Shown: positions 1 to 64,000 of the stretch, piece by piece | How positions within the stretch are numbered: the first letter of the stretch is position 1 | How the letters are laid out: every line of letters starts with the position of its first letter | Source: Escherichia phage adrianh | Reading direction: 5' to 3' (one strand) | DNA: 64,000 nt | Sequence record: MN850614.1 | Made by a program: the position numbers and the translations under genes | Notes under the pieces: generated by a model | What the model was told of the DNA's origin: nothing | Databases searched by the model: none | The model's input: only the letters and a program-made list of their open reading frames with translations

Positions 1-264
1 TAGTGTATTTTTCAGAACTCTACACACTACTCTGGTGGTGGTGGTGGTAGTATTGGTGTAGGACCGGGTTACACCGATGCTAACGGTGCTCACACCCACT
101 CTGTAAGTGGTACTGCCGCTTCTGCTGGTAACCATGCTCACAGTGTAGGTATCGGTGCTCACACTCATACAGTTAGTGGTAACACTGGTGGTACAGGTTC
201 TGGTTCAGCATTTAGTGTTACTAACCAGTTCTACAAGTTAATGGCTTGGGTAAGAACTGCTTAA
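1..264 (+). CDS. Tail fibre protein, C-terminal fragment (5' end outside window)
   Basis: Open frame running in from the window edge to a TAA at 262-264; Gly-rich translation with repeated HxH motifs (GAHTHSVSG, GNHAHSVG, GAHTHTVSG) typical of tail-fibre distal domains. Confidence 0.5.
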
Positions 265-343
265 TCCCTTGTTGACTGATTGTTAAGATGGTGTTAATAT
301 TCTTTATGGGTATTCTCACCATCTTGGCTGATGAGGTGATTAA

Positions 344-538
344 ATGCCTACAATCCTAGCAATTCTTCTAAAAAATCTAGGTAGCTTCTTCTGGAAACTC
401 ATTTTATCCCTTCTAAGTGAATACATGATTGAGAAAGTGTTCTTTAAGCTTGCAAGATACCTTGCGAGTAAAACAGACACACCTATTGATGATGAGTTCG
501 TAGATAACTTAGAAAAAGCTTTTAAGGGGGAGAAATAA
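344..538 (+). CDS. Small hydrophobic protein (possible membrane protein)
   Basis: 64 aa ORF with RBS GAGGTG about 6 nt upstream of ATG; hydrophobic N-terminus. Confidence 0.5.
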   Translation: MPTILAILLKNLGSFFWKLILSLLSEYMIEKVFFKLARYLASKTDTPIDDEFVDNLEKAFKGEK

Positions 539-910
539 ATGAAGTGGCTAGAGGAAGCTTTTAAAAATAATATTGGTGCAATTGTAGTTGGTATTTTTAG
601 TGTTATTGGGATGTATACCACTATGCAAGTTTCAAGTGGTAAGCAAGAAGTGTCTGTCACAACAAAGTTACAGCAGCTAGATAATTATTCCAAAAGTAAC
701 TATTCAGCTATTCGTGATTTACAGTCTGACATGAGACTGATTCAGCTAGGGATGGAGAACCAGAAAGTTCAGTTAGAGAATGTTAAGGGTGAAAACGCAA
801 AACTTACCAAAACTCTTGATAAATTCTCTGACAGTGTGAACAATCTGGCTCAATCAGTATCAGCCTTGCAAGCTATTACTGAGAAGAACACAAAGAATAC
901 TGAAAAATAA
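539..910 (+). CDS. Membrane-anchored coiled-coil protein
   Basis: 123 aa; strong RBS AAGGGGGAG; N-terminal hydrophobic segment then heptad-rich region; terminator follows. Confidence 0.55.
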   Translation: MKWLEEAFKNNIGAIVVGIFSVIGMYTTMQVSSGKQEVSVTTKLQQLDNYSKSNYSAIRDLQSDMRLIQLGMENQKVQLENVKGENAKLTKTLDKFSDSVNNLAQSVSALQAITEKNTKNTEK

Positions 911-916
911 AATTTT

Positions 917-946
917 AAGGCTCCTTTTTACGGGAGCCTTTTTTGT
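917..946. terminator. Rho-independent terminator between convergent genes
   Basis: GGCTCC / GGGAGCC hairpin followed by TTTTTT; lies between the stop at 910 (+) and the stop at 948 (-). Confidence 0.7.
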
Positions 947-947
947 T

Positions 948-1847
948 TTACTTGCCTACTGACAAAGGCGCTTCAATCTTTCCTGCATGTTGGTAGTTGT
1001 TAATGCCACCGATAAAGTCACTTGCAGTAAGATGTTTAAGGTCACTTAGGGTGTTAAGCTGTACACCAATCTCAAAAGTAGGTGCATGGAACTCTTCATT
1101 GTTCATCAGTTCATAAACCTGCTTCATATGGTTCTGGTAAATCTGAGTGTCTCCAAAGACACCTATCAAGTATCGTGGAGTGTATCCAGTCATCTTACAA
1201 AGAACTTCTAAGATGAAGCCATAAGACGCAATATTAAACGGAAGCCCTAGAAAGGTGTCTACAGAACGTTGATACCATTGTAAGTCAACTTCACCCTCGT
1301 TAGTGATATAAATCTGAAACAGAACATGACAAGGTGCTAAAGCCATCGAGTTGGCTGCAATATCTGCTGCATTCCAAGCATTAACAAGCATGTAACGGTC
1401 TGTGATATCACCTTTCATCTTCGTTACTAAGGTCTCTAACTGGTCTACAACACAACCGTTATGACCTTCAAAGTTTCTCCACTGAACCCCGTAGATTCTA
1501 CCACCTGCATCTTCTAACCAGTCTTGTTCAGAAGAATAGTTAGAGCTTAACCAACGTTTAAAATCATCTGACCAGATAGTCCAGCGTTCCCCATCATTTT
1601 CACCCCAAGTACGGTAGCGGAGTTCACCAAGTTTATTCTCACCATTCAGGAACCATAAAGCCTCCCCAATGACTTGCCGCGTAAACACCTGTTTAGATGT
1701 TAAGAGTGGGAAACCAGTTCTCATATCAAAACGAAATTGTGGTGGAGCAAATGCAGAGATAACATCTCCAGTTCGTGTAGTACGCAGTTCACCAACTGAT
1801 AAAACATGGTTCAGGATATTTTTGTAGCTTGTATCTGCTTGTGACAT
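948..1847 (-). CDS. thyA: Thymidylate synthase
   Basis: 299 aa; ThyA-like translation throughout; uninterrupted (no intron). Confidence 0.85.
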   Translation of the reverse strand: MSQADTSYKNILNHVLSVGELRTTRTGDVISAFAPPQFRFDMRTGFPLLTSKQVFTRQVIGEALWFLNGENKLGELRYRTWGENDGERWTIWSDDFKRWLSSNYSSEQDWLEDAGGRIYGVQWRNFEGHNGCVVDQLETLVTKMKGDITDRYMLVNAWNAADIAANSMALAPCHVLFQIYITNEGEVDLQWYQRSVDTFLGLPFNIASYGFILEVLCKMTGYTPRYLIGVFGDTQIYQNHMKQVYELMNNEEFHAPTFEIGVQLNTLSDLKHLTASDFIGGINNYQHAGKIEAPLSVGK

Positions 1848-1848
1848 A

Positions 1849-2394
1849 TTAAAAGTACCCTTTTACTTGTGGAACATAGATTTCAAAAGTTGCTTTACCA
1901 TCCTCTGATGGTTTTGACTGTACCTTTGTAAACACACGGTTATCATACAGTTTATCGAAGAAGTTTTCAAAAGGTAAATACACAGTGGCCTCTTCAGTGA
2001 CTTTATGGAAAACTGTATGGAAAACTACACCAGCATACGGCAAAGCATCGACAAGAACACCTGCACCACCAATTACAAAGACATCTTCATCAATAGAGCT
2101 ATCAAGATACTTCAAAAATGCTCCAAAGGATTCTTTACTGGCCTTAGCATACATTACATTATCTTTGTCAAAGTCTATGCCTAAGTATGGTACAGAATTT
2201 GTTAAGATGAGGTTTGCACGTTCTGGTAAAGGTTTACTACCCAGAGTCTTAAAAGTCTCATTACCCATGACTACTAAGTTATTTTTAGTGAGTCTCTTAA
2301 ACTCTTGCATGTCCTGTTTATGTCGAGGCCACGGCATACCAGTTGGAGTACCAAATTCACCGTTTTCACCACTTGCAAATATTAGCTTAATCAT
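1849..2394 (-). CDS. folA: Dihydrofolate reductase
   Basis: 181 aa; N-terminal DHFR pattern (MPW...FK..T...V.MG..T..S.G..PLP.R.N.IL); adjacent to thyA as in many phages. Confidence 0.8.
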   Translation of the reverse strand: MIKLIFASGENGEFGTPTGMPWPRHKQDMQEFKRLTKNNLVVMGNETFKTLGSKPLPERANLILTNSVPYLGIDFDKDNVMYAKASKESFGAFLKYLDSSIDEDVFVIGGAGVLVDALPYAGVVFHTVFHKVTEEATVYLPFENFFDKLYDNRVFTKVQSKPSEDGKATFEIYVPQVKGYF

Positions 2395-2651
2395 TTTGTA
2401 AACCCTTTCTTAATGAACCAGTTGATGACACTCTTCACAACTTTACTACGATGGTAGATAAAATGTGGAGAGGGTTGGTATGAACCATAAGCCCAGAAAG
2501 CGATAATTTCATTACACCCTGTGCATCGGGTACTTTCTTCAGCAATATGACCGTTGACTATTTCACTTACCTCACCTTGTAAGTCTGTACACCCACAATG
2601 TGGACAACGTATAGGCGTTCCATCAGACTCATAGCAGTGTTCAATTTTCAT
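2391..2651 (-). CDS. Small zinc-ribbon protein
   Basis: 86 aa with CPHCGC ... CTGC cysteine pairs. Confidence 0.45.
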   Translation of the reverse strand: MKIEHCYESDGTPIRCPHCGCTDLQGEVSEIVNGHIAEESTRCTGCNEIIAFWAYGSYQPSPHFIYHRSKVVKSVINWFIKKGFTK

Positions 2652-3167
2652 TTATTTAACCTCAAAAACTGGTTCAAGAACCAATATAAAGTCTACACAG
2701 TCATCTTCTTCATCCAGAATACCATCAAAGTTCTTAGGAACGAAGTCGAAGAGGCTCATAACAAAACAGTCAGAAGTAACCCTTATAGTACCTCCCATAT
2801 TCTCTACAGTTAGTACTGTACGACTTTCTTTTACCTCCCTCAGAAGATTACTCACAAAGTCATCTAAGAAGTACTTCATCAGTGACTTAAAACCTTTAGG
2901 GTAATCTGTACCAGAGTATGTTTCAATCTGGGGAACAAGCTTAACATTTATACTAGTCTTTGCTAAGAACGTGCTAGAGAACATACTATCAGGCAACTTG
3001 CAAACAGTCTTTCCAGTACCTTCATGTTCAATCTCAACAAAACCAGCTTCGTCGCCACATGTAACTATTTTAAAAGATGCTTCATTCTCATACTGTGAAG
3101 CCATAAACTTTTTAAGCATCTCTTTAAGGAAATCTGCATGAGCATCTTGTAAGAAGATATCAATCAT
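2652..3167 (-). CDS. Hypothetical protein
   Basis: 171 aa ORF packed in the minus-strand operon. Confidence 0.5.
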   Translation of the reverse strand: MIDIFLQDAHADFLKEMLKKFMASQYENEASFKIVTCGDEAGFVEIEHEGTGKTVCKLPDSMFSSTFLAKTSINVKLVPQIETYSGTDYPKGFKSLMKYFLDDFVSNLLREVKESRTVLTVENMGGTIRVTSDCFVMSLFDFVPKNFDGILDEEDDCVDFILVLEPVFEVK

Positions 3168-3180
3168 AGTTAATCACCTA

Positions 3181-3540
3181 TTATGGGAACAGACACTTAA
3201 TGTCATCGTTTTTGAAAACGAAACTTGTGTAATTGTGACCGTCAACATCCAGCCAAACAGCCTGAACATCTACACCATCAAGATTGTGGTAAAGCTCTTT
3301 GATGAAGTGGTCTTTCACAATCTGACTGCTAGTTGTTTCCAGCTTAATGTTTGAGATTGCTGAACCTACAGCCATATAACCCATGACACGTTTCTTCTCA
3401 GTATGCTTAATCTTACCATCTTTGTAAGCCATAATGAGATTGGAAAGAATCTTTACACCGTAATACTTTTCAAGGTGAGTAGGTACACCATAAAAGCCTA
3501 ATGCGAAGTTTTCAGAGTGGATAATGTTTTCACGTTTCAT
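3181..3540 (-). CDS. Hypothetical protein
   Basis: 119 aa ORF. Confidence 0.45.
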   Translation of the reverse strand: MKRENIIHSENFALGFYGVPTHLEKYYGVKILSNLIMAYKDGKIKHTEKKRVMGYMAVGSAISNIKLETTSSQIVKDHFIKELYHNLDGVDVQAVWLDVDGHNYTSFVFKNDDIKCLFP

Positions 3541-3541
3541 A

Positions 3542-3871
3542 TTAATCTGCCAGCCTTAAGTTAAAATTAACACCAAATTTTTCGCATACTTCCAACATAA
3601 ACTCAAGAGAGACATTACCAGTGAGATTGATTATGTTGGATACACGAGCCTGAGAGATACCACAAATTTTAGCAACTTGCTCTTGAGAAAGACCTCTGGA
3701 TTTAATCTCTCTCTTAAAACGATGTGCAACGAAATCTCTCATTTCGTCTACATCCATTGGACAAATATAACTCTCCATTTCAGCTTCTCTGTCAGCCTCC
3801 CAATTATCTTGTGGGGCATAAGGGTCAAAAGCTTCATTCATCTTTCTTCTTCCGTTTGCGTGAAGTATCAA
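3542..3871 (-). CDS. HTH DNA-binding protein (XRE/Cro-like)
   Basis: 109 aa; C-terminal helix-turn-helix-like segment LSQEQVAKICGISQARVSNI. Confidence 0.5.
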   Translation of the reverse strand: MILHANGRRKMNEAFDPYAPQDNWEADREAEMESYICPMDVDEMRDFVAHRFKREIKSRGLSQEQVAKICGISQARVSNIINLTGNVSLEFMLEVCEKFGVNFNLRLAD

Positions 3872-4046
3872 TCAATGAATCTATGTTTGTAGCCCTAACC
3901 TTTTCACGTTCATCGTTAAGATAATCATCAAGAGCCTTTTCAATCTGTGAATCATCTTGACAGATAACTGTAAAGACTGTAAAGCCATCTGTATCGTCAA
4001 TTATCTTACCATAACCGCTTCTGGGATGTAACTTTTTAAGAGCCAT
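3834..4046 (-). CDS. Hypothetical small protein
   Basis: 70 aa ORF; lysine-rich C-terminus. Confidence 0.35.
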   Translation of the reverse strand: MALKKLHPRSGYGKIIDDTDGFTVFTVICQDDSQIEKALDDYLNDEREKVRATNIDSLIDTSRKRKKKDE

Positions 4047-4047
4047 A

Positions 4048-4431
4048 TCAAATACCTGTGCAGCTTCTGTTTTCTAAGAAATACTCAACACCGTACATAG
4101 CTTTTTGCATCAAATCTTCTTTAAACTGGATACGATGATTAAGCATAGCTTGTACATCAATATCATCATGGTGTTTCTCTTTAATATTTGCAGATTGCAG
4201 GAAATACTCTGCAAGAACGCGATATTGATAGTCAGTCACCTTATCAGTCATCTCTGTCAAAGACTCTTCAGAGATTGGTTTAAGTAGCTCACCATTAGCT
4301 AGAGCAACACCTTTTACAATCTGGCAAGTATCTTCTGGAACACCTGACAAGTCCACATTTGGAAGTTCTGTTGCATTGACTGGTAAATTCATTGCCATAA
4401 CCATTGCAGCAGCTAATAAAATCTTTTTCAT
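4048..4431 (-). CDS. Secreted/periplasmic protein
   Basis: 127 aa; N-terminal signal-peptide-like MKKILLAAAMVMAMNLPVNA. Confidence 0.5.
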   Translation of the reverse strand: MKKILLAAAMVMAMNLPVNATELPNVDLSGVPEDTCQIVKGVALANGELLKPISEESLTEMTDKVTDYQYRVLAEYFLQSANIKEKHHDDIDVQAMLNHRIQFKEDLMQKAMYGVEYFLENRSCTGI

Positions 4432-4640
4432 AATGACCTCAAAGTTATATTAAATTTTGTATTACGTTGAGTATAAAAATAAGCTATAACACCTGACTTG
4501 TCAACAGATTTTATAGCTTATTTGGCAGATTTTTTATAAGGCTACTGCCATCCTTCCATACATTACCTAACCAAGCCGAACATCACACAACCAGACCGAG
4601 CCGCACCCCGCCTTATTAAAAGACCCTGTTTAAAGACCTT

Positions 4641-4666
4641 TTAAAAAGGAGCCTCCGAAGAGGCTG
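4641..4666 (-). terminator. Rho-independent terminator (minus strand)
   Basis: GAGCCTC-CGAA-GAGGCT hairpin; on the minus strand it is followed by a T-run (plus-strand AAAAA at 4643-4647). Confidence 0.55.
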
Positions 4667-4676
4667 CCTAGTCAAC

Positions 4677-5117
4677 TTAGAAAGGTTTTCTACGTTGCTT
4701 GTTAATGTTAGCTTTCATAGCAGCTAAATGGTTTTGCTGTTCAATTAGTCGTGAACGTTCTTGATGGCTAAGTGCCATAGTGTTCACATTCTCAATTGCT
4801 TGAGTGGCTTGCTTTAAAGCTCGACCAATCTTACCAGACATTTTACGTTTTGCAATAGTTGCTTGATGTTTAGGCTCAACCACACGATAACCAACACCCA
4901 TTGAAGCAACCAGATAAATCTTCTCTTCTTTAAGAAGCTTTTCAATAAACTTCTCAAGTCGGTTTAGTCGTGTAAGTGCATAAGCCTTCATTTCATCTTC
5001 GTACTTAACAATGTCACCTTGATAAGTTGGCTTCACAATACCTAAGAAGGTATCCATCTCAGGATGTGATACAGTGTCACCGTAACTAAACTTTGCTGCT
5101 AATGCTTTTGTATTCAT
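4677..5117 (-). CDS. Hypothetical protein
   Basis: 146 aa ORF. Confidence 0.5.
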   Translation of the reverse strand: MNTKALAAKFSYGDTVSHPEMDTFLGIVKPTYQGDIVKYEDEMKAYALTRLNRLEKFIEKLLKEEKIYLVASMGVGYRVVEPKHQATIAKRKMSGKIGRALKQATQAIENVNTMALSHQERSRLIEQQNHLAAMKANINKQRRKPF

Positions 5118-5119
5118 AA

Positions 5120-5725
<606 letters not shown>

Positions 5726-6133
5726 TTAGTTGATTATTAAGTTGTTTGTAAAGAACCCTCAACAGAAGACTCTTTAGAAACTTGGTAGATTTTTAACGTG
5801 GCTACTACCATCCACCCATACCTTACCTTACATTACCCGACCTCACAGAACACTACCGTACCAAACCGTACCGGGCTACACATCACTTAAAAACCCTCTT
5901 AGAAGACTCTTAAGTGATGCTGGTGAGTACCCGTTGGTTTATGATGCTCAGTATACTCACCAAATTTTCTATGTCAACAACTTTTATAAAAAAGTTCTGA
6001 TAGCTATATGCGTCACGAAACAAAAGATTGTAAACAAGACACCCATTGCAAAAGATGTGTCCAAAAGCTTACTTGTGATGTAAGACAATACAAAGACAAC
6101 CAGTATAAACAAAATGACTGTACTGAACATAGT

Positions 6134-7237
6134 TTACTCATAATCCCTAATAACTAGCCCGACAGGGAACTGTAAAGAACCCTTACGAGTCATCTTCTGG
6201 AACTGAACCGTTAAAGGCTTCCCGATAAACTCTTCAGGATGTTCAGCAAGATACTGTTTCTTCTCATGAGTAGTCTTCCATGAGACATCTACAAAGACGT
6301 TAGGAAGAGTCTCTACAACGAACTTACCATGACCACGCTTATCGGTCTTGACACCAGTCACTTTAAACTCTTCAGTGTGCATCTTCTTGTGCTTAATCAA
6401 GAAGTATGAACGGTGACAACACTCATAGAAGGAGTCTTCAGAGATTGAACGGTACATTGCACCTTCAAACTTAGCTTCAACCCACTTATCGTGAGCTTCA
6501 TCAAACTCTTCCCAAGAATTTACACGACGAGACTTAACAGGAACAACTTTACAGCCGTCTCTAAAGTCATTCAATGGTGAAGTCTCAATAATATCTCTAC
6601 GCTCAGGCCACGTCTTAGTACTGTCACAGATATCGTACCAGTAAAACTTGAGCAAGTGTCTGTCAGGATTGTCTTCATTTTTAATCATGGAGACGATATC
6701 TTCTAAGTCCCACCCATGAGCATAAATCTCTCCATCAAATTCATCAACATCTTTGTGGAGCCTTAACATTGCCATAATGTCAGGTATTAGTTCAGTAGGG
6801 ATTTTGTAAACAGTATTCTCACGAGAATATGCTGTAAATACACTGCCAATACTCAAGTGCCTTGAAATCCTACAACGGACACCATCAAGTTTCGGTTGAG
6901 CATCAGCAGGGAACTTCAGATACTTTGCATGGCTAACCTTTGCAGCATCATGAGCAAGCTGTACACCTACCTTCTCAGTATTCTGTGCAGAATCTTTTGT
7001 GTAAGCATAACCTTTGCGGTCAACTTGCTTTTTATACTTAGCAGCAACTTCAAAGAGAGCTTGCTGTTCAGCATTACGCTCATTCTTTTTACCGATGTTT
7101 TTAGGTTCTGCTGTATACTCTTCAAACATCATCTTGCCATTTTCTTTACCGTAGGTTGTAATAACTTTGTCACCTACAGCAACGCATGACCAAACGTTGA
7201 AAGAGCCGTCTTTATTTTGTTTGTATAGAATTGTCAT
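6134..7237 (-). CDS. ATP-dependent DNA ligase
   Basis: 367 aa; adenylation motif I KLDGVRC (KxDG). Confidence 0.8.
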   Translation of the reverse strand: MTILYKQNKDGSFNVWSCVAVGDKVITTYGKENGKMMFEEYTAEPKNIGKKNERNAEQQALFEVAAKYKKQVDRKGYAYTKDSAQNTEKVGVQLAHDAAKVSHAKYLKFPADAQPKLDGVRCRISRHLSIGSVFTAYSRENTVYKIPTELIPDIMAMLRLHKDVDEFDGEIYAHGWDLEDIVSMIKNEDNPDRHLLKFYWYDICDSTKTWPERRDIIETSPLNDFRDGCKVVPVKSRRVNSWEEFDEAHDKWVEAKFEGAMYRSISEDSFYECCHRSYFLIKHKKMHTEEFKVTGVKTDKRGHGKFVVETLPNVFVDVSWKTTHEKKQYLAEHPEEFIGKPLTVQFQKMTRKGSLQFPVGLVIRDYE

Positions 7238-7242
7238 TCAAA

Positions 7243-7767
7243 TTACCTTAGCATGTGTGATTTTACTGGAATAAAGATACCAAATTGTGAGACTGCTAAA
7301 CCAGATAGTGACATACACTGTTCAGGTAAGTACACAAAAGCCCCTGTGTAGAAGTCTATAAAAGAACCATCATCTTGTTTGCAGGCTAGTTTTCCATAAC
7401 CATAGTTGTACAACTTTAATGAACCATCCTCATACTTTGAGTAGTTCTTGAACTGAACATTAAAAGCATATTCAGAGAACCTTGTGTACAGGTCATAAAG
7501 CAATCCAATACTGTCGTCGACTATTGCTACACCAAACTTTTTACAAATATCCACATAGTTTTTGTATAATTTATTATGATTTTCAGGTGTTGCAAAGTTT
7601 GTATACCAATGTTCTAAGATAGATAACTTAATTGGCTGATTTTTAGAATATTCTAATACCTTCATGTCATACCAAGATTTCCTAAGTCTGACATCATCTA
7701 GCCTTAAATTTTGAGACACTTCGCGGAAGTTTTTGATGATTATATTTCTGCGCCTGTTGTCAATCAT
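7243..7767 (-). CDS. Hypothetical protein
   Basis: Start moved to the internal ATG (MIDNRRRN) because it has RBS AGAGGA upstream and removes the overlap with the gene at 7770-7961. Confidence 0.45.
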   Translation of the reverse strand: MIDNRRRNIIIKNFREVSQNLRLDDVRLRKSWYDMKVLEYSKNQPIKLSILEHWYTNFATPENHNKLYKNYVDICKKFGVAIVDDSIGLLYDLYTRFSEYAFNVQFKNYSKYEDGSLKLYNYGYGKLACKQDDGSFIDFYTGAFVYLPEQCMSLSGLAVSQFGIFIPVKSHMLR

Positions 7768-7769
7768 AA

Positions 7770-7961
7770 TCAATCCTCTGAGTGATACCAAGTGTTGCAA
7801 GCATTACATGCGTAAAGCTCTAAGTCATTTTTATCTGGTTTATGAAAACAGTTCGCTCCGCAGTGGCAACGAAATGGCTTTCCACCAACTGTCAGGACGA
7901 AGGACTGAATCTTTCCATCAGGAGTTCGTACAGCATTTTTATGCTTATCTTCTTTGTTCAT
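7770..7961 (-). CDS. Small zinc-finger protein
   Basis: 63 aa with CHC ... CNAC cysteine/histidine pattern. Confidence 0.45.
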   Translation of the reverse strand: MNKEDKHKNAVRTPDGKIQSFVLTVGGKPFRCHCGANCFHKPDKNDLELYACNACNTWYHSED

Positions 7962-8164
7962 TTCCTCTTGCCACCAATTTCTACGTCAATAACTTGAACA
8001 TCACCAGCAACATCAAACTTATGAATGATGCTTTCCACAGTGTAAGTCCAATCCTCAATGCGAACCAACTCACCTTCTCGTGGGACGATTGGATTACGTT
8101 GAGCTACCGTTGTAGTGGAGTGAACAACATCATAACGATAGATATAGTTTACTAATACTTCCAT
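7958..8164 (-). CDS. Hypothetical small protein
   Basis: Start set at the internal ATG (MEVLVNY) preceded by RBS GAGGT, which removes the overlap with the lipoprotein ORF. Confidence 0.4.
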   Translation of the reverse strand: MEVLVNYIYRYDVVHSTTTVAQRNPIVPREGELVRIEDWTYTVESIIHKFDVAGDVQVIDVEIGGKRK

Positions 8165-8174
8165 CGTTAAAACC

Positions 8175-8432
8175 TCACTCAATAACCGTAGTATGTGATT
8201 GACCATTTTTGCCATAGCTATAAGATGTTGTTGTTTGAGAGTTTGGGCATCTGACAACAACAATATCTCTGCTTATAGCATCACCATTGAGTTTGTAGAT
8301 TTTGCAGTCTTGCATCTCTGGAGGGAGGCTGTAAGAAGCATCTTTGTTTTCATAAGATGGGTTGCAGCCAGCCAGAAAAATTACTCCAAGTGCAACCATT
8401 GCTTTCACACAACTCTTAACCTTATTGTTCAC
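8175..8432 (-). CDS. Small lipoprotein
   Basis: 85 aa; signal peptide ending in lipobox-like LAGC. Confidence 0.5.
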   Translation of the reverse strand: MNNKVKSCVKAMVALGVIFLAGCNPSYENKDASYSLPPEMQDCKIYKLNGDAISRDIVVVRCPNSQTTTSYSYGKNGQSHTTVIE

Positions 8433-8564
8433 GATAGTCTACCTCTCTGTATGTTTTTAAATAGTGAGTGATGAGTTCTGGTAATTCACTACGTTTAACG
8501 TTTGAACGAAGAAGTGTCCAGTCAAAACCTTTACCAACCCTTCCCCAGAGACTGTACATTTTCT

Positions 8565-8798
8565 TCATAGCAACTCCAGAATATCAATACGTTCGCCTTT
8601 GAGTACTCCAGTACGGTCTTTTGCAATCTTACCGTCAACGATAAGGATGTGTGTAGACCTTAAAGCATCGTTGTTAAAGGTTTTTACGAACTTGCTAGGC
8701 ATGACTACAATGGACATCTCCTGAATTAACTCTGGAGTGTAGCAGTTATCATGAAGTTGCTGAATAACGTCTGCAAGTGTCATTTTTGGTGTCTCCAA
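8565..8798 (-). CDS. Hypothetical protein
   Basis: 77 aa ORF. Confidence 0.4.
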   Translation of the reverse strand: METPKMTLADVIQQLHDNCYTPELIQEMSIVVMPSKFVKTFNNDALRSTHILIVDGKIAKDRTGVLKGERIDILELL

Positions 8799-8989
8799 TA
8801 CTCAATATCAATAAGTTCTTGTGCAATACTTTTCAGATTACCTTTCAAGAAAACCTTCTCAGAACCTGAAAGAGATGAATTGTCAATTAACCTGCTCATC
8901 CTCTCAAACAACTTCTGTTTACGGTTCTTGATAGTTTCCTTTGAAGCACCTTTCATCATCGCTGCATGGGTTCTTCCACGGTGGCTCAT
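8780..8989 (-). CDS. Hypothetical protein
   Basis: 69 aa ORF. Confidence 0.35.
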   Translation of the reverse strand: MSHRGRTHAAMMKGASKETIKNRKQKLFERMSRLIDNSSLSGSEKVFLKGNLKSIAQELIDIEYWRHQK

Positions 8990-9040
8990 AATCCCTCCTA
9001 TATAAGATATTGTATAAGGTACTCTTCCATGAGCACCTTG

Positions 9041-9592
9041 TCAAGATAGTTTTGCAAACTCTCCGTGGAGTTTAATAGCAGCTTCACAGTAAGCTTTATG
9101 GGCTTCTTCTGGTGTGTCAAACATACCAAGATGATAGTTTTTACCTTGTAAACGTATCATTGCTCGAAACCTTTTACTTATCTTCTGTACACCTTTTGGC
9201 AACCCAGATGGGGACTCTCTTGACCGATTGCAAGAGTTTTGTGAAGCTGTACAAACCCTTAAATTCAAGTACCTATTGTCCCAACCGTCCCCATTCTTAT
9301 GGTCAACCTGTAAGGTTTTATCAGGTAGATATCCATCCATATACAAGATAACTAAACGATTTGCTTGGTAACCCCTTCCATCAATCAGCAACTGAACTGA
9401 CTTGTGTCCATCAGTATTTGTTCTGTAGTTTCCAGCCCTCTTACCTCCAAATCTAGAGTTAAAGTTTGCATTACCTTCTCTAAACTTCCAAGTAAAGACC
9501 CCTGTTTCGGGGTCGTAGTCCAATAGCCCCTTAAGACGAATTTCTGTAATCATTTCAACACCATCAATGCACTTCCAACCAGCTCTTACCAA
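9041..9592 (-). mobile_element. HNH homing endonuclease gene (183 aa)
   Basis: HNH-type motif (QVDHKNGDGWDNRYLNLRVCTASQN); N-terminal segment YDPETGVFTWK shared with the second HNH ORF at 19132; sits immediately downstream of the polymerase gene. Confidence 0.7.
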
Positions 9593-12293
9593 CCTTACCT
9601 GTGCCAGTTACAAGCGTCTCACTCTTCAAACCTAAATTCTTAGATGCCTGACCATACATCCAGTCAGTTATGGCTTTAACTTCTTGAGTCATACTTTCTG
9701 GGCACTCCCAACTGTTTTCATCGTGGTATGCCAGCAAAAGCCTAGCACCAATTGCTGGTTTTCGTCCATTTAATTTTGTCAACCCTTCTTCACATGCTCT
9801 TCTACAAGCAAGGTTAATTGCCTCGTTCTGAATCTGACTTTCCGAACCCATGAGCAAATAATTCAATAACTTATGTGGAGATTTACACCACAACCAAGCT
9901 CCAGCAACCTTTACAAAACCCCCTTTAGAGATTGCAGCAGTCTTACCAAACACCTCTTCAAGTGCCTTTTTAGTTGCTTTGTAGTCAGCTTCCAAGTCAT
10001 CTAACAGCTTCTTAATTTTAGGCAAACGAATAAAGTAGGTCTGTTTAGTCAGTGCACCTTCCTGAGTAGTTGCAGCTTTAATTGTCTTAGCAAACTTCTC
10101 ATCACCTGCACCGAACAGCAGTGCATAGATACCATTCTTAGCTTTCTTACGACCCTTGCTAATCTCATGGAGAAGGTTCTCATCCTGAGTAGCTCGACAA
10201 GTCAAGATATCCTGCTCATCATTCAAGCTAAAGTAAATACTGTTCAGTGTGTGTGCATCAGTCCCTGAATAGACAACGTAAAGGTCGTTCTCAGAGTCAT
10301 AGCGAAGGTACTTATCAATCTCTGGGTTGAGGTACTCATCAAAGTGTTTGCAGTAATAGCGTCCATCTTCTTGACGAATAAACTCAATCTCTTCTTTACC
10401 TTGCGTTACCGCTTTGGTGAAGTCTTTGTCACCCATAAAGTTACAAAGAAGAACTAGCTGGGCTGAGTTCATGTCTACAGAGACAACGTTAGTACCTTCT
10501 TCACAAATCCACACTGCCCTCATTGGTTCCCCATAGACAGCAGCACCAGACGGTACGTTTACAATACCATACTGTGTCATACGTCCAGTTGAAGTACCAA
10601 ATACCATTGCACCAGCACTAAGGCGACCATCAGGACGAATCTGGTTCAACCAACCTTTTTCATCATCCTTTGAGTTCTCAATAGTTCTGCGTCGGTGCAT
10701 CAAAGTATAGTACTTAGCAATCTTCTGTCCAAGTTCACCTTCAATCGTATCATAAGATGACTCAGTAAGCTTTGGTGAAGTACGGATTAAGCAAGGTTCA
10801 AGCAAATCTGTGTATTTCTTCACAGACCAATTATGCTCAATGTACTGTACACCTTCGTGCTCAACATAGCTCAAACCACACCGCTCAACCATTTCCTGCC
10901 ACTTAGGATGTTTTGTAATCATCTTTTTATTGTCTTTGAAACGACAAACTTTGACAGGGCGACCGTCTGAGTCTTTCTTGTAGTTCCAGTCATCTGGAAT
11001 CCAACCAACTGATTTCAAGTAGTCTTTAACAACTGCTACCTGAGTCATACGAGAAACTTCAAACTCAATTGGTGTATATGGTGCATCAATCAAACCTGTG
11101 TAGCGACTTGACTCAAGTTCAAAGTGGTTAACAACGTGGCTGTTATAGTACTTCACAGTTTTGACTGTTTTTACTGGCTTCCAGTCTTTGCATTTCTTAC
11201 CAATCTTTGCATTCAACTCATTGCAAATTGCACGAGCATCCTTCATTGCTACAAAACCTTCCTTGTACTCTTCACCAGTTACAGAGTTGGTTGGTGTATA
11301 GCAATTCCTTTTTTCAATGTTAAAAATCTTTGTAGTTGGCTTACCAAATGGTTTGATTTCATAAGTCTGCATCTCACCATTACGTACCTGCTGACGGTAC
11401 TTTGTCTTAGGGTACTTGGTAATTCTCTTCAGTCCATCTGCATGACCAAATGTTTCAACATACTCATTCCAAGCCCTTGCAAACTCTTCTCCAGTGACTT
11501 TACCTTTGGTCTTAATAGTTGGAGGAAGATGTGGTTCAACCTCTGAAGCAAGCTCATTAGTCAACTTGTCAAGTTCCTTTACATGGAACTCCATAAGCTC
11601 TTTATCAGCTTTCCAACCATTGATAGCTTGCTGGCTCATCCAGAAAGATGTCTCTTTAGCTCGCATGTAAGTCTCATAAGTGTCTATACCACACTTCTTA
11701 AGCTTGAGATACTCGTTATCAAGTGCCCGTTTAGTTTTGGCATTAATACGGATATCTTCTACAACACGAGTGAAGATTTCTGCATTCCACACACCCCAAT
11801 GTTCAATCTCTGGTTTACGGACACCAACACGAGCACCCCATGCAGCCAAACCATGAGCACCTTTATAACCCTTTGGGGTTGGCCTATCCATCCACTGAAC
11901 ACGAGACTGGATAAGAGAGTCCTGAAAGAAATTACTCCACGGTTTACACTTTGGATTATCAAAGTTCCATAAATCAGGTGCAATGTGATTGAAAACCCAC
12001 CAGTCATAACCGAGACCATTATGGATGCAAAGACGTTTTGCCTTTAACGCAAATTCAACACCTTCACGTAAACCACCTTTGATGTACTTAGTGTACTTGT
12101 GACCGAGGATAGGCTCATCTGTAAAGACCCATACAGGTGGCTCTTCATCGTCAGATTTATAGTCTGCAAAGGCCATTACGTGAACTTTAGTGAACTCAAG
12201 GAGTAAACCATCAGTTTCTGTATCACCAACCAAATGTAAGTTTTTAAAATCTACGTTTTCCATTTTTACTCCCTCTAAAATCATTAACCTCAT
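9564..12293 (-). CDS. DNA polymerase, family A, with 3'-5' exonuclease domain
   Basis: 909 aa; exo motif VGDTETDG; motif A-like SVDMNSAQLVLL; motif B RKKAKNGIYALLFGAG; motif C YHDE; uninterrupted. Confidence 0.85.
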   Translation of the reverse strand: MRLMILEGVKMENVDFKNLHLVGDTETDGLLLEFTKVHVMAFADYKSDDEEPPVWVFTDEPILGHKYTKYIKGGLREGVEFALKAKRLCIHNGLGYDWWVFNHIAPDLWNFDNPKCKPWSNFFQDSLIQSRVQWMDRPTPKGYKGAHGLAAWGARVGVRKPEIEHWGVWNAEIFTRVVEDIRINAKTKRALDNEYLKLKKCGIDTYETYMRAKETSFWMSQQAINGWKADKELMEFHVKELDKLTNELASEVEPHLPPTIKTKGKVTGEEFARAWNEYVETFGHADGLKRITKYPKTKYRQQVRNGEMQTYEIKPFGKPTTKIFNIEKRNCYTPTNSVTGEEYKEGFVAMKDARAICNELNAKIGKKCKDWKPVKTVKTVKYYNSHVVNHFELESSRYTGLIDAPYTPIEFEVSRMTQVAVVKDYLKSVGWIPDDWNYKKDSDGRPVKVCRFKDNKKMITKHPKWQEMVERCGLSYVEHEGVQYIEHNWSVKKYTDLLEPCLIRTSPKLTESSYDTIEGELGQKIAKYYTLMHRRRTIENSKDDEKGWLNQIRPDGRLSAGAMVFGTSTGRMTQYGIVNVPSGAAVYGEPMRAVWICEEGTNVVSVDMNSAQLVLLCNFMGDKDFTKAVTQGKEEIEFIRQEDGRYYCKHFDEYLNPEIDKYLRYDSENDLYVVYSGTDAHTLNSIYFSLNDEQDILTCRATQDENLLHEISKGRKKAKNGIYALLFGAGDEKFAKTIKAATTQEGALTKQTYFIRLPKIKKLLDDLEADYKATKKALEEVFGKTAAISKGGFVKVAGAWLWCKSPHKLLNYLLMGSESQIQNEAINLACRRACEEGLTKLNGRKPAIGARLLLAYHDENSWECPESMTQEVKAITDWMYGQASKNLGLKSETLVTGTGKVGKSWLEVH

Positions 12294-12323
12294 ACATTAC
12301 TGCAAAAAATTATAAAAAGCAAG

Positions 12324-12352
12324 TTGACAATGTACTTGACAAGGTGTTAATC
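12324..12352 (+). promoter_or_regulatory. Sigma70-like promoter in divergent intergenic region
   Basis: TTGACA, 17-nt spacer, TTAATC; contains the ACTTGACAAGGTG motif also present near 28085 and 58190. Confidence 0.45.
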
Positions 12353-12520
12353 TTTGCGAAGTGGGTTTTTACTTAAAAGGTTACTTAACAGTTTAACTAT
12401 ACAGATACTTTAAAACTCTTAAAAGATTATTTAATAGCTTTTAAAAAGCTTTAAAGTATAACGTATAGAATACGTTAAGATAAAAGATTAAAACTTAATA
12501 GTTACTTAAAAGAGGCTTAC

Positions 12521-12943
12521 ATGCAGAAAATGTTTGTTCACCCAGACATAGCTGACTTTGTTAGAGCTTTGCAGAAGTTGGAAGAACTTGACATTGCTGC
12601 TCAACGGGAATATGCTCACCATCACAGGAGAATGGTTGATATACAACATGAAATAGAGTTATCTGAAAACTATGAAGATGACTTAAAATGCTCTGTGTTT
12701 GAGCATATGAAAGATGTTGCTACAGCGAGACGTAAAGCTAAAGACACAGTTGCTTTACTAGATTCTCTTAAAAAGAGGTTGCAAAGTGGTACAGACCTGT
12801 GTAATCTAGCGTCACTGATTAACGATGTTGAAACTTCTTGGGATAGGCACTATTATCCACGTTCTGAAAAGACACTTGACTTTTCTTCATCCGAAAACTT
12901 AAAATGTTCTAGAAAGAAACTTAACCAACTGAGAGAGAAATAA
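12521..12943 (+). CDS. Hypothetical protein
   Basis: 140 aa ORF, first gene of the plus-strand block. Confidence 0.5.
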   Translation: MQKMFVHPDIADFVRALQKLEELDIAAQREYAHHHRRMVDIQHEIELSENYEDDLKCSVFEHMKDVATARRKAKDTVALLDSLKKRLQSGTDLCNLASLINDVETSWDRHYYPRSEKTLDFSSSENLKCSRKKLNQLREK

Positions 12944-12944
12944 T

Positions 12945-13745
12945 ATGAATACCGATGTAGAAAAGATGCTTGAAGAAAAAGGTATTGACGAAGCATTTTT
13001 AATCAATGCCGTAGAAAGCATGGCTATGATTCTTCGTGGTAATAACTACACAGAACAGTTTATGCCTGCAAGCTATAACTTGCCTAAAGACAAGTCTGAT
13101 AACGGTGCTTTTGCAGAACAGGTTAATATGATGTTGACAGACACTACACTTGCTCTGGCATCTATTGCGGTTGGTGTTGATGCACTTGCTGAGTTCATTT
13201 TTTATGAAATGCAAAAGAATGACTATATCAGAATGTCAGATGAAGATAAGGAGTTGTTGCTGACTAAGGACACTGATTTCATTATTGATATGCTTATCTC
13301 ATCAACGAGTGCTGTTATGGCTGTTCTTGAGAAGCGCATGGAAGAGAAACTTTCACGATATGAAAAACTTGATTGGGGCGTAGAAGAATTAAACCCACGA
13401 ATCAAAGAGATTATCCAGCAAACTAAAGAGTCTTTGGAAGAAGCTGTTGAGAATGACTCTGTAGCTGACATCGAACCACTTCAGGTGAAAGTTGCACTGA
13501 TGATTCCAGCTATCTCTACGATGATGAATATCGTTGCACTAATCCAACTTTCACAGATGATGGGTATGAGTATTGAGTTCATTGAGGAGATGACTGGTGG
13601 TGTCAGTCTGCAAGCAATCAATGATGTTTTGGTGAACATTGGTGCTTCAATCATTGAAGAGAAACTACGCATTAACTTTGGTGATGATTTTGTGAAGCAA
13701 ATCTCAGCTATGGCTGAAAAAGAGTCTGCTGAGCAACTGCACTAA
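12945..13745 (+). CDS. Hypothetical protein
   Basis: 266 aa ORF. Confidence 0.55.
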   Translation: MNTDVEKMLEEKGIDEAFLINAVESMAMILRGNNYTEQFMPASYNLPKDKSDNGAFAEQVNMMLTDTTLALASIAVGVDALAEFIFYEMQKNDYIRMSDEDKELLLTKDTDFIIDMLISSTSAVMAVLEKRMEEKLSRYEKLDWGVEELNPRIKEIIQQTKESLEEAVENDSVADIEPLQVKVALMIPAISTMMNIVALIQLSQMMGMSIEFIEEMTGGVSLQAINDVLVNIGASIIEEKLRINFGDDFVKQISAMAEKESAEQLH

Positions 13746-13763
13746 ATCTTTATAAATCTTAAA

Positions 13764-13788
13764 AGCCTCCTTAGTTGGGGGCTTTTTA
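13764..13788 (+). terminator. Rho-independent terminator
   Basis: AGCCTCC / GGGGGCT hairpin followed by TTTTT. Confidence 0.6.
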
Positions 13789-13806
13789 GTAATTAAGGGA
13801 GATAAA

Positions 13807-14550
13807 ATGAGTAATATTATCGCATTTACTGGAAAGGCACGTTCTGGAAAAGACACCTCATGTTCTATTGTGAAGAACATCTTAGAGGATGAGTACGGCT
13901 ACAATGTTGCTGTAATGGCCTTTGCAGACAACCTTAAACTGTCTGCATCAAAGATATTTGACCTGACTTGGAATGACCTGTATGGTGAAACTAAAGAGAC
14001 TCCACAGGTATTTGACTTATCATATCCTGAACTGATGTTTAAAGTTACGGAAGCTATGGAGTTCACCTTCAGAGATGAACGTTACCATATGGACTTCAAG
14101 CTTATGTCAGAGTTAACCGGACGATTAATCATGGAGCTTAAGAAGGTTGCTAAACCGACTCTATTGACACGTCTGGGGTTTAGCAAAAAGTATAAATTCT
14201 CATCAAGACAAATTCAACAGGTTTGGGGCACTGAAGTTGTCCGTAAAGTAATGGGCGACAAGTTCTGGTCTAAAGACCTTGAAAAAAGAATGGTTAGATT
14301 CCATGAAATGTGCTCACTTAGAAATCAATATGGTTTTGTATTAATCAGTGATTTAAGATTTGACTCTGAAGCTGAATGGCTGAGTAGATTTGCACACCAA
14401 ACTATTGAAGTAAAAAGAGACAATGTGGACAAAGTTTCATCACATGTTTCAGAAAATGGGATTTCTACAAAATATGAGCGTGACATTATTCATAATAATG
14501 GTACTCTTGCAGACCTTGAGAACAAGCTAAGAGCCATCATTAAAGTTTAA
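13807..14550 (+). CDS. Deoxynucleoside monophosphate kinase
   Basis: 247 aa; N-terminal P-loop IIAFTGKARSGKDT resembling phage dNMP kinases. Confidence 0.6.
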   Translation: MSNIIAFTGKARSGKDTSCSIVKNILEDEYGYNVAVMAFADNLKLSASKIFDLTWNDLYGETKETPQVFDLSYPELMFKVTEAMEFTFRDERYHMDFKLMSELTGRLIMELKKVAKPTLLTRLGFSKKYKFSSRQIQQVWGTEVVRKVMGDKFWSKDLEKRMVRFHEMCSLRNQYGFVLISDLRFDSEAEWLSRFAHQTIEVKRDNVDKVSSHVSENGISTKYERDIIHNNGTLADLENKLRAIIKV

Positions 14551-14558
14551 AAGAGAGA

Positions 14559-14759
14559 ATGAAGATGAGAGTAAAAGACAATTTTAAAGTTATTGACCAC
14601 CGTTTAGTGGAACTCTCATCTCTTTCCAATGAGGTAATGATTGAACGTCTTAAGAGAGTTGAATCACGAAGGAAAGAGATTGCAGATGAAATTCATGAAC
14701 TGGACAAGATTGAAAATGGATTGAAGGCAGAACTACAACGAAGAGGTGCTAATGTCTAA
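14559..14759 (+). CDS. Hypothetical small protein
   Basis: 66 aa ORF. Confidence 0.4.
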   Translation: MKMRVKDNFKVIDHRLVELSSLSNEVMIERLKRVESRRKEIADEIHELDKIENGLKAELQRRGANV

Positions 14760-16737
14760 AGGTCGTAAATTGAAAGAGGCTGGTCAGTTTGTTGGTCATT
14801 GTGCATGTCCACGTTGTGGTTCATCAGATGCTGGTTCAATCTATCATCATGACGATGATTCTTATTCGATGACTTGCTTTAGTTGTAAGAAAGGTTTCCC
14901 AGAGTGGGATTTTGATAAAGGACAAATCGTGAGCACTTATTCTACTGGTTCAGACAATAAAAACCGTACTTTCCGTGGAATGGATTTAGACGATGTAAAA
15001 GAAAACCTAGAAGCAATGGACTTGAAAGACAGGAAGATTCCTGCAAAAGTTCTTGAGCGTTTGGGTATTAAGGTTGACATTGACAGTGATGGTGAAATTG
15101 ACGCACATTTCTACCCAACTTACAAACGTAATGAAGATGGTAAGCTAGAACATGTTGGCTACCGTGTTCGTCACCGTTACCCAGAAGACCATCCAAAAGA
15201 GCACCTACGTGGTAAGCTAAAAGACTTTTCTGGTGGTGTTGGAGACATTAAAGGTGAACTGGCAATGTTTGGTTCATGGATTGCTCCAGAAGGTGGTAAC
15301 CGTCTATTCATCTGGGAAGGTGAGATGGAATGTGCGACAGCAATCTACATGACCTCTTTGGCGATTAAAGATAAGTCTCGTCGTAAGAATTACTGTCACG
15401 TATCTGTCCCATCAGGTGCAAACATTAAGTCTATCAAAGACAACTATCAGTACATCACATCATTTGATGAGATTTACTTGTGCTTTGATAACGATGAAGC
15501 AGGTGCTAAAGCTACCAAAGAGGCTGCTGGCATTCTCCCTATCGAGAAGGTTCGTTTATTCCAGTATCCAGAAGGTGTAAAAGACCTTAACGAATGGTGG
15601 ACAAAGTTCTATAAAGAGAAAGATACAGTTCTGGAAGGATTTAAGCAGCGTATCTACAATGCACCTCGTTACTGTCCTGCTGGTATCAAGAACTTCGCAG
15701 ATGGTTTTGAGGCAATGAAGAATCGTGGTCAGATTCCATTGATTCCTTTCCCAGAATCATTCGGAGATTTGAACAGACTGACTTATGGTGGTTATGGACT
15801 AGGTGAGATTACAACTCTGGCAGCACCATCTTCAGTGGGTAAATCAGCATACACTCGTGAAATGATTTACACAGCTTGGAAAGAAACCGATTACAATATT
15901 GGTGTAATTCCTGTAGAAGATACCTATGAAGAGTTGATGGAGATGCTCTGTGCAATCCACCTGAGCAAGCAGATTTCTGAGATTCCTTATGACGAACGTG
16001 ATTGGGATGAATTGAAGGGAGCGCACGCAGAACTATCTAAAGGTCGTCGTATCCACATCGTAGACCATCAAGGGGCAATTGACCAAGATAACTTACTGGA
16101 GTTTGTTGACTATCTTGTTAATAGCTTAGACTGTAAGATTATTATTCTTGACCCTATTACGTTGGCTCTGTCACGTTCAGATACGGATGAAGAGGAAGTT
16201 TTGTCTGAGCTATTGCGTCGTTGCAAACGCTACCAGTATGCACAATTGAACGTCTGTCACGTTCGTAAGAGTGCAGGTGGTCAGAAGGCTAACTCTGAAG
16301 GTGGGGATATCTCTGAAGAGGATATTAAAGGCTCTGGTGCGTATTTCCAGATTTCTATGAACAACATTCTGTTAATGCGTAACAAGGTTGACCCAGACCC
16401 TGTTAAGAAAAACTTGACAAAAATCAAGCTAACTAAATGTCGTCGTCACGGTAAGTCAACGGGTATTGCTGGTCATACTTGGTACAATCCAGATACAGGA
16501 CGCCTCATCAAAGCATCTGGTTGCGGAGTTGACATTGATGGTGCAGCAGAAAATATTCGCCAACAGTTTGGTATTGGTGAAGCTGAAGACCATTACGATG
16601 ACTCTTTGCCACATTATGAGGATGAAGTGTTTGACCGTGAGACTGGTGAAGTCTATACTGAAGAGCAGCGCCAAAGCTCAACGATTCCACCTGTATTAAG
16701 TGAGGATGCAGATGACTGCCCATTCGAAACTGAGTGA
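14746..16737 (+). CDS. Primase-helicase (zinc finger, TOPRIM, DnaB-like helicase)
   Basis: 663 aa; N-terminal zinc ribbon CPRCGSSDAG ... CFSCKKGF; Walker A GKS in the C-terminal half. Confidence 0.8.
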   Translation: MLMSKGRKLKEAGQFVGHCACPRCGSSDAGSIYHHDDDSYSMTCFSCKKGFPEWDFDKGQIVSTYSTGSDNKNRTFRGMDLDDVKENLEAMDLKDRKIPAKVLERLGIKVDIDSDGEIDAHFYPTYKRNEDGKLEHVGYRVRHRYPEDHPKEHLRGKLKDFSGGVGDIKGELAMFGSWIAPEGGNRLFIWEGEMECATAIYMTSLAIKDKSRRKNYCHVSVPSGANIKSIKDNYQYITSFDEIYLCFDNDEAGAKATKEAAGILPIEKVRLFQYPEGVKDLNEWWTKFYKEKDTVLEGFKQRIYNAPRYCPAGIKNFADGFEAMKNRGQIPLIPFPESFGDLNRLTYGGYGLGEITTLAAPSSVGKSAYTREMIYTAWKETDYNIGVIPVEDTYEELMEMLCAIHLSKQISEIPYDERDWDELKGAHAELSKGRRIHIVDHQGAIDQDNLLEFVDYLVNSLDCKIIILDPITLALSRSDTDEEEVLSELLRRCKRYQYAQLNVCHVRKSAGGQKANSEGGDISEEDIKGSGAYFQISMNNILLMRNKVDPDPVKKNLTKIKLTKCRRHGKSTGIAGHTWYNPDTGRLIKASGCGVDIDGAAENIRQQFGIGEAEDHYDDSLPHYEDEVFDRETGEVYTEEQRQSSTIPPVLSEDADDCPFETE

Positions 16738-16993
16738 TAGTTATAAAAGAGAGGGGTTCACACCCTTCTTTGAAGAAAAAAGTTTAAATAAATTTCAGGA
16801 AGAGTGTTTGACAAAGATTGATAGATTCTATAGAATGCTCCTCATGAAATGCGATGGAGAGGTTGAGATAAAAGAAGATTTTCACCAGAGCATGATTACA
16901 GTCATCATTGCGCTGCCTCAGCATAATATTAGTTGGCTGTTTATAATTAAAGAAAATGTGTTTGAATATCAAGTATATCGGAGAATATCATGA
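16712..16993 (+). CDS. Hypothetical protein
   Basis: ORF overlapping the helicase 3' end; ATG at 16712 has GAGGA upstream; weak. Confidence 0.3.
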   Translation: MTAHSKLSDSYKREGFTPFFEEKSLNKFQEECLTKIDRFYRMLLMKCDGEVEIKEDFHQSMITVIIALPQHNISWLFIIKENVFEYQVYRRIS

Positions 16994-17139
16994 AACACTC
17001 TAAAGCATTTGAAAAAGTTTTTGGGGATTCCTTAAAAGCCACTGCTGGAAAACCAGCAAAATACTATGAAGAAAAACGTGTAAGAACTGGAAAAACTGCA
17101 CGTAAAGCAGCTTCTAAAGATAAGCACAACTTCCAGTAA
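16990..17139 (+). CDS. Small basic protein (49 aa), not in the ORF track
   Basis: ATG at 16990 with GGAG upstream; 49 Lys-rich codons; below the 60-aa cutoff. Confidence 0.3.
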   Translation: MKHSKAFEKVFGDSLKATAGKPAKYYEEKRVRTGKTARKAASKDKHNFQ

Positions 17140-17211
17140 TTAGTATTTGACAATAGAGTATCAACAAATTAGAATTGGTACTCTTCATAAATTGAGATAG
17201 AGGTCTAAATA

Positions 17212-18069
17212 ATGTCTAAAGTTGTTAAAATGAAAGCTCCGGTAGAGAAGTACAACGGTACTGAACGTCAAACTCTGCGTTACCTGCTGAAAGATGTCTG
17301 GTTTTATTACCTGAACACTTCACCACGTCCGGGAAAAGGTAAGTCTATTGATAAAAAATTCCCAGGAAAAGATTGTAACTACAGCGTATCAATTCTGGCA
17401 GAAGACGGTAACAAGCTCTTTAAAGAGTTTACTAAGTCTAAGAAAAATCCAGAAGGCTGGGATAAAGTTACTACTGAAGCAGTTGACGCAGATGACTTTG
17501 AAGAGAAGTTTGGTTGTAAGCCACCTTTTGAAGCAGACACTTACTACATCTTGAAAGTAAGTCGTGCAGCAGCTTATAAAGATGGTGCTGTATGGACAGC
17601 TAAACAGTCATTCCCTGTAATGCTGATTGAAGAAGTAAATGGTAAGCGTGTAGCTGTTAAGCAGCCGATGAAGAAAATCAAAGCTCAAGCATCTGATAAA
17701 CATGAAGATGACAAGAACTATGATGTAATTCATCCAGATATCGCAGTTGGTAATGGTTCTTTTGGTAGTGTGATTCTTTCTACTCACTTCTACACTTTTG
17801 AGAACAATGTTCTGACAAAACCTATTCAGGAACAGTTTATCATTGATACTCTTGTACCTTACACTGGTGGTAACGGTGCTAATGGTGAACCTGAACTTGA
17901 TGAAGATGAACTGGCTATGCTTGGTCTTGATGGTGTTGAAGATAACGGTGAAATCACTGAAGAAGACGCAACAGACCATAAACCTTCGAATGCTTCTGAT
18001 GATGGTGATGATGAAGATTTGCCAGACCCAGATGACGAAGAAGATGAAGACTTCGATACAGAAGATTAA
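17212..18069 (+). CDS. Putative ssDNA-binding protein with acidic C-terminal tail
   Basis: 285 aa; C-terminus is a long Asp/Glu run ending DEDFDTED, as in phage SSBs; position between helicase and nuclease. Confidence 0.4.
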   Translation: MSKVVKMKAPVEKYNGTERQTLRYLLKDVWFYYLNTSPRPGKGKSIDKKFPGKDCNYSVSILAEDGNKLFKEFTKSKKNPEGWDKVTTEAVDADDFEEKFGCKPPFEADTYYILKVSRAAAYKDGAVWTAKQSFPVMLIEEVNGKRVAVKQPMKKIKAQASDKHEDDKNYDVIHPDIAVGNGSFGSVILSTHFYTFENNVLTKPIQEQFIIDTLVPYTGGNGANGEPELDEDELAMLGLDGVEDNGEITEEDATDHKPSNASDDGDDEDLPDPDDEEDEDFDTED

Positions 18070-18087
18070 TCTCTAAAAGTTACTTTA

Positions 18088-18116
18088 AAGCCCTGTACTC
18101 AGTATGGGGCTTTTTC
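18088..18116 (+). terminator. Rho-independent terminator
   Basis: GCCC ... GGGGC hairpin followed by TTTTT. Confidence 0.55.
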
Positions 18117-18131
18117 ATATGGAGAGCCATA

Positions 18132-19178
18132 ATGGAGAAGTACACATTAACAAAACTTCCCGATTCAGTTACACATGTCTTTATTGACTCTGACAGTATT
18201 GCCTATAAAGGTGCTTGTGTAGTTGAGAAAGCAAAGTATAAATATGTCAATAAACTCACAGCAGAAGAGTCTGAGCCATTTGATAATGCGAAAGATGCCG
18301 CAAGATGGTTAGCAGACCAGAGAATCTTTGTGGAAGAGCTTGGTCTGACATTTGATGAAGATGAATGGGAAAGACAGACTTGGAAAGAAGCTAAGAGTGA
18401 AAAAGAAGCTATCATGGCTACTCAACAGGTTCTTCAGGAATGGCTTAAGGTTGTTGGTAAAGATAGAACTTGGGTGGGTTATTTAACAGAGAAAGGTGTG
18501 CATAAACATAAAGACATTAAAGGTCTTGAGCACCAATATCAAGGCAACCGTAAAGATGCTGTCACACCAACACACTTAGTTGCTTGTCGCGAGTATCTTC
18601 TGTCAAGGCCAGAGTTCAAGCTAATTCTTGATGGATTCGAAGCTGACTCTATCGTTATTGCTAAAGCTGAAAAGATGGGTAAAAAGGCTGCCTTGATGAG
18701 TATTGATAAAGACCTTCGCCAAGCTGAAGGGACTTACTGCATTGATATGACCTATGAAAAGTCACCTTTGATTTTCATTGCTGATAACAACGTTGGTGAA
18801 ATTTGGGATTGCCCAATAAAATCGACACCCAAAGCTAAGAAGACAGTTGGGGTAGGTTTTAAATTTCTTTGCTATCAAGCCGTGGCTGGTGATAATGCGG
18901 ATAATTATTTCGGTTTAAAGGGTGTTGGTAAGGTTACTATAATGAAAGCCCTTGAAGGTAAAACCACTTACAAAGAGTGTCTTGATGCAATTTATGAGCT
19001 TTATGCTAAGAAAGAGTCATACACTTATGTCTCGTGGGATGGTCAAACAATTACCAGAACACCTTTAGAGTTAATGCAGCAACACTTTTTCTTAGCTTAT
19101 CAGGAAAGAAATAAGAAAGACGATTTCACTTTTGATAAGTATGGATGGACACCAAATGTTAACCCAACAAACTCTTAA
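18132..19178 (+). CDS. 5'-3' exonuclease / flap endonuclease
   Basis: 348 aa; helix-hairpin-helix segment AGDNADNYFGLKGVGKVT typical of FEN/RNase H family. Confidence 0.6.
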   Translation: MEKYTLTKLPDSVTHVFIDSDSIAYKGACVVEKAKYKYVNKLTAEESEPFDNAKDAARWLADQRIFVEELGLTFDEDEWERQTWKEAKSEKEAIMATQQVLQEWLKVVGKDRTWVGYLTEKGVHKHKDIKGLEHQYQGNRKDAVTPTHLVACREYLLSRPEFKLILDGFEADSIVIAKAEKMGKKAALMSIDKDLRQAEGTYCIDMTYEKSPLIFIADNNVGEIWDCPIKSTPKAKKTVGVGFKFLCYQAVAGDNADNYFGLKGVGKVTIMKALEGKTTYKECLDAIYELYAKKESYTYVSWDGQTITRTPLELMQQHFFLAYQERNKKDDFTFDKYGWTPNVNPTNS

Positions 19179-19656
19179 AGAATACCTGCACTATGACCCC
19201 GAAACAGGGGTCTTTACTTGGTTAGTTAATAGAAAAGGTAAGGCCAAAGCTGGCTCAGTAGCGGGTCTTAAACATCATAGTGGTTATATCTACATAAAAC
19301 TCTTCGGGAAAAGATATGCAGCACACAGACTGGCATTCTTGTATATGAAAGGATACCTACCAAAATTTGTTGACCATAAGAATGGTATCAGGCACGACAA
19401 CTGGTTCGACAATTTGAGAGAGTGTAGCAGGTCAGATAATAACTGTAATGCAGCCAAAAGAAGAGATAATAAATCTGGTGTGAAGGGTGTATATTACCAT
19501 AAGCAAAGAGGTAGATGGGCTGCACAAGTCAAGCATAATAAAGTTTGCTATCATCTAGGTTTATTTGACTCTATCGCTGAGGCTGAATTAGTTGTCAAAA
19601 AGAAAAGAGAAGAACTCCATAAAGAGTTTACAAATCACGGAGAAGCTTATGAATGA
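19132..19656 (+). mobile_element. HNH homing endonuclease gene (174 aa)
   Basis: N-terminal YDPETGVFTWL segment shared with the ORF at 9041; HNH-like FVDHKNGIRHDNWFDNLRECSRSDNNCN. Confidence 0.65.
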
Positions 19657-20153
19657 GAAAAATAAAAGGTTTTGGCAATTGTCCTGAATATGGACATTGG
19701 GTTTCACTATGTGGTGAAGTTGACCCAGCAAAGCACTTTGGTTTTGTCTACCTAGTGTACTGCAAAAAGACTGGACAGTACTATTTGGGTAAGAAGCAGC
19801 TTAACAGTGTGACCAAAAGAAAAGTTGCTGGGAAGACTCGGAAGAAGGTAGTCACTAAGGAGAGTGATTGGATGACTTACGAGACTTCTTCTGAGTATAT
19901 TAAAAAAGATATTGATAGCTTTGGAAAAGAATTTTTTGACTTTTACATTATTCAAACCTACTACACAAAAGGTGGCCTAGTCTATGGTGAAGCAAACCTT
20001 CAACATAAATTCGATGTAATGACAAAAAGGATTGACTCGAAGCTCAGACTCTTCTACAATGCCAATATTGCAGCAATTAAGTTTATTACTAAAGAAACTT
20101 ATGAAGATGCTGAAAAAAGAATCCATAAGGTAATGAAAGCAAATTGTGCTTGA
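19653..20153 (+). mobile_element. GIY-YIG-like endonuclease gene (166 aa)
   Basis: FVYLVYCKKTGQYYLGKK matches the GIY...YIG spacing. Confidence 0.4.
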
Positions 20154-20159
20154 TAACTA

Positions 20160-20423
20160 TTGAGAGAGAATAAAATGTTTAACAAAAGTAAAGCTGTGAG
20201 TCATGTAGCAAAAGTTGACAGCAAGATTGAAGAACTTGAGCGCATCCTTGCAAATGCTAGAGAGTCAATAATTAAAGAAGTTGAAGCTGTTGAGTCTCAA
20301 ATGCAGCACCTAATGCTTAAACGTCAAGAGCTACGTGAACATCTAGAATATATTGAAACACGAGAGCTAAAGGTTAACAAATATTTTAAGGAGTCCGAAT
20401 GTTTAACTCAAGAGAATCAGTAA
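20160..20423 (+). CDS. Hypothetical coiled-coil protein
   Basis: 87 aa. Confidence 0.4.
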   Translation: MRENKMFNKSKAVSHVAKVDSKIEELERILANARESIIKEVEAVESQMQHLMLKRQELREHLEYIETRELKVNKYFKESECLTQENQ

Positions 20424-21154
20424 AAAACTGGAACCTTCGTTGTGGAAACACTCAAAAGCAACCTTACAGTGATGAGTATTGGGAATCTTTAAAATCTCAA
20501 TCTCTGTGTATGCTTGAAGAAGCAAAAGAGCTTGTAAAAGCAATTGAAGAGAAAGACCCCATTGAGACACTGGATGCTCAGGCAGATTTGCAATATGTCC
20601 TTGACGGCTTGATTTATCTGTCACAACATGACCATAACGGTGCTATGAAAGCTGTTTGCCGTAATAATGACCTGAAGTACACAGATGACTATGAAGAAGC
20701 TTTAAAACGTCTTGCAGACATTGAAAAGCGTACTGGTCAAGAGTGTATTATCAGAATGTCAGTAGTTGATGGTAAAGAGTGGTATGCTATTGTTCGTGCA
20801 GCCGATGGGAAGATTATGAAGCAATCAAATCTCCCTAAAGTACAGCTTGGTGAATACATTGTAGAACTTGAAAGCCAAGAACTTTTTGTGGTAGTATCTG
20901 AGACATGCGTTATCTGCAAAGGTATTGTAGGTAGCTTAAAGGATTTGGGTGTAGATGGTTTTGTAGAAGTTAATCCAATTACCTCTAAAGCAGATAAAGA
21001 CTTCTGTAAAGAGAACGGACTATGGATTGCAGATATTGTCTACTATGATGGTGAGCAGTTCCATGTAACCTCATACCCGAAACTGAATTATGATGCTAAT
21101 AACCTGAAGTGCTGGTTAAAAGGGGTTGGTTATAATGGATTCACAGAACATTAA
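20399..21154 (+). CDS. Hypothetical protein (possible all-alpha NTP pyrophosphohydrolase fold, weak)
   Basis: 251 aa; strong RBS AAGGAG; EEAKELV ... DAQADLQYVLDGL is only weakly MazG-like. Confidence 0.5.
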   Translation: MFNSRESVKNWNLRCGNTQKQPYSDEYWESLKSQSLCMLEEAKELVKAIEEKDPIETLDAQADLQYVLDGLIYLSQHDHNGAMKAVCRNNDLKYTDDYEEALKRLADIEKRTGQECIIRMSVVDGKEWYAIVRAADGKIMKQSNLPKVQLGEYIVELESQELFVVVSETCVICKGIVGSLKDLGVDGFVEVNPITSKADKDFCKENGLWIADIVYYDGEQFHVTSYPKLNYDANNLKCWLKGVGYNGFTEH

Positions 21155-21458
21155 TAAAGAGGGTGTGGCTCAGAAGAGCCACTTCTCAAACTACAATATT
21201 TCTATGACGGTGTTTATGAATGACCCGTTACTAGAAAAATATGGTGAGACTCCAGATACACTTCTGGACAATGAACAAGTTTTAAAAGCAGTCCTGTACA
21301 AATACGGTATTGATATTGAGAAAGAGTATTCTTTTGAAATCTGCCAACACAGAAACACTTTTGGTAAAGTTGTGATGGCTCCACTCTTTATGGGCGTAGA
21401 AAGGACTGACTATGGCTGGTTGTATCTGAAAAGAAACTTGGAGAAATACCGTGTCTAA
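21135..21458 (+). CDS. Hypothetical protein
   Basis: ATG at 21135 preferred over the TTG at 21126 because of RBS spacing. Confidence 0.4.
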   Translation: MDSQNINKEGVAQKSHFSNYNISMTVFMNDPLLEKYGETPDTLLDNEQVLKAVLYKYGIDIEKEYSFEICQHRNTFGKVVMAPLFMGVERTDYGWLYLKRNLEKYRV

Positions 21459-21786
21459 AGCAAAAAAGCTATCTTATGATGACATTATCTCAGGTGCTAA
21501 GTTAGGTGTTGATAGTATCGGACAAGATGTTAAGCACGGAGACACAGTCATGTACTGTGATGACCGAAGAGGTAGAAGTGCAATCTTGTTTGGAAGAATT
21601 GTTTGCAAGATGAGAGGTAATTACGTTGTTGCAGACATGGATGTGAACGTTACACAAAAACTTGAAACAATTATGGATGCTAGCGCACCATCATGGTTCC
21701 TAAATTGTATGCACACCTCGTCAGTCACAAAAGTAAGTGATAAGTTTTACGATATGTGGCAGAATGAGCAAATTTTCAAGATTTAA
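21451..21786 (+). CDS. Hypothetical protein
   Basis: 111 aa; GTG start with GGAGAAA upstream. Confidence 0.4.
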   Translation: MSKAKKLSYDDIISGAKLGVDSIGQDVKHGDTVMYCDDRRGRSAILFGRIVCKMRGNYVVADMDVNVTQKLETIMDASAPSWFLNCMHTSSVTKVSDKFYDMWQNEQIFKI

Positions 21787-21791
21787 ACTAT

Positions 21792-21815
21792 GGAGCCTCT
21801 TCGGAGGCTCTTTTC
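21792..21815 (+). terminator. Rho-independent terminator
   Basis: GAGCCTC-TTCG-GAGGCTC hairpin followed by TTTT. Confidence 0.65.
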
Positions 21816-21832
21816 ATCTGTAGGATTCAAAA

Positions 21833-24067
21833 ATGATTAAGACAATTAAAAAATCAAACGGTACAGTAGTAAGCTTTGACCCAGAAAGACTGAATAAGTG
21901 GGCATCATGGGCAGATAAACGTGGGGTTATCTGGTCAGAAGTCACTATGGAAGCCATGAAACGTGTCTATGAGGGTTGCACTACAAAAGAGATGCACCAA
22001 GCCATGATTGATGTTTGTGTTGATAAACAAACTCAAGAGTACTCAGATATGGCTGGACGACTGCTTTTGGGTATTATCTACAAAGAAGCCTTTGGAGGCT
22101 TTACTAAGGTTCCTACGCTGGTTACCTTCGTTAAAAATATGGAGAGAGCAGGACTTTGGGAGAAGATGGATTATTCACAGGAAGAGCTTGAATACCTGCA
22201 AGGTTACATCGTACACTCAAAAGATATCTCTTACGGTTATGCAGTCTTGAAACAGTTCAGAGACAAGTATGGTATCCGTGATATTAAAACGGGAAGACTT
22301 TTTGAGTCACCACAATTTATGTTTATGGGTATGGCTATGAAAGCTTTTGAGAAGCAACCAAAGCACCGTAGACTGCAAGATGTTATCAAGCTGTACACTT
22401 ATCTATCTGACCTGAAGATTAATGCTCCCACACCTTATTTAAACGGTTTAAGAGCTACTAAATCAGGTTATGCGTCATGCTGTTTGATTAAGGCGAATGA
22501 TACTGCTGAATCTCTAGGTATTGCTGCAAAGGTTGCCTATGACATGACCACAAAGCAAGCTGGTATTGGGATGCTGATGGAGACTCGCACTATTGGTGAT
22601 GGCATCCGTCAAAATACTATTGAACACATGGGTAAGCTGCCTTATTATAAGCTCGTACGTTCATCTGTAGAGGCAAACAAACAGAAGAGTCGTGGTGGTT
22701 CAGCTAATAACTTCTACACTGCTCTAGACCCGCAGATTGAAGATTTACTGCGTTTGAAGCACCCTACAACGGTTCCTTCTAAACGTATTAATGAGATGGA
22801 CTACTCATTCGGCACAAACGATTATTTCTGGCAGTGTGTTCAGTATGATACAGATTGGTTGCTATTCTCTTACAAAGATGCACCAAAACTCTATGACATG
22901 TTCTACACAGCATCTGCTGATGAGTTTGCTATGGCAGTTGGTCACGCAGTACATACAGGAGTTAAGCACAGACGAGTAAAGGCTCGTGAAATTGCTAAGC
23001 TGTTTATTCAACAGCGTTATGCTACAGGTCGTGTGTATCCATTCTTCACTAACAATGCAAACACACATACACCATTTAAAGAACCATTGAAGATGTCAAA
23101 TCTTTGTATGGAAATTGTATTGCCAGTGTATGGTTTTGAGAAAGAGACAGACCTTTACAGAGACGATGCTGTGAAAGAGGATGGTGAGGTGGCTCTTTGC
23201 TTCCTAGCTAGTTTGGTTGCAGGGAGAATTTCAGAAGATGAATACGCTGACGTTGCTTATTATGCTCTTGCAATGGTTGACTCCGTTATTGACCTTATGG
23301 ATTATCCGTATCCGTCGATGCGTAACCATGTTCAGAAGCGTCGTTCTGTTGGGATTGGCCTTACAAATGTGGCTCATTACCTTGCGAAGAACTACGTGAA
23401 CTACTCTTCACGAGCAGGTAAAACGAAACTTCATGAACTTGCAGAGATGCACTCTTACTATCTGCATGAAGCCTCTCTGAGACTTGCTAAAGAGCGTGGC
23501 GTTCCAGAGTACATGAAGTTCACTAAGTATCCTGAAGGCTGGGTTCCTCCAAAGACAGCTAACAAGGAGATTGATGAAAAGCATGATGCAAAACTACGAT
23601 ATGATTGGGATGACTTAGCACAACGTATCAAAGAAAATGGTGGAATCCGAAACTCTGTATTAGAAGCTTACATGCCTAATGAGAGTTCTTCACTAGCAAC
23701 TAATACGACAAACGGCTTGTACCCAATTCGTGACTTTATTTTAACTAAAAAGTCTGCAACCGGTAACGTACTGTTTATTGTTCCAGATTATGAAGAACTG
23801 AAGTATGTCTATGAAATTGCTTGGGATATTGACACCTTTGATATGATTGATTGTTATGCAATTGTTCAAAAGTTCACTGGTCAGGCTATCTCTTCAGACT
23901 TCTATGTTGACTATGCAAAGTCTAAGAAGGTATCATTGGCTCAAGCTTTGAAGTACATGATTTATGCCAACTCGGTAGGTATGAAAACCATGTACTACCT
24001 TAACAGTCGCATTGGTGTAGGTAAATCTGCACTGCAAGATGCTTATTGCGAGGGTTGTGGTGTTTAG
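21833..24067 (+). CDS. nrdA: Ribonucleotide reductase class Ia, alpha subunit
   Basis: 744 aa; active-site region SNLCMEIV; C-terminal CEGCG. Confidence 0.9.
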   Translation: MIKTIKKSNGTVVSFDPERLNKWASWADKRGVIWSEVTMEAMKRVYEGCTTKEMHQAMIDVCVDKQTQEYSDMAGRLLLGIIYKEAFGGFTKVPTLVTFVKNMERAGLWEKMDYSQEELEYLQGYIVHSKDISYGYAVLKQFRDKYGIRDIKTGRLFESPQFMFMGMAMKAFEKQPKHRRLQDVIKLYTYLSDLKINAPTPYLNGLRATKSGYASCCLIKANDTAESLGIAAKVAYDMTTKQAGIGMLMETRTIGDGIRQNTIEHMGKLPYYKLVRSSVEANKQKSRGGSANNFYTALDPQIEDLLRLKHPTTVPSKRINEMDYSFGTNDYFWQCVQYDTDWLLFSYKDAPKLYDMFYTASADEFAMAVGHAVHTGVKHRRVKAREIAKLFIQQRYATGRVYPFFTNNANTHTPFKEPLKMSNLCMEIVLPVYGFEKETDLYRDDAVKEDGEVALCFLASLVAGRISEDEYADVAYYALAMVDSVIDLMDYPYPSMRNHVQKRRSVGIGLTNVAHYLAKNYVNYSSRAGKTKLHELAEMHSYYLHEASLRLAKERGVPEYMKFTKYPEGWVPPKTANKEIDEKHDAKLRYDWDDLAQRIKENGGIRNSVLEAYMPNESSSLATNTTNGLYPIRDFILTKKSATGNVLFIVPDYEELKYVYEIAWDIDTFDMIDCYAIVQKFTGQAISSDFYVDYAKSKKVSLAQALKYMIYANSVGMKTMYYLNSRIGVGKSALQDAYCEGCGV

Positions 24068-24122
24068 TTTTAATAACTATGAGGGTCGTAAAAGACCCTC
24101 TAAAAATAACTTTGGAGAGACC

Positions 24123-24380
24123 ATGAAAGATTTAATAGAAAAACATGAGCGACCTATATACTTGCTCCACAAGCCTCGGAAAACGATGTACTATGTGAGT
24201 AGCACAGACATGATGATAAAACAAAAGGATGACTCATGGGTTGCTGGTATCTCTTACATCTCTACAGCAGATGGTAAAATCTACGCAAGACCTTATGAGA
24301 TGTTCAATGAAGAAAATTGGGAAGTTTTAGACAGAAAACAAGCCTTAGAAATGATAAAGAAAGGAGAAATCACACTATGA
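24123..24380 (+). CDS. Hypothetical protein between nrdA and nrdB
   Basis: ATG at 24123 with GGAGAG RBS just after a GAGGGTC/GACCCTC hairpin; stop overlaps the nrdB start (ATGA). Confidence 0.45.
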   Translation: MKDLIEKHERPIYLLHKPRKTMYYVSSTDMMIKQKDDSWVAGISYISTADGKIYARPYEMFNEENWEVLDRKQALEMIKKGEITL

Positions 24381-25450
24381 TTAACCAGCACCCAATCTTT
24401 TTAGGTGGTGAGAGAAAAACTTTTGACTCACTTAATAAGCACTACCCAAAAATCTTTGAACTTTATAAACAACAAAAAGCACAAGACTGGTCAGAAGATG
24501 AGTTCCCTTTTGAGCAATCACGTCTTGATTTTGAGAGTGTGCCAGCATCAATGTCAGGTGTAATGCTTGAGATTCTTAAGTGGCAGTGGGAAGCAGATAC
24601 CCAAGTTGCTAAGAGCTTGGCATTCGCCTTTGCACCATTCATCTCTGATGATATTTATGCAACTGCAATTATGAAGCAGTCTGAGATTGAAAACCTACAT
24701 GCTCTAACTTACTCGGAGATTGTAAGGCAATGTATTAAAAATCCTGAAACAATCTTAGATGAGATTAACCAGAATGTTGCTGTGCAAGACCGATTAAAAA
24801 CTGTGAATCGTGTTCTTGAAGAATTACTGGATGAAGGTATAAACTATCGTCTGAGTTATGTGCGTGACTCACTTCTGGACAAAGACCCTTTACACTTCCA
24901 TAAAGTGATTCTGAAAGGTCTATTTGCAGTGACTGCACTGGAAGGAATATCTTTTATGGCATCCTTTGCATGTACTTTTGCACTTGATGCTCAAGATAAA
25001 TTTCAAGGTATTGCTCAAGCTGTCCAGAAAATTATGCTTGACGAAATCCTTCACACTAAAATTGATATTGAAGTTTTAAAAGAAACTTTAAGAGATGATG
25101 AGTGGCAAAAAGCTTTCCAACAAATTCTTCCAGAGATTAAAGTAATCTTAGATGAAGTAGTTGAAAGTGAAGAGAAATGGTCGTATTATATCTTCTCCGA
25201 AGGACGTGCTGTAGTTGGGTTAAATACAAAGCTTCTTCATGAGTGGGTTTACTATAATGCTGCCCCACTGTATGATATGTTTGGCATTCCCAGAGATTTT
25301 GTAGCTCCTAAAGAACCACCTTTGAAGTATATGATTAAGAAGATGGAAATTGATAAAGAGCAGAATGCTAATCAGGAGCAACAGAACGGTGCGTACCTGT
25401 TGAATACTGTTGTAGACGATTTGAATAGTGGATTTTTAGAGGTTCCTTAA
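24377..25450 (+). CDS. nrdB: Ribonucleotide reductase class Ia, beta subunit
   Basis: Start set at ATG 24377 with strong RBS AAGGAGAAA; position after nrdA. Confidence 0.8.
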   Translation: MINQHPIFLGGERKTFDSLNKHYPKIFELYKQQKAQDWSEDEFPFEQSRLDFESVPASMSGVMLEILKWQWEADTQVAKSLAFAFAPFISDDIYATAIMKQSEIENLHALTYSEIVRQCIKNPETILDEINQNVAVQDRLKTVNRVLEELLDEGINYRLSYVRDSLLDKDPLHFHKVILKGLFAVTALEGISFMASFACTFALDAQDKFQGIAQAVQKIMLDEILHTKIDIEVLKETLRDDEWQKAFQQILPEIKVILDEVVESEEKWSYYIFSEGRAVVGLNTKLLHEWVYYNAAPLYDMFGIPRDFVAPKEPPLKYMIKKMEIDKEQNANQEQQNGAYLLNTVVDDLNSGFLEVP

Positions 25451-25692
25451 TGACTTATGTAATTTACTCCAAAACTGGATGCCCTCAGTGTGAGACTGCA
25501 AAGAATTTTGCAAAAGCTCGTGGTATTGACCACGTTGTGAGAATGTTAGGGCAGGATTATGAGCTATCAGACCTGATGGATATTGCACAGATGCCAGTTC
25601 GTCAGATGCCATTCATCATGAAAACTGATGGACAAAACCTAAAACCTGTTGGTACGCTACAGAATTTTATGGCAGAGGTGAATAATGCTTAA
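25450..25692 (+). CDS. Glutaredoxin/thioredoxin-like protein
   Basis: 80 aa; CPQC redox motif near the N-terminus. Confidence 0.65.
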   Translation: MTYVIYSKTGCPQCETAKNFAKARGIDHVVRMLGQDYELSDLMDIAQMPVRQMPFIMKTDGQNLKPVGTLQNFMAEVNNA

Positions 25693-25891
25693 ACGCCTTT
25701 GGGAAGGTTTGGTTGTTGATGCACCAGCTATTGTGATTGGTATGCTTATTGTTAACCTATTTACTGACTTTGAACAAGGTTCATTGTTTGGAGCCATGTT
25801 ACTATGGGTTATCTTTGAAATATTAGAGATACAGTTAGGTATCACTGAAAAACTAAGAGAACTCTTTGCGAAGTTTTCTAAAAAGATTTAA
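25685..25891 (+). CDS. Small membrane protein
   Basis: 68 aa, hydrophobic; RBS GAGGTG. Confidence 0.45.
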   Translation: MLKRLWEGLVVDAPAIVIGMLIVNLFTDFEQGSLFGAMLLWVIFEILEIQLGITEKLRELFAKFSKKI

Positions 25892-25897
25892 AATGAA

Positions 25898-25921
25898 AGG
25901 GTCTCTTCGGAGACCTTTTTA
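25898..25921 (+). terminator. Rho-independent terminator
   Basis: GGTCTC-TTCG-GAGACC hairpin followed by TTTTT. Confidence 0.65.
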
Positions 25922-25939
25922 GCATGTAAAGGGGCAATA

Positions 25940-28084
25940 ATGAACAAAGTACAGATTATTAAAAAGAATGGCTCACTCGAAGAACCTGATATCAAAAAAG
26001 TTTTAGCAGCAGTCACAAAGTCAGCTAATAGGGTTGGGTATAAAGAACTTCCACCAGATGTTACCCAAGCTCTTGAGTCAGCATTTATGAGGATTCTGGT
26101 AAAATCTACTAAGCAGAATAATTTACTCATTTCAGTAAATGATATTCACAGTATTGTTGAAGGTGCTTTGGCAGAAGTCAATCACGAGATTTATGAGTCT
26201 TACTCAACATATAGAAATTACCGTAAAGAGGTTGCTCAAAATTGGGATGAACTCTACCAGAAGACCAAAGATACACTCTTCTTAGGTGACCGAGAAAACG
26301 CTAATTTTGACAGCAGTTTAATTTCTACAAAAGGCTCAATTATTCGTGGTTACCTGACTAAAGAAATCTTTAAACAGTACCACCTAACACCAGAGGAACT
26401 TGAAGCCATTGAAAAAGGGTTTATCTATATCCATGATTTAAGAGACCTGATTTTTGGTGGTATCAACTGTTGCTTGTTTGACATTGGTAAAGTGCTGAAA
26501 GGTGGCTTTGAAATGTCTGGCATTGAATACTGTGAACCGAAGTCTGTACTGTCAGCCTTACAGGTTATTGGTGATGTAGTTCTTTCAGCAACTGCACAGC
26601 AATTTGGTGGCTTTACTTTAGCAGAGATTGATAAGGTACTTGTACCGTATGCTAAGAAGTCTCTACGTTACCATGCTGAAAAAGCAACAGCTTATGGTAT
26701 TCCTAAAGAACATTACCACAACTATGTCATGGAGCAGCTACAGATTGAATTAACTCAAGGTTTTCAGTCTCTTGAAATGAAGCTCAATACTGTGCCTTGT
26801 AGCCGTGGTGATTTTGCATTCACAACTTTGACATTCGGGTTACTTGACTCAGATATGTCTAATGAAGATAACCGACTGCAATACATGATTGCAAGCACTC
26901 TCCTAGATGTTCGTATGAATGGACAAGGTAAGAGCAAGAAGCCTGTTGTATTCCCTAAACTGGTTTATATTTATGACCAGAAGAGACATAATGAGAATAT
27001 CTGTCAAGGCCACCTGTACAGTAAAGCTATTGAGTGTTGCTCTAAAGCAATGTATCCAGATTTCTTAAGTGTGTCTGGTCATGGTGCTGTAGCTGAAGCT
27101 TTTGAGCGTTCTGGTAAGGTAATTTCCCCGATGGGTTGTAGAGCCTTCTTATCACCATATCTTAACGAGAATGGGGAAGAGTTCTATGTAGGTCGTGCTA
27201 ACATTGGTGCTGTGTCTTTGAACTTACCAATGATTTACCAGTATTCTAAAGAGAATGGTTTAGATTTCTGGAAAGAGCTTGATAAGTACCTAGAGATGAT
27301 TCGCAGCTTCCACAAGAAACGCTACGAAATGATTGCTAATATGCCAGCAAGTTCTAACCCTCTTGCATTCACACAAGGTGGTCTGTACAAAGGAACTAAG
27401 AAACCTACTGACAAGGTTGGTTGGGATATCGTGAAGTCCTTCACAGCTTCTTTTGGGGTTACTGCTCTTGATGAGCTGTCTGTTCTTGCTGAAGGTAAAC
27501 GACTTCATGAAGTTGGAAGCTATAGTTTTGCATACGATGTTCTGGCATACATTAACATGAAAACTGAAGAGTTTAAGAATGAAGATGGCTTCTTGTATGC
27601 GGTATATGGCACTCCAGCAGAGTCATTATGTGGAACTCAGCTAAAACAATTCAGAGATATGTTTGGCGTTATCAAAGGTGTCTCTGACAAGGAATACTTT
27701 ACAAACAGTTTCCATATGAATGTTGCAGCAGACATCTCACCATTTGAGAAGCAGGACTTAGAAGAGCCATTCTTCCATATCTGTAGAGGTGGTAGAATCC
27801 AGTATGTCAGAGTAGCTAACCCAGAAAACTTACCAGCACTTAAAAGCTGTATTACAAGAGGGATGTTGAAAGGTTTCTATCAGGGACTTAACTTTGACTT
27901 AGCAATCTGTGAACATTGTGGTAACAGACCAAAGGCTGATGTTGAAGAATGTGAGGTTTGCCATTCACATGACATCTCTGTGATTAACAGGGTGTGCGGA
28001 TATCTGGGATGGACTAAGATTAAAGGTGAATCCCGAATGAATGATGCAAAAATCGCTGAGATTCGTGACAGGATTTCTATGTAA
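25940..28084 (+). CDS. nrdD: Anaerobic ribonucleotide reductase (class III)
   Basis: 714 aa; C-terminal glycyl-radical motif RVCGYLG; zinc ribbon CEHCG ... CEVCH. Confidence 0.9.
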   Translation: MNKVQIIKKNGSLEEPDIKKVLAAVTKSANRVGYKELPPDVTQALESAFMRILVKSTKQNNLLISVNDIHSIVEGALAEVNHEIYESYSTYRNYRKEVAQNWDELYQKTKDTLFLGDRENANFDSSLISTKGSIIRGYLTKEIFKQYHLTPEELEAIEKGFIYIHDLRDLIFGGINCCLFDIGKVLKGGFEMSGIEYCEPKSVLSALQVIGDVVLSATAQQFGGFTLAEIDKVLVPYAKKSLRYHAEKATAYGIPKEHYHNYVMEQLQIELTQGFQSLEMKLNTVPCSRGDFAFTTLTFGLLDSDMSNEDNRLQYMIASTLLDVRMNGQGKSKKPVVFPKLVYIYDQKRHNENICQGHLYSKAIECCSKAMYPDFLSVSGHGAVAEAFERSGKVISPMGCRAFLSPYLNENGEEFYVGRANIGAVSLNLPMIYQYSKENGLDFWKELDKYLEMIRSFHKKRYEMIANMPASSNPLAFTQGGLYKGTKKPTDKVGWDIVKSFTASFGVTALDELSVLAEGKRLHEVGSYSFAYDVLAYINMKTEEFKNEDGFLYAVYGTPAESLCGTQLKQFRDMFGVIKGVSDKEYFTNSFHMNVAADISPFEKQDLEEPFFHICRGGRIQYVRVANPENLPALKSCITRGMLKGFYQGLNFDLAICEHCGNRPKADVEECEVCHSHDISVINRVCGYLGWTKIKGESRMNDAKIAEIRDRISM

Positions 28085-28093
28085 AACTTGACA

Positions 28094-28135
28094 AGGTGAT
28101 GTGGGTCTTGATAGGCTTACATCACCTTTTTTATT
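28094..28135 (+). terminator. Rho-independent terminator after nrdD
   Basis: 9-bp stem AGGTGATGT / ACATCACCT followed by TTTTTT. Confidence 0.6.
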
Positions 28136-28238
28136 GGATGTCAGACATGGCAGAGAGTATTATCGGTTTGTTCATAGGTTCTGTCTTACTAGGATTCTTT
28201 TTAGGACTTTCTTATTGTGAATTGAGAGATAAGTTAAA

Positions 28239-28439
28239 ATGTTTAAAATATCAAAAACGTTGATATACATACTCCACATTCTAATCTTCTTCTTTGGGGT
28301 TAGTGTTATGGTATGGGGTTTTTCAGACCCACAATGGAGTTTATCATATCACGGACAAATGGATTTATGGTCATGCTTCAAACCATTTTTAGGGTTAGCT
28401 ATAGCATTCAGTGCATTACCAACTAGGGTGAAATTATGA
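28239..28439 (+). CDS. Small membrane protein
   Basis: 66 aa, hydrophobic. Confidence 0.35.
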   Translation: MFKISKTLIYILHILIFFFGVSVMVWGFSDPQWSLSYHGQMDLWSCFKPFLGLAIAFSALPTRVKL

Positions 28440-28831
28440 TTAAGTTGAACCAAAAACAGTTAGAGTGGGTTAAAGACTACGCCTCAGAGTGTGGCTCTTG
28501 CGAAAAGAATCACGTAAAATACTCAACATTCCATACAGTCTTCACATTGTACATCAGCGACAATGTTCTAAGCGACTCCGTAGAAGACGGTGTAGCGTTG
28601 CCTAATGAGTTACTTGATAAATTAGCTGTAGTCACTGGAACTTGGTCTGAAGAAGATGGTCATGAATTATCTGATGATGTTGTCTTCTACACCCTTGAAA
28701 ACATCATGAATCCAGAGTACATTATGCTAATGACTTGCGCGCAAGACTGTGTTCCATTACAAGACTTTATTAAAGAACACTGTGAAGAGTTTATTACTAA
28801 ACAGGTTCCTTGTGAGGTGGTGTTTGAATGA
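28436..28831 (+). CDS. Hypothetical protein
   Basis: 131 aa. Confidence 0.45.
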   Translation: MIKLNQKQLEWVKDYASECGSCEKNHVKYSTFHTVFTLYISDNVLSDSVEDGVALPNELLDKLAVVTGTWSEEDGHELSDDVVFYTLENIMNPEYIMLMTCAQDCVPLQDFIKEHCEEFITKQVPCEVVFE

Positions 28832-28890
28832 GTAAAACAATTCGAAGAAAAGGTTTAAAGAACATTTATATTTATTGGTGAGGTAAATAG

Positions 28891-29376
28891 ATGAATTACA
28901 TGGAGATTAGACCATTTGACACAGCTAATGGTGAAGGGGTTCGTGTAAGCCTCTTCGTAGCTGGTTGTAAGCATCACTGTGAAGGCTGCTTTAACAGGGA
29001 GTCTTGGAAGTTTAATGCTGGTAAAGAGTTTACCTATGCAAACCTCTACGGCATCATTAAGTTAATGGATGATAATGCTATCAGTGGGCTGTCAATACTT
29101 GGTGGGGAGCCTCTGGATGACAGAAACATTCAAGAGGTCACCAACATATGCAAGCGTATTAAAACTGTTTATCCAGAAAAGTCTATATGGCTTTGGACAG
29201 GTTTTCAACTGCACGAAAAAATCCACTTAGATGTGATGAAATATGTTGACGTGGTGATTGATGGTAAGTATGATTCGTCTAAACCAACAGTTAAACCATA
29301 TCGTGGTTCTGATAACCAAAACCTCTGGAGAAAAGAGTATGGGTGGCAAGGCGATTGTCAATGGCGAGCAGAATGA
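28891..29376 (+). CDS. nrdG: Anaerobic RNR activating enzyme (radical SAM)
   Basis: 161 aa; cysteine cluster CKHHCEGC near the N-terminus. Confidence 0.8.
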   Translation: MNYMEIRPFDTANGEGVRVSLFVAGCKHHCEGCFNRESWKFNAGKEFTYANLYGIIKLMDDNAISGLSILGGEPLDDRNIQEVTNICKRIKTVYPEKSIWLWTGFQLHEKIHLDVMKYVDVVIDGKYDSSKPTVKPYRGSDNQNLWRKEYGWQGDCQWRAE

Positions 29377-29614
29377 TTATTCTGGCAAGTGGACTTATGA
29401 CATCAACAAGTTAGATGCCTGGATTATTTATACAAGAGAAAAATTTGGTGCACATCCATTATGTGCTCTTGCAACGATTGTAAAGAATGTCACCTTTGCC
29501 ATACACGAGTCAGATAAATTTGGAGACTTCTACAGGATTCAAAACATCAGAGAAGGTGTAACTCCAATCGGTATCACTGAAGAAGAACTCCATAAGTTCT
29601 GTATTAAACTTTAA
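29339..29614 (+). CDS. Hypothetical protein (start uncertain; ORF opens at 29258)
   Basis: ORF overlaps the nrdG 3' end; internal ATG at 29339 chosen. Confidence 0.35.
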   Translation: MGGKAIVNGEQNDYSGKWTYDINKLDAWIIYTREKFGAHPLCALATIVKNVTFAIHESDKFGDFYRIQNIREGVTPIGITEEELHKFCIKL

Positions 29615-29629
29615 TGAGAGAGACTAAAA

Positions 29630-29896
29630 ATGGGAATTTTAGGTAATATGAAGGCTGGCTTCTTGAAGGCACTGGCAAAAGCAGCAGCAATCATTTCTAT
29701 GACTGGAAAGCAGGTCGGTGTAGATGCTTCAGCGGTTGCACAGGTTCTTACAAGCCAAATTGAACAGCAGCCTTACATCTACGTAGGACGTGGTAAAGGT
29801 GGTAAGAAACAAGCTCACCACCAGTCTGGTGCAGCAGCTATTAAACGAGCAGCTAAGAAAGCTCGTAACCGTAAACGTAATAAGAAGGTTAAATAA
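29630..29896 (+). CDS. Hypothetical protein with basic C-terminus
   Basis: 88 aa; C-terminal KKARNRKRNKKVK. Confidence 0.4.
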   Translation: MGILGNMKAGFLKALAKAAAIISMTGKQVGVDASAVAQVLTSQIEQQPYIYVGRGKGGKKQAHHQSGAAAIKRAAKKARNRKRNKKVK

Positions 29897-29898
29897 TC

Positions 29899-30219
29899 AT
29901 GAGCAAAGTATATAACACTCGCAAATTACAGATTTTCGTACTGTGCCAGTTTATGGCTAAAGAATATAACTTCTACTATTGCGGCACAGGTTTTATTAGC
30001 GATGATGATGGTTCATACCTACCATTTAAAGAAGCTGTGAAGCTCTTTAATGAAGAGAAAAACTCTAAGAAAGATATTGAAAAGGTCAAGCTAACCTATA
30101 GCAAGAAAGATAAGAAGATTATCTGCCTAGATAACTTTGTAAAAGTTACTGGAGAAGCAAAAGAGTTTATGGATGAGAGTGAGATTTCATTCACAAGCAT
30201 CTTGAAAGTAGCTCAGTAA
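29899..30219 (+). CDS. Hypothetical protein
   Basis: 106 aa. Confidence 0.4.
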   Translation: MSKVYNTRKLQIFVLCQFMAKEYNFYYCGTGFISDDDGSYLPFKEAVKLFNEEKNSKKDIEKVKLTYSKKDKKIICLDNFVKVTGEAKEFMDESEISFTSILKVAQ

Positions 30220-30232
30220 ACAGATACTATAA

Positions 30233-30260
30233 GGGAACCTTTACAGTTCCCTTTTTATTT
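30233..30260 (+). terminator. Rho-independent terminator
   Basis: GGGAAC ... GTTCCC hairpin followed by TTTTT. Confidence 0.6.
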
Positions 30261-30270
30261 TGGAGATGAT

Positions 30271-30786
30271 ATGTATCTGTCAAACCTAAAACGTTCTGCT
30301 GCAATGTCAGTGTTAAGACTTAGCTTTGAGGAACGTCAAGAGTTCATTGACTCCCACCAATACGACCCCTCAAACTCCAATCACATGATTCTCTGGAATC
30401 GTGAAAGTACTCGTGAAAGAGTACTATTCCGTTATTACCCACACTACACTATAGATAACCTGTATGAATGTTTTGTTGTGAAGAACACCATTGCAGTGCT
30501 CAATAAGCTTTGTAGATACACAGGTAGTCAATCCTTCACATTAGGCCACCACAAACCTGTTACAAAGGGTGGTGAGCATCACTGTGCAAACTGGTTTATC
30601 CAAACTAAATCTGATAATCAGAAGCAAGGAGATAGCCTTCTAAACATCCCTAAGATGACCTATGAAGAGCAAGAGAAATATATCAAAAATAATATGCCAG
30701 ATGTGCTTGACAACAACTATACAGATTTGGCAATATCTCTCCTGTTAAAGTTTGAGACAGTTTATAGGGCAACTTACAATGGCTAA
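30271..30786 (+). CDS. HNH-like nuclease (His-Me finger)
   Basis: 171 aa; GHHKPVTKGGEHHCANW resembles an HNH core. Confidence 0.4.
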   Translation: MYLSNLKRSAAMSVLRLSFEERQEFIDSHQYDPSNSNHMILWNRESTRERVLFRYYPHYTIDNLYECFVVKNTIAVLNKLCRYTGSQSFTLGHHKPVTKGGEHHCANWFIQTKSDNQKQGDSLLNIPKMTYEEQEKYIKNNMPDVLDNNYTDLAISLLLKFETVYRATYNG

Positions 30787-31057
30787 AGAGAAGTGGGAGA
30801 TTTTACCACTAGTCAGTGAGGGTGGTAATGGCTGTGAAATGTACATGATACGTGGGCATGTTCCAGAACCAATTGCACTTGAGATGGTAAACAATTTTAC
30901 AGATGGCTCTTACAAAGATTTAGGAGAACCAACTGTCAAGCAACAATGGGTTAAACCTGTACCAGACAGCACAGGTAACTGTAGTGTACTTTATCACGTT
31001 GTAGACCCTGCAAAATGCAAATCTGCAATGGCAGTAACAAACGTAACTTTTGATTGA
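30779..31057 (+). CDS. Hypothetical protein
   Basis: Start at ATG 30779 overlapping the upstream stop. Confidence 0.4.
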   Translation: MAKEKWEILPLVSEGGNGCEMYMIRGHVPEPIALEMVNNFTDGSYKDLGEPTVKQQWVKPVPDSTGNCSVLYHVVDPAKCKSAMAVTNVTFD

Positions 31058-31067
31058 GAGAAAAACT

Positions 31068-31949
31068 ATGAAGACATCTATTCGTGTTATAATTCATTCA
31101 CCGACAAAAGGGTCTCATGAAGAAGAGTTTAACATCATCCAGTTCCCTTCTGGTGAGATTGGTGGACACTTTTCACAAGAGCTTGTTGATTTTACTGCTT
31201 ATGCAGCATCATCTATCAACAATGTGATTATGATTGTAAAAGGTTATGATAAGGACACATTGTTTGCTGTGGCACTCGCTAAAGAAGCAATTGATGATTT
31301 AATTCCTCATGATTATGCCTTAAAGACTGTCATCTTTTACTACTTACCAAATGCACGATATGACCGTCACATGTTTAAAGGTGATGCAGCAGCTTTGAAG
31401 GTTTTTGCTAAACAGGTTAATGCAATGGGGTTTGGTGCAGTATGTGCAGTTGACCCTCACAGCTATGTACCAGATAACCTGTTTGACTGCTTCCAAAGTA
31501 TTCCTCAAAATGAAATTGCAGTCCACTATGCAAATGACCCACTGGTTGATTACTTAGTAGCCCCAGATGCAGGTGCTGCTAAGAAGATTGCAGAGACTGC
31601 TAAAGAGGTGGATAAACCATATATCACAATGTCTAAGGTGCGCAACCTTAAAACTGGTGAAATTACTGGTATGCGAATCCTTGATGATGTTGATTTGACC
31701 GATAAAACTGTTATGATTCTCGACGACATCTGTGATGGCGGTCGAACCTTCATAGAAGCAGCTAAACATCTTCGTGAAGCAGGTGCAAAACGTGTGGAAC
31801 TCTATGTAACACATGGTATCTTCTCTAAAGGGGTTGAAAACCTTCTTGACAATGGTATTGACCACATCTACACTACAAACTCTTTAGGGGAAGCTAAAGA
31901 CCGTGGTTTAACACATTATGGTCAAGTTACTGTAGCAAACCTTGATTAA
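31068..31949 (+). CDS. Ribose-phosphate pyrophosphokinase family protein (PRPP-synthetase-like)
   Basis: PRPP-synthetase-like segment MILDDICDGGRTFIEAAKHLREAGAKRVELYVTHGIFS; start placed at ATG 31068 with GAGAGAAAA RBS. Confidence 0.8.
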   Translation: MKTSIRVIIHSPTKGSHEEEFNIIQFPSGEIGGHFSQELVDFTAYAASSINNVIMIVKGYDKDTLFAVALAKEAIDDLIPHDYALKTVIFYYLPNARYDRHMFKGDAAALKVFAKQVNAMGFGAVCAVDPHSYVPDNLFDCFQSIPQNEIAVHYANDPLVDYLVAPDAGAAKKIAETAKEVDKPYITMSKVRNLKTGEITGMRILDDVDLTDKTVMILDDICDGGRTFIEAAKHLREAGAKRVELYVTHGIFSKGVENLLDNGIDHIYTTNSLGEAKDRGLTHYGQVTVANLD

Positions 31950-31957
31950 AACTTTAT

Positions 31958-31981
31958 AGGGGGCTTTCAAGCCCCATTTTG
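31958..31981 (+). terminator. Terminator-like hairpin
   Basis: GGGGC-TTTCAA-GCCCC hairpin followed by ATTTT. Confidence 0.45.
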
Positions 31982-31995
31982 AGAGAGATTAAAAG

Positions 31996-33777
31996 ATGAC
32001 TAAATCACTTTATGCAGTACCAGCAGGTTTAAACGCAGATGCTTACAAATCTGGTCATGTTTACCAGTACCCTAGTGCAACAGATTACTTGATGTTTAAC
32101 CTGACACCACGTAGTGATAAATGGTTTAACAGCCCTTTAGCAATTGATGGTGTAGTGGCTTTTGGTATTCAACGTTTTGTTAAAGATTACTTAATAGACC
32201 ACTGGAACGCCACCTTCTTTGAACGTGACAAAAAAGAAGCAATTGATGAAATCTTAGAAGTCATGAACGGTGTTCTGGGTAAAGATGCTATTGGTCGAGA
32301 ACATTGGGAAGCACTTCACGACTTAGGTTATCTACCAGTTGAAGTATACGCTGTAGAAGAAGGTACAGTTGTCCCTATGCGTGTTCCAATGATTGTATTC
32401 CAGAACACTGTTTCAGGTTTCCATTGGGTAGCGGGATATCTGGAAGATGCTTTCTCTGCTGAGATTTGGAAGGCTTGTACCATTGCAACTATTGCATTGC
32501 ACTACAAACGTATCTGTAAGAAGTGGTCTGACCTTACTTGTGACAACGACTTGCATTTACCTTATCAGTGCCATGACTTTGCTATGCGTGGTATGTCCGG
32601 CTTTACCGATGACGCATTTAACGCTGTAGGTCACTTAACCAGCTTTAAAGGGACTGATAGCTTCCCTGCTGTGTATACAGCTAAACGCATCTATGGGCAG
32701 TCCTATCCAATTTCCGATATTGGTGGTTCTGTACCAGCCACTGAACACTCTGTCATGTGTGCAAACATTGCTTGGGAAGGTGGGAATGAGTTAATTGAAG
32801 AAGAAAGACGCTTTAAAGGTGAGTTACAAACCTTCCGTCGTTTCTTAACAGAAACTTACCCAACTGGTATTGTAAGTATTGTTTCAGACACTTATAATTT
32901 CTGGAGAACTGTATCAGTGATACTCCCAGAACTCCGTAAAGAGATTATGGAACGTGATGGCAAACTGGTAATTCGTCCTGACTCTGGCGACCCTGTACAT
33001 ATTGTCACAGGTTATAAAGCAATCCACTTAGAGTGTGCTAAAAAGGCTTATTACGAACACCTAAGCAAGCTTGAAGCCAGCGACACAATGTTGAATACTG
33101 TTCTGAACATGAAGCTTGAAAACATCAACTACGGCATTGCTGGGTGGCTACTGTCAGAAGGTTACGAAATGGTTGTTGACAGAGAAGACTTTGAAGTTGC
33201 TGATACAGTGATGTTGAAAAATGCTTATATGGTTGGTTCTGCAAACGTTGTAACACGTCCTGTAGCAGAGATTGATGGAGCTATCAAGACACTGTATAAC
33301 ATCTTTGGGGGAACTATCAACTCTAAAGGTTTTAAAGTACTGGATGAGCACATCGGACTTATTTATGGTGACTCTATCACGTTGGAACGTGCAAACGAAA
33401 TCTTGAAGCGTTTGTATGAAATGGGTTTTGCAAGCTCTAACGTAGTGTTTGGTGTAGGCTCTTACACTTACCAGTACATGACTCGTGACACCTTTGCATT
33501 TGCTGTCAAAGCAACTCTTGCAAGCATTGGTGGTAAAGAGATTATGCTTGCAAAAGACCCTAAAACAGATAGTGGTGTTAAGAAATCTGCCTTTGGTGGT
33601 GTAGCACCTATGTGGGATGGTGATAAGCTGAAAGCTGTAGATGGCTATGGATTCCAGAGTTTTGCAGATGTACTTGACCACCAAGCTTGTGCTTTACGTT
33701 TAGTCTTTAGCGACTCTGAGCAGTTCGGTTATACAACTCTTGGAGATATTCGAAATAATATTGACAAGCAGCTTTAA
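31996..33777 (+). CDS. Nicotinamide phosphoribosyltransferase family protein (NAMPT-like)
   Basis: 593 aa; NAMPT-like motifs NADAYKSGHVYQYP, CHDFAMRGMSG, FKGTDS, VSDTYN, IRPDSGDP. Confidence 0.85.
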   Translation: MTKSLYAVPAGLNADAYKSGHVYQYPSATDYLMFNLTPRSDKWFNSPLAIDGVVAFGIQRFVKDYLIDHWNATFFERDKKEAIDEILEVMNGVLGKDAIGREHWEALHDLGYLPVEVYAVEEGTVVPMRVPMIVFQNTVSGFHWVAGYLEDAFSAEIWKACTIATIALHYKRICKKWSDLTCDNDLHLPYQCHDFAMRGMSGFTDDAFNAVGHLTSFKGTDSFPAVYTAKRIYGQSYPISDIGGSVPATEHSVMCANIAWEGGNELIEEERRFKGELQTFRRFLTETYPTGIVSIVSDTYNFWRTVSVILPELRKEIMERDGKLVIRPDSGDPVHIVTGYKAIHLECAKKAYYEHLSKLEASDTMLNTVLNMKLENINYGIAGWLLSEGYEMVVDREDFEVADTVMLKNAYMVGSANVVTRPVAEIDGAIKTLYNIFGGTINSKGFKVLDEHIGLIYGDSITLERANEILKRLYEMGFASSNVVFGVGSYTYQYMTRDTFAFAVKATLASIGGKEIMLAKDPKTDSGVKKSAFGGVAPMWDGDKLKAVDGYGFQSFADVLDHQACALRLVFSDSEQFGYTTLGDIRNNIDKQL

Positions 33778-33791
33778 AAGTATATGATAAG

Positions 33792-33814
33792 AGGCTCCTA
33801 CGGGAGCCTTTTTA
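33792..33814 (+). terminator. Rho-independent terminator
   Basis: GGCTCC / GGAGCC hairpin followed by TTTTT. Confidence 0.6.
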
Positions 33815-33830
33815 ATTTCTGGAGAATGCT

Positions 33831-34175
33831 ATGGACAACCTTTCCATATGGTTTAACAAGAAACCTGTACAACCGAAATACTTACAAGTTGCCTATACAG
33901 ACATCCTTGAAGTTCTCGGTAAAGAAAAGTTTGAAAAGTTTTGTGAAGGCATCTACAATCATCACTGCCAATTTGCTACAAAAGAATGTATGTTTGTCAT
34001 AGAACAGTTCTTTGGCAGAGACCCAGATGACTACGAAGAGATTAGCTTTGTAATGAAATACATGATAGAGTATATTGAAAATCGTGGATTCGAAGTTAAT
34101 CCTGAATTTTATGAGCACGAGGGTGTACCTTTAGCAAAAGGTTTTGATGGAATACTTGTTAGCTGGACTTGGTGA
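33831..34175 (+). CDS. Hypothetical protein
   Basis: 114 aa. Confidence 0.45.
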   Translation: MDNLSIWFNKKPVQPKYLQVAYTDILEVLGKEKFEKFCEGIYNHHCQFATKECMFVIEQFFGRDPDDYEEISFVMKYMIEYIENRGFEVNPEFYEHEGVPLAKGFDGILVSWTW

Positions 34176-34516
34176 AAATTATGAAAATCAAAGAAATGAA
34201 CATCAATATTGTCTTAGAAGAACGCTGGGAGAACATCAAGAAGCCTGAAAATGGTCATAAGTTCCTCAACAAAATCTTAGTAGCAGCTAAAGAGGAACTG
34301 ACTGGCAAGGTTGCAGCGGCAATCACAATAAAGGTGTGTGTGAAAGGTCTTCCAGACAATCACCAATTTGCACTTGACGAGTTTAAAGAAAGCTTCTACA
34401 ATCCAAACAAACAGATGCTTGAAAGTAACTTTGCAGTATCTACAAGTATCGTCCATGACAGAAGCTTTATCCTTTACAAGAATATGAGAGGTGAGTTATG
34501 CAAGCATATTGGATAG
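34169..34516 (+). CDS. Hypothetical protein
   Basis: 115 aa. Confidence 0.45.
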   Translation: MVKIMKIKEMNINIVLEERWENIKKPENGHKFLNKILVAAKEELTGKVAAAITIKVCVKGLPDNHQFALDEFKESFYNPNKQMLESNFAVSTSIVHDRSFILYKNMRGELCKHIG

Positions 34517-34674
34517 AAATTTTACTGTCACTTGGTAGTGTAGCAGTGTTCGTATACCTTCTTTGCAAGTACTACGCAGAGCACAAAAAATGTGACTTCT
34601 GTAATGGGGAAGGTTATACAAGAGTAGGCTGTTGCCCTATATGTGGTGGTTCTGGTAAAATGTTTAATAAGTAA
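34498..34674 (+). CDS. Small membrane protein with CxxC zinc ribbon (58 aa), not in the ORF track
   Basis: ATG at 34498 with GAGAGGTGAG upstream; hydrophobic N-terminus then CDFCNG ... CPICGG. Confidence 0.4.
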   Translation: MQAYWIEILLSLGSVAVFVYLLCKYYAEHKKCDFCNGEGYTRVGCCPICGGSGKMFNK

Positions 34675-34702
34675 TTTAACAGCAAACTAAGAGGAAAGTA
34701 TT

Positions 34703-37069
34703 ATGCGCATGGTAAATGACCACGCAGAAGTGATTAAGAGTTCAACTTCTTTAGAGACGTCTCAAGCACAGATTACAATGACACCCGAAATGTTCAGCCT
34801 TTTGAGTTCTGGTGTATACACCTTTAAAGAAAGGGCAGTTATTCGTGAACTGTCATGTAACGCAGTAGATGCTCAGAAAGAGGCTGGAAAAGAGAACATT
34901 CCGTTCCATGTGCATTTACCTACTCGTTTTGAGCCTTACTTTGAAGTTCGTGATTTTGGAACTGGATTGACTCATGATAAAGTTATGAGTTTGTATCTAA
35001 ACTACGGGGCTTCTACGAAGAATGACTCTAATGACTACATTGGTGCAATGGGTATCGGCTCAAAATCCCCATTTGCAATTGCTCAGTCATTCACAGTGTC
35101 CAGTTATGTTGATGGTGTTGTTAATAAGTACTCTGTTTATCTTGAGAATGGTATTCCTCAAGTAACTAAGCTGACCACCAACCCAACAAAAGAACCTAAT
35201 GGTTTAGCTGTACGTGTAGCAGTTGCTGACCATCGTATCTCAAAGTTCTTTGAAGAGGCTGGTCACGTATACTCATACTTTGCTGTAAAACCGGAAAGTA
35301 ATATCGAGTATGACGATGTATTGTCAGATATGAACGTCATTGCCCGTGAAGAAGGTGTTTATGATGCCATGATTCATAAGCAAAGCTGGCGTTCTAGTGG
35401 TAACAGGACAGAGTTTAATGTAGTGATGGGTAACATTGCCTACCCTGTTAACATGGAAGCATTACTTGGTGATGATTTCTTCAAAGTCTTGCCAGAATTT
35501 TTCCGTAGGAGCGTAGACCTTGTAAACATCTATATGCCTATTGGTTCAGTTGCTATTGCAGCTTCTCGTGAAGCATTGCAGATGAATGATACAACAAAAA
35601 ATGTTATCATTGAGGCTACTAAAAAGATAACTGAAGCAATTACAAAGGATGTTATCAAGAAAGTTAACAACCAACCTACACTCATGGATGCTGCACAGGC
35701 TTATGCTGAGTTACGTTTGAACTCACGAGAGATGTTTAATGCTGTGTGTCCAAAGCTAGAGTGGGGAGGCATTAAGCTTGATTCTCTGGAAGAAGAATTA
35801 CTAAACATTCGTCGTGGGATTATCTACGCAGAAGACGGCTCAGTCATTTATGAACGTGACGGTAAAGGTAATATCAAGGTTGATAGGAACGGGAACAATA
35901 TCCCTAAAGTGGATTATCTTTATAATCCAGTTGCTTATGTCAAGTTCAACTCTTTAGAGAGTAAGATTCGTGCAACAGCACTTTCCTACACTCAAGAGGC
36001 AAGTATGTTCAATATCTTTGGTGCAATGCGTAAAAGCCAAATTGAACAGTTTTTGTTCGTGATTAATGACCGTCGTAATAAAAATGGCACTGAGAAGACT
36101 GTAGGCCGCAATCAGATTCTGCGTGGTGCATGTCGAGACTACGCTAACGAGTCAAGCCTGTTCCACAGATACAATGGTATTGTGTTTGTATTCTCGACTG
36201 AAAAAGAGTTAGATGATTTAATCAATCTACACAAGCTTGATAAAAGTTTGTTAAAGATTGTGAAGATGTCTGATAAGGAACACCATTATCAGCGTAAAGA
36301 AGCTGTGAGGGGTGTTGTAAAACTCTGGAAAGCTGTTCCATCAGAAACTAAAGCTTCATACACAGAGGTGTCAGAAGACCTAGATACAATTGAAGAACCC
36401 CAGCTTTATATCAAGGCAGTAGGCGACACAGTTGATGGTGAATGTTTTTGCTCATCCCCAGAAGATGTAGCTAAAACAATTGCTAATGTTATAGGAAAAA
36501 CAGTCTATGTTTTCCGAAAAGCAAATTGGAAAAAGATACCAGAAGACTGGATTGAAGTAGATGAGAAGCTATTGAATGACAGCTTAACTGATGTTCACTG
36601 GATTAATCATAACAGGTATATGACACGTATCTATATGAATGGTGTCCTTGACCTTACAAGTAGTTGGATTATTGCCAGAAACTTTACGTTTAATAACAAG
36701 AAGATTTCTCGCGGGTATTGCTATTCACGAGATACAAACAAAACCATCTTCTTAGAAGGTAATGAGAATGCTGTTGAGGCAATGTTTGGTAAGATTCAGT
36801 ATGTGGCTGCACCGTTTGCATACACTTACACTATCAGTGTTCTTCAGGATTTGAAGTCATGCCTTGACAATGATACAAAACTGTACAAAAAGATTAAGAA
36901 AGCGGGTGACCGCATGGTTATCAAACTGACAAACTATCTTTCAAAAAGAAAACAAGAAAACTTCTTGCTTTCTCATTTAGATTGGAATAAAGTGTCACCC
37001 ATCGAAGTGAGTAAGTTCTTAGGTTTTGATGTGAAGTGTGTTCCAGAAGGAACTACAATTTACGATTAA
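34703..37069 (+). CDS. rIIA-like protein (GHKL/HSP90-type ATPase N-terminal domain)
   Basis: 788 aa; ATPase boxes ELSCNAVDA and DFGTGL ... GAMGIGSKS; paired with the following gene. Confidence 0.5.
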   Translation: MRMVNDHAEVIKSSTSLETSQAQITMTPEMFSLLSSGVYTFKERAVIRELSCNAVDAQKEAGKENIPFHVHLPTRFEPYFEVRDFGTGLTHDKVMSLYLNYGASTKNDSNDYIGAMGIGSKSPFAIAQSFTVSSYVDGVVNKYSVYLENGIPQVTKLTTNPTKEPNGLAVRVAVADHRISKFFEEAGHVYSYFAVKPESNIEYDDVLSDMNVIAREEGVYDAMIHKQSWRSSGNRTEFNVVMGNIAYPVNMEALLGDDFFKVLPEFFRRSVDLVNIYMPIGSVAIAASREALQMNDTTKNVIIEATKKITEAITKDVIKKVNNQPTLMDAAQAYAELRLNSREMFNAVCPKLEWGGIKLDSLEEELLNIRRGIIYAEDGSVIYERDGKGNIKVDRNGNNIPKVDYLYNPVAYVKFNSLESKIRATALSYTQEASMFNIFGAMRKSQIEQFLFVINDRRNKNGTEKTVGRNQILRGACRDYANESSLFHRYNGIVFVFSTEKELDDLINLHKLDKSLLKIVKMSDKEHHYQRKEAVRGVVKLWKAVPSETKASYTEVSEDLDTIEEPQLYIKAVGDTVDGECFCSSPEDVAKTIANVIGKTVYVFRKANWKKIPEDWIEVDEKLLNDSLTDVHWINHNRYMTRIYMNGVLDLTSSWIIARNFTFNNKKISRGYCYSRDTNKTIFLEGNENAVEAMFGKIQYVAAPFAYTYTISVLQDLKSCLDNDTKLYKKIKKAGDRMVIKLTNYLSKRKQENFLLSHLDWNKVSPIEVSKFLGFDVKCVPEGTTIYD

Positions 37070-37074
37070 AGTGT

Positions 37075-37104
37075 TTGACAAGGGGCTTCGAAGCCCCTTA
37101 GAAT
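37075..37104 (+). promoter_or_regulatory. Promoter-like element with palindromic spacer
   Basis: TTGACA, spacer formed by palindrome AGGGGCTTCGAAGCCCC, then TAGAAT; could equally be a weak terminator for the upstream gene. Confidence 0.35.
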
Positions 37105-37148
37105 AGCCTTACAAAATGATTTATTAACTAACAAGAGAGAGTAATAAG

Positions 37149-38258
37149 ATGACTACTAAAACTAAAGCACAGATTGACGCAGAAATTTACGAACTGGTTA
37201 AAGAAGGTAAGCTGACTAAAACAGCTATTGCACAGAAGTTCAATACTTCAACCCGTTCAGTTGGTCGTGCTGTAGAGCGTCATGAAGCAACCTTAAAAGG
37301 TAAGAAAAAGGTAGCTTCTAAACCAGCTACGAAGACTTTGAAGCAAGTTGCTAAATCAGTTAAAAAGAAAGCTGACAAACCAGTTGAAAAGGTTGTTAAA
37401 GAGCCTGTACAGAAAGCTCCGGTAAATAAACTGCATGAAGCTATGCAGAATGGCAACCAGATTGAGTACATGATTACTGGCGACTCTGTTATCATGACTT
37501 TCGGTGCAGATTCTGAAATCGTTGAATCTACCCATCCGAACTACAAAGAAATCGTGATGGCTGTTGTATCCGGTGAGTATAAGAAAGCTTTCGAACTGAT
37601 GAACATTCGTAAGTCTATCGAAAACTTCACTCAGGGTGCTATCACCATCAAAGGTGACAAGTTATTCTATGGTGCTGTTGAGATGCGTTCTACTCTGGTT
37701 GACCGTATTCTTCACATGATGAAGACTGGAGATAAGGGTTTTGAACGCCTTGTGATGTTCTTCGAAAAACTGATGGAAAACCCATCTAAAGACTCTGTAG
37801 AACAACTTTGGGGATTCGTATCTCACCTTGATGTTGAAATTGATGAAGAAGGCTACATCATTGGTTGGAAGAAAGTCTCTACTCATGAAGGCAAGCTGGT
37901 TGACTCCCACACCTACAGAGTACCTAATGATTTGGGTAACATTGTAGAAATGCCACGTTGGATGGTTGATAATAACCGTAACGTGACTTGCTCTCAGGGT
38001 CTTCACGTTGGTGCTTGGGATTATGTTCGTTGCTTCTCAGGTGATACAATCCTGAAGGTTCGTGTCCATCCACGAGATGTTGTATCTGTTCCAACTGATT
38101 ACAACGATATGAAGATGCGTTCGTCTCGTTATGAAGTTGCAGCAATCGTTGATAATCAACGTAAAGTGCTGAAAGAATGGGATGGCAAGACTGAAGCTTT
38201 GCATGTCATCGTTGGCACTGCTGGTGAACTAATCTCCCAACGTAAACGTGAAATCTAA
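37149..38258 (+). CDS. rIIB-like protein
   Basis: 369 aa immediately downstream of the rIIA-like gene; assignment by position and size only. Confidence 0.4.
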   Translation: MTTKTKAQIDAEIYELVKEGKLTKTAIAQKFNTSTRSVGRAVERHEATLKGKKKVASKPATKTLKQVAKSVKKKADKPVEKVVKEPVQKAPVNKLHEAMQNGNQIEYMITGDSVIMTFGADSEIVESTHPNYKEIVMAVVSGEYKKAFELMNIRKSIENFTQGAITIKGDKLFYGAVEMRSTLVDRILHMMKTGDKGFERLVMFFEKLMENPSKDSVEQLWGFVSHLDVEIDEEGYIIGWKKVSTHEGKLVDSHTYRVPNDLGNIVEMPRWMVDNNRNVTCSQGLHVGAWDYVRCFSGDTILKVRVHPRDVVSVPTDYNDMKMRSSRYEVAAIVDNQRKVLKEWDGKTEALHVIVGTAGELISQRKREI

Positions 38259-38274
38259 TAAGTAATTTCTTAAA

Positions 38275-38298
38275 AGGCTGCTTCGGCGGCCTTTTTTA
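38275..38298 (+). terminator. Rho-independent terminator
   Basis: GGCTGC-TTCG-GCGGCC hairpin followed by TTTTTT. Confidence 0.65.
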
Positions 38299-38358
38299 TT
38301 TGTATTTTGTGCAGAGTGCTGTATAATTGTTGTCACGATAAACTAAACAGGAGAACCA

Positions 38359-38907
38359 ATGAAGAAATTGATTCTAGGTTTGTGCTTAATGTTTACAGCA
38401 CACTTATCTTATGCAGTTGACTGCCCAGAGCTATCAATTAGCCAAAAAGTAAACATGTTAAAAGCTTACCAGTATGGTGAGAATAACATGGGTAAAGGTT
38501 GGGGTATCACTCTAGCTGCTATAGCCTTACAAGAGTCAGAGTTAGGTCTGAAGGTAGAGAATAAAAAGACACATGATTATGGTATCTTCCAGAATCACTT
38601 GAAGACTGTTGTAAAGCGTAACAAAATCAGTCCTAATGTGGCTAAAAAGAAACTCTTAAAAGACTTTGACTATGCTGCTAAGGAAACTCACAAAGAGCTT
38701 GAGTTTTGGACAAAGGTGCATGGTCAGCCAAAGTCAAAGAAGACTTTACAAAAAGTCTTAGCATCATATAATGCTGGGTATTCGTACAGAATCCCTAAAG
38801 CTAAGAAATATTCTCAAGATGTTTATAACAATATGAAAGTAATTGCTCAATGTGAATTTGCAACAAACATTTCTAAGGTAAACCATGAAAAAATTAAGAA
38901 AGTCTGA
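38359..38907 (+). CDS. Secreted lytic-transglycosylase-like protein
   Basis: 182 aa; signal peptide MKKLILGLCLMFTAHLSYA; LQESELG ... DYGIFQ resembles the SLT catalytic region. Confidence 0.5.
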   Translation: MKKLILGLCLMFTAHLSYAVDCPELSISQKVNMLKAYQYGENNMGKGWGITLAAIALQESELGLKVENKKTHDYGIFQNHLKTVVKRNKISPNVAKKKLLKDFDYAAKETHKELEFWTKVHGQPKSKKTLQKVLASYNAGYSYRIPKAKKYSQDVYNNMKVIAQCEFATNISKVNHEKIKKV

Positions 38908-39580
38908 TGAAGTATTGTGCCATGCTTATGACTTACATCCTCATGAGTTAGTTCTTGATTCCTGTGTATGGACTCCAGAACAGTGCAGGGATTTTGAAGA
39001 CACCGCAAGAGAAGTTGTATGTTCACTTGAAGAGTTCCACACATCAGAGCCAATTGTGAATGTTGTAGATAAAGAGACTGGACAAACTATAGGTGTAAGT
39101 CGTGATAGCTTAGTCATAGTCAATAAAGACCTTGTAGAAAAAGGTAACCTCATCTTAGCAGATATTGATGGTGTTCTTACAAATTTTAATCACGAAGATT
39201 GCTCAACGGAATTGACTGATGGGTCATTCTCACAGTACACTAATCTTCTTGACTCTGTAAGAGCAAAACCAACGTATGTCTTTAGTATTATTGATGCAAT
39301 TGCTAATCATGCTGCCATTGGACTCTTGACAGCGAGAGGTGAATCTCAGAGAATACCTACTGAGATGTTTTTAAGGCACAATATAGAGCATGATTACTTG
39401 CTTTTTATGCGTGGTTTTGGAACTAACTCTATAAGTGCAGAAAGTTTGAAAGTGAGGATGATTCAGTCTTGCATTCTTCCTTACTTTAATATAGTATGTT
39501 TTATAGAAGATACAGAGAAGAATGTTCAGAAGGTAAACAGAATCCTTCCACACATTAAAACCATGTTAGTTAAACACTGA
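38885..39580 (+). CDS. HAD-family hydrolase-like protein
   Basis: 231 aa; ILADIDGVL resembles HAD motif I (DxDG). Confidence 0.35.
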   Translation: MKKLRKSDEVLCHAYDLHPHELVLDSCVWTPEQCRDFEDTAREVVCSLEEFHTSEPIVNVVDKETGQTIGVSRDSLVIVNKDLVEKGNLILADIDGVLTNFNHEDCSTELTDGSFSQYTNLLDSVRAKPTYVFSIIDAIANHAAIGLLTARGESQRIPTEMFLRHNIEHDYLLFMRGFGTNSISAESLKVRMIQSCILPYFNIVCFIEDTEKNVQKVNRILPHIKTMLVKH

Positions 39581-39589
39581 GAGAAACTT

Positions 39590-40054
39590 ATGAACAATAT
39601 CATTACGGTAGCACTGGACGTTACAGCAAACAAATCTGAAGTAGTTCGTAACATTATCAAGAGCAACTTTGAAGGTAAAATCTTCCGTGCTGTCAATGTA
39701 AAAGCAGACGGTAACATCCGGGAGTATCGTGCTCTTCTGAATGTTAAGAAACACGTAAAAGGTGCTGGTTCAACGACTGCACACAAAGAAAACCTGATGA
39801 CTATCTATGATATGGGTATGGCTTCAGAGTTAGGTACTGAAGGTATCGTTAAAGAAGGTGCTCCGTATCGCTCTTTCAATCTGGAAACTGCTCTTATGCT
39901 TTCCTTTACAAGTGGTTCTAAAACAACTACTTATCTCTTTACTGATGCTGCAACGGTATCTGCTATCAAGGATAGCACTGTCAAAGCTGGGGTAGCTGCT
40001 GCTGCAAAAGCTTCTTCGATGGCTGCAAATGTCCTTGCTAAAGTCCTCGGTTAA
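39590..40054 (+). CDS. Hypothetical protein
   Basis: 154 aa. Confidence 0.5.
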   Translation: MNNIITVALDVTANKSEVVRNIIKSNFEGKIFRAVNVKADGNIREYRALLNVKKHVKGAGSTTAHKENLMTIYDMGMASELGTEGIVKEGAPYRSFNLETALMLSFTSGSKTTTYLFTDAATVSAIKDSTVKAGVAAAAKASSMAANVLAKVLG

Positions 40055-40065
40055 GGTTAAGATAC

Positions 40066-40089
40066 AGGCTCCTTCGGGAGCCTTTTTCA
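40066..40089 (+). terminator. Rho-independent terminator
   Basis: AGGCTCC-TTCG-GGAGCCT hairpin followed by TTTTT. Confidence 0.65.
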
Positions 40090-40106
40090 TTTCAGGAGAT
40101 TGTTAA

Positions 40107-40454
40107 ATGACATTTAAAGAGTTCTGTCAAGCTACTTTCATAATTGTTTTCTTAGTTGGGGCAGGTGTCTGGGGAGGATACTCTTACAGAGACTATCAAG
40201 TTGCTGAAGCTGAGCTAAATAATGAGAAACTAATAAGTGTTGCCAAAGATGCTTATCAGGAAGGTTTAGCCACACTGAGCACCAATTACAAAAATGATTT
40301 GAAAGATGTGCTTGCTAAGAATAAGCATACAAAAGAGGTACTAACGTATGAAAAGACTAAGCCAGAGTTTTATAATGTTTGTGTTACTGATAATTATGTC
40401 AGGGTGTTCAACGAACAAAGTGAGCAGTACATTCAAAAACTCCCAAGTAAGTGA
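40107..40454 (+). CDS. i-spanin-like protein (N-terminal TM, coiled coil)
   Basis: 115 aa; single N-terminal hydrophobic helix then charged helical region. Confidence 0.4.
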   Translation: MTFKEFCQATFIIVFLVGAGVWGGYSYRDYQVAEAELNNEKLISVAKDAYQEGLATLSTNYKNDLKDVLAKNKHTKEVLTYEKTKPEFYNVCVTDNYVRVFNEQSEQYIQKLPSK

Positions 40455-40617
40455 GAGTGATAAGTACACTCAAGAAGAATCACGGTATATCATCAAAGGC
40501 AACACAGGTAGTGATGTAGCAGCAGCACTTGAGTTCTACCGTGACGGATTTTACCAGTGTACAATCAAAGCTAATAACCTTATTGACATGATTTTATTAG
40601 GGAATAAGCAGCAATGA
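40348..40617 (+). CDS. o-spanin-like lipoprotein overlapping the upstream gene in another frame
   Basis: 89 aa; signal peptide with lipobox-like IMSGC; starts inside the 3' part of the previous ORF, as in Rz/Rz1 pairs. Confidence 0.4.
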   Translation: MKRLSQSFIMFVLLIIMSGCSTNKVSSTFKNSQVSESDKYTQEESRYIIKGNTGSDVAAALEFYRDGFYQCTIKANNLIDMILLGNKQQ

Positions 40618-40883
40618 CAGAGAACGAAGATACTTTCTATGTAGAAGGGTACTTACTGCTACCACGACCAAAAGAAACTTATATGCGGGTTGATTTCTCA
40701 CCAACCATTATGGATAACGTGATGTGTCATATCTTTATGCAAGGTGTCACAGCACAACTTAAGCATGTTGGTAAAGAGTGCAAAATAAAGGTTGACACTC
40801 ATCCAGAAATCAAAGAGAATCACTACACATGGTTCTTACCAGACTCTAAAGAAATCTTAGCAGTTCTTAAAACGAGGAAGTAG
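40614..40883 (+). CDS. Hypothetical protein
   Basis: 89 aa. Confidence 0.4.
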   Translation: MTENEDTFYVEGYLLLPRPKETYMRVDFSPTIMDNVMCHIFMQGVTAQLKHVGKECKIKVDTHPEIKENHYTWFLPDSKEILAVLKTRK

Positions 40884-40885
40884 CT

Positions 40886-41212
40886 ATGCAGATTAATGGA
40901 AGAGACTTTGTAGCCGTTTACTATGATAACGATAAAGAAGTTGGTGTAGCACAGGTAACCTATGGCAATGGTAAGTGGCTATATGGAACAATCGCAGTAG
41001 TAGGAACAAGAAGTGATACAAAAACTTTTAAAGATTGTGTTGACCTTCTTGAAGAATCCATCCACAATCATTGGTGTCTGATATGGATGACTGACAATGA
41101 AGTGATGGAACGTTTCAAAAAGATTGATATCAACATAGACAGCATTGAGCATGTTGACTTGTATGAACTGACTGAGAAGGTAAATTATGAAAGTAATTCT
41201 AGCCAGAGATAA
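40886..41212 (+). CDS. Hypothetical protein
   Basis: 108 aa. Confidence 0.4.
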   Translation: MQINGRDFVAVYYDNDKEVGVAQVTYGNGKWLYGTIAVVGTRSDTKTFKDCVDLLEESIHNHWCLIWMTDNEVMERFKKIDINIDSIEHVDLYELTEKVNYESNSSQR

Positions 41213-41414
41213 AAAGACACGGAAAATTATCCGGTCAGCAGTATTTATTGGAAGAAATGAAGTGATTCCTTTTACAGCAAATGATGTGATAGTCTACAGG
41301 AAAAAATTAGCATTCAGTTATTGCTTACGTGGCTTTATCTCCCAGCCATTAGAAGATTTTAAAAATCGTTGTGGTAAAGGCATCATCATTCAAGAGGCAA
41401 TTATTCATGGCTGA
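41187..41414 (+). CDS. Hypothetical protein
   Basis: 75 aa. Confidence 0.35.
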   Translation: MKVILARDKKTRKIIRSAVFIGRNEVIPFTANDVIVYRKKLAFSYCLRGFISQPLEDFKNRCGKGIIIQEAIIHG

Positions 41415-41607
41415 CTTCTGCAAAGACTGTGCTATCGAGATGTTTGGACGTGATACAGGTGATTTAAAAGGTCTTATCACTGAAGATGACTTTAAAGCTG
41501 GCTATGCAATGCCAGTAATCTGTGAAGGTTGTGGATGTATCTGGGTAGACCACGAAGGACAGCGTGTAAAACCTTCAGAAGATAAAGAATCTTGGGAGAG
41601 ATGCTAA
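41371..41607 (+). CDS. Hypothetical small cysteine-rich protein
   Basis: 78 aa; CKDC ... CEGCGC. Confidence 0.35.
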   Translation: MVKASSFKRQLFMADFCKDCAIEMFGRDTGDLKGLITEDDFKAGYAMPVICEGCGCIWVDHEGQRVKPSEDKESWERC

Positions 41608-42393
41608 ATGGGTATTGTAAAAATCATCAATGGTGATATCTTTGCAGCATTTGATAAAGGTAAGTTTGATGTCATCGGTCACGGTTGCAACTGTATGAAC
41701 TTAATGGGCGCAGGTATCGCTGACAAGATTTCCAAACTTTACCCAAAAGCATATGAGACCGACACAGAAGTTTATATGTATGCAGGTGGTATAGGACACA
41801 AACCCTGTGAAAATTTACTGGGTAATTTCTCTGTAGCACGTTTAAAACAAGGTCGTATAGCTAACCTTTACACTCAGCTTAAGACTGGTAAAGATGCCCG
41901 ATACAGTGCTTTAGAGTCATCTTTGAAGCAGCTTAACAGATACTGTGAAGTCAATCAGTTGAAGAAAGTAGGGTTACCTATGATTGGTGCAGGTATCGGT
42001 GGGCTAGACCCTCAAGCCGTCACAGTTATCATTAATCAGGTGATGAAGAGTGTAGATGTGTATCTATATGTCTATGAAGGAGAGATGTACCACAAGTTAT
42101 GCTCAGGTTGGAAGAACTACTGTGAACCAGAATACTTTGCAGGTGTAGCAGTGTTCACGGATAATGCAGTTACCCTCTTCAGACGAAGAAAGGGTAAGAT
42201 ACATCAAAGTAACCCTCCGGTTGAAAAGATGTCTCTAAGTAACGCTCTAGTTACCCACCTGTCGAAGAGCAATCACAGAATTGCAGTAACATTTGGCAGT
42301 GATGCAGATGCTTATATCTATGCAAGAACTGATGAGGATATCGAGTTAATCTTCTCTTCACCAGAGCTTACCTTCTTAGACGCAAAGAACTAA
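41608..42393 (+). CDS. Macro-domain protein (ADP-ribose binding/processing)
   Basis: 261 aa; N-terminal macro-domain-like segment INGDIF ... GHGCNCMNLMGAGIA. Confidence 0.55.
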   Translation: MGIVKIINGDIFAAFDKGKFDVIGHGCNCMNLMGAGIADKISKLYPKAYETDTEVYMYAGGIGHKPCENLLGNFSVARLKQGRIANLYTQLKTGKDARYSALESSLKQLNRYCEVNQLKKVGLPMIGAGIGGLDPQAVTVIINQVMKSVDVYLYVYEGEMYHKLCSGWKNYCEPEYFAGVAVFTDNAVTLFRRRKGKIHQSNPPVEKMSLSNALVTHLSKSNHRIAVTFGSDADAYIYARTDEDIELIFSSPELTFLDAKN

Positions 42394-42461
42394 GAAACTT
42401 CGTAGTATATTCACAATAGACTAAGCCTTTCTTATCTGGTAAATTTTTCAGGTAAGGAGGG

Positions 42462-42650
42462 TTTTTTCATTTCAGATTTGTGCAGGTAGAGTTCTGTAGA
42501 GAAATCTATAGAGAAAATTTTGAACTCCAAAGAGAAAATTCATTTTCAAACTGTGCAGGTAATCTCCAAAGGGTTTTTTTCATTTTCAAAACGTGCAGAG
42601 AAAAATCAGGTCGGGCAAGAAAAATCATTTTAGAATTGTGCAGGTAGGTG
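42462..42650 (+). repeat. Four direct repeats, consensus TCATTTYMRA-N-TGTGCAGGTA
   Basis: Copies at about 42462, 42536, 42574 and 42620 in an ORF-free stretch after the macro-domain gene. Confidence 0.6.
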
Positions 42651-42902
42651 GGTACATGTGGGGATGTCGCCATTTCTCACAAGGCTACCACATCTAAAAA
42701 TAAAAGTCAACAGAAAAATTTGTAGCGGATTGAAAAATAATTCTTGATTGTAGTTCTGTTTTGTGGTAGTCGCGCGCACCCGTTTCATTACAATCTTTGC
42801 AAAAAATATTTTTAAAATTCCTATTGACTCTTTGAGTATGGTTATCTAATATTTGCATCAGACGGGCAATCAAGCCCACTTCCTAAACTGGAGAATCTAA
42901 AA

Positions 42903-43109
42903 ATGCTTTACAGTCGCGAATTGATGGTTACAACTAACATTAACACAAAGGCAAAACGTTTTTACATGCAAATCTGTGGCGTATGGTCTAGAATATCAGA
43001 GACTGACTATTGCAACTATGTAGAAACGGCTATAAACTCTAATTGCTACCTTACAAGAAATACAAGAAAGTACATAAGACAGACAGCAATTTATTACTAC
43101 GATAAATAA
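42903..43109 (+). CDS. Hypothetical small protein
   Basis: 68 aa ORF with AGGAGAATC... GGAGAA-like RBS upstream; low support. Confidence 0.3.
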   Translation: MLYSRELMVTTNINTKAKRFYMQICGVWSRISETDYCNYVETAINSNCYLTRNTRKYIRQTAIYYYDK

Positions 43110-43197
43110 AGTACTTTACAAGGGGCTTATAGTTCGATAAAGTAAGCCCCAGATAAAGAGCTTTACCAAATTAACCCTTAAACTAGGAGATTCAAAA
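43109..43197 (+). promoter_or_regulatory. Type A cassette, copy 1 (promoter-like, stem-loop, RBS)
   Basis: AAGTACTTTACAAGGGGCTTATAGTTCGATAAAGTAAGCCCCAGATAAAGAGCTTTACC ... GGAGA ... ATG; TTTACA-N17-TAAAGT with GGGGCTTA/TAAGCCCC stem. Confidence 0.55.
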
Positions 43198-43581
43198 ATG
43201 GCATATCGTGCACCGAAATTCATCAACAAAGACAACTTTCGCAAAGTACTGGAGAAGTCACTTGATGAGAATTTTAAAGGCAACATTATTGTTGTTCACG
43301 CATTCAATTTTAAGTATGATGTAAACGGGAATAGAATCAACCATTACACGGCAACCATGTTAGACGGTACACTATCAAGTGAAAAAGCCGTACTGAATGC
43401 ACTAGCAGGACGCGGAAAAGTATTAGTAAGATGTGATAAGCGACGTTATCAGGGTGGCGCATATGGTTATGATGATGCTGTTTATCATCTTGAAAATATG
43501 GGCTATAAAGTAGAAAAAGCTGGAGTATCGCAAATCATCGGGAGCGATGGTTATGTAACAATCTTCAAAATTAACGAATAA
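43198..43581 (+). CDS. Hypothetical protein (small-gene array 1)
   Basis: 127 aa; starts Met-Ala directly after cassette A. Confidence 0.55.
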   Translation: MAYRAPKFINKDNFRKVLEKSLDENFKGNIIVVHAFNFKYDVNGNRINHYTATMLDGTLSSEKAVLNALAGRGKVLVRCDKRRYQGGAYGYDDAVYHLENMGYKVEKAGVSQIIGSDGYVTIFKINE

Positions 43582-43667
43582 AGTACTTTACAAGGGGCTT
43601 ATAGTTCGATAAAGTAAGCCCCAGATAAAGAGCTTTACCACTAAATCCTAAATTGGAGAACTTAAAA
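43581..43667 (+). promoter_or_regulatory. Type A cassette, copy 2
   Basis: Near-identical to copy 1. Confidence 0.55.
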
Positions 43668-43901
43668 ATGGCTATTATCAAAAACGTTGTAATTGCTGCA
43701 AAAACTCGTGATGACGCTCGCGTTATGGCTAAAAAGTTATGCGGGAAAGTGGTTGACAATGGGAAAAAATCTGCTGTAAGATGGGGCGTAAAGGTTGATA
43801 AACATTTAACCTTAAAACGTAGTTCAAACAACCTTTTTAAAGGTGTAAAATCACTCGGTAAAGTGAATGTTTTCACTAAAAAGGTTATAAAATGCACTTA
43901 G
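43668..43901 (+). CDS. Hypothetical protein (small-gene array 2)
   Basis: Start set to the ATG at 43668 (the ORF track begins at a TTG inside the cassette). Confidence 0.5.
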   Translation: MAIIKNVVIAAKTRDDARVMAKKLCGKVVDNGKKSAVRWGVKVDKHLTLKRSSNNLFKGVKSLGKVNVFTKKVIKCT

Positions 43902-43925
43902 CATTAACTGGAAATTTAATCTGAT

Positions 43926-44012
43926 AAAGTACTTTACATGGGGTTTAAAAGTTGATATCTTAAGCCCCAGATAAAGAGCTTTACCACTCAATCCTAAACT
44001 GGAGATTCAAAA
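43926..44012 (+). promoter_or_regulatory. Type A cassette, copy 3 (variant)
   Basis: Variant stem GGGGTTTA/TAAGCCCC (a C-to-T change that still pairs as G-U). Confidence 0.5.
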
Positions 44013-44525
44013 ATGAAAACTGTAGACGCTACTTTTGAAGTTGTAAAAGAAAAATTCACCATTATCTATGAAGCGGTAAATTGCTTTGAAGCAAGCCATA
44101 ATCTTGATAATTGGAAGTTTACAGATGACCATCAAGGCGGTGTGACTATTAAAAATCCTAACTGTCAGCGTAACGATTTTAAATATGCAATTCCTTTAAA
44201 TTATAGCCTTAAGCAGCTTTCTAGTGACTATGCAAAACAAGGCCGGGAAAACCCATCAAAAGAGGCTTATATCAGCTTACAGGAAGAACTAGAAAGAGAT
44301 TTAGAGGCTTCAGAGTACAACCTTGCCGCGAAAGTTGTGGATGCAAACGGTAACACGGTTTTAGAAAGTTTTTATCTTGGTTATGCTTTCGATTGGTGCT
44401 ATCGTGACGGCGATGATTTAGAGGATAGACTAAAAGAAGAGGTGAGCAATTCAGACGCAGAAACTGAAGTATTAGAACGTTTGGAATCGTTGAAAGACTC
44501 AGTGATGAATATCTTTAAGAACTAA
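44013..44525 (+). CDS. Hypothetical acidic protein (small-gene array 3)
   Basis: 170 aa. Confidence 0.55.
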   Translation: MKTVDATFEVVKEKFTIIYEAVNCFEASHNLDNWKFTDDHQGGVTIKNPNCQRNDFKYAIPLNYSLKQLSSDYAKQGRENPSKEAYISLQEELERDLEASEYNLAAKVVDANGNTVLESFYLGYAFDWCYRDGDDLEDRLKEEVSNSDAETEVLERLESLKDSVMNIFKN

Positions 44526-44529
44526 ATAG

Positions 44530-44617
44530 ATTTCTTTACACGGGGCTAACAAGCTGATATGATAGCCCCAGATAAAGAGATTTATCAAATAAAGCCCTTA
44601 AACTAGGAGATTCTAAA
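44530..44617 (+). promoter_or_regulatory. Type A cassette, copy 4 (variant)
   Basis: Stem GGGGCTA/TAGCCCC with a different loop sequence; flanks conserved. Confidence 0.5.
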
Positions 44618-44914
44618 ATGAAATTATCGAATAAAGTTCGTGAAAATCTGAGCAAATTACTCAACAAAATTGATTTCATTGAAACATCAAGAAATAGTCA
44701 TGATGTTATGGAATGGTTACACGGCAAAATAAAAGGCCGTCGTGTAGTGATTTGTTTATGGAATAGTTGCAGGGAGTATAAAAAACCTGTATTGCAAGTA
44801 AATATTTATGATGATACTTTTAAAAGTCCTGTAAAGTCTAAAAGTGATTTATTAGAATCCTATGAGATAACTTTAAATGGCAAAGTATCACGTAAAGAGG
44901 AAACACCATGTTAA
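44618..44914 (+). CDS. Hypothetical protein (small-gene array 4)
   Basis: 98 aa. Confidence 0.5.
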   Translation: MKLSNKVRENLSKLLNKIDFIETSRNSHDVMEWLHGKIKGRRVVICLWNSCREYKKPVLQVNIYDDTFKSPVKSKSDLLESYEITLNGKVSRKEETPC

Positions 44915-45240
44915 TGACTGGTATCACTGCAATCATTGCCATTTTCGCGCTATATAAGGCATATAAAGCCTATAATCTAGCAAATAAGGCAATCACACAG
45001 CAGGTTAGCAATAACCTTGTAGAAAGCTTTCTAGGGCGCCTCAGTGATGAGCAAATAAAGCGGCTAGAGATGAGCTTCAGATATAAAGCGAAAACCTATC
45101 AGATAAGTGACATCTTCAAAGATGATTTTCAGTTAGTGGATGATTATAACTCTCTGATAAATGCTTTAAATATTAGTGACTTAAAAGACTATTACGCTGT
45201 AATTGTCCAAGAATTGAACAAACGAAAAAATTCCTCTTGA
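44908..45240 (+). CDS. Hypothetical membrane protein (small-gene array 5)
   Basis: 110 aa; N-terminal hydrophobic helix; start overlaps upstream stop. Confidence 0.5.
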   Translation: MLMTGITAIIAIFALYKAYKAYNLANKAITQQVSNNLVESFLGRLSDEQIKRLEMSFRYKAKTYQISDIFKDDFQLVDDYNSLINALNISDLKDYYAVIVQELNKRKNSS

Positions 45241-45328
45241 TTTTGGTTTTTAAAACAAGTAAATTACTAATCAACGGGAGGTAATAACCTCCCCACTAAG
45301 TAAAATCCTTAAACTAGGAGCTTTTAAA
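45236..45328 (+). promoter_or_regulatory. Type B cassette, copy 1
   Basis: CTTGATTTTGGTTTTTAAAACAAGTAAATTACTAATCAACGGGAGG-loop-CCTCCCC ACTAA ... AGGAG ... ATG. Confidence 0.55.
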
Positions 45329-45601
45329 ATGTACACTACTAACAACGGTCGCACCTTAAACGTAACCCTACGCCACTACATGAACGGCGTAATGCACTTC
45401 GAGGATTTACAAGCCGAACAACATATCTTAGATTGGCAACTTGCAGGACTACAAAAAACTGCTACAGGATACGGGAAAAAGATTCCAACCAGTTGGAAAG
45501 TATACTACGAAGGCCGTTTGCGCAGAATTTATCAGGATGTGCAAAGCAATAGCGCATTGAGTTACATCATAGTAAAAGGTAAAAAGCTGCATTTAGTATA
45601 A
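45329..45601 (+). CDS. Hypothetical protein (small-gene array 6)
   Basis: 90 aa. Confidence 0.5.
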   Translation: MYTTNNGRTLNVTLRHYMNGVMHFEDLQAEQHILDWQLAGLQKTATGYGKKIPTSWKVYYEGRLRRIYQDVQSNSALSYIIVKGKKLHLV

Positions 45602-45687
45602 AGTACTTTACAAGGGGCTTATAGTTCGATAAAGTAAGCCCCAGATAAAGAGCTTTACCACTAAATCCTAAATTGGAGAACTTAAAA
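45601..45687 (+). promoter_or_regulatory. Type A cassette, copy 5
   Basis: Near-identical to copy 1. Confidence 0.55.
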
Positions 45688-46092
45688 ATGGCTATTAATA
45701 ATCGCGAGTTATCAATCTTAAAAGCACGTTTGACCGTTAACCGGATTAATGTTATTACGTCATCAGCACCGGACGAAACATTGCACAACATTATTGGGAA
45801 GATTCAAAGCGTTATCTTAGACGTTGAAAACGTAAAAAACTCATTGGCTGACGTTGCAGCAGGTATCACGCTAGACGGTGCACAATATGAAATGACCGAC
45901 ATGTTAGGCAAATCTAAGGTAATGAATAAAGAGCTTGATTTGAAAATGTTTCGGTTTGCTGTTAAAGTGTGGCTATCTGTCGAGTATGACGCTAACTTTG
46001 CAATCGCTGACTTTTTCGCCACTTGGTTACAACGTAATTTGACAAATCATGATTTTCGTGGTATCTGTGATGCAATTTATGCAGAACTCTAA
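45688..46092 (+). CDS. Hypothetical protein (small-gene array 7)
   Basis: Start set to ATG 45688 (the ORF track begins at a TTG inside the cassette). Confidence 0.5.
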   Translation: MAINNRELSILKARLTVNRINVITSSAPDETLHNIIGKIQSVILDVENVKNSLADVAAGITLDGAQYEMTDMLGKSKVMNKELDLKMFRFAVKVWLSVEYDANFAIADFFATWLQRNLTNHDFRGICDAIYAEL

Positions 46093-46098
46093 AAATTT

Positions 46099-46193
46099 AT
46101 CTTGATTTTGGTTTTTAAAACAAGTAAATTACTAATCAACGGGAGGTAATAGCCTCCCCACTAAACAAAGTCCTTAAACTAGGAGATTCAAAA
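46099..46193 (+). promoter_or_regulatory. Type B cassette, copy 2
   Basis: Same sequence as type B copy 1, including the upstream CTTGATTTTGGTTTTTAAAA. Confidence 0.55.
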
Positions 46194-46397
46194 ATGGCTA
46201 TTATTAACGGTTTAACCATTGAAACTACACACATCAAAGATATTAAAGTCGGTGATGTAGTTCTCTTTCACGGCGTAGAAAAAACCGTCACGGCGAAAGA
46301 TATTACAGAGGACTCCTTCATGGGTAGGTCACTCTTCGGTGATTCTTATTGCTTAGGTTACCGTGCAGTTTTAAAAGTTGTAAAAAATAACCGATAA
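46194..46397 (+). CDS. Hypothetical protein (small-gene array 8)
   Basis: 67 aa. Confidence 0.45.
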   Translation: MAIINGLTIETTHIKDIKVGDVVLFHGVEKTVTAKDITEDSFMGRSLFGDSYCLGYRAVLKVVKNNR

Positions 46398-46482
46398 AGT
46401 ACTTTACAAGGGGCTTATAGTTCGATAAAGTAAGCCCCAGATAAAGAGCTTTACCACTAAATCCTAAATTGGAGATTCTAAA
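46397..46482 (+). promoter_or_regulatory. Type A cassette, copy 6
   Basis: Near-identical to copy 1. Confidence 0.55.
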
Positions 46483-47025
46483 ATGAAATGCTTTCACGGT
46501 ACTACCCAAGAAAATTTCCTCAACCTGATTAATAACGGTGACAAGCCATCAGGTGCATGGAATTGTTCGGATATGGACGGCAATTTTTACGTGTACCCAG
46601 AAAATAAAATCTATGGCGACGATGAGGAAGAGATAATCTCTGAAGGTATCCAGCAAGCGTTAGGTAATGCCACTATTACGGCCGCTTTCCAGATGAAAAC
46701 CCAAAATATTGTTATCTTAGAACTTGATATCCCAGAGGATGACCTAAATGACGATTATTCTTGTGATAATATGTCTGGCGTAGCAAGTTTTACAGAATAC
46801 TTCGATTTAAATTGGATTAAAAAGGTTTACGTAACAGAGTTTAACGCTATGTATTCGCCTTTTTGTCTTCCTTCATTGGATAACCCAAATTTAAATTATC
46901 TTGATGAGTCTCTGGAGCTTCTTGCTAAAAGTGTCCAACAGTCGGACAGTATTCAGGTTTTTTGTGACATCATGGACACACTAACGGGAAACATCGCAGA
47001 AGAGGATTTAAAGAGCTTTTTCTAA
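46483..47025 (+). CDS. Hypothetical acidic protein (small-gene array 9)
   Basis: 180 aa. Confidence 0.55.
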   Translation: MKCFHGTTQENFLNLINNGDKPSGAWNCSDMDGNFYVYPENKIYGDDEEEIISEGIQQALGNATITAAFQMKTQNIVILELDIPEDDLNDDYSCDNMSGVASFTEYFDLNWIKKVYVTEFNAMYSPFCLPSLDNPNLNYLDESLELLAKSVQQSDSIQVFCDIMDTLTGNIAEEDLKSFF

Positions 47026-47057
47026 AAACCTATGCAATCACCTTATAAACACTGATT

Positions 47058-47078
47058 AGCCCCTCACAGGGGCTTTTA
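47058..47078 (+). terminator. Rho-independent terminator
   Basis: AGCCCCT-CACA-GGGGCT hairpin followed by TTTT. Confidence 0.55.
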
Positions 47079-47091
47079 AGAGGCTTAAATC

Positions 47092-47325
47092 ATGCTTACA
47101 ACCGTTTATCTTATCCTTTCTATTTGTAATGGTCATTCATGTGATTTTAAAGGGCTTGAGGAGTTTACAGGAAGTAAAGAAAATGCTGTTCAGGTCTGTC
47201 AGATAGCAAGGCAAGACTACCCCGCCAGTGATGACATACAATGTTACTTTAAGACAGAAGATGAAGATGGTATCTATTTCGATAGTGTAGACGGTCAATA
47301 TGAAATAATTATAGAAAAAGACTAG
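47092..47325 (+). CDS. Hypothetical protein (small-gene array 10)
   Basis: 77 aa; the one array gene without a cassette. Confidence 0.4.
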   Translation: MLTTVYLILSICNGHSCDFKGLEEFTGSKENAVQVCQIARQDYPASDDIQCYFKTEDEDGIYFDSVDGQYEIIIEKD

Positions 47326-47339
47326 ACAAGCCTGATAAA

Positions 47340-47415
47340 AATCTGTAAATTACTAATCAACGGGGAGGGAATGACCTTCCCCACTAAACAAAATCCTAAA
47401 CTGGAGATTCAAAAA
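47340..47415 (+). promoter_or_regulatory. Type B cassette, copy 3 (variant stem)
   Basis: GGGGAGGGAATGACCTTCCCC stem-loop variant; flanks conserved. Confidence 0.5.
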
Positions 47416-47757
47416 ATGGCTTATGTAACCGTAATTACTGATAAAGAGGGTTCATCTTGGTCAACTCAGGTTAGTGATAAGATGTCGCCTATGCAGTGCC
47501 TAAAATACTTTGAACAGTGGAACAAAGGCGAGGACACAAGCCCCTTTCAAGTGATGCAGATTATCCATGTAGACAATGAAGGGAAGAAAACGACTTTAAA
47601 CAGCGAGTTCTATGCAACCCGATTTGAAACGAGATGTAAAACGATGAAGTTATTACGTGAATCCGGTTATGCCCATATCGCCGCGTTAATCTGGGATGAC
47701 CTGCTAAAAAGTCAGCGTATCAGCTATGTAAAACCTGAAAAAATATTCATCAGTTAA
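47416..47757 (+). CDS. Hypothetical protein (small-gene array 11)
   Basis: Start set to ATG 47416 (MAYVTV) directly after the cassette. Confidence 0.5.
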   Translation: MAYVTVITDKEGSSWSTQVSDKMSPMQCLKYFEQWNKGEDTSPFQVMQIIHVDNEGKKTTLNSEFYATRFETRCKTMKLLRESGYAHIAALIWDDLLKSQRISYVKPEKIFIS

Positions 47758-47789
47758 TCAATAACTTACAAAAAACTTTCAAAAAAGTA

Positions 47790-47818
47790 TTGACAACGCC
47801 CCTTGACATTGGTAGATT
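47790..47818 (+). promoter_or_regulatory. Sigma70-like promoter
   Basis: TTGACA, 17-nt spacer, TAGATT. Confidence 0.45.
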
Positions 47819-47902
47819 TGTTCGAGGGGGTTTATCTAAAAGGGATTAACTTAAAAGATTCTTTATAGATAAACTTAAAAAATTGCTTGCAATCAGATAT
47901 CA

Positions 47903-47978
47903 AAACAAGTAAATTACTAATCAACGGGAGGTAATAGCCTCCCCACTAAACAAAGTCCTTAAACTAGGAGATTCAAAA
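47903..47978 (+). promoter_or_regulatory. Type B cassette, copy 4
   Basis: GGGAGGTAATAGCCTCCCC hairpin with conserved flanks. Confidence 0.55.
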
Positions 47979-48509
47979 ATGAACAAATTTCAAGCTATCA
48001 ACTACATTCGCTCAAATGCTGTAATGTCTAAGCCTGTTAAAGATACCTATGAATTTCGCTGCAATGGGGTACACTTTGCAACCATCACTAAATCAGAAAA
48101 CGGGGCTTATTACGTTCATCGTCGTAATGTTGCAACCGTTGTAGTCTCTCACTTTATGCAAGCTGTAGCAGAGTTATTACCGCTATTCTTAGGGATTTAC
48201 TTGGATGAGTGTAAAAACGTTCACAACCACGTTAAAAACCTTTTAAACGGTTATAAAATGGCTTATGAACGTTCTATCAAGTCCTTAAACAAGTTCTATA
48301 AAGCCCCTGTAAATACTGTTTCAATGGCCTACGCTGCAAATGGTGAAAGAGTAAACCTATCCGATGTGGAAGATATCGAGCTTTACGACCATCGGCCTAA
48401 CGGTTACTCTCAGACACTCGGTGAAGGTTTAACGTTCAATATCAAGAACTTAGAAAAAACTTTAAAAGATATTGAAAAAGATATTGACGAGACAATCAAA
48501 AATCTGTAA
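47979..48509 (+). CDS. Hypothetical protein (small-gene array 12)
   Basis: 176 aa. Confidence 0.55.
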   Translation: MNKFQAINYIRSNAVMSKPVKDTYEFRCNGVHFATITKSENGAYYVHRRNVATVVVSHFMQAVAELLPLFLGIYLDECKNVHNHVKNLLNGYKMAYERSIKSLNKFYKAPVNTVSMAYAANGERVNLSDVEDIELYDHRPNGYSQTLGEGLTFNIKNLEKTLKDIEKDIDETIKNL

Positions 48510-48573
48510 ATTACTAATCAACGGGAGGTAATAGCCTCCCCACTAAACAAAGTCCTAAACTGGAGTTATCAAG
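48500..48573 (+). promoter_or_regulatory. Type B cassette, copy 5
   Basis: Overlaps the stop of the upstream gene; hairpin conserved. Confidence 0.5.
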
Positions 48574-48837
48574 ATGGAAAACGTAGAATTAACCACACTT
48601 TTACAAATTGCAACCGACAAAGAAGATGTAGCATTATTCCACCGTATCGAAAGTGATTTGTTCAATGGTGAAATCATCAAAGAATCTTATGAAGTTGTCG
48701 GATTCAAAGATGGTAAAGCGTTTGGCTTTTTTGACCTCGACAAAGGCAACGCGGTTGCAAAATATGATGTTTTATCTTGTGAGATTCTTACAAAATACAA
48801 CGAAAAAAGGCTTGCAACATACGCCAACATGCAGTAA
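48574..48837 (+). CDS. Hypothetical protein (small-gene array 13)
   Basis: 87 aa. Confidence 0.5.
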   Translation: MENVELTTLLQIATDKEDVALFHRIESDLFNGEIIKESYEVVGFKDGKAFGFFDLDKGNAVAKYDVLSCEILTKYNEKRLATYANMQ

Positions 48838-48903
48838 ATTACTAATCAACGGGAGGCGACAACCTCCCCACTAAATAAAACCCTTAAACTAGGAGATTCA
48901 AAA
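48832..48903 (+). promoter_or_regulatory. Type B cassette, copy 6 (loop variant)
   Basis: Stem GGGAGG/CCTCCC kept while the loop changes to CGACAA. Confidence 0.5.
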
Positions 48904-49152
48904 ATGGCAACTATCCGCGCTACTGTTAACGAGTTCGGTTTTTCCTCTCTGGATGTTAAATTTGACATTGTAGGCACTGATAACGCCTTTGAAATGGTGA
49001 AAGGTCTTATCAGTCAGACCATCAAAGGCTATAATCCTTCTAAGGAGTTCTGGGAGGAAACAAAACAGGAAGTTCTTAAGGATGGTTACACTTATCACTA
49101 TTGGGGAGAAAAAATCGTCTCCCTGTACTACGACAAACAAGATTATAACTAA
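48904..49152 (+). CDS. Hypothetical protein (small-gene array 14)
   Basis: 82 aa. Confidence 0.5.
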   Translation: MATIRATVNEFGFSSLDVKFDIVGTDNAFEMVKGLISQTIKGYNPSKEFWEETKQEVLKDGYTYHYWGEKIVSLYYDKQDYN

Positions 49153-49191
49153 TCGGCGCAGCGGGGCTAAATAGCCCCAGATACCTTTACA

Positions 49192-49217
49192 GCCCCTTTC
49201 CCATAGGGGCTTTTTTA
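49192..49217 (+). terminator. Rho-independent terminator closing the plus-strand block
   Basis: GCCCCT-TTCCCAT-AGGGGC hairpin followed by TTTTTT. Confidence 0.65.
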
Positions 49218-49219
49218 CG

Positions 49220-50780
49220 TCTATCCAATCCTCATACAACCCCTTTCCCTTTCCTTTCCAGAATCTTATCAGACCTTAAAAAGCAATAACTTTACAGCCT
49301 TTTACTAAGTCAATTAATTGGCCTTATTAATAAGCCCTTAAACATAAGCCAATAACCCCAGAAAGGGGGCAACCCATTTAAACGCCATATAAAGCCCTAT
49401 AACGGCCTTTTTAACCTAACTTAAGGGATTGCATTACCTCACCCTTAAAAGCCCTTTATAAAGCTTCACAGAGCCTTAAAAGAATCTTATAAGGGTGTAA
49501 GCTTTATTATCTCGTTAGCTATCTTGTGAACTACTAAACAACCCCCTTGATAGTAACTGAAAAGTATGTTATAGGGGCTTTAAAGTTACTTTGAAGTATC
49601 TTAAGAGTTACGTAAATGCTAGCCCCCTTAACATTCTCTTAACAATTTCTTAACAATCCCTACATAGTTATGCTTTTAAGGCACTTGTTAGCAACTTGTT
49701 AGCCCCTTGTTAAATCTCTGTTAAGACCACGTAAAAGCCTTGTAAGAGTCTTTGACATAGCCTTTAAAGCTTCTGTAAAGCCTTATAAAGAGGTGTCTGT
49801 ACAGTTGGGGTGTAACTACTAGTGAGAGACTTAAAAGAGCTTACAAGGAGCTATAGAGAGCTTTTAAGAGGTATGTTTAAGGAATCACTAAGAAAGGAAA
49901 GGGAACGATAAGAAAAGAGTAGTGACCATGTTAATAGCTTGTTAAAAAGATTAAACACTTGTTAGAAACTTGTTAATTATCTTAACAAAATAACTCTTTA
50001 AAATTAACTTGTTAGCTCTTGTTAGTCATCTGTTAAGCCTCTGTAAAGACTATTCAGCACTTGTTAATTGGTATTGTTACCAATCCCTAGAAAACTGTTA
50101 AGCCCTTGTCAGTTCTGTTAAGAAACTGTTAAGACCTTTGAAGAGTTGTTAAGAAGATGTGAGAACTGTTAAGAGATTGTTAAGGATATTTTAAAATTTT
50201 GCAAAGGGGATGTTACAGGGATGTTAAGGGCTACCAAGCAGATATACATCCTCTACAGATATTTTTCAGTTCCTTCAAAGACCCTAAAAAAAAAATGACT
50301 TGACAGTCTTATTTTATAAAAATTTTAAAATTCTGAATAATTACCTAGACAGTCTTTTAAAAATACAGGTAGAAACAGGCTTATAAGATACCTTGTTAGT
50401 ACCGTGTTAGACCTTGTGAGATAAGGTCTGTGAAGATATTCCTGTTAAGTTTGTTAAAACAGCCTATATAGAGGCTTAGTAATACCTAGTGAACACCTAT
50501 AGAGGGTAACATAGCTAACCTAGAGATTAAGAGGTGTATAGGAGCTTCTAAGAGTGTGTAGAGAGATGGTTAAGGTGATTGTATAGGTTGTTAAGAAGGC
50601 TTGTTAGAAGAGTGTTTAGAAGGCTTGTTAGAGGGCTAGTTAGAAGGGTTATACAGAGGGGCTATTAAGACCACTAGATAGTTACTAAGATACTATATAG
50701 TACTATATAACTATATATAGAGAGTAAGATTAAGAAGGTTGTTAAGAAGGGTAGATATTTTATTCACATATGATGGTGAC
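49220..50780. repeat. ORF-free region dense in short direct repeats (iteron-like)
   Basis: No ORF of 60 aa or more on either strand over about 1.6 kb; 49220-49520 rich in AGCC(C/T)TTWWAA-type motifs; 49520-50700 carries more than 25 copies of YTGTTARG; AT-rich ACTATATA repeats at about 50690-50725. Confidence 0.6.
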
Positions 50781-50854
50781 CCAGAGGTTGGGACAACCGA
50801 TAAAATTTTATAAAAATTAAAAAGCCCCCCAATTAAGGAGGCTCTTAAGATATT

Positions 50855-51460
50855 TTAAATGAGTGTTTCCAGAACTGTCTTCAGTGATGACTTGGTTGTC
50901 TGATAAAAATGAGTGAAGCCATTGTTGTTATCAAACACCTGCATCATGATACCATCTCCCTTGATTGGGTACACTCGGATATCATAGTGAAACCCATTAA
51001 AGACAGCAGAACCACTACAGAATGAACTAAAATCATCTACTGAGATGTACTCTTCATGACCTGTGATTTTTATACAAACACCTTTACTCGGTCTCTTAGG
51101 GTTGATATCTTCCATCACAGACATATTCTGTCCACCAAGAGATACCATAGTGACCACTTTACGGTTCTTCTGTCTGAAGTACATTTTAACTTTCTGCAAG
51201 GTGTCTTCATAGAACGGATAAGACTTCTCTACAAAGATTCCTTCAAGTGGCTCTTTACCGTTTACAATACCTCTGGTATGTCGTACTGAGAAGATAAGTT
51301 GCTCTAGCAGGTCAAGGCTTTCTTCGGATAGTGCTTCCCTAATATCATTCCAATCAAGTACTAGGTAGTTACCTTCAACATCTTTTAAGTTATCTTTTTC
51401 CATATCTATCACACCATTATCGTAAAACTTGGTAAGCTGGGACTGCAAACTTGTTGCCAT
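50855..51460 (-). CDS. Hypothetical protein
   Basis: 201 aa, last gene of the minus-strand operon. Confidence 0.55.
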   Translation of the reverse strand: MATSLQSQLTKFYDNGVIDMEKDNLKDVEGNYLVLDWNDIREALSEESLDLLEQLIFSVRHTRGIVNGKEPLEGIFVEKSYPFYEDTLQKVKMYFRQKNRKVVTMVSLGGQNMSVMEDINPKRPSKGVCIKITGHEEYISVDDFSSFCSGSAVFNGFHYDIRVYPIKGDGIMMQVFDNNNGFTHFYQTTKSSLKTVLETLI

Positions 51461-51881
51461 TGTTCTTAATGAGGTCTTCTTCTGTTACTAAGAATGTAAT
51501 CCCACATAAGTGTGTGTAGTGGCTATCATACTCAAATATTTTAAGTAAGTATTTACCATCGTGATAAACAGATTCTACTACACCTTTTGCAACAATCTTT
51601 CCAGTCTTGAAATCTTTAAGAGGGTATACATTACCAACTTTAGGAACTGTTTTCATCTCAGATTCTTTTAGCTTCTCACCAGCTTCTACATCACCTAGTA
51701 AGTGAGAACTTTCAAACGCTACATATTGCATATAAGCCTCTGAGCATTCCCAGATAAAACAATGTACAAGAACCTTAGCAGCATGTCTTGAACAATTCAA
51801 CTTATCACAAATCTCTTTGTACATTTCGTCTTTAGTTGAGTTATCAAGCATTGCTTTTTGAACGACTTCTTTAATTTTCAT
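51417..51881 (-). CDS. Hypothetical protein
   Basis: 154 aa. Confidence 0.5.
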   Translation of the reverse strand: MKIKEVVQKAMLDNSTKDEMYKEICDKLNCSRHAAKVLVHCFIWECSEAYMQYVAFESSHLLGDVEAGEKLKESEMKTVPKVGNVYPLKDFKTGKIVAKGVVESVYHDGKYLLKIFEYDSHYTHLCGITFLVTEEDLIKNNGNKFAVPAYQVLR

Positions 51882-51933
51882 TTCGCTACCTTCTAAGTTT
51901 CTACAAAGGGGCTATCAAGTAACCCCTAAGTTA

Positions 51934-52158
51934 TTACTCAGACTTTTCAGTCTTCTTATCGGATTTCTTACTAGTCTTCTTCTCAGCTTTCTGCTCAGGT
52001 TCCTTCTCAGAAGTTGCCTTGATAACCATATCAAGAAGCTCTGATAAGTCACTCTTCAGCAAAGTAACAGGCTGCTCATTGTAGAAGTTTTTGTCAAGAT
52101 AGACTTTGAACTCTTCAATAGATGGAAATCCAAAAATTGGTACAGGTGTTTTAATCAT
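51934..52158 (-). CDS. Hypothetical small charged protein
   Basis: 74 aa with Lys/Glu-rich C-terminus. Confidence 0.4.
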   Translation of the reverse strand: MIKTPVPIFGFPSIEEFKVYLDKNFYNEQPVTLLKSDLSELLDMVIKATSEKEPEQKAEKKTSKKSDKKTEKSE

Positions 52159-52234
52159 TACTTAGTCTCTCCATAGGCATCTTTTAAGATTGCCTTGTTA
52201 ATCATTTCAGCTATTGCAAAACGAACACATACAG

Positions 52235-52768
52235 CTATAATTGTAGGTTGCATTCTTTACTTACCTCTTCAAGTTTAACCTCAGAGTCCTTAAGTCGTTT
52301 CTTATGAACTCTGAATCTTACTAGTGAGATGATAATACCAGCTAAAGGAACAGCATACAAGTACCAGATATCGTGTATCTTTGTAGTAATCTGTGTAATT
52401 GTCAAATCTTGAGCTATGCAGCTAATTGCTGATACTGCCAGTAACATCGCTAAGAAGAATGCCAGTACCATAACAATACTCAGGCAGCCTCTGGCATGGT
52501 GTTCATGCTTAATGCACTTATTCTTTTCGTCAACAACTCTGTTGTAGTCATTTGCAAAGTCTCTGTAGAAAGCTTTCAGGTATTCTTGAGTGTAGCCTTC
52601 AAAGCAACCTGTGCCATACCAATAATCACCACCAAAATGTGCTATGATACCGGTATCTCCATTTGGTTTCGTCACTCTTAAAGAAGTGTGATGGCGAGTA
52701 TCCTGAAAATCTATCTTGTATCTTTCTTCGTAAATCATTTTCCAACCCCTCTCAATCGTTTGTTCCAC
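52235..52768 (-). CDS. Membrane protein (two predicted TM helices)
   Basis: 177 aa; hydrophobic stretches LSIVMVLAFFLAMLLAVSAI and YLYAVPLAGIIISLV. Confidence 0.5.
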   Translation of the reverse strand: MEQTIERGWKMIYEERYKIDFQDTRHHTSLRVTKPNGDTGIIAHFGGDYWYGTGCFEGYTQEYLKAFYRDFANDYNRVVDEKNKCIKHEHHARGCLSIVMVLAFFLAMLLAVSAISCIAQDLTITQITTKIHDIWYLYAVPLAGIIISLVRFRVHKKRLKDSEVKLEEVSKECNLQL

Positions 52769-52953
52769 TCAAGGTCAACAAGTCTTTGCAGGACTTTCCC
52801 TCTAGGTGTTACGCCTTTTAAATCTGCATCATAGCAACGGTAAAAGTCACCCTCAGCGTGTTTACCGTAGCATTTTCTGATATTCTGGCTTCTACGATAC
52901 TGTTCTAACAGGGATAGTTTGTAGTAATCTTCAACTGTAGTTAACTTTTTCAT
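52735..52953 (-). CDS. Hypothetical protein
   Basis: 72 aa. Confidence 0.35.
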   Translation of the reverse strand: MKKLTTVEDYYKLSLLEQYRRSQNIRKCYGKHAEGDFYRCYDADLKGVTPRGKVLQRLVDLEWNKRLRGVGK

Positions 52954-53495
52954 TCTTTCACCATAGCGTTTCTGAACTGGCGTTGTGTTTCTCTTGTAAT
53001 TTCGTTTGGAGTAAACCCTGCTTTCAGCATATCTCTGAAAAGAACTTCTAAGTAATCTCGCTCAATAATGTAAATGGCATTCTTAGTAGATGCTTGAAGT
53101 TCTATTAAGTCACTACTAATCTCTTCGCACTTACTGGTAAGTTCTGTGTCAGTCTTCTTAAAAACTGGCATAGTATGTTTGTGGTGGCCTTTATTAGTCT
53201 CTACTAAAAACTCTAGAAAATCTTCAGAGTCCTTTAGAGCAATCCCTATAAAGTTTTTGTAAGCACCTGTGAAAGATAAGGAATCAATCTCAGCAGTTGA
53301 GTATACAGTCCCTGCACACAGTCTTGCAGAAGTACTAAATGTGTGGTTTGGTGTTGTGTCAAAGTCTAAGTTCTTCAGTGGTCGGAAATAAACTGTACCA
53401 TTGTGTGAGATGTGTGTTACAACAGCCTCAACACTCTTTGAAGGATTCTGTTTAACATACAAAATAATTTTATCGTGTTCTTTTACTTTAGCCAT
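52950..53495 (-). CDS. Hypothetical protein
   Basis: 181 aa. Confidence 0.5.
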   Translation of the reverse strand: MAKVKEHDKIILYVKQNPSKSVEAVVTHISHNGTVYFRPLKNLDFDTTPNHTFSTSARLCAGTVYSTAEIDSLSFTGAYKNFIGIALKDSEDFLEFLVETNKGHHKHTMPVFKKTDTELTSKCEEISSDLIELQASTKNAIYIIERDYLEVLFRDMLKAGFTPNEITRETQRQFRNAMVKE

Positions 53496-53567
53496 ATCTA
53501 CTCTCCAGAAACTAAAAAGGGAACTACCTCTCGATAGCTCCCATCATAATCAATATTGTATACTCGG

Positions 53568-54149
53568 TCAAGAGTATTTTTTAGGCAGTAATGCACTGCG
53601 TTTGTTACTCTCTTCACTCAATAGTGCAATGAAGTCATCACTTTTACCTTTCCACGGGCTGAATGAAGGGATATGTTCGCGGATAGCCTCAATCACTGTT
53701 TTAAGTGCTGTGTTCTTCATCCACCAGTCAGAATCTGCTGATGCCACCACGTAGTATCCACCGTCATCAGTTAAAATTGGCTCTGAAATACATGGTGAAA
53801 TTAAAGTGGTAATGATTGAACCATTGTTCATGTAATATGTGCGCTTCATAACTTTTTCAAGAAGTTTGTGAAGGTCACCAAACAGTGTTACAAGTTCTTT
53901 GTGGTCGATGTCTTTTTCGAGGCTTGCTCGGTACTTCAATAGTGCAGCATCAACCTCTCTGTCATTAAACTTGAAATATTGAACTTCATCAACAAGGCAA
54001 ACACTGATGTTGTTAACATTCATAGTCAGCTTGCAAACTTTTGCAGGGGAGTTGATGCTTGGTTGAAAAAGTGCAACACACCCTTCAATATTTCCAAAGT
54101 GTTGTACAAGTGTTACTTGTGGAATGATATCCTGTTGCTCTTCGGACAT
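53568..54149 (-). CDS. Hypothetical protein
   Basis: 193 aa. Confidence 0.5.
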   Translation of the reverse strand: MSEEQQDIIPQVTLVQHFGNIEGCVALFQPSINSPAKVCKLTMNVNNISVCLVDEVQYFKFNDREVDAALLKYRASLEKDIDHKELVTLFGDLHKLLEKVMKRTYYMNNGSIITTLISPCISEPILTDDGGYYVVASADSDWWMKNTALKTVIEAIREHIPSFSPWKGKSDDFIALLSEESNKRSALLPKKYS

Positions 54150-54493
54150 TACAGTTTCCTCATTAAATACTTTTTAAGTTGTGTGTTAGGTTTCTCAAAA
54201 ACTTCTATAGAAGATATCTTGACAGCTTCACCACGCATACCTGTATGTTTGAATATATAATACTCTAACATTCCTATGTACTTTGCTGGTAAATCATATT
54301 TGACATACACCGTCACAGAATCTTCAAATTCGACAACCTTTGTACCATCTTTGTAGTTAAACTCTTTAGGATGGTTGTAGTTGTCTATGTCGTACATTAA
54401 AAAGAGTCTTTTACGTTGTAAGTCAAGCTTATTTGTTAAAGACTCTTTGATATCTGAGAAGTTTTTGTACACTGTGACATGGAGCTTACTCAT
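54149..54493 (-). CDS. Hypothetical protein
   Basis: 114 aa; start overlaps the downstream gene. Confidence 0.5.
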   Translation of the reverse strand: MSKLHVTVYKNFSDIKESLTNKLDLQRKRLFLMYDIDNYNHPKEFNYKDGTKVVEFEDSVTVYVKYDLPAKYIGMLEYYIFKHTGMRGEAVKISSIEVFEKPNTQLKKYLMRKL

Positions 54494-54779
54494 CGTTAAA
54501 CTCTCTGACGAAGAAATAGTTGACTTTGTTATTACCTACCATAAGGTCAAAGCAGGTATTCTCAAAAGGTTTGTTGTAGGCATCATATGAAACATATGGG
54601 TCAGCTACTTGCTTAGTGCTTAACTTCTTACTTGATGGGTTTAAGAGGCCACCATACAGCTTCTTGATAGACTCTTCTACAACAGACCAGATGATTTCGT
54701 CAGTAATTTCTTCGTACAGGTCAAGTTCACGCTCTAGTGAGAAGTCACAAATAGGGAAAATAACCTGTACTTTACTCAT
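54486..54779 (-). CDS. Hypothetical protein
   Basis: 97 aa. Confidence 0.45.
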   Translation of the reverse strand: MSKVQVIFPICDFSLERELDLYEEITDEIIWSVVEESIKKLYGGLLNPSSKKLSTKQVADPYVSYDAYNKPFENTCFDLMVGNNKVNYFFVREFNDE

Positions 54780-55174
54780 TAGCGAATGACCTGTGTTACC
54801 TGAATAGCTTCAGTTACTGACAAATCACCAACCGTTTCTTCTTTGACGAAGGTGAAGGTAAGTTCAACAGGCTCTTGTTCTTCCTGCTCAACCGGAATAC
54901 CGTTAAGCTCATCAAAGATTGATTGAGTTGTCCAGTCTTCTCCACCATCTGGGTAGTGGATTGCGTAAAGTGGAAACTCTAAATTATACCAAGCAAAAAC
55001 AGGGCAACCATCTGCATCATCTCGACATCTGTGGAGATATGTGTTTGTACCTTCAAAATGCAAATGGAGATTACCATTCTTCTCAAATAGAAGAGCATCT
55101 TGCAGGTCTAGTTCCTCATTTTCGCTGTAACGGCTGACATCAACCTTAACATGGATATGACTGTTATTATTCAT
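54779..55174 (-). CDS. Hypothetical acidic protein
   Basis: 131 aa. Confidence 0.5.
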   Translation of the reverse strand: MNNNSHIHVKVDVSRYSENEELDLQDALLFEKNGNLHLHFEGTNTYLHRCRDDADGCPVFAWYNLEFPLYAIHYPDGGEDWTTQSIFDELNGIPVEQEEQEPVELTFTFVKEETVGDLSVTEAIQVTQVIR

Positions 55175-55565
55175 AAAAACCTCTCTCTGCTTGTTCGATT
55201 TTTGCTCTTAAAATTTCGCAATGTTGTAAATGGTAGTTAGCTTCTTGTTCATGTGTTGCTAACTGCCTTTCAAGAACAGTTTTATAATAACCTGCAAGTT
55301 GCTCTTTTGTCAACGGGTGTTCTGAAATAATATCGAGTCCACTTTCGCCAAGAGGGTTGAATTGTCCATGCTCATTGACATTGTAAGTCTCAAACTTGAA
55401 CAGGCCATTGTTCACAGACTCAATAGGTGACAGTTCAACAAGCTCTACAGTAAACCGTGTATACACCTTGTCGCCTCTTGAAACCACATTGTTTCCGACA
55501 ATGCGTACAAGCGAACCATTGCGAGTGTACTTAAAAGTCCCAAAGTCACTAGCCCAAAGCTTCAT
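55167..55565 (-). CDS. Hypothetical protein
   Basis: 132 aa. Confidence 0.5.
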   Translation of the reverse strand: MKLWASDFGTFKYTRNGSLVRIVGNNVVSRGDKVYTRFTVELVELSPIESVNNGLFKFETYNVNEHGQFNPLGESGLDIISEHPLTKEQLAGYYKTVLERQLATHEQEANYHLQHCEILRAKIEQAERGFYE

Positions 55566-55583
55566 AGTTTTCTCCTTAGAAAA

Positions 55584-55607
55584 TAAAAAAGGCTCCCGAA
55601 GGAGCCT
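55584..55607 (-). terminator. Rho-independent terminator (minus strand)
   Basis: GGCTCC-CGAA-GGAGCC hairpin; T-run follows on the minus strand. Confidence 0.65.
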
Positions 55608-55616
55608 ATGAAGATA

Positions 55617-56081
55617 TTACTTTGGATATACACTGTCAAGATAAATGTCAGCTTCCATTCTACGTCTGTTTTTCAGACCGTTTGATGTGACCTTCTTACC
55701 TTTGACTGTAACCTTGTTCCACCACTGCATAGCTTCTGCGCAACCTACCTTATTACCAGCATTGTGGCGCTTGATAAATGTAGAATCCTGCATAGCTGTG
55801 ATGCCGATGTTGTATGTTTCACTTACAAGTGCATCAAACTCGTTCTGAGAAGTTGGAACCTTGATAGCTTTGTTCACTGCTGTAACAAACTTTTCAACAT
55901 CTGCGAGAAGATAATGTTCAGCTTGTTCAGCAGTAATTATCATACCCATCTTAACAGGTTTTCCGTCAATACGGATTGTACCATACCCGATTGTAGGGAT
56001 TCCGGCAGAGTCTTCGTAAGCCTCTAACTTCAGACCTTCAAAGAACTTAATAGCTTCTAAACCTTTTCTTGAGAGTTGCAT
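55617..56081 (-). CDS. Phage lysozyme (GH24 muramidase, endolysin)
   Basis: 154 aa; FEGLKLEAYEDSAGIPTIGYG resembles the T4/lambda lysozyme catalytic region. Confidence 0.8.
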   Translation of the reverse strand: MQLSRKGLEAIKFFEGLKLEAYEDSAGIPTIGYGTIRIDGKPVKMGMIITAEQAEHYLLADVEKFVTAVNKAIKVPTSQNEFDALVSETYNIGITAMQDSTFIKRHNAGNKVGCAEAMQWWNKVTVKGKKVTSNGLKNRRRMEADIYLDSVYPK

Positions 56082-56713
56082 TATGCCTCCCCTGCTGGGT
56101 TAACTGTAACTGTTGCCGCATTAGATGTTACAGAGCCACCTGCGCCAGTCACTACACAGGTGTAGCTTCCTGCATCAGCAGCGGTTGCACCTTCTTTGGT
56201 GTAAGTTGCAGCAGTTGCGTCTGGGATGACTTCCTCACCTTTCTTCCACTGATAACCTGTCGCACCTGTTGCCACAACATTCAGTGTTAAGGTCTCACCT
56301 TCAGTGATTTCTTGATTGGTTGGTTGCTGAGTGATTGATGGTGGCTTGATAGCATCCTTCAACTTAGCATTCAACATTGAGAACGGTTTAACTCTTGCCA
56401 GCCATTCACAATAAACTGTATCAACGTCTTTACCATTGATAATTGCATATTGTAAGTCCATGAAGAAGTCAGACGTTCTCATTTGAGCACCAACGCTGTA
56501 AAGCAACTCATCACTAAATGGAACTTTGTAGTCTGGTTTGTAGTCAAACTTCTTAACTTCTGCAATATCAGCTTCAGGCCAATACGAACTATAGGTAAGT
56601 GGTAAAATAGCCTCTTGATATGTTCTAAAATCATATCTCTTACCAGCCTTTACGTTCGCAACGAAGCCCTTCACAAACTCTTTGAAGTCTGGGTAAGTCT
56701 TTGCTTTAATCAT
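56081..56713 (-). CDS. Protein with C-terminal Ig-like domain
   Basis: 210 aa; C-terminal Thr/Gly/Ala-rich beta-strand-like region (TLTLNVVATGATGYQW ... YTCVVTGAGG); N-terminal part paralogous to the next ORF. Confidence 0.5.
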   Translation of the reverse strand: MIKAKTYPDFKEFVKGFVANVKAGKRYDFRTYQEAILPLTYSSYWPEADIAEVKKFDYKPDYKVPFSDELLYSVGAQMRTSDFFMDLQYAIINGKDVDTVYCEWLARVKPFSMLNAKLKDAIKPPSITQQPTNQEITEGETLTLNVVATGATGYQWKKGEEVIPDATAATYTKEGATAADAGSYTCVVTGAGGSVTSNAATVTVNPAGEA

Positions 56714-57081
56714 TTCTTTTTAGCCTCTAAATGTGCGTTTAGTCTAAAATAACCTTTGTGATGCGGAGATACATCACCAACAACAATACCTTTAACCTTA
56801 TAGCCTTTACCAATTACATACTGGATATCCATAAGGAATCTTCCAAGTCCAACAATATGGAACATTGGATATAATAGGTTCTCAGAATCTGGAATATTGA
56901 TTTCAGGTTTGTAGGTACGCTGTTCGATTGTTGGTGTAATATCTTCTTCAGGCCATTTGCTGAGTCTCCATGTCAAAGGTGTTGGGATAACATCATTAAG
57001 GTTGTACCTTTCACCATTTTGCACGGAATTGATATAGGATTGTAGGAAGCAATAAAAGTCTTTTGCACTCTTAGCTTTCAT
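56710..57081 (-). CDS. Paralog of the N-terminal domain of the 56081-56713 protein
   Basis: 123 aa; shared KAK..(D)F..F...(Y/F)...V..G.RY and FLMD(L/I)QY(A/V)I. Confidence 0.5.
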   Translation of the reverse strand: MKAKSAKDFYCFLQSYINSVQNGERYNLNDVIPTPLTWRLSKWPEEDITPTIEQRTYKPEINIPDSENLLYPMFHIVGLGRFLMDIQYVIGKGYKVKGIVVGDVSPHHKGYFRLNAHLEAKKK

Positions 57082-57128
57082 TAAGTATCCTTATAAATAG
57101 TTAAAGGGGCATCAGCCCCTATTCACAC

Positions 57129-57719
57129 TTAAGCTTTGGTCTTAAGTAGGTTCTTAAGTTTTTTAAGATTCATACTCTCATCAAACTTAAAACCAAATCC
57201 ATTGACATAATCAATGAACTCGGATTTCTTACTGAGTGACAATGCGTAACTCATATCAAAGTTCTTACTTATTTCTGCGTCTGGACTAGAGTTCACATCA
57301 AATGAAATTTCTGTAGGCTCTTGCTTACTTTTTCTCATATTATCAACCAGCAAACATGTATAGTTTGCTGGATAGAAATTTACACTACCATCAACGTAGC
57401 TGTACTTATTATTATGAATAAGGTTGGAAAATACCTTAAGGAATGTTTCTGAGTCGTGGCAAACAAGTTTGAATTGGCTGCTCTCTCCAAGCGCAACTAA
57501 TGAGTACGGACTTTCACTATCAAAGTCATAATTTGGATTCGATGCCGTCACTGTTACACGCATCAAGTTATTAGCAATAGTCTTCTGTTTAAAAGAATTT
57601 TGAACATAGTGAAGACCCCTCTCACACTGATTGACTAGCTCTTTAAGTAGGTCATTTGCATATGGTGAGTTAATTGATACAGAGCCATCACTATTGTAAT
57701 TAAAACTTACTGTTAACAT
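57129..57719 (-). CDS. Hypothetical protein
   Basis: 196 aa. Confidence 0.5.
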   Translation of the reverse strand: MLTVSFNYNSDGSVSINSPYANDLLKELVNQCERGLHYVQNSFKQKTIANNLMRVTVTASNPNYDFDSESPYSLVALGESSQFKLVCHDSETFLKVFSNLIHNNKYSYVDGSVNFYPANYTCLLVDNMRKSKQEPTEISFDVNSSPDAEISKNFDMSYALSLSKKSEFIDYVNGFGFKFDESMNLKKLKNLLKTKA

Positions 57720-57946
57720 TTTTCAGTTCTCCTGCGATTTATAATTTTGCTGCAATAGAGAAACGAAGTAAACTCACTGGAAGAAACCACTAAGTGTTGT
57801 TCACTAGATTGAGCCATTGCCCTGAAATACATTCCAGTCAAAGCATCATAGTGACTATTCTTTCCAATTGAGGTTATATAGCCATGACTCTTTGCAGTTT
57901 GATATAAATCTATAATATCTGCGATTTCTAATTGGGAACTACACAT
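57713..57946 (-). CDS. Hypothetical protein
   Basis: 77 aa. Confidence 0.4.
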   Translation of the reverse strand: MCSSQLEIADIIDLYQTAKSHGYITSIGKNSHYDALTGMYFRAMAQSSEQHLVVSSSEFTSFLYCSKIINRRRTEKC

Positions 57947-63996: not shown

Positions 63997-64000
63997 ATGC

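Follow-up and report, generated by a model that had tools for sequence, protein, structure and literature searches.

Gene-free region between convergent gene blocks

The 64,000-nt stretch of Escherichia phage adrianh analysed here (MN850614.1; hereafter the window) contains a segment, positions 49220-50780, in which neither strand carries an open reading frame (ORF) of 60 aa or more, as the initial annotation had noted. Over 49240-50854 the longest ORFs on either strand span 30-35 aa, and an alignment of seven phages reveals no conserved reading frame among them, each being broken by indels whose length is not a multiple of three (1, 4 and 23 nt between relatives). The same annotation placed the segment between convergent transcription units bounded by terminators, and this arrangement is borne out by an intrinsic terminator on the plus strand (49191-49211) and another on the minus strand (50846-50820). 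The region is free of ORFs because the genes on both sides read towards the genome ends and stop at these terminators. The ten flanking proteins yielded no Pfam domain and no recognisable DNA-binding domain, and all correspond to PHROGs of unknown function.

The window is matched by 256 phage records, of which 173 cover 80% or more of the query; every record inspected belongs to the Ounavirinae. Judged by this homology, the window is a Felix O1-like (Felixounavirus) genome; the gene-free 1.6 kb is very probably its terminal region. The elements identified in the region are collected in Table 1.

Table 1. Elements of the gene-free region and its borders, in window coordinates
Element	Positions	Strand	Remarks
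Intrinsic terminator	49191-49217	+	Ends the rightward gene block; 7-bp stem with 5 G-C pairs, T-run; kept in relatives
Non-coding arm adjoining the right genome end	49220-49621	-	Degenerate inverted motif copies; less conserved than the DTR, with indels
Imperfect 58-nt palindrome	49440-49497		Inverted repeat; right-end arm
Left boundary box TAGCCCCCTTAACAT	49620-49634		Left genome end at 49622, between gcTA and GCCCCC; four records start GCCCCCTTAACAT
Direct terminal repeat (DTR), 614 bp, very probable	49622-50235		Homology to records with both copies
Three TGTTAA, 11-bp period	49627-49658	-	Just inside the left end; ArcA-PWM 19.0 and 22.5 bits
Invariant CTACATAGTTATG	49660-49672		At the motif orientation switch
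Four CTTGTTAR, exact 11-bp spacing	49684-49725	+	Direct repeats
Dense block of 17 plus-strand TGTTA cores and 1 on the minus strand	49926-50235	+	Reaches the right end
Perfect palindrome TTGTTAA-TTATC-TTAACAA	49970-49988		Invariant in 6/7 phages, three genera
Right boundary box ATGTTAAGGGCTACC	50221-50235		Inverted copy of the left box; right genome end at 50235
Conserved AAGCAGATATACATCC	50236-50251		Directly outside the right cut; Erwinia phage counterpart TAAGTAGATATACA
AT-rich conserved block, core TATTTTATAAAAATTTTA	50286-50345		Alignment
43-bp block, invariant bar one position	50375-50417	+	Three motif copies, 10-11-bp spacing
Five TTGTTAGAAGGC copies, 12-bp period	50585-50650	+	Tandem repeat score 69
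Tandem ACTATATAG units	50692-50724		Second conserved motif family
Conserved block with one DnaA-box-like 9-mer TTATTCACA (50760-50768)	50752-50783		Alignment
Intrinsic terminator	50820-50846	-	Ends the leftward gene block; 11 pairs, T-run

Direct terminal repeat and genome ends

Homology to records that carry both repeat copies makes it very probable that the gene-free region is the genome terminus and that 49622-50235 is the DTR. The window itself is the joined, concatemer-junction form and hence contains the repeat once; since it has this single copy, the termini of this phage are placed by reference to its relatives. Left of the DTR, 400 bp of non-coding DNA close the right chromosome arm, and right of it the left arm opens with 545 bp that are likewise non-coding.

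In the records of four relatives, two of them with the repeats annotated as such, both ends are 100% identical over 613, 581, 581 and 401 bp, the last value coming from an Erwinia phage. The ends of MH571750 (613 bp), PP886228 (581 bp) and MW481326 (581 bp) map to window positions 49622 and 50235. The 570-bp repeat of Mooglevirus HP1 (repeat_region of OK539913) has the same borders as the window DTR, with identical first and last bases, even though its neighbouring protein is only 45% identical. The termini are fixed and sequence-specific, not permuted, with the same first (GCCCCCTTAACAT) and last (TGTTAAGGGCTACC) bases in four independently sequenced phages of two genera, and in PP079183 Illumina adapter sequence directly abuts the right end. 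Repeat length ranges from 570 to 614 bp in Felixounavirus and Mooglevirus records and is 401 bp in the Erwinia phage, whose left end is displaced inwards by ~38 bp when the conserved box is taken as reference.

Published determinations refer to the same element, to which window positions 49622-50235 are homologous end to end. Felix O1-like DTRs have been reported for UAB_Phi87 (608 bp; PMC4837284), Ro111lw (613 bp; PMC6454146) and Pr103Blw (581 bp; PMC8303462), and the record MW481326, for which PhageTerm was used, labels its repeats 'short direct terminal repeat' (PMC8303462; PMC6454146). The UAB_Phi87 repeat, running from AACATTTTCTTAAC to GGGCTACCAA, was established by Bal31 digestion and run-off sequencing (PMC4837284) and matches the borders of the window DTR to within 10 bp at its left end and 2 bp at its right end; the left end thus shows a 10-nt discrepancy between the PhageTerm records and run-off sequencing. 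The large terminase of UAB_Phi87 and Felix O1 groups with DTR-type terminases (PMC4837284). As an element, the DTR is already published, with its length, sequence and packaging class as all that the DTR papers give; the TGTTA arrays described below, their phasing, the orientation switch, the boundary boxes and the cross-genus conservation are not described in the accessible text of these papers, and the region goes unmentioned in the genome paper on Felix O1.

The DTR is flanked by inverted copies of TAGCCC(CC)TTAACAT, giving a 13-15-bp box in mirror orientation at each boundary with motif copies just inside.

Phased TGTTA arrays across the junction

The initial annotation described a region saturated with short repeats, and comparison with 1000 dinucleotide-preserving shuffles of 49220-50780 confirms the enrichment. 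YTGTTAR occurs 24 times on the plus and 3 times on the minus strand (shuffle means 1.35 and 0.92, maxima 6 and 5), TGTTAR 27 and 4 times (2.25 and 1.36 in shuffles) and CTTGTTA 12 and 0 times (0.32 and 0.24), with YTGTTA found elsewhere in the window about once per 1.56 kb per strand. In all, the DTR and its arms hold about 35 TGTTA cores, 30 of them on one strand. The repeated unit had been given as more than 25 copies of YTGTTARG, a count that is true only of the 6/7-mer core, the literal 8-mer being present 11 times on the plus and 3 times on the minus strand; the unit is a core of 5-7 bp with little information outside it.

Nor are the copies irregularly spaced, as had been stated. Nearest neighbours lie 11 bp apart in 10 cases, with further distances of 20-21, 31 and 33 bp, and pairwise distances between TGTTA copies are phased at 10.3-10.5 bp (R = 0.45). 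Most sites thus fall on one face of the DNA, being spaced by one helical turn or a multiple of it. The cores point leftwards to the left of ~49660, a position just within the left DTR boundary, and rightwards from there on. As to the AGCC(C/T)TTWWAA-like motifs ascribed to the first part of the region, AGCCYTTWWAA has no literal match in the region; the motif there is a degenerate member of the TGTTA family, TTWWAARGGCT (close to TGTTAAGGGCT), read in reverse complement. A relaxed TKTWARG pattern occurs 13 times on the minus and once on the plus strand in 49150-49650, and 19 times on the plus and 5 on the minus strand in 49650-50750. A search for AGCCYTTWWAA with 2 mismatches was discarded as too loose to be informative.

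Two palindromes accompany the arrays. The longer one (49440-49497) is kept in all 5 aligned phages that reach that far, the window included, and folds as DNA with -10.1 kcal/mol (z = -3.0); next to the shorter one (49970-49988), Sf14 has a 1-nt deletion just past its end.

Conservation of the non-coding DNA

Across genera, the DTR and its right flank retain mostly 76-88% identity per 100-bp bin (lowest bins 0.42 and 0.67), and the flanking genes range from 0.32 to 0.80, mostly below these values. Positions within TGTTA cores are invariant in 69% of cases, compared with 55% elsewhere (p = 6e-4). The most frequent junction k-mer is CTTGTTA or TGTTAA in Felixounavirus, Suspvirus, Mooglevirus and Kolesnikvirus, and the motif heads the list even among Ounavirinae genera that barely align; in the Erwinia phage, which is alignable over ~125 bp at the right boundary only, TGTTAR is found 19 and 8 times on the two strands, against 1.5 in shuffles. 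Judged from these alignments, the cross-genus conservation shows a function in cis, with selection acting on the non-coding DNA of the terminal region.

On a further reading, slippage during replication or recombination would have produced the repeats without any selective value, in terminal DNA that the phage can spare; it can draw on the variable length of the region (11-23-bp indels; a DTR of 570-614 bp, but of 401 bp in the Erwinia phage). Three to four genera nevertheless keep the motif, its phasing and many single copies, and better than the neighbouring coding sequence, which makes this reading disfavoured and, in our estimate, highly improbable.

We also consider it very unlikely that the region controls transcription or codes for small RNAs or peptides. 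Several records of relatives annotate 30-50-aa 'hypothetical proteins' here, but the small ORFs are disrupted between relatives by the frame-breaking indels already described, and no Rfam match falls in the region even at E values up to 1; at the gathering threshold, the whole window returns only tRNAs, all outside it. Small proteins or sRNAs, which the initial annotation had named as an explanation that would undercut its proposal, thus find no support. Folding z-scores are unremarkable (mean -0.67) except for the palindrome. As for transcription, TTGACAGTCTT and TAGACAGTCTT elements at 50300 and 50346 speak for this reading, yet promoter-like sites do not exceed chance (11, where shuffles give 7.6 +/- 3.0), the TTGACA hexamer is not conserved in the alignment, and terminators close the region on both sides, with no gene downstream.

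Comparison with replication origins

A candidate replication origin or regulatory hub was the headline of the initial annotation. Like the iteron origins of plasmids and phages, the region sets tandem direct motifs of a protein-binding type beside an AT-rich block, so that the repeats could act as iterons and the conserved block at 50286-50345 as the unwinding element. It is strongly conserved across genera, it has one DnaA-box-like 9-mer at 50760, and some other phages have their origin at, or close to, a terminal repeat. The resemblance does not extend to the details. Iterons are ~17-22 bp long and usually spaced ~22 bp apart, whereas the unit here is a 5-7-bp core with an 11-bp period. No initiator gene adjoins the region, as judged from Pfam and PHROGs searches of the ten flanking proteins. 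DnaA boxes amount to 3 matches in 64 kb with no cluster, and the single TTWTNCACA match in the region is not conserved in Mooglevirus or Suspvirus. Cumulative GC skew, proposed as a check, reaches its maximum here (~51 kb) and its minimum at ~12 kb; the sign is wrong for an origin, although the argument is a weak one because skew follows the direction of transcription in this genome. The minimum coincides with the divergent intergenic region between the DNA polymerase and primase-helicase genes, itself AT-rich and repeat-bearing. Neither an origin nor a regulatory hub in the gene-free region is supported, and we regard the origin as quite improbable.

A proposed role in packaging

Of the functions listed in the initial annotation, which had not recognised the genome terminus, a packaging site fits best, because the region holds the physical genome ends and the sequences around the cut sites. 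The account that we favour, with a probability of roughly 55%, is that of a terminal region in which phased arrays mark the concatemer junction for the terminase. Its central element, the arrays as cis-acting sequences that load a protein on one face of the junction and guide cutting by the terminase, is put forward tentatively from motif layout and conservation, at a little short of even odds.

The proposed sequence of events would begin with a DNA-binding protein polymerising on the phased repeats of replicating concatemers and so marking the junction. This protein would be the recognition subunit of the terminase, possibly aided or replaced by phosphorylated host ArcA (ArcA-P). The large terminase would then be recruited and the two mirror-image boundary boxes cut or nicked, and the 614 bp between the cuts would be duplicated by strand-displacement synthesis, as proposed for T7. 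Through this duplication every packaged genome would have the repeat at both ends.

Felix O1-like phages are not known to encode a small terminase (PMC4837284), and the annotation of Bas63 lists none. An annotated phage 'transcriptional regulator' was set aside as a candidate array-binding protein: it has an XRE-type HTH_3 domain, usually a binder of inverted repeats, and the repeats here are direct. Several observations count against a packaging role: the arrays run more than 500 bp past the DTR, a greater extent than pac or cos sites are known to require; the terminase gene lies ~15 kb away, outside the window, rather than adjoining the site; the flanking genes encode no recognisable DNA-binding domain; and the ArcA-like layout of the repeats may hint at another function.

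A close parallel is the concatemer junction of T7 and T3, where short-repeat arrays and pac signals adjoin the terminal repeat and details of which are reportedly given by Dunn and Studier in 1983 and by Chung and Hinkle in 1990. Both systems combine a short exact DTR, sequence-specific ends and non-coding DNA with arrays of short imperfect repeats; both have a palindrome in the right-end arm, and in both the repeat must be duplicated during packaging. The DTR here is, however, ~4 times longer, the motif is different, the arrays lie inside as well as beside the DTR, and mirror-image boxes mark the boundaries. The flanking genes point to the ends, with no early promoters reading inwards, and this phage, a myovirus, has a terminase of unrelated lineage and no known small terminase. 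With P1 pac and lambda cos the region shares clusters of short repeats to either side of the point where terminase cuts, an arrangement that fits cooperative protein loading. Unlike P1 pac it has no GATC/Dam element, unlike lambda cos no 12-nt cohesive ends, and unlike either it has two cut sites 614 bp apart and ~35 repeats instead of 3-7.

ArcA-P as a candidate binding protein

The arrays resemble the multi-repeat operators of ArcA-P in E. coli, in which 3-4 directly oriented repeats with a TGTTA(A) core likewise follow one another at 11-bp spacing. ArcA-P sites consist of 2-5 direct repeats per site with a TGTTA core at 11 bp centre to centre (PMC3798270, PMC4173790), and the ArcA site footprinted in plasmid R1 reads TGTTAAGTAAATGTTAA (PMC7303359). 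The ArcA site in the PY promoters of F-like plasmids has the same core, orientation and spacing. If bound by ArcA-P, the arrays might recruit it as an architectural or regulatory factor tying end processing, replication or gene expression to the redox state of the host, or, as phage DNA builds up, might draw it off the host chromosome by titration; we consider this unlikely. A slightly less probable elaboration would have Ounavirinae ends built from dozens of high-scoring ArcA-P sites, with ArcA-P coating the terminal repeat and acting as the recognition or architectural factor of the terminase, or being soaked up by the amplified phage DNA to re-programme host respiration.

We built a position weight matrix (PWM) from 115 of 128 published ArcA boxes. 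At 9 bits or more it finds 16 plus-strand and 3 minus-strand matches in 49220-50780, where the rest of the window predicts 0.8 per strand, and at 15 bits or more it finds 7 where 0.04 are expected. The best match (22.5 bits) exceeds the best training box (21.5), and several phage sites score equal to or above the best chromosomal ArcA sites; these scores are not independent of the core and spacing already observed. The exact pattern TGTTAA-N5-TGTTAA has 7 matches in the window, including 6 within the DTR (0.03 in shuffles), and the 11-bp arrangement TGTTA-N6-TGTTA 10 times on the plus and twice on the minus strand. The junction of each of four genera carries 4-7 exact matches of the ArcA type, and the core is present in 35 copies, 30 of them on the same strand. 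A search for OmpR/PhoB-type domains in six-frame ORFs of the window and of complete Bas63 gave no hit (best E = 0.11), a weak test with approximate query sequences. ArcA serves Xer recombination at psi and F-like tra promoters, and IHF serves lambda cos. ArcA is common to the enterobacterial hosts, Erwinia included (PMC6895013).

The bases around the cores point the other way. Scored against the ArcA repeat model, the flanks average -1.23 bits and so do not match it, and they lack its A/T-rich flank ATGTTAAAAA; the two bases after TGTTA are G in 26% and 47% of copies compared with 3% and 8% in ArcA sites, and the base before it is C in 21% compared with 3%. The array at 50585-50650 has a 12-bp period, and at putP such a spacing was not tolerated by ArcA-P. 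Chromosomal ArcA sites overlap promoters and comprise no more than 5 repeats; the phage has ~35 in non-promoter DNA at a genome end. Among the papers searched, none links arcA to Felix O1. Finally, a scan of IMG/VR with three phased TGTTAA copies returned, besides Ounavirinae, unrelated viral contigs (22-49% GC, hosts unlikely to be enterobacterial) with similar 11-bp TGTTAA arrays of their own, and such arrays therefore need not be specific to ArcA.

Were ArcA-P nonetheless the recognition protein, or titrated by the arrays, oxygen status would bear on packaging or on the take-over of the host, a new kind of dependency between phage and host; ArcA-P is active in the low-oxygen conditions of the gut. 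Under the favoured packaging account, the mirror-image boxes at the cut sites and the phased, subfamily-wide TGTTA array would offer cis elements to mutate and bait for the recognition protein in a group of phages that find wide use in typing, biocontrol and therapy directed at Salmonella and E. coli. Many deposited genomes of the group have been opened at arbitrary positions, and with the conserved boundary sequences as a guide their true ends can be annotated.

Genome ends and terminal repeat

A database search with 1.7 kb around the region matched 256 phage records, with a single match spanning 80% or more of the query in 173 of them (identity mostly 80-93%); the matching records inspected all belong to the Ounavirinae and most to Felixounavirus (Felix O1-like myoviruses). 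Several relatives' GenBank records start inside the region, and those of Ro111lw, D4 and Pr103Blw carry both copies of a terminal repeat, with ends 100% identical over 613, 581 and 581 bp, respectively, sharing a common start (GCCCCCTTAACAT) and a common end (TGTTAAGGGCTACC) that map to window positions 49622 and 50235. The Pr103Blw ends, determined with PhageTerm, are annotated as "short direct terminal repeat" (PMC8303462), and those of Ro111lw were likewise analyzed by PhageTerm (PMC6454146). Experimental mapping of UAB_Phi87 by Bal31 digestion and run-off sequencing yielded a 608-bp repeat (PMC4837284) corresponding to window ~49632-50237. Citrobacter phage HP1 (Mooglevirus), whose neighboring protein is only 45% identical, has an annotated 570-bp repeat that opens and closes with the same bases as the Ro111lw, D4 and Pr103Blw repeats.

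Since these ends map to 49622 and 50235, the window shows the genome ends in joined form. It holds a single repeat copy, and we therefore assign the direct terminal repeat (DTR) of this phage by homology, with a probability of about 0.9. The DTR of Felix O1-like phages has already been published, sequence included, and annotated, which means that the region is known in its core identity. In the record of Erwinia phage vEam_W_25 (PP079183.1, L018 1992-2000, right end), the start of an Illumina adapter, AGATCGGAA, directly follows the terminal repeat; it is a contaminant of the record, yet it shows directly that the DNA physically ends at the repeat border.

Joined genome ends account for the lack of genes, for the convergence of transcription and for the terminators, all of which the initial annotation described correctly: no ORF of at least 60 aa occurs on either strand at 49240-50854, and both convergent units end in intrinsic terminators. 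A promoter, sRNA or peptide locus is disfavoured; three ORFs of 30-35 aa in the region are broken by 1-, 4- and 23-nt indels in relatives. Following the annotated relative Bas63, the upstream + strand block leads from primase/helicase via nrd genes and rIIA/B into many small genes, the downstream - strand block contains small genes and endolysin, and the large terminase lies ~15 kb farther along, outside the window. A TTG-initiated ORF of 113 aa (48898-49239, -), antisense to an 82-aa gene at 48904-49152, crosses the upstream terminator to reach the start of the region and is very likely spurious. A cluster of 18 tRNA genes, typical of the phage group, occupies 60374-63996 (+).

Features of the genome-end junction and its surroundings
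Feature	Window position	Strand	Remarks
Intergenic cassette copies	43145, 43617, 43963, 44564, 45637, 46433, 49173	+	
Intrinsic terminator, upstream unit	49191-49211	+	
Right-arm tail	49220-49621		
58-nt imperfect palindrome, right-arm tail	49440-49497		conserved; DNA fold z = -3.0
Probable DTR	49622-50235		614 bp in this phage
Perfect palindrome TTGTTAA-N5-TTAACAA	49970-49988		conserved
AAGCAGATATACA	just outside right cut		conserved
Left-arm start	50236-50780		
AT-rich block	50286-50345		conserved
43-bp block	50375-50417		nearly invariant
12-bp-period array	50585-50650		conserved
Tandem ACTATATAG units	50692-50724		conserved
Intrinsic terminator, downstream unit	50846-50820	-	

Repeat arrays

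The reported motif enrichment persists after controlling for local composition, with 24 (+) and 3 (-) copies of YTGTTAR, where 1000 dinucleotide-preserving shuffles of the same region average 1.35 and 0.92; elsewhere in the window, each strand carries about one YTGTTA in 1.56 kb. The copies follow the consensus (C/T)TGTTA(A/G)(G/A), which is hardly informative beyond the core, and 25 of the 35 TGTTA cores (30 on the + strand) fall inside the DTR. The 8-mer YTGTTARG, for which more than 25 copies had been claimed, occurs 14 times. Nor is the spacing irregular, as first described: nearest neighbors lie 11 bp (ten times), 20-21, 31 and 33 bp apart, and pairwise distances show a phase of 10.3-10.5 bp (R = 0.45), placing the copies on one helix face.

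Motif orientation flips at ~49660, at an invariant CTACATAGTTATG. Under a relaxed pattern, degenerate copies to the left lie on the - strand (13 versus 1), while those to the right are mostly on the + strand (19 versus 5). The AGCCYTTWWAA motif of the initial annotation, literally absent from the region, represents these left-side copies read on the other strand. One box in mirror orientation marks both DTR boundaries, the border falling between gcTA and GCCCCCTTAACAT on the left and between ATGTTAAGGGCTACC and aagc on the right, with three motif copies just inside the left box and two inside the right.

Two insertions of ~23 bp (49314-49336 and 50064-50087), absent from the six other aligned phages, are 76% alike, both begin with TTAATTGG and are internally palindromic (GGCCTTATTAATAAGCC; TTGGTATTGTTACCAA). 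The second type also occurs at another position in the published UAB_Phi87 DTR, suggesting a very small palindromic element that is mobile or prone to recombination.

A replication origin, as originally proposed, lacks support: cumulative GC skew is maximal at the region and minimal at ~12 kb, the single DnaA-box-like site is not conserved, the repeats are not iteron-like and no initiator gene was found among the neighbors. The skew minimum coincides with the divergent DNA-polymerase (-)/primase-helicase (+) intergenic region (~12260-12520), which is AT-rich, contains two TTGACA hexamers as well as ACTTAAAAG-like repeats, and is a more conventional origin candidate.

Conservation across genera

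Against Mooglevirus genomes, the DTR and right flank mostly retain 76-88% identity per 100-bp bin, versus 0.32-0.80, mostly lower, for flanking coding sequence. An alignment of seven phages from three genera shows 69% of positions in TGTTA cores to be invariant against 55% elsewhere (p = 6e-4), and the most frequent k-mer at the matching junction is CTTGTTA or TGTTAA in each of the seven. For Erwinia phages (Kolesnikvirus) the alignable sequence shrinks to ~125 bp at the right boundary; their 1.44-kb junction, which has a DTR of 401 bp and a left-arm motif of its own (CTTCTAA), contains 19+8 TGTTAR against 1.5 in shuffles. This conservation contradicts neutral slippage as the source of the repeats, and the persistence of the motif while surrounding sequence diverges indicates a putative conserved binding partner.

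Possible roles of the arrays

The host response regulator ArcA, in phosphorylated form (ArcA-P), is an unlikely but testable partner. Its repeat element ATGTTAAAAA has a TGTTA core, each site comprises 2-5 repeats whose centres lie 11 bp apart (PMC3798270, PMC4173790), and the ArcA site of plasmid R1 is TGTTAAGTAAATGTTAA (PMC7303359); the phage repeats share this core, direct orientation and spacing. With a position weight matrix built from 115 published ArcA boxes, 19 matches in the region reach 9 bits or more and 7 reach 15 bits or more (expected 0.8 and 0.04 per strand), the best of which (22.5 bits) exceeds every training site. The DTR contains six exact copies of TGTTAA-N5-TGTTAA, where 0.03 would be expected over the entire window, and each genus has 4-7. 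However, the flanks of the phage repeats are at odds with the ArcA model (mean -1.23 bits), one array repeats every 12 bp, low-GC contigs of unrelated viruses have 11-bp TGTTAA arrays of their own, and we found no literature linking arcA to Felix O1. A search of the phage for an OmpR/PhoB-like domain, a weak test, detected none.

The sole exact TGTTAA-N5-TGTTAA outside the DTR (TGTTAAGATGGTGTTAA, 281-297, +) lies within a - strand coding region. The unrelated arrays occur in IMG/VR viral contigs of 22-49% GC (L077, 12650-12880; L034, 6700-6960; L120, 7470-7930; L133, 8530-8630), making the arrangement a recurrent phage design not specific to enterobacterial phages; two of the four show an inverted array pair around ~100 bp with an origin- or operator-like look.

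We tentatively propose, at slightly under even odds, that the arrays serve DNA packaging. On concatemers, a protein would polymerize along the phased repeats, marking the junction; terminase would next cut at the mirror-image boxes, whose arrangement would suit a single complex facing opposite ways, on opposite strands, at the two borders, and the 614 bp between cuts would be duplicated through strand-displacement synthesis, as the terminal repeat is in the T7 model. The nearest parallels are offered by the T7 concatemer junction, which has short-repeat arrays, and by the P1 pac and lambda cos sites. No small terminase has been recognized in these phages (PMC4837284; Bas63 annotation). The publications consulted on Felix O1-like DTRs mention neither the arrays, with their phasing and switch of orientation, nor the mirror boxes, the conservation across the subfamily or the architecture resembling ArcA sites.

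Other intergenic repeats

An intergenic cassette, CTTTACA-GGGGCT..hairpin..AGCCCCAGATAAAGAGCTTTACC, is present in seven + strand copies ahead of small right-arm genes (43145-49183); the search returned 8 matches against 0.5 expected. Its sequence resembles a sigma-70-type promoter (TTTACA, 17 nt, TAAAGT) that contains a hairpin, and it matches the 57-bp repeats noted in the Felix O1 genome paper. In the last copy, immediately ahead of the region, only the hairpin remains.

Follow-up and report, generated by a model that had tools for sequence, protein, structure and literature searches.

Origins of the iteron type consist of direct repeats of ~17–22 bp that bind a dedicated initiator, and a Rep or O-type gene lies in or beside them. 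Phage T7 initiates replication differently: a T7-RNA-polymerase promoter lies just upstream from every origin, phi1.1A/B are the primary origins, phiOR and phi6.5 are secondary ones, an origin phi10 has been mentioned, and phiOR can act as the sole origin of a plasmid (PMC8373140). The T7 genome ends in an exact terminal repeat of 160 bp, with CCTAAAG arrays inside the repeat and on both of its flanks and AT-rich zones further out, after phiOL and phiOR. A third system is the injection-stop (iss) region of phage T5, a conserved untranslated region of ~1.2–1.7 kb that carries direct repeats and palindromes, straddles the inner border of the long terminal repeat, and is better conserved than the neighboring genes (10.1101/866236). 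It contains paired DnaA boxes, and T5 DNA is injected in two steps with the A1 and A2 proteins.

We analyzed a 64-kb stretch of DNA from Escherichia phage adrianh (hereafter the window). Its region 49100–51500 has matches in 256 phage records, the best of them at 94% (Escherichia phage LinBro). The matching records that we examined are Felix O1-like myoviruses of the subfamily Ounavirinae, and the window itself comes from a Felixounavirus. Wide use is made of Felix O1-like phages in Salmonella and E. coli typing, in biocontrol, and in therapy, and their engineering has begun (Bas63). Our literature search found no description of an origin of replication, a packaging signal, or a function of the large conserved non-coding region in Felix O1-like phages. 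It also returned no published experiment, transcription start site, or description for the non-coding tract studied here, and none for any Ounavirinae origin. In the accessible part of the Bas63 gene-essentiality screen, guides were designed per gene and no data are given on the non-coding tract.

The "iteron region" of the original prediction is a 1.6-kb non-coding tract between two convergent operons (Table 1). No ORF of at least 40 codons is found between the end of a plus-strand gene at 49152 and the stop codon of a minus-strand gene at 50855. The flanking genes encode small hypothetical proteins, both flanking transcription units point into the tract, and an intrinsic terminator closes each. 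The fallback offered with the prediction, that the AT-rich stretch is just the promoter region of the adjacent minus-strand operon, was rejected because the tract is the 3′ end of that operon, which stops here at its stop codon and at the terminator (50846–50820). A structured RNA was rejected as well: Rfam gave no match at E ≤ 1 in 48800–51200 on either strand, and the plus strand is purine-rich, has few C residues, and is poor for pairing.

Table 1. Features of the non-coding tract and its borders (window coordinates).
Feature	Position	Strand	Remarks
Intrinsic terminator, end of plus-strand operon	49191–49211	+	Annotated as terminator in phages Tribble and Mordin
Non-coding flank, right genome end	49212–49621	-	YTGTTARG-family copies all minus-strand; plus strand C-rich; GC skew
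Direct terminal repeat (DTR), 614 bp	49622–50235		Single copy in the collapsed window; left genome end starts GCCCCCTTAACATT, repeat ends ...GGGCTACC
Three TGTTAAG copies, 11-bp period	49627–49658	-	Very start of DTR; repeat_region in phage garuso
YTGTTARG arrays inside DTR	49673–50230	+	Spacing mostly 11 and 20 bp
AAGCAGATATACA, candidate end-cutting signal	50236–50248		Directly after DTR border; invariant in 22 genomes including Mooglevirus
Second AT-rich island CTTATTTTATAAAAATTTTAAAATTCTGAATAATTA	50308–50343		73 bp inside DTR border; second least stable 30- and 36-bp window in the 64 kb
TGTTAG/TGTTAAG arrays and TATAGAG-type motifs	50389–50650	+	12-bp tandem array 50588–50647 varies in copy number among relatives
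Only other CTATATAG in window	50464–50471		8-bp palindrome; context CCTATATAGAGGC; conserved in three genera
Weak sigma-70-like match TTAAGA-18-GATACT (8/12)	50665–50694	+	Predicted start inside AT block
AT-rich tandem block ATACTATATAG TACTATATA ACTATATATAGAGAG	50690–50725		Three CTATATA cores from 50693, 50703, and 50711
Perfect 16-bp palindrome TATATAGTACTATATA	50694–50709		Units 1 and 2; unique in window
(TA)4 microsatellite in unit 3	50712–50719		n = 3–6 in relatives (alignment)
Last perfect TTGTTAAG copy	50739–50746	+	Right of AT block
TTATTCACA, DnaA-box consensus TTWTNCACA	50760–50768	+	One of three such boxes in the 64 kb
Intrinsic terminator, end of minus-strand operon	50820–50846	-	

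We first consider the AT-rich block itself. The tandem repeats that had been claimed were confirmed: the quoted string, TACTATATAGTACTATATAACTATATATAGAGAG, occupies 50691–50724 and consists of tandem ACTATATA sequences. The units number three and not four ("three or four" had been proposed), and ACTATATA starts at 50692, 50702, and 50710 on the plus strand. All four ACTATATA matches in the window, both strands included, are confined to this stretch. ACTATATA is also the sole 8-mer of the window with at least three copies inside 30 bp, and such a triple appeared in none of 100 dinucleotide-preserving shuffles; the repeat is clearly non-random. Tandem Repeats Finder described the block both as 3.3 copies of a 10-bp period and as 2.9 copies of an 8-bp period. 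The CTATATA cores are spaced by 8–11 bp (about one helical turn), the third unit has the form AC(TA)nGAGAG, here AC(TA)4GAGAG, and a 10-bp palindrome is present besides the 16-bp one. A general phage promoter motif was discarded: ACTATATA and CTATATAG have no further copies anywhere in the 64 kb.

The block is surrounded by a field of short repeats. Allowing at most one mismatch, we counted 49 copies of YTGTTARG in 49150–50860, a density five times that found elsewhere. To the left of ~49660 only minus-strand copies occur; to the right, nearly every copy is on the plus strand. The orientation flips at ~49665, where the GC skew changes sign. Spacings of 11 and 20 bp, which correspond to about one and two turns of the helix, are the most frequent. 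The block had been placed immediately after the last YTGTTARG copy. A one-mismatch CTATTAAG does precede it at 50662, but a perfect TTGTTAAG follows at 50739. The block lies inside the repeat field, not strictly at its edge.

A helical-stability profile had been suggested as a check of the proposed unwinding element. We profiled duplex stability across the whole window using nearest-neighbor free energies. The block was the least stable 20-, 30-, 36-, and 50-bp window of the 64 kb (z = 3.8–4.5). Besides the island at 50308–50343, the other runner-up was 12400–12510, which belongs to the divergent intergenic region 12294–12520, which has the DNA polymerase gene on one side and the operon with the primase-helicase gene on the other. 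The homologous block likewise provides the least stable 30-mer of the Suspvirus and Mooglevirus loci. We used T7 as a control. In the whole T7 genome, the eight 30-mers of lowest stability all adjoin promoters named as origins: phiOL (427 and 363), phi1.1B (5961), phiOR (39250 and 39333), phi6.5 (18564 and 18599), and phi10 (22926). Because these minima coincide with named origins, the stability measure finds origin melting zones in a T7-type system. Like the block, the AT zones of T7 origins are local or global minima of duplex stability.

Where does the block lie with respect to the genome ends? Several database records start at the position equivalent to window 49622. The first 581 and 613 bp of PP886228 and MH571750 (vB_EcoM_D4 and Ro111lw) are repeated exactly at the other end, and both terminal repeats map to window 49622–50235. 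Direct terminal repeats were called by PhageTerm in the vB_EcoM_D4 announcement (PMC11737134), PhageTerm gave a DTR of 613 bp for Ro111lw (PMC6454146), and a 608-bp DTR was found in UAB_Phi87 by Bal31 digestion and run-off sequencing (PMC4837284). The UAB_Phi87 segment homologous to the DTR measures 614 bp in our alignment. Across 22 genomes the homologous segment is 569–658 bp long, and both of its borders, ...AAATGCTA|GCCCCCTTAACA and ...GGGCTACC|AAGCAGATATACA, are invariant. From these records and the invariant borders, we conclude that the genome ends are present in the window in their concatemer-junction form. The block is now placed 455 bp from an experimentally defined terminal repeat, within the adjoining unique DNA; the phiOR zone of T7 lies 528 bp from its repeat.

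The layout of these ends closely resembles that of T7 in its short, exact DTR of a few hundred bp, its arrays of many copies of a 7–8 bp motif at about one-turn spacing within the repeat and on both of its sides, and its AT-rich zones further out. It differs from T7 in several respects: the motif is YTGTTARG and not CCTAAAG, its orientation flips at ~49665, transcription of both flanking operons runs towards the repeat, and the large terminase is not of the T7 family. The terminase of the relative Bas63 showed no similarity to T7 gp19 (E = 0.78), and we therefore rejected a shared ancestry with the T7 packaging enzyme. The tract also resembles the T5 iss region in its size, its repeats and palindromes, its position across a terminal-repeat border, and its conservation relative to neighboring genes. 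Unlike T5, however, it has a single, non-conserved DnaA box, and we saw no sign of staged injection.

We aligned 26 sequences, 25 of them from relatives (20 sequences came from IMG/VR and the rest from GenBank). The sequence CTATTAAGACCACTAGATAGnTACTAAGATACTATATAGTACTATATAAC(TA)nGAGAGTAAG is essentially invariant in the 26 Felixounavirus sequences, except that n varies from 3 to 6, whereas units of the neighboring 12-bp TGTTAG array have been both gained and lost. Over the non-coding region as a whole, identity to the window averages 87%. The 620 bp from the DTR to the terminator are 92–100% identical except for the 12-bp array, which exceeds the identity of the flanking coding DNA. Suspvirus CHB7 keeps the block exactly. 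The Mooglevirus version, CTATATAGATACTATATAATACTATATAGAGA, has three CTATATA cores spaced by 11 and 10 bp, without the 16-bp palindrome. In these two genera, the neighboring protein has 41–49% identity and the surrounding non-coding DNA ~76%. The ACTATATA block is absent from Erwinia phage phiEa21-4. This phage retains the TGTTAAG arrays, the border motif (an exact AAGCAGATATACA at 17467), and an AT island that matches 50308–50343 and ranks second in low stability in 45 kb.

We then compared the element with T7. Its best match in all of T7, on both strands, is 39250–39284, 21 bp after the phiOR start. The Mooglevirus element reached a score of 40 (chunk mean 14.6, sd 2.9; next best 26) and the window element a score of 29 (next best unrelated site 20), while none of 200 shuffled queries reached either score against the T7 ends. 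The likeness between the phiOR zone and the block reads CTATATAGATACT...ATACT.TATAGAG. Among more distant relatives of T7, the stretch of the phiOR zone to which the element aligns is variable, and the core of the zone that T7 relatives do conserve, TACTGAATGAATA, is absent from the adrianh phage. The resemblance may be convergent or due to chance among TA-rich sequences.

The window encodes a primase-helicase that is homologous to T7 gp4A over its full length (28% identity over 599 residues, E = 9e-45), and its family A polymerase is related to T7 gp5 (E = 5e-13), so that the two phages have a T7-type replisome in common. Because gp4 and gp5 have homologues here and the terminase does not, the phiOR resemblance, if it is meaningful, goes with the replication proteins and not with the packaging enzyme. 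Of the features of a T7-type origin, we thus found the AT zone of minimal stability and the gp4-type primase-helicase with its family A polymerase; a promoter for a phage RNA polymerase was not found. In the complete annotation of Bas63 there is neither an RNA polymerase nor an initiator or small terminase, and a phage RNA polymerase was not reported in the Felix O1 genome paper. In the place of the T7 promoter, there is only a weak sigma-70-like match.

The original prediction had called iterons next to an AT-rich unwinding element the classic origin arrangement. The locus does share with the iteron origins of plasmids and lambdoid phages an easily melted AT-rich block of about three units that adjoins direct repeats, with one DnaA-box match nearby, 43 bp from the block. 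The repeats, however, do not qualify as classic iterons: their core measures 8 bp instead of 17–22 bp, their spacing is 11 or 20 bp, and their 49 copies occur in two orientations over 1.7 kb. No initiator gene is annotated in the complete relative Bas63. Five of the 26 aligned sequences have TTGTTCACA in the place of the DnaA box, and Suspvirus and Mooglevirus have TTATCACA. A DnaA-box cluster was rejected because this box is single and not conserved, and an IHF site was rejected because the region holds no consensus site. What stands of the prediction is a meltable, conserved block among phased repeats. The block lacks features that define iteron origins as well as features that define T7 origins. 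It is an exceptionally meltable, conserved element of the control region around the terminal repeat, and not a classic iteron origin.

What could such an element do? We tentatively favor a function as the unwinding or helicase-loading zone of an end-proximal origin, like the AT zone of T7 phiOR, a reading that we hold to be quite possible but short of probable. The block duplex would open first in vivo, aided by negative supercoiling or passing transcription, and the opened block would admit the T7 gp4-type primase-helicase and the family A polymerase. Replication would then start near the concatemer junction, and the same synthesis could supply the duplication of the terminal repeat before packaging. 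The extreme instability of the block, its match to the phiOR zone, the T7-type replication proteins, and the conservation of the block in three genera, despite the divergence of the neighboring protein and non-coding DNA, speak for an origin function, as does the consensus DnaA box nearby. A melting role accommodates the tolerated variation in (TA)n length better than a rigid protein site would. Several observations argue against an origin. The best upstream promoter match (8/12) is not of consensus quality, and no RNA polymerase or initiator gene is annotated in the phage. It is the exact sequence that is conserved, not merely the AT content, which also fits a sequence-specific protein site. 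phiEa21-4 lacks the block while keeping the border motif, the arrays, and the other AT island, the matching part of phiOR varies among T7-like phages, and the DnaA box is not conserved. Finally, 50308–50343 and 12294–12520 come close to the block in instability and are just as plausible as origins.

The position and the exact conservation of the block also bear on a second reading, in which it is a binding or bending site for an end-forming protein (the terminase, an unrecognized small terminase, or a host architectural protein) that acts with the phased TGTTAAG arrays and has no direct role in the start of replication. The YTGTTARG arrays fill and flank the DTR (PMC4837284) and may therefore serve end formation or packaging instead of replication, and the block belongs to the same 1.6-kb tract, 455 bp from the DTR border. 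The repeat_region features of the GenBank record of phage garuso are TGTTAAG arrays, not the ACTATATA block. Dyad-symmetric units (ACTATATAGT and CTATATATAG), the conserved CTATATAG at 50464, and a core spacing of about one helical turn would suit a protein site. At the terminal repeats of T7 and T5, too, there is conserved non-coding DNA rich in repeats that is linked to packaging or injection, and a small terminase is not annotated in this phage group. Yet a terminase that is not T7-like leaves the phiOR-zone resemblance unexplained, changes in (TA)n shift the spacing and the helical phase and are tolerated all the same, the region has no IHF consensus site, and phiEa21-4 keeps the border motif and the arrays but not the block. 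We consider this reading rather unlikely.

Less likely still, the block could belong to a host-RNA-polymerase promoter, as its core and as the region transcribed first. Transcription would start at ~50701 and give a short rightward transcript to ~50820–50850, possibly with a 16-codon ORF (50770–50820) or as a small RNA. The match at 50665–50694 shares its -10 hexamer, GATACT, with T7 A1, and TT(T/A)AGA stands 17–18 bp upstream from GATACT in both Felixounavirus and Mooglevirus. The downstream 130 bp are conserved at 95–99%, and the small ORF has the same frame and the same ends (MVTQ...KFYK) in different genera. However, a promoter scan at a threshold of 9/12 gave no match at the block: the 8/12 match is below this threshold, and several matches of the same quality lie close by on the two strands, which is normal for TA-rich DNA. 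Suspvirus has lost the -35-like hexamer, Rfam gave no match, and the small ORF has no ribosome-binding site at a usable distance. A promoter of this kind is thus improbable.

Two further readings we regard as very unlikely. Extrusion of the palindrome as a hairpin or cruciform that primes or marks the duplication of the terminal repeat would fit the perfect 16-bp palindrome with its 10-bp companion, and a hairpin intermediate in T7 concatemer processing is reported in the part of PMC4281155 that cites Chung and Hinkle 1990, but the block folds as single-stranded DNA at only -3.4 to -4.1 kcal/mol (z ~0 against shuffles) and Mooglevirus does not keep the 16-bp palindrome. Likewise, a functionless, slippage-prone TA-rich microsatellite carried in a conserved region would fit the range of n = 3–6 among close relatives, but none of the 26 aligned sequences shows a change in units 1 and 2, other genera keep the three-unit layout although their flanking DNA has diverged by ~24%, and a neutral TA tract would not remain so fixed.

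The origin reading can be extended to the whole 1.6-kb tract, which would then be one machine that couples replication to end formation. A protein present throughout the subfamily would coat the opposed TGTTAAG arrays, and the ACTATATA block would be a host-polymerase-dependent counterpart of phiOR whose firing into the concatemer junction would duplicate the repeat. The likeness to T7 would come from a cis element that accompanies gp4-type primase-helicases in phage families that are otherwise unrelated. We offer this extension as a speculation with little chance of being right in full. If the block is indeed an origin element, a T7-style AT zone near a genome end would be workable without a phage RNA polymerase, and the block would be DNA for genome engineers to leave intact. 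In either case, the analysis leaves three origin candidates, ranked as 50690–50725, 50308–50343, and 12294–12520. A scan of viral contigs for three CTATATA copies found mostly unrelated low-complexity tandem repeats, and it yielded extra Mooglevirus copies of the element.

The TGTTAAG-family motif (YTGTTARG), together with its opposite orientation on either side of the terminal repeat, is kept as far as the Kolesnikvirus phiEa21-4, an Erwinia phage in which the left copies are TTCTAA-type and the right copies TGTTAAG. This conservation of both motif and flipped orientation implies a conserved, putative binding protein. The AAGCAGATATACA element at the terminal-repeat border has the same sequence in Felixounavirus, Mooglevirus, and phiEa21-4, and it is likely a signal that is recognised or cut when the genome ends are formed. 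Annotations of this phage group list no small terminase. The coordinates of these and the other features are collected in the table.

Features of the terminal-repeat region and of the polymerase/primase-helicase-operon intergenic region
Feature	Window position	Strand	Position in phiEa21-4 (L156)	Remarks
Divergent intergenic region	12294-12520			Between DNA polymerase gene (-) and primase-helicase-containing operon (+)
TGTTAAG-family motif region	49150-50860		16500-17880	
AAGCAGATATACA	50236-50248		17467-17479	Directly past terminal-repeat border
GACAGTCTT, 2 copies	50300-50356			Contexts TTGACAGTCTT and CTAGACAGTCTT; 46 bp apart, around second AT-rich island
Second AT-rich island	50308-50343		17601-17640	73 bp inside terminal-repeat border
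12-bp tandem array, TTGTTAGAAGGC	50588-50647			4.9 copies
16-codon ORF, MMVTQRLGQPIKFYKN	50770-50820	+		Between AT block and terminator

The terminal repeat contains ATCTGTT once (50028-50034), within a CTGTTAAG copy. The same seven bases form the core of the class II pause/termination signal for T7 RNA polymerase that is present at the concatemer junction of T7; as annotation shows no T7-type polymerase, the match is probably coincidental.

The window has two other AT islands of instability comparable to that of the AT-rich ACTATATA block (50690-50725), a candidate melting zone. The least stable stretch of 100-200 bp in the window is the intergenic region between the polymerase gene and the operon with the primase-helicase gene. 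TTGACA hexamers occur in this region, as do several ACTTAAAAG/CTTAACAG motifs that resemble motifs close to the terminal repeat. It competes with the ACTATATA block as a candidate for the main origin. At a scale of 30-36 bp, the second AT-rich island ranks second in the window for instability, and phiEa21-4 has a counterpart of this island but none of the ACTATATA block. TTGACA in the segment spanned by the two GACAGTCTT copies lacks a usable -10 hexamer at a spacing of 16-18 bp. A comparable arrangement of short repeats and an AT-rich block was observed in a different phage, the unrelated 92-kb viral contig 3300028640_000004 from IMG/VR: at ~850-1000, close to the contig end, five tandem ACTGGACAGAA units are followed by CTATATA-type AT-rich repeats.

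Right of the terminal repeat, the main length variation lies in the unit number of the 12-bp array, whole units of which are won and lost among close relatives. As for the 16-codon ORF, its frame and ends (MVTQ...KFYK) are kept in Mooglevirus whereas the middle differs. An obvious ribosome-binding site is lacking, and the ORF might just as well be a signal in the DNA.

Across the whole window (1-64000), GATC was completely absent, against ~183 occurrences expected and a minimum of 161 in dinucleotide shuffles; GAATTC, CTGCAG, and GGATCC did not occur either, and CCWGG occurred just twice. Dam and restriction sites are strongly avoided in this DNA.

What the first reader, a model, noticed from the sequence alone, without database searches (positions are those of the whole stretch)
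50855..55565. Eleven translationally coupled ORFs of unknown function on the minus strand
ORFs at 50855-55565 are packed with overlapping or abutting stops and starts (for example 54149/54149, 54486-54493, 54779/54779, 55167-55174) and are bracketed by the repeat region and a terminator. I recognise none of the products; one is a two-helix membrane protein (52235-52768). The coupling suggests a co-functional module.
Basis: partly seen in the sequence, partly recalled or inferred. Interest (0 to 1): 0.55.

Follow-up and report, generated by a model that had tools for sequence, protein, structure and literature searches.

The report
Felix O1 hypothetical gene block
This is the already annotated run of small non-virion "hypothetical" genes (ORF24-ORF34) downstream of the endolysin in a Felix O1-like phage; it is not one co-functional module, but one member, ORF30, behaves as an essential orphan gene in a close relative and is worth following up.

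Summary
The window is a Felixounavirus. Region 50855-55565 (minus strand) corresponds to Felix O1 ORF24-ORF34 (about 93.5% nucleotide identity). Three corrections apply. There are 12 genes, because a conserved 31-aa ORF lies at 52158-52253. Three junctions are real gaps carrying conserved hairpins, two of them fused to sigma-70-like promoters. The packing is no tighter than elsewhere in the window (Fisher p = 0.19).

No product matched Pfam, NCBIfam or PADLOC significantly, each falls in an 'unknown function' PHROG, and PDB sequence searches of four products found nothing credible. AlphaFold models of ORF30 and ORF34 gave no informative fold match.

Published data on relatives show that none is a virion protein. 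Knockout effects differ widely. The ORF30 homologue scores like an essential gene, ORF34 is moderately important, and ORF25-28 are dispensable. ORF29, ORF25, ORF34 and ORF31 are each missing from some relatives.

Only ORF32 and ORF30 co-occur in all seven lineages examined. In an Erwinia phage, ORF32-31-30 sits at a different locus.

Verdict: ordinary and already known as a block, and the single-module reading is not supported. My preferred but unproven idea is that ORF30, with ORF32, is a late assembly helper, and that ORF29-24 is a changeable accessory tail.

The parts
55611..55639 (-). Sigma-70-like promoter candidate 'P34': TTGACA, 17-nt spacer, TATCTT, ending 3 nt before the t35 hairpin.
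   Evidence: (10 of 12 consensus positions) and sequence. The -10-like TAnnTT hexamer is kept as TATCTT, TAGATT or TAAATT in four lineages. The -35 lies inside the endolysin coding sequence, so its conservation is confounded by coding constraint. No transcription start site has been mapped.
55582..55607 (-). Intrinsic terminator after the endolysin gene (Felix O1 t35): AGGCTCC-TTCG-GGAGCCT followed by a T-run.
   Evidence: Listed as t35 in PMC3185647. Conserved in Mooglevirus, Suspvirus and L015 and annotated as a terminator in Michonne.
55167..55565 (-). ORF34 (132 aa; Felix01p068; Bas63 g122; SUSP1 agp123).
54779..55174 (-). ORF33 (131 aa, pI 4.3, net charge about -19; Felix01p066). Labelled 'D-alanyl-D-alanine carboxypeptidase' in many GenBank records.
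   Evidence: No Pfam family at E up to 1, so the carboxypeptidase label is unsupported. The Bas63 g121 knockout is variable, from 0.09 to -1.7.
54486..54779 (-). ORF32 (97 aa, acidic; Felix01p064). Found upstream of ORF30 in every lineage examined.
   Evidence: Homologues in L015 (6e-26), L013 (6.5e-20) and L016 (6.8e-5), and the Erwinia phage F132 links to the L015 homologue at 5.6e-6. These E-values are against very small local databases.
54149..54493 (-). ORF31 (114 aa, basic; Felix01p062).
   Evidence: Erwinia phage homologue F131 at E 9e-8. Absent from L013. The Bas63 g119 knockout is near neutral.
53568..54149 (-). ORF30 (193 aa; Felix01p060; Bas63 g118; SUSP1 agp119). Essential-like orphan protein.
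   Evidence: The Bas63 knockout scores -2.7 to -2.9 in MG1655 and -1.3 to -1.6 in S17. Only 15 relatives exist among 1.84 billion representative proteins. No Pfam match. The AlphaFold model (pLDDT 66.7) has no fold match. Family-wide conserved residues are G110, W142, W143, F163, P165, W166 and D171. All seven CRISPRi-ART guides against the SUSP1 homologue are depleted only under infection.
53543..53571 (-). Sigma-70-like promoter candidate 'P29': TTGACC, 17-nt spacer, TATGAT. It overlaps the ORF30 stop codon and directly abuts the t29 hairpin.
   Evidence: Both hexamers are conserved in three genera while the spacer sequence and length (17-18 nt) vary. No transcription start site has been mapped.
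53510..53542 (-). Intrinsic terminator between ORF30 and ORF29 (Felix O1 t29).
   Evidence: and t29 in PMC3185647. The stem shows compensatory changes between genera: GGGAGCTATC/GGTAGTTCCC against GGGGCTAC/GTAGTCCC.
52950..53495 (-). ORF29 (181 aa; Felix01p057). Dispensable and variable.
   Evidence: Absent from Si3, bumzen, LinBro and Bas63, and only 30-37% identical in other genera. dN/dS is 0.25-0.33.
52735..52953 (-). ORF28 (72 aa, pI 9.7; Felix01p056).
   Evidence: The Bas63 g117 knockout is neutral to positive. Not detected in L013 or L015.
52235..52738 (-). ORF27 (167 aa from ATG 52738; the maximal ORF extends to GTG 52768). Membrane protein with an N-terminal soluble domain of about 84 aa, two TM helices and a charged C-terminal tail.
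   Evidence: The Bas63 g116 knockout scores +0.8 to +1.1 in MG1655 and slightly negative in S17-1. Homologues in L013 and L015.
52158..52253 (-). Unlisted 31-aa ORF (MQPTIIAVCVRFAIAEMINKAILKDAYGETK) bridging ORF27 and ORF26.
   Evidence: phrog_6279 at 2.7e-23. Annotated in six relatives, for example bas63_0115.
51934..52158 (-). ORF26 (74 aa, Lys/Glu-rich C-terminal tail; Felix01p052).
   Evidence: Homologues follow the ORF27 homologue in L013 and L015. Bas63 g114 is reported as more important in S17-1.
51907..51927 (-). Conserved GGGG(N8-11)CCCC hairpin in the ORF26/ORF25 gap. Possibly a weak terminator or RNA-processing site.
   Evidence: Sequence. Present with a different loop in Mooglevirus and Suspvirus. 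It was not picked up by the terminator scan because the loop exceeds 8 nt and the T-run is poor.
51417..51881 (-). ORF25 (154 aa; Felix01p051). Dispensable.
   Evidence: Absent from Si3 and bumzen. The Bas63 g113 knockout is about 0. Its N-terminal 50 aa also match phrog_9565.
50855..51460 (-). ORF24 (201 aa from ATG 51460, or 182 aa from ATG 51403; Felix01p050).
   Evidence: The conserved core starts near residue 27. The Bas63 g112 knockout scores -0.45 to -0.84 in S17.
50820..50846 (-). Terminal intrinsic terminator of the leftward transcription unit.
   Evidence: 11 base pairs. A terminator is present at the equivalent place in all genera examined, with different stems, and is annotated in Michonne.

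Best explanation
The region is the distal part of the leftward 'genes 40 to 24' transcription unit of a Felix O1-like myovirus. It holds twelve genuine, small, non-virion protein genes that do not form a single machine.

Shown directly:
- The block divides into three segments: ORF34-33-32-31-30, then ORF29-28-27-(31-aa ORF)-26, then ORF25-24. The segments are separated by conserved hairpins.
- Two of these hairpins (t35 and t29) are each preceded, within 0-3 nt, by a conserved sigma-70-like promoter.

Inferred: each terminator stops transcription arriving from upstream, while a transcript starting at the fused promoter would begin inside the 5' arm of the hairpin and so escape termination. Each segment could then be expressed on its own schedule.

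Function, all inferred:
(a) The conserved core is ORF30, always accompanied by ORF32 and usually by ORF31 and ORF33. In Bas63, ORF30 behaves as essential. In Felix O1 its transcript peaks late, together with structural genes. It is absent from virions and lacks conserved catalytic-type residues. I therefore favour a late morphogenesis or assembly helper. The most specific guess is a chaperone for the two T4-gp37-like tail fibres. I put about 0.3 on this specific role.
(b) ORF29 to ORF24 form a changeable accessory tail of individually dispensable host-interaction genes, including one membrane protein. I put about 0.5 on this.
For: Identity and annotation: 93.5% nucleotide identity to Felix O1 13600-19174, with one-to-one correspondence to ORF24-34.

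Real genes: dN/dS is 0.00-0.37.

Segmentation: terminator-like hairpins match the published t35 and t29. Promoter hexamers are conserved while spacers vary, and the stems show compensatory changes across genera. The same composite recurs at 5 of about 25 hairpins in the window, against a 1.4% background.

Non-virion: the Felix O1 virion proteome lists gp23 and gp36 but none of gp24-34. The Bas63 cryo-EM study finds only the Hoc-like Ig protein encoded outside the structural module.

Different fitness effects: Bas63 g118 (ORF30) scores -2.7 to -2.9, g122 (ORF34) about -0.9, and g116/g117 score positive.

Gene flux: ORF29 and ORF25 are absent from close relatives and radambza has an extra gene. 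L013 lacks ORF34 and ORF31 and carries Gad1 (PF25705, 2.7e-65) and a phosphoesterase in the downstream slot.

Core linkage: ORF32 and ORF30 occur together in Felixounavirus, Mooglevirus, Suspvirus, L013, L015, L016 and Kolesnikvirus. In the Erwinia phage the ORF32-31-30 trio sits between the polynucleotide kinase and spanin genes rather than after the endolysin.

Assembly-helper idea: in Felix O1, ORF30 is in the 'late, 60 min' RT-PCR class together with ORFs 36, 53, 63, 64, 72, 73, 76 and 77. Its family-wide conserved residues are Trp, Phe, Pro and Gly. Among the 123 SUSP1 genes in the part of the CRISPRi-ART table I read, the two extreme negative scores are the ORF30 homologue (-4.81) and the tail-fibre gene agp026 (-4.59). 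Both Bas63 fibres have T4-gp37-like tips and no chaperone is named for them. T4 gp37 needs the non-virion chaperones gp38 and gp57A (established T4 biology, from my own knowledge).
Against: No sequence or fold similarity links ORF30 to any known chaperone, and the ORF30 model is only moderately confident (pLDDT 66.7).

Knockouts of either Bas63 fibre gene alone are milder (g26 about -1.1 to -1.5, g27 about -0.4 to -0.8 in MG1655) than the g118 knockout.

RT-PCR timing within the ORF34-30 segment is inconsistent: ORF31 early, ORF32-34 middle, ORF30 late.

No transcription start sites are mapped, so the promoters remain predictions.

All phenotype data come from relatives, not this phage. Bas63 is a close relative in the same genus, and SUSP1-type homologues are about 72% identical.

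For the accessory tail, no gene in this window matches a known counter-defence family.
Confidence: 0.6

Rival explanations
1. Lysis-control cluster. Because the genes follow the endolysin, the block (or ORF30 and ORF27 in particular) sets the timing of lysis. ORF27 would act as a holin or antiholin-like membrane protein. ORF30 would restrain premature killing of the infected cell.
For: The block lies next to the endolysin at 55617-56081 (PF00959, 4.8e-40). ORF27 has two TM helices and a charged C-terminal tail. The sign of the two screens fits premature cell death: the knockout is very bad for the phage, yet all seven knockdown guides make infected host cells disappear faster. PhageMaP reports g116 as more needed in S17-1.
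Against: A conserved terminator separates the endolysin from ORF34. The spanins are at 40107-40617 on the other strand, and holin candidates are annotated elsewhere in Bas63, SUSP1 and Moogle. The ORF27 knockout is neutral to advantageous. ORF27 has an atypical 84-aa N-terminal domain and no holin Pfam match. I saw no hydrophobic or signal-like segment in the ORF30 sequence, though I did not run a predictor on it. In the Erwinia phage the trio lies next to a spanin gene but three genes (about 1.4 kb) downstream of the gene annotated as a transglycosylase.
Confidence: 0.15
2. Counter-defence or host-takeover island. Most or all of the 12 small proteins, several of them strongly acidic or basic, neutralise host defence systems or host factors.
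For: The ORF29-24 part gains and loses genes. A distant relative carries Gad1 and a phosphoesterase in the equivalent slot. ORF33 (pI 4.3) and ORF32 (pI 4.5) are small and acidic, like DNA-mimic proteins. Bas63 g114 and g116 show host-dependent importance. The neighbouring DUF2828/Ro60-like gene is a reported counter-defence gene.
Against: ORF30 behaves as essential in all laboratory hosts tested, including the control strains of the defence panel, which does not fit a conditional counter-defence gene. The ORF34-30 segment is strongly conserved in content and order. No block gene is named among validated counters or triggers in the PhageMaP text. No gene in the window matches Gad1 or another known family.
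Confidence: 0.15
3. One reading: all eleven (twelve) ORFs form one translationally coupled, co-functional module, for example the subunits of one complex.
For: Seven or eight of the eleven junctions between the twelve ORFs overlap. Order and gene lengths are conserved across three genera. All are non-virion and of unknown function.
Against: The packing is no tighter than in the rest of the window (p = 0.19). Three gaps carry conserved hairpins, and two carry promoter-like sites. Fitness effects range from -2.9 to +1.1. ORF29, ORF25, ORF34, ORF31 and ORF28 are each missing from some relatives. A knockout in ORF31 is near neutral although the coupled downstream ORF30 is essential-like, so coupling does not appear obligatory (this is an inference, because the behaviour of the barcode insert is not known in detail).
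Confidence: 0.05

Closest known systems
Felix O1 ORF24-ORF34 (Felix01p050-p068) and their orthologues (Bas63 g112-g122, SUSP1 agp112-agp123, Michonne gp119-gp132)
   Same: Same genes in the same order, with about 93.5% nucleotide identity to Felix O1. Terminators t29 and t35 are the same, as are the flanking endolysin and Hoc-like gene.
   Different: Felix O1 does not annotate the 31-aa ORF. This window carries ORF29 and ORF25, which some relatives lack. The neighbouring Hoc-like protein is shorter here (210 aa).
T4 tail-fibre assembly chaperones gp38 and gp57A (a functional analogy for ORF30 only)
   Same: Non-virion, late-expressed, required for infectious progeny, and no enzymatic motif. 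The host phage has gp37-like fibre tips. T4 biology is from my own knowledge.
   Different: No sequence or fold similarity. [quoted passage not shown] No interaction data exist. The link rests on essentiality, timing and a shared but uninterpreted CRISPRi-ART signature.
Antiholins and lysis-timing regulators (T4 RI, P1 LydB) and class II holins
   Same: Close to the endolysin. ORF27 has a two-TM topology with a charged C-terminal tail. The ORF30 knockdown accelerates loss of infected cells.
   Different: A terminator separates the block from the endolysin. The ORF27 knockout is neutral. ORF30 shows no obvious membrane segment by inspection. Holin and spanin genes are annotated elsewhere. There is no homology.
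Phage accessory or counter-defence gene islands (for example loci carrying Gad1)
   Same: Small genes with gain and loss between close relatives, individually dispensable. Gad1 sits at the equivalent position in relative L013.
   Different: No gene in this window belongs to a known counter-defence family. The ORF34-30 segment is conserved and contains an essential-like gene.

Membership tests
Felix O1-like (Ounavirinae) ORF24-34 gene block | High nucleotide identity and one-to-one synteny with Felix O1 13600-19174 | tested here: met
   93.5% identity over 100% of the query. 197 phage records cover at least 80% of it. The feature table matches ORF by ORF.
Felix O1-like (Ounavirinae) ORF24-34 gene block | Same flanking landmarks: endolysin and Ig-domain gene upstream, terminator and non-coding repeat region downstream | tested here: met
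   PF00959 endolysin and Ig-domain protein. Terminator and repeats. Same layout in Michonne, EcSzw_1, Sf13, Bas63 and SUSP1.
D-alanyl-D-alanine carboxypeptidase (GenBank label on ORF33 homologues) | Peptidase S11, S13 or M15 (VanY) catalytic domain detectable by profile search | tested here: not met
   No Pfam family at E up to 1 and no NCBIfam family at E up to 0.1 for ORF33. PDB search gave only chance-level hits.
Holin (considered for ORF27) | At least one TM helix and a charged C-terminal tail | tested here: met
   Hydropathy shows two TM segments and a Lys/Arg/Glu-rich tail.
Holin (considered for ORF27) | Membership of a known holin family, and a requirement for lysis or phage fitness | tested here: not met
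   No holin Pfam or PHROG annotation. The Bas63 g116 knockout scores +0.8 to +1.1 in MG1655. That is published data on a homologue, not this phage.
Two-component spanin (considered for ORF27 plus the overlapping 31-aa ORF) | An i-spanin with an N-terminal TM helix and periplasmic coiled coil, and an o-spanin with a lipoprotein signal and lipobox Cys | tested here: not met
   ORF27 has an 84-aa N-terminal soluble domain before its TM helices. The 31-aa ORF has no charged n-region and no standard lipobox (inspection of the sequence). The real spanin pair is at 40107-40454 and 40348-40617, where the i-spanin is 100% identical to bas63_0089 and the o-spanin has LIIMSGC.
Translationally coupled operon | Stop and start codons overlapping or abutting at successive junctions | tested here: inconclusive
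   This holds at 7-8 of the 11 junctions between the 12 ORFs. Three gaps of 51-72 nt break the series, and the frequency does not differ from the rest of the window.
Translationally coupled operon | Translation of the downstream gene depends on translation of the upstream gene | not testable with these tools
   Indirect hint against obligatory coupling: the Bas63 g119 knockout is near neutral although the downstream g118 is essential-like. ORF30 has its own GAGGA Shine-Dalgarno sequence.
Known counter-defence proteins (for example Gad1) | Profile match to a described counter-defence family | tested here: not met
   No Pfam match, including PF25705, for any block protein. Gad1 is found only in relative L013. 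PADLOC models defence systems rather than counter-defence proteins, and it gave nothing.
Tail-fibre assembly chaperone (considered for ORF30) | Homology to a known chaperone family (T4 gp38 or gp57A, lambda Tfa / Caudo_TAP) | tested here: not met
Tail-fibre assembly chaperone (considered for ORF30) | Non-virion, late, and required for infectious progeny | tested here: met
   All from the literature on homologues: absent from the Felix O1 proteome and the Bas63 virion model, in the late RT-PCR class, and with an essential-like knockout.
Tail-fibre assembly chaperone (considered for ORF30) | Physical or genetic interaction with the fibre protein; mutants make fibreless particles | not testable with these tools
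   The only hint is a shared extreme negative CRISPRi-ART score with the fibre gene agp026, which the authors did not interpret.

The most novel reading that the evidence does not exclude
ORF30, with its constant partner ORF32 and usually ORF31, is a previously unrecognised essential, non-virion module specific to Ounavirinae, with no detectable fold relatives. It could be a new class of assembly chaperone for T4-gp37-like fibre tips, or a factor that keeps the infected cell alive until assembly is complete. Separately, the terminator hairpins fused to promoters may be a general way for Felix O1-like phages to partition a long same-strand gene array into independently timed units.
Probability: 0.3. 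Interest if true: 0.55.

Novelty: already known. Interest (0 to 1): 0.3.

Why it matters
As a block, this is ordinary phage 'dark matter' that has been annotated since 2010 and already covered by two genome-wide screens, so it changes little. Three narrower points have value.

First, ORF30 is a well-defined essential orphan. It has only 15 relatives among 1.84 billion representative proteins, no fold match, and opposite-looking signals in two published screens. That makes it a good target for working out an unknown step in the Felix O1 life cycle. Felix O1-type phages are widely used for Salmonella typing and biocontrol.

Second, the widespread 'D-alanyl-D-alanine carboxypeptidase' label on ORF33 homologues is unsupported and should be dropped.

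Third, the conserved promoter-on-terminator composites bear on a question the Felix O1 genome paper left open: how transcription proceeds past its many terminators.

Tried and rejected
- Pfam, NCBIfam, PADLOC and PHROGs scans of the block's proteins (each library covered 10-12 of the 12). Only sub-threshold noise and 'unknown function' PHROGs came back.
- PDB sequence searches for ORF24, 29, 30 and 33. Nothing credible was found. The ORF24 match to CsoS2 (8.5e-4) covers about 30 residues and no stretch passes on its own, so I treat it as chance.
- Deep homology for ORF30 and ORF34. Both families are narrow and confined to phages of this group. The distant ORF30 relatives also carry no Pfam domain.
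- Lysis-cassette reading. I made it a minor rival once the spanins and holin candidates were located elsewhere and the ORF27 knockout proved neutral.
- The 31-aa ORF as an o-spanin: rejected, because it has no lipoprotein signal.
- Paralogy within the block or window: none found.
- Rfam search of 48000-58500: no hits.
- The search for related loci with the ORF30 family alignment failed because no stretch was conserved enough. Two of three single-protein scans found nothing.
- The SUSP1 genes validated by CRISPRi-ART (gp010, gp024, gp089) are not in this block.
- The third homologous-protein search was not used.

Full report
**Identity of the region.** The window is a Felix O1-like myovirus (genus Felixounavirus, subfamily Ounavirinae). 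Region 50500-56100 is 93.5% identical to Felix O1 13600-19174 and up to 94.8% identical to other members. 197 phage records cover at least 80% of it. The eleven ORFs correspond one-to-one to Felix O1 ORF24-ORF34 (Felix01p050-p068), nearly all annotated 'hypothetical protein'. Upstream on the same strand lie the endolysin (55617-56081; PF00959, E 4.8e-40) and an Ig-domain protein (56081-56713). Downstream lie a terminator and a non-coding repeat region.

**Check of the observation.** ORF34/33 and ORF32/31 overlap by 8 nt. ORF33/32 and ORF31/30 overlap by 1 nt. ORF29/28 and ORF28/27 have ATGA overlaps, provided ORF27 starts at ATG 52738, which has a strong Shine-Dalgarno sequence.

A twelfth gene was missed. 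This is a 31-aa ORF at 52158-52253 with its own Shine-Dalgarno sequence. It overlaps ORF27 by 19 nt and ORF26 by 1 nt. It is 100% conserved in protein sequence within the genus and 68-76% across genera, with dN/dS of 0.00-0.22. It matches phrog_6279 at 2.7e-23 and is annotated in six relatives.

All twelve ORFs are under purifying selection. The ORF24 start is ambiguous. Its conserved core begins near residue 27, and relatives lacking ORF25 use the downstream start.

The coupling is not continuous. Gaps of 51, 72 and 52 nt precede ORF34, ORF29 and ORF25. Overlap is also not unusual in this genome. Six of 11 block junctions overlap or abut, against 27 of 81 elsewhere in the window (Fisher p = 0.19).

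**Transcriptional anatomy.** Terminator-like hairpins lie at 55607-55590, 53542-53519 and 50846-50820. The first two are the published Felix O1 terminators t35 and t29.

Each of these two is preceded by a sigma-70-like promoter. TTGACA-17-TATCTT ends 3 nt before the t35 hairpin, and TTGACC-17-TATGAT directly abuts the t29 hairpin. Across Felixounavirus, Mooglevirus, Suspvirus and a metagenomic relative, the hexamers are kept while spacer sequence and length vary. The stems show compensatory substitutions.

A transcript starting 6-8 nt after these -10 elements would begin inside the 5' arm of the hairpin and could not form the terminator. This is an inference, and no start sites have been mapped. 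The same composite occurs at 5 of about 25 terminator-like hairpins in the window, against a 1.4% positional background. The ORF26/ORF25 gap holds a conserved GGGG(N8-11)CCCC hairpin. The block is therefore at least two, and probably three, transcription units.

**Attempts to recognise the products.**
- No product had a significant match in Pfam, NCBIfam or PADLOC among those scanned, and each of the twelve falls in its own 'unknown function' PHROG.
- The 'D-alanyl-D-alanine carboxypeptidase' label carried by ORF33 homologues in many records has no support. ORF33 matched no Pfam family even at E up to 1.
- PDB sequence searches with ORF24, 29, 30 and 33 gave nothing credible.
- ORF30 has 18 close relatives in the 5.8-billion-protein collection. 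A profile search of all 1.84 billion representatives found only 15 proteins, all in phrog_4109 and without Pfam domains.
- Residues conserved across the whole ORF30 family are G110, W142, W143, F163, P165, W166 and D171, which do not look like a catalytic set.
- ORF27 has two TM segments, an 84-aa N-terminal soluble domain and a charged C-terminal tail.
- The block genes have no paralogues in the window, and there are no Rfam hits.

**Published evidence on homologues.**
- The Felix O1 genome paper (PMC3185647) describes genes 40 to 24 as one of four 'transcriptons' and lists t29 and t35. By RT-PCR, ORFs 24, 25, 26, 28, 29, 32, 33 and 34 peak at 25 min, ORF31 at 5 min and ORF30 at 60 min. The virion proteome contains gp23 and gp36 but none of gp24-34.
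- The Bas63 cryo-EM study (PMC12609058) finds at least 23 virion gene products. Only one, the Hoc-like Ig protein (g124, Felix gp36), is encoded outside the structural module.
- PhageMaP (bioRxiv 10.1101/2024.10.10.617714) made barcoded knockouts across Bas63. I mapped g112-g122 to ORF24, 25, 26, the 31-aa ORF, 27, 28, 30, 31, 32, 33 and 34. Bas63 lacks ORF29.
- PhageMaP fitness values: g118 (ORF30) scores -2.7 to -2.9 in MG1655 and -1.3 to -1.6 in S17, in the range of DNA polymerase and capsid genes. g122 (ORF34) scores -0.9 to -1.3. g120 and g121 are mild or variable. g119 is near neutral. g116 and g117 are positive in MG1655. g113 and g114 are about 0 in S17. g112 scores -0.45 to -0.84 in S17.
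- The PhageMaP authors note that g114 and g116 matter more in the tra-positive host S17-1.
- CRISPRi-ART on SUSP1 (PMC11879866) calls agp112-agp123 'Not Fit'. However, all seven guides against agp119 (the ORF30 homologue) are depleted by log2 -2.2 to -7.9 in the infected arm and sit near 0 in the three other replicate columns, which I take to be the MOI 0 arm; the column headers were not visible in the passages I read.
- At gene level, within the 123 SUSP1 genes I could read (the table part ends at agp123), the two extremes are agp119 (-4.81) and the tail-fibre gene agp026 (-4.59). The next lowest is -2.83. The authors state that they did not interpret negative scores.

**Comparative genomics.**
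- All twelve genes are present in Felixounavirus, Mooglevirus and Suspvirus at 30-76% protein identity.
- ORF29 is missing from Si3, bumzen, LinBro and Bas63. ORF25 is missing from Si3 and bumzen. Radambza and Michonne carry extra genes.
- In the metagenomic relative L015 the order is lysin-34-33-32-31-30-27-26.
- In L013 the order is lysin-33-32-30-(119 aa)-27-26. Further downstream it has a phosphoesterase and a bona fide Gad1 (PF25705, 2.7e-65).
- In a more distant IMG/VR phage (L016), the lysozyme is followed by an ORF32-like gene, two small genes, the ORF30 homologue, a small gene, a two-TM protein and then non-coding DNA.
- In the Erwinia phage FIfi106 (Kolesnikvirus), homologues of ORF32, ORF31 and ORF30 (97, 121 and 188 aa, abutting) lie between the polynucleotide kinase and spanin genes instead of after the endolysin.
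- ORF32 and ORF30 are therefore the only constant pair, and the trio has moved as a unit at least once. The E-values for the most distant ORF32 links come from very small local databases and are supported mainly by position, equal length and a shared N-terminal motif.

**Interpretation.** The block is an ordinary, already annotated stretch of phage genes of unknown function. It is not a single co-functional module. Fitness effects, conservation and transcriptional organisation all differ within it.

The best-supported picture has two parts. The first is a conserved core segment (ORF34-30) whose key member ORF30 is essential-like. The second is a changeable accessory tail (ORF29-24) of individually dispensable genes. 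A relative carries a known counter-defence gene at the equivalent position.

For ORF30 I favour a late assembly-helper role, at about 0.3. The grounds are its late timing, its essentiality, its absence from virions, its non-catalytic conserved surface, and the CRISPRi-ART signature it shares with the tail-fibre gene. In addition, both Bas63 fibres have T4-gp37-like tips and no chaperone has been named for them. T4 gp37 needs dedicated non-virion chaperones (my own knowledge of T4 biology).

A lysis-timing role is the main rival. It would also explain why loss of ORF30 is bad for the phage yet speeds the disappearance of infected cells. Against it, the spanins and holin candidates lie elsewhere and a conserved terminator separates the endolysin from the block.

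**Limits.** All phenotype, timing and proteome data come from relatives, not from this phage. The promoters are predictions. The ORF30 model is only moderately confident. The tail-fibre link rests on scores that the original authors chose not to interpret.

Noticed in passing
window 25900-25915 (+), 33790-33811 (+), 40064-40085 (+), 55609-55588 (-), 53545-53516 (-): A recurrent composite in which a sigma-70-like -35/-10 pair ends 0-6 nt before an intrinsic-terminator hairpin. A transcript initiating there would start inside the hairpin. It occurs at 5 of about 25 hairpins, against a 1.4% positional background, and the two in the block are conserved across genera. It may explain how Felix O1 transcribes past its many terminators.
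   Followed up: partly
window 49250-50850: A 1.6-kb non-coding region packed with degenerate TGTTAAG-type repeats at roughly 11-nt spacing in both orientations. Relatives annotate it only as 'repeat_region'. It could be iteron-like or a regulator-binding array.
   Followed up: no
window 56081-56713 and 56710-57081 (-): The 'tail protein' (Felix gp36 homologue) corresponds to the Hoc-like capsid hexamer decoration protein resolved in Bas63. Here it is only 210 aa, consistent with a single Ig domain, against 294 aa in Felix O1 and 460 aa in Bas63. The gene just upstream is a paralogue of its N-terminal capsid-binding domain (E 1.7e-14).
   Followed up: partly
window 54779-55174 (-) and many GenBank records: The 'D-alanyl-D-alanine carboxypeptidase' annotation on ORF33 homologues, which PhageMaP also adopted for Bas63 g121, has no profile support. 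It appears to be a propagated annotation error.
   Followed up: yes
SUSP1 NC_028808 agp119 and agp026 (homologue of window 53568-54149): In the CRISPRi-ART data, guides against the ORF30 homologue and the tail-fibre gene are strongly depleted under infection (gene scores -4.81 and -4.59). For agp119 this holds for 7 of 7 guides. The authors did not interpret negative scores.
   Followed up: partly
L013 9993-10994 and 8947-9492: A distant metagenomic relative carries a bona fide Gad1 anti-Gabija gene (PF25705, 2.7e-65) and a calcineurin-like phosphoesterase in the variable stretch downstream of its ORF30, ORF27 and ORF26 homologues.
   Followed up: partly
window 58792-60207 (+): This DUF2828/DUF7788 (Ro60-like) protein is the homologue of Bas63 gp130, which PhageMaP reports as a counter to a host defence system (named ppl in some passages and hhe in the Discussion).
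   Followed up: no
GU169904.1 (Staphylococcus phage SA1) 136724-142323: A record labelled as a 147-kb Staphylococcus phage contains this Felix O1-like block at 93% identity. This suggests a chimeric or contaminated assembly.
   Followed up: no
window 48497-48559 and 48825-48887 (+): Two copies (81% identical) of a 63-nt element containing a GGGAGG...CCTCCC hairpin, lying downstream of plus-strand genes. They may be repeated regulatory or terminator-like elements.
   Followed up: no
window 42500-48600 (+): Plus-strand small genes here are separated by strikingly regular gaps of about 85-100 nt, unlike the overlapping genes of the block. This suggests one regulatory element per gene.
   Followed up: no

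Follow-up and report, generated by a model that had tools for sequence, protein, structure and literature searches.

The two tandem open reading frames (ORFs) described here belong to a phage decoration system that is mostly known, and they add to it one modest, seemingly unreported detail: a short paralog of the hexamer decoration protein Hex-Dec that consists of the capsid-anchoring part alone. This conserved, co-expressed, anchor-only gene lies directly 5' of the Hex-Dec gene in more than 230 genomes, those of both phages with solved capsids included. It could bear on the decoration of only 60 of the 80 capsid hexamers by Hex-Dec, and, for phage structural biologists and engineers, on the use of the capsid-binding domain (CapBD) as a display anchor. 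Taking the evidence together, we consider it quite likely that the longer ORF is Hex-Dec, that the shorter one is a duplicate of its CapBD, probably a derived one, and that the number of Ig-like domains in the longer protein is set by recombination.

The window, by which we mean the whole 64-kb stretch of Escherichia phage adrianh DNA analysed, comes from a Felixounavirus genome (Felix O1-like myophage). Both ORFs were found where the earlier note had placed them, at 57081..56710 (123 aa) and 56713..56081 (210 aa); that they lie on the minus strand is a point absent from that note. With the endolysin gene they form a compact three-gene minus-strand cassette, flanked by two terminator-like hairpins, in the order Ig-less CapBD paralog, Hex-Dec, endolysin, the genes being joined by ATGA and TAATG overlaps. 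The features are listed below; the ATGA overlap, the Shine–Dalgarno-like element and the hairpin 5' of the short paralog were read from the sequence.

57106..57119, minus strand: hairpin GGGGCTGATGCCCC with T-rich tail, just 5' of the short paralog
57088..57092, minus strand: Shine–Dalgarno-like AAGGA, 6 nt 5' of the short-paralog ATG
56710..57081, minus strand: 123-aa ORF (short paralog), free-standing Ig-less paralog of the Hex-Dec CapBD, phrog_4463
56710..56713, minus strand: 4-nt ATGA stop/start overlap of short paralog and Hex-Dec
56081..56713, minus strand: 210-aa ORF (long), Hex-Dec / Sf14 gp20 family, phrog_3995, one-Ig variant
56348..56713, minus strand: CapBD of Hex-Dec (aa 1-122), aligned with the residues modelled in 9ncf_S and 9c2d_S
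56096..56344, minus strand: single I-set Ig-like domain (aa 124-206), from Pfam and a predicted beta-sandwich
56312..56336, minus strand: 25-nt inferred crossover zone, identical in the first and last Ig repeats of four-Ig relatives
55617..56081, minus strand: endolysin, Phage_lysozyme PF00959, third gene of the cassette, its ATG overlapping the Hex-Dec stop (TAATG)
55590..55607, minus strand: intrinsic-terminator-like hairpin with T-run that closes the three-gene cassette, found by a terminator scan

The closing hairpin has a counterpart in phage wV8, whose annotation places a terminator in the corresponding position. The hairpin 5' of the short paralog was not reported by the simple terminator scan of the window; wV8 carries a rho-independent terminator annotation for a hairpin in this position, and the hairpin sequence also occurs among the Felix O1 terminators (table in PMC3185647). 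The order short paralog, long paralog, lysozyme was found in the window and in every locus whose downstream flank was covered. The short gene lies directly 5' of Hex-Dec with the stop/start overlap kept in 30 of the 30 loci holding both genes, and the divergent metagenomic lineage L036 keeps it in the form TAATG. The ATGA overlap suggests that translation of Hex-Dec may be coupled to that of the short paralog. For Felix O1 ORF36 as well as ORF37, RT-PCR puts the transcript maximum at 60 min, late in infection. In Bas63 more than 10 kb separate the Hex-Dec gene from the structural module (PMC12609058), and the major capsid protein (MCP), whose Asp221 contacts gp20 in Sf14, is not encoded within the 64-kb window.

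The 210-aa ORF and its Ig-like domain

The 210-aa ORF is identified by near-identity to solved structures as the known Hoc-like hexamer decoration protein, termed Hex-Dec in Bas63 and gp20 in Sf14. A phmmer search of the PDB returned 9ncf_S (E=6.7e-218) and 9c2d_S (E=2.4e-152), and the protein matches phrog_3995 at 2.4e-125. Its AF2 model (pLDDT 82.9) gave Foldseek matches to the same chains at 97% (9ncf_S) and 88% (9c2d_S) identity, with a TMt of 0.81 over the 122 modelled residues of 9ncf_S. The homologous N-terminal domain of ∼120 aa is two-lobed with pseudo-C2 symmetry and occupies, as a monomer, the central site in each of the 60 pentamer-proximal hexamers in a T=9 capsid, leaving 20 of the 80 hexamers, those on true 3-fold axes, empty (PMC12609058, PMC11821841). 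In Sf14 gp20, Arg79 and Arg107 form salt bridges to MCP Asp221 (PMC11821841); both arginines are present in the Hex-Dec of the window and in every long copy in our alignment. Both Sf14 gp20 and Felix O1 gp36 have been detected in virions by mass spectrometry, the latter with 44% coverage and with a mass, 31.6 kDa, that agrees with prediction. The suggestion of capsid decoration in the earlier note was thus right, as near-identical homologues (PDB 9NCF_S and 9C2D_S) occupy hexamer centres by cryo-EM.

Most database records call this protein something else. GenBank and PHROG labels for the family read 'tail protein' or 'major tail protein', a reading that we regard as highly improbable, since the matches to tail PHROGs (phrog_158, 853 and 3575) are confined to aa ∼96-209, the Ig region, and cryo-EM places the homologues on capsid hexamers, the Bas63 authors themselves calling the tail label a misannotation (PMC12609058). 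The N-terminal tail-tube domain of a tail protein was not found, and the identity had already been refuted for the homologues by cryo-EM. The long gene is therefore already known: it is a further allele, with a single Ig, of a decoration protein for which a structure appeared in 2025, and its analysis serves mainly to correct a widespread label.

An Ig-like C-terminal region had been claimed for the longer ORF only, and this is borne out by Pfam, where Ig_3, Ig_2 and I-set all match aa 124-204 above their gathering scores, and by structure prediction. The AF2 model has an all-beta domain at aa 126-205 (block-mean pLDDT ∼84-96) that matches titin and obscurin I-set domains, whereas the model of the short protein matches solved CapBDs only. 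If T4 Hoc is a guide, the Ig domain may hold virions close to their hosts through weak adhesion or aggregation.

Members of the Hex-Dec family carry one to four outward-facing I-set Ig domains, and this phage has one. DNA comparison with a four-Ig relative (L003) showed that the first 33 nt of the Ig-coding region in the window are identical to Ig1 and that the remainder is nearly identical to Ig4, so the single domain is a chimera with an Ig1 head and an Ig4 body. It would have been left by an in-frame deletion with its crossover in the 25-nt identical stretch. Comparison of the sequences indicates, more generally, that recombination between repeats, in register and in frame, is the main way in which the long gene gains or loses Ig domains. 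Copy-number variation described as 'unexplained' in PMC12609058 and PMC11821841 can in this way be traced to independent in-register crossovers, which imply fast and reversible tuning of fibre length.

A free-standing copy of the capsid-binding domain

Only the capsid-binding domain is represented in the 123-aa protein, a diverged duplicate with the same fold. The tandem paralogy proposed in the earlier note held up in a pairwise BLASTP alignment of the two ORFs (41/121 identities, 34%; 53% positives; E=3e-16), and the motifs on which it had been based are present as KAK..DF..F, G(E/K)RY and F(L/F)MD(I/L)QY(V/A)I, except that FFMDLQYAI stands in the long copy where the note gives FLMD. The PHROG matches are reciprocal, the long protein matching phrog_4463 at 1.4e-16 and the short one phrog_3995 at 4.2e-15, and both PDB chains found with the long protein are also matched by the short one, at 6e-12 and 2e-11. 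Its AF2 model is of moderate confidence (pLDDT 69.7), and the only significant fold matches in the PDB were 9c2d_S and 9ncf_S (E ∼2e-5, TM 0.66-0.68, 116-117 columns). Since sequence, profile and fold concur, the paralogy is firm. The short paralog is a full-length member of phrog_4463 (5.9e-80), a family that carries no functional label and that is, by the same three lines of evidence, homologous to the Hex-Dec CapBD.

With its last residue at aa 123, the short protein lacks a C-terminal Ig-like domain. Searches of the short ORF against Pfam, NCBIfam and PADLOC were all empty, and assignment to a defence, anti-defence or other named family was rejected on that basis. Peptides of the short paralog include YNLNDVIPTPLTWR and FLMDIQYVIGK. 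The protein is basic (pI 9.1), which would suit an acidic hexamer centre. The anchoring arginines of Hex-Dec are absent from the short copies, the positions aligned with Arg79 and Arg107 being Gly78 and His/Gln/Asn107.

Equivalents of the short paralog are Felix O1 ORF37, wV8 gp42, Bas63 bas63_0125 (genome record MZ501086, found via tblastn) and VpaE1 ORF40c. Relatives outside the Ounavirinae were not found, either by an HMM scan of 1.84 billion representatives, which gave only 12 clusters, or by Foldseek against the PDB and BFVD, the BFVD matches to the short model being Ounavirinae proteins only. The short paralog is not mentioned in the Bas63 and Sf14 structure papers (PMC12609058, PMC11821841), and we found no report on it in the later literature on Hex-Dec.

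The short gene is under purifying selection. Median dN/dS was 0.12 for the short copy, across pairs whose dS reaches beyond 1, and 0.044 for the long CapBD. At non-synonymous sites the short copy changes about three times faster than the long one. An intact ORF of 122-124 aa is present in all 30 loci that carry the gene and in about 232 phage records, the fold-defining residues are invariant among the short copies, and the paralog is conserved in a distant lineage that forms a separate 50%-identity cluster (P0098). In one natural and widespread clade (Z31, REP9, vB_CECAV_041 and EcF-vB) the gene is a decayed pseudogene, of which the last ∼75 nt 5' of the Hex-Dec ATG are kept. The short paralog is in sum a conserved yet dispensable copy of the capsid-anchoring part.

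This retained stretch in the pseudogene clade, together with a stop/start overlap that is conserved everywhere, might suggest that the short ORF has no function at the protein level and is a duplicate in decay, surviving solely because it serves Hex-Dec as a translational leader. We consider this very unlikely, given the low dN/dS ratio at such divergence, the intact ORF in every carrying locus, and the conservation of the gene in P0098 with its fold-defining residues unchanged. A further possibility is that a programmed -1 frameshift at T AAA AAG fuses the two proteins, as in the frameshift-added Ig domains of other phage structural genes. In the window the heptamer TAAAAAG does lie four codons before the stop of the short ORF, and the -1 frame is open from the heptamer onwards and is the Hex-Dec frame. 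The fusion is rejected, however, because the heptamer is not conserved: the corresponding sequence is GAA AAG in wV8, AAT AAA or AAG AAA in Mooglevirus, AAT AAA AAT in SUSP-like phages and AAA ATA in L036. Moreover, the structural models of both Sf14 and Bas63 begin at Hex-Dec residue 1 and Felix O1 gp36 has the mass predicted for the unfused protein, so a frameshift product can hardly be expected.

Origin and role of the short paralog

The earlier note proposed that a small ancestral CapBD-only gene was duplicated and that one copy then gained an Ig-like domain. The five single-copy lineages that we found do not favour this order of events, as most already carry a C-terminal Ig-like domain: two Kolesnikvirus lineages (P0100 and P0101) have Big_2 above the Pfam cutoff and P0102 has an I-set domain, while P0103 has a Big-like match that is sub-threshold only and P0104 is the sole one without any Ig-like domain. 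The CapBDs of the single-copy lineages are also closer to the long than to the short copy; that of Erwinia phage phiEa104, for example, is 37% identical to the long copy over 114 aa (E=5e-17) versus 33% over 66 aa for the short copy (E=2e-7). In a neighbour-joining (NJ) tree the Kolesnikvirus single-copy proteins group with the long clade, at a node that bears no bootstrap value, and the shorts form a deep clade with 100% support. Because most single-copy lineages bear Ig-like domains and their CapBDs lie nearer the long copy, the Ig-bearing form is probably ancestral and the short gene a derived, faster-evolving duplicate of the CapBD alone, its roughly threefold faster non-synonymous change being what is expected of such a duplicate.

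Several observations nevertheless fit gain of the Ig-like domain. The depth and full support of the short clade and the existence of an Ig-less single-copy form in P0104 are compatible with it, and the C-terminal modules differ by lineage (I-set, Big_2 or a low-complexity tail), which argues that they can be acquired. Such variety, down to the lack of any module, points to repeated domain swapping, under which an Ig-less ancestor is possible; and as the Kolesnikvirus node has no bootstrap value, the duplication could predate that split, with loss of one copy there. On balance, we judge the order proposed in the earlier note rather unlikely and retain the derived origin of the short gene.

As to function, the short protein does not appear to be a stable part of the virion. 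It is not listed among the 17 proteins of the Felix O1 virion proteome, in which smaller and rarer proteins were found, nor does the text of the VpaE1 study name it as a virion protein, ORF40c being annotated 'hypothetical'; the sources behind this absence are a pair of older shotgun studies and a table confined to assigned proteins. Bas63, which encodes an intact short copy, shows no density on its other hexamers (PMC12609058). Tentatively, we suggest that the short protein may be an accessory that acts transiently or away from the mature virion, for instance on procapsid hexamers or in the loading of Hex-Dec, although we rate this specific role below even odds.

Alternatively, the short paralog could be a stable second decoration, a 'bald' Hex-Dec that either occupies the 20 true-3-fold hexamers or shares the 60 sites and so tunes the density of Ig fibres. 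Its model has the fold of the solved CapBDs, its pI is compatible with the acidic ring of Asp221 residues, and Hex-Dec does leave 20 hexamers unoccupied; in addition, late transcription is shared by the Felix O1 equivalent and Hex-Dec, whose genes overlap, and the distant lineage P0104 has a single-copy CapBD without Ig. Low occupancy of the true-3-fold hexamers is possible, because icosahedral averaging blurs a monomer there. We nonetheless think a stable decoration unlikely. Sf14 gp20, like the Bas63 protein, is reported on pentamer-proximal hexamers only although both phages encode the short gene, and the density at the occupied Sf14 sites was identified as the long protein (PMC11821841). 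The missing virion peptides in Felix O1 and, as far as its named proteins go, VpaE1, the loss of the Arg79 and Arg107 equivalents and the natural pseudogenization of the gene in a widespread clade all argue in the same direction. Slightly less probable again, in our estimate, is a more specific proposal in which the short paralog would be a third player in Felix O1-type decoration, binding hexamer centres transiently or at low occupancy, for example in procapsids or at the 20 true-3-fold positions, or escorting Hex-Dec, and thereby helping to set the site selectivity and occupancy of Hex-Dec.

Comparison with known decoration systems

In the literature covered, we found no description of a two-gene layout of anchor-only plus anchor-with-display for any phage decoration system, and no CapBD-only paralog has been described for T4 Hoc. 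The long ORF is the direct orthologue of Bas63 Hex-Dec (9NCF chain S) and Sf14 gp20 (9C2D/9C3A chain S), with CapBDs 97% and 88% identical, and has in common with them Arg79 and Arg107, I-set repeats, and a position next to the endolysin gene outside the structural module. It differs in its Ig region, with one domain against four in Bas63 and three in Sf14, and this domain combines parts of the first and last repeats by recombination.

The Kolesnikvirus proteins (Erwinia phage phiEa104 gp038 / phiEa21-4-like, labelled 'tail protein') have a homologous CapBD (37% identity, E=5e-17), encoded in the same syntenic slot, between the 196-aa-homologue gene and the endolysin gene. Their C-terminal module, however, is Big_2 rather than an I-set Ig, and they have no short paralog. 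For T5 pb10 (5LXK) the likeness lies in the Ig part of the long ORF (E=1.3e-11) and is limited to aa 133-207, with no similarity detected between the capsid-binding domains.

A functional parallel is T4 Hoc, likewise a monomer at hexamer centres that combines a small capsid-binding domain with a string of Ig domains; Hoc is dispensable and has a proposed role in adhesion or aggregation (PMC12609058, PMC11821841). At the sequence level, it is the Ig part of the long ORF alone (aa 127-208) that matches 'Hoc-like head decoration' PHROGs. Hoc binds the capsid through its C-terminal domain, so that its domain order is reversed relative to the long ORF, and the two capsid-binding folds differ in topology and have minimal similarity in sequence (PMC12609058). 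The long ORF thus works like T4 Hoc but is not a member of the Hoc family.

The cassette and its Hex-Dec gene

The two ORFs that an earlier note had described as tandem paralogs are present exactly where it placed them, on the minus strand, in the following arrangement:

57119..57106, minus: GC hairpin just upstream of the short ORF
57081..56710, minus: short ORF, 123 aa
56713..56081, minus: long ORF, 210 aa
56081..55617, minus: endolysin (Pfam Phage_lysozyme match), next gene downstream of the long ORF
55607..55590, minus: clear hairpin and T-run after the lysin
60374-63996, plus: tRNA genes (Pro, Glu, Met x2, Asn, Tyr, Asp, Lys x2, Ile, Ser, Leu x2, Ala, Gly, Thr, Val, Gln)

The ORFs meet in an ATGA overlap and the endolysin ATG overlaps the long ORF stop as TAATG; given these overlaps and the flanking hairpins, the three genes look like one compact unit. 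The wV8 annotation has a rho-independent terminator at the hairpin in the same relative position as 57119..57106, and the Felix O1 terminator list includes an identical hairpin sequence (PMC3185647). We also considered a programmed -1 frameshift fusing the two ORFs, since T_AAA_AAG lies four codons before the short ORF stop, where the -1 frame is that of the long ORF, but rejected it as the heptamer is not conserved across relatives.

In the phage collection 230 records match the 2.2-kb region (215 covering at least 80% of it), most at 90-99% identity and including wV8 and Felix O1 relatives; the window is thus Felixounavirus. The long protein matches PDB 9NCF chain S, the Bas63 'immunoglobulin-like domain protein' (E=6.7e-218), and 9C2D/9C3A chain S of Shigella phage Sf14 (E=2.4e-152), and its model superposes on these chains with 97% and 88% identity over 120-122 modelled residues. 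These are Hex-Dec and gp20, Hoc-like monomeric decoration proteins in which a capsid-binding domain (CapBD) of ~120 aa at the N-terminus, built of two pseudo-C2 lobes, occupies, in a T=9 capsid, the centre of pentamer-proximal hexamers only, with one copy in each asymmetric unit and hence 60 per head, displaying 1-4 flexible Ig-like domains outward (PMC12609058, PMC11821841). Sf14 gp20 is anchored by salt bridges that Arg79 and Arg107 form with the major capsid protein residue Asp221 (PMC11821841); both arginines are kept by the window's long protein and by all long homologues that our alignment shows. Mass spectrometry of virions identified the orthologues of Sf14 (PMC11821841) and Felix O1. 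Tail-protein PHROGs match the Ig region only, and the Bas63 authors state that the 'tail protein' label is a misannotation (PMC12609058). The long gene therefore encodes an already known, structurally solved decoration protein, bearing out the capsid decoration guess of the earlier note.

Immediately upstream of the short ORF lies a 196-aa ORF (57129-57719, minus; phrog_4034, function unknown) whose Kolesnikvirus homologue (27% identity, E=7e-17) has kept that place; in metagenomic loci its slot is occupied by a gene of 183-195 aa, with a faint Pfam Phage_Inh_N hint in one (L040). Divergent from the cassette are a 123-aa ORF (58339-58710, plus) and a 471-aa ORF (58792-60207, plus), equivalent to wV8 gp046 'DUF5681 domain-containing protein' and gp047 'RNA-binding protein'; in two distant loci (L040, L042) a DUF5681 and DUF2828/DUF7788 gene pair adjoins the cassette. 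No holin is evident beside the endolysin (55167-55565 and further downstream, minus), where the small ORFs carry no annotation in wV8 or Felix O1; Kolesnikvirus has an annotated holin ~1 kb downstream of the lysin. The 18 clustered tRNA genes are typical of Felix O1-like genomes (compare the wV8 annotation).

The short CapBD-only paralog

Paralogy of the two products was upheld by BLASTP (34% identity over 121 aa, E=3e-16), by reciprocal PHROG family matches (~1e-15 each) and by the short protein matching the same PDB chains as the long (9NCF_S and 9C2D_S; 6e-12 and 2e-11). In the AlphaFold2 models the secondary-structure elements of the shared part follow one another in a common order (short: helices 6-21 and 79-91, hairpin 95-119; long: helix 7-22, short helix 29-32, helix 80-92, hairpin 95-120). 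The Ig-like region is, as had been proposed, confined to the long copy, where residues 124-204 match Pfam Ig_3, Ig_2 and I-set above gathering scores and residues 126-205 are modelled as a confident beta-sandwich, whereas a Pfam search of the short protein gave no match. By eye, the CapBD segment after helix 1 (…NGERYNL / …AGKRYDF) resembles that after helix 2 (…GKGYKV / …NGKDVD) in both copies (56710-57081 and 56348-56713, minus), which would fit the pseudo-C2 two-lobe architecture of Bas63 and so an older internal duplication.

The short protein belongs to phrog_4463 (function unknown) over its full length and is equivalent to Felix O1 ORF37, wV8 gp42, VpaE1 ORF40c and bas63_0125. Its model is of moderate confidence (pLDDT 69.7, pTM 0.70); in the PDB it significantly matches the two solved CapBDs alone (TM 0.66-0.68 over 116-117 columns), and matches in BFVD are to Ounavirinae proteins only. 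NCBIfam and PADLOC searches gave no matches. In all 30 loci carrying both genes (L001-L029 and the window), the gene (122-124 aa) immediately precedes Hex-Dec, and the two share a stop/start overlap. Its median dN/dS of 0.12 (Nei-Gojobori; pairwise dS up to >1) indicates purifying selection, although constraint is weaker than on the long CapBD (0.044). It is nonetheless dispensable in nature, since it is a decayed remnant with common boundaries in Z31, REP9, vB_CECAV_041 and EcF-vB (ATG lost, ~225 bp deleted, frameshifts), and 19 records of the phage collection have only a weak, CapBD-level match to it. We regard a non-functional leader as very improbable. In Shigella phage Z31 (L030, 2998-3570), where the short paralog is missing as well, a frameshift shortly beyond the CapBD breaks Hex-Dec into ORFs of 134 aa and 55 aa (168 nt); unless it is a sequencing error, this would leave a CapBD-only decoration protein.

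Could the short protein itself be a stable 'bald' decoration? In short copies the equivalents of Arg79 and Arg107 are Gly78 and His/Gln/Asn107. The Bas63 capsid has no density on other hexamers (PMC12609058) and its genome encodes an intact short copy; Sf14 also encodes one, and there gp20 is located on pentamer-proximal hexamers only, with the density at occupied sites identified as the long protein (PMC11821841). The 17 Felix O1 virion proteins include smaller ones (9.7-13 kDa) but not the short protein, which is also not named among virion proteins in the accessible part of the VpaE1 report, where the ORF is annotated 'hypothetical'. The lost arginines, lack of extra hexamer density, lack of mention in these virion protein lists and natural decay argue against stable Hex-Dec-like decoration, which we consider unlikely. 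A capsid-related role is kept alive by the shared fold, the conserved Hex-Dec overlap, a basic pI of 9.1 (the long CapBD has 7.7 and the complete long protein 5.0) and late expression, Felix O1 ORF36 and ORF37 falling in the 60-min RT-PCR class with portal, sheath and fibre genes (PMC3185647). We tentatively suggest that the short protein may be a transient or off-virion accessory, acting on procapsid hexamers or in Hex-Dec loading.

Ig copy number and recombination

Length classes of the long ORF, corresponding to 1-4 Ig domains
210-211 aa: 5 loci
294-298 aa: 12 loci
377 aa: 10 loci
461 aa: 2 loci

Phages with short paralogs identical at 97% or more show a mixture of these classes. One-Ig alleles are chimeric between first and last repeats, with differing breakpoints (after ITQQPTNQ in the window, GYQWKK in locus L020 and GSYTCVV in locus L005), and in Felix O1 the second Ig combines Ig2 with the last Ig. 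Compared with a 4-Ig relative (L003), the first 33 nt of the window's Ig DNA are Ig1 and the remainder Ig4, the crossover falling within a 25-nt identical stretch (56336..56312). Such chimeras and the crossover in identical sequence explain the copy-number variation that both structural papers call unclear (PMC12609058, PMC11821841). In those papers the short gene is unmentioned, and 'paralog', 'duplication' and the neighbouring gene numbers are absent from the text; a wider literature search found no description of the short paralog. No earlier report of the CapBD-only paralog or of the recombination mechanism was found in the literature searched; both are modest observations.

Distant relatives and the direction of domain change

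Searching 1.84 billion representative proteins with a profile built on the two paralogs recovered only 12 clusters. One divergent 87-kb metagenomic phage carries the same gene trio, with a short protein (P0098, 122 aa), a 298-aa CapBD protein with two Ig domains (P0099) and then lysozyme; more distant lineages have one CapBD gene each:

P0100, P0101: Kolesnikvirus (Erwinia phage phiEa104, Salmonella phage ST-3; L031/L032, 2441-3055), CapBD and Big_2
P0102: CapBD and I-set
P0103: CapBD and only a weak, sub-threshold Big-like match
P0104: L040, 4001-4462, CapBD and a K/S/E-rich low-complexity tail, no Ig-like domain

Four single-CapBD lineages occupy the matching slot, after a gene of ~185-205 aa and, where the flank is present, before lysozyme; the genes around P0102 on its contig are different and unannotated. 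The short copies form one clade with 100% support, and the phiEa104 CapBD resembles the long copy more closely than the short one. The earlier note had proposed duplication followed by Ig gain; as the outgroup single-copy genes mostly combine the CapBD with an Ig-like module, that direction is probably reversed. The most parsimonious reading is that duplication of an Ig-bearing gene gave an upstream copy in which only the anchor was retained; our confidence in it is reasonable but qualified, since there has clearly been more than one swap of C-terminal modules. The Big_2 domain of Kolesnikvirus against the low-complexity tail of P0104 points to a conserved CapBD anchor whose C-terminus can be exchanged across Ounavirinae-like lineages.
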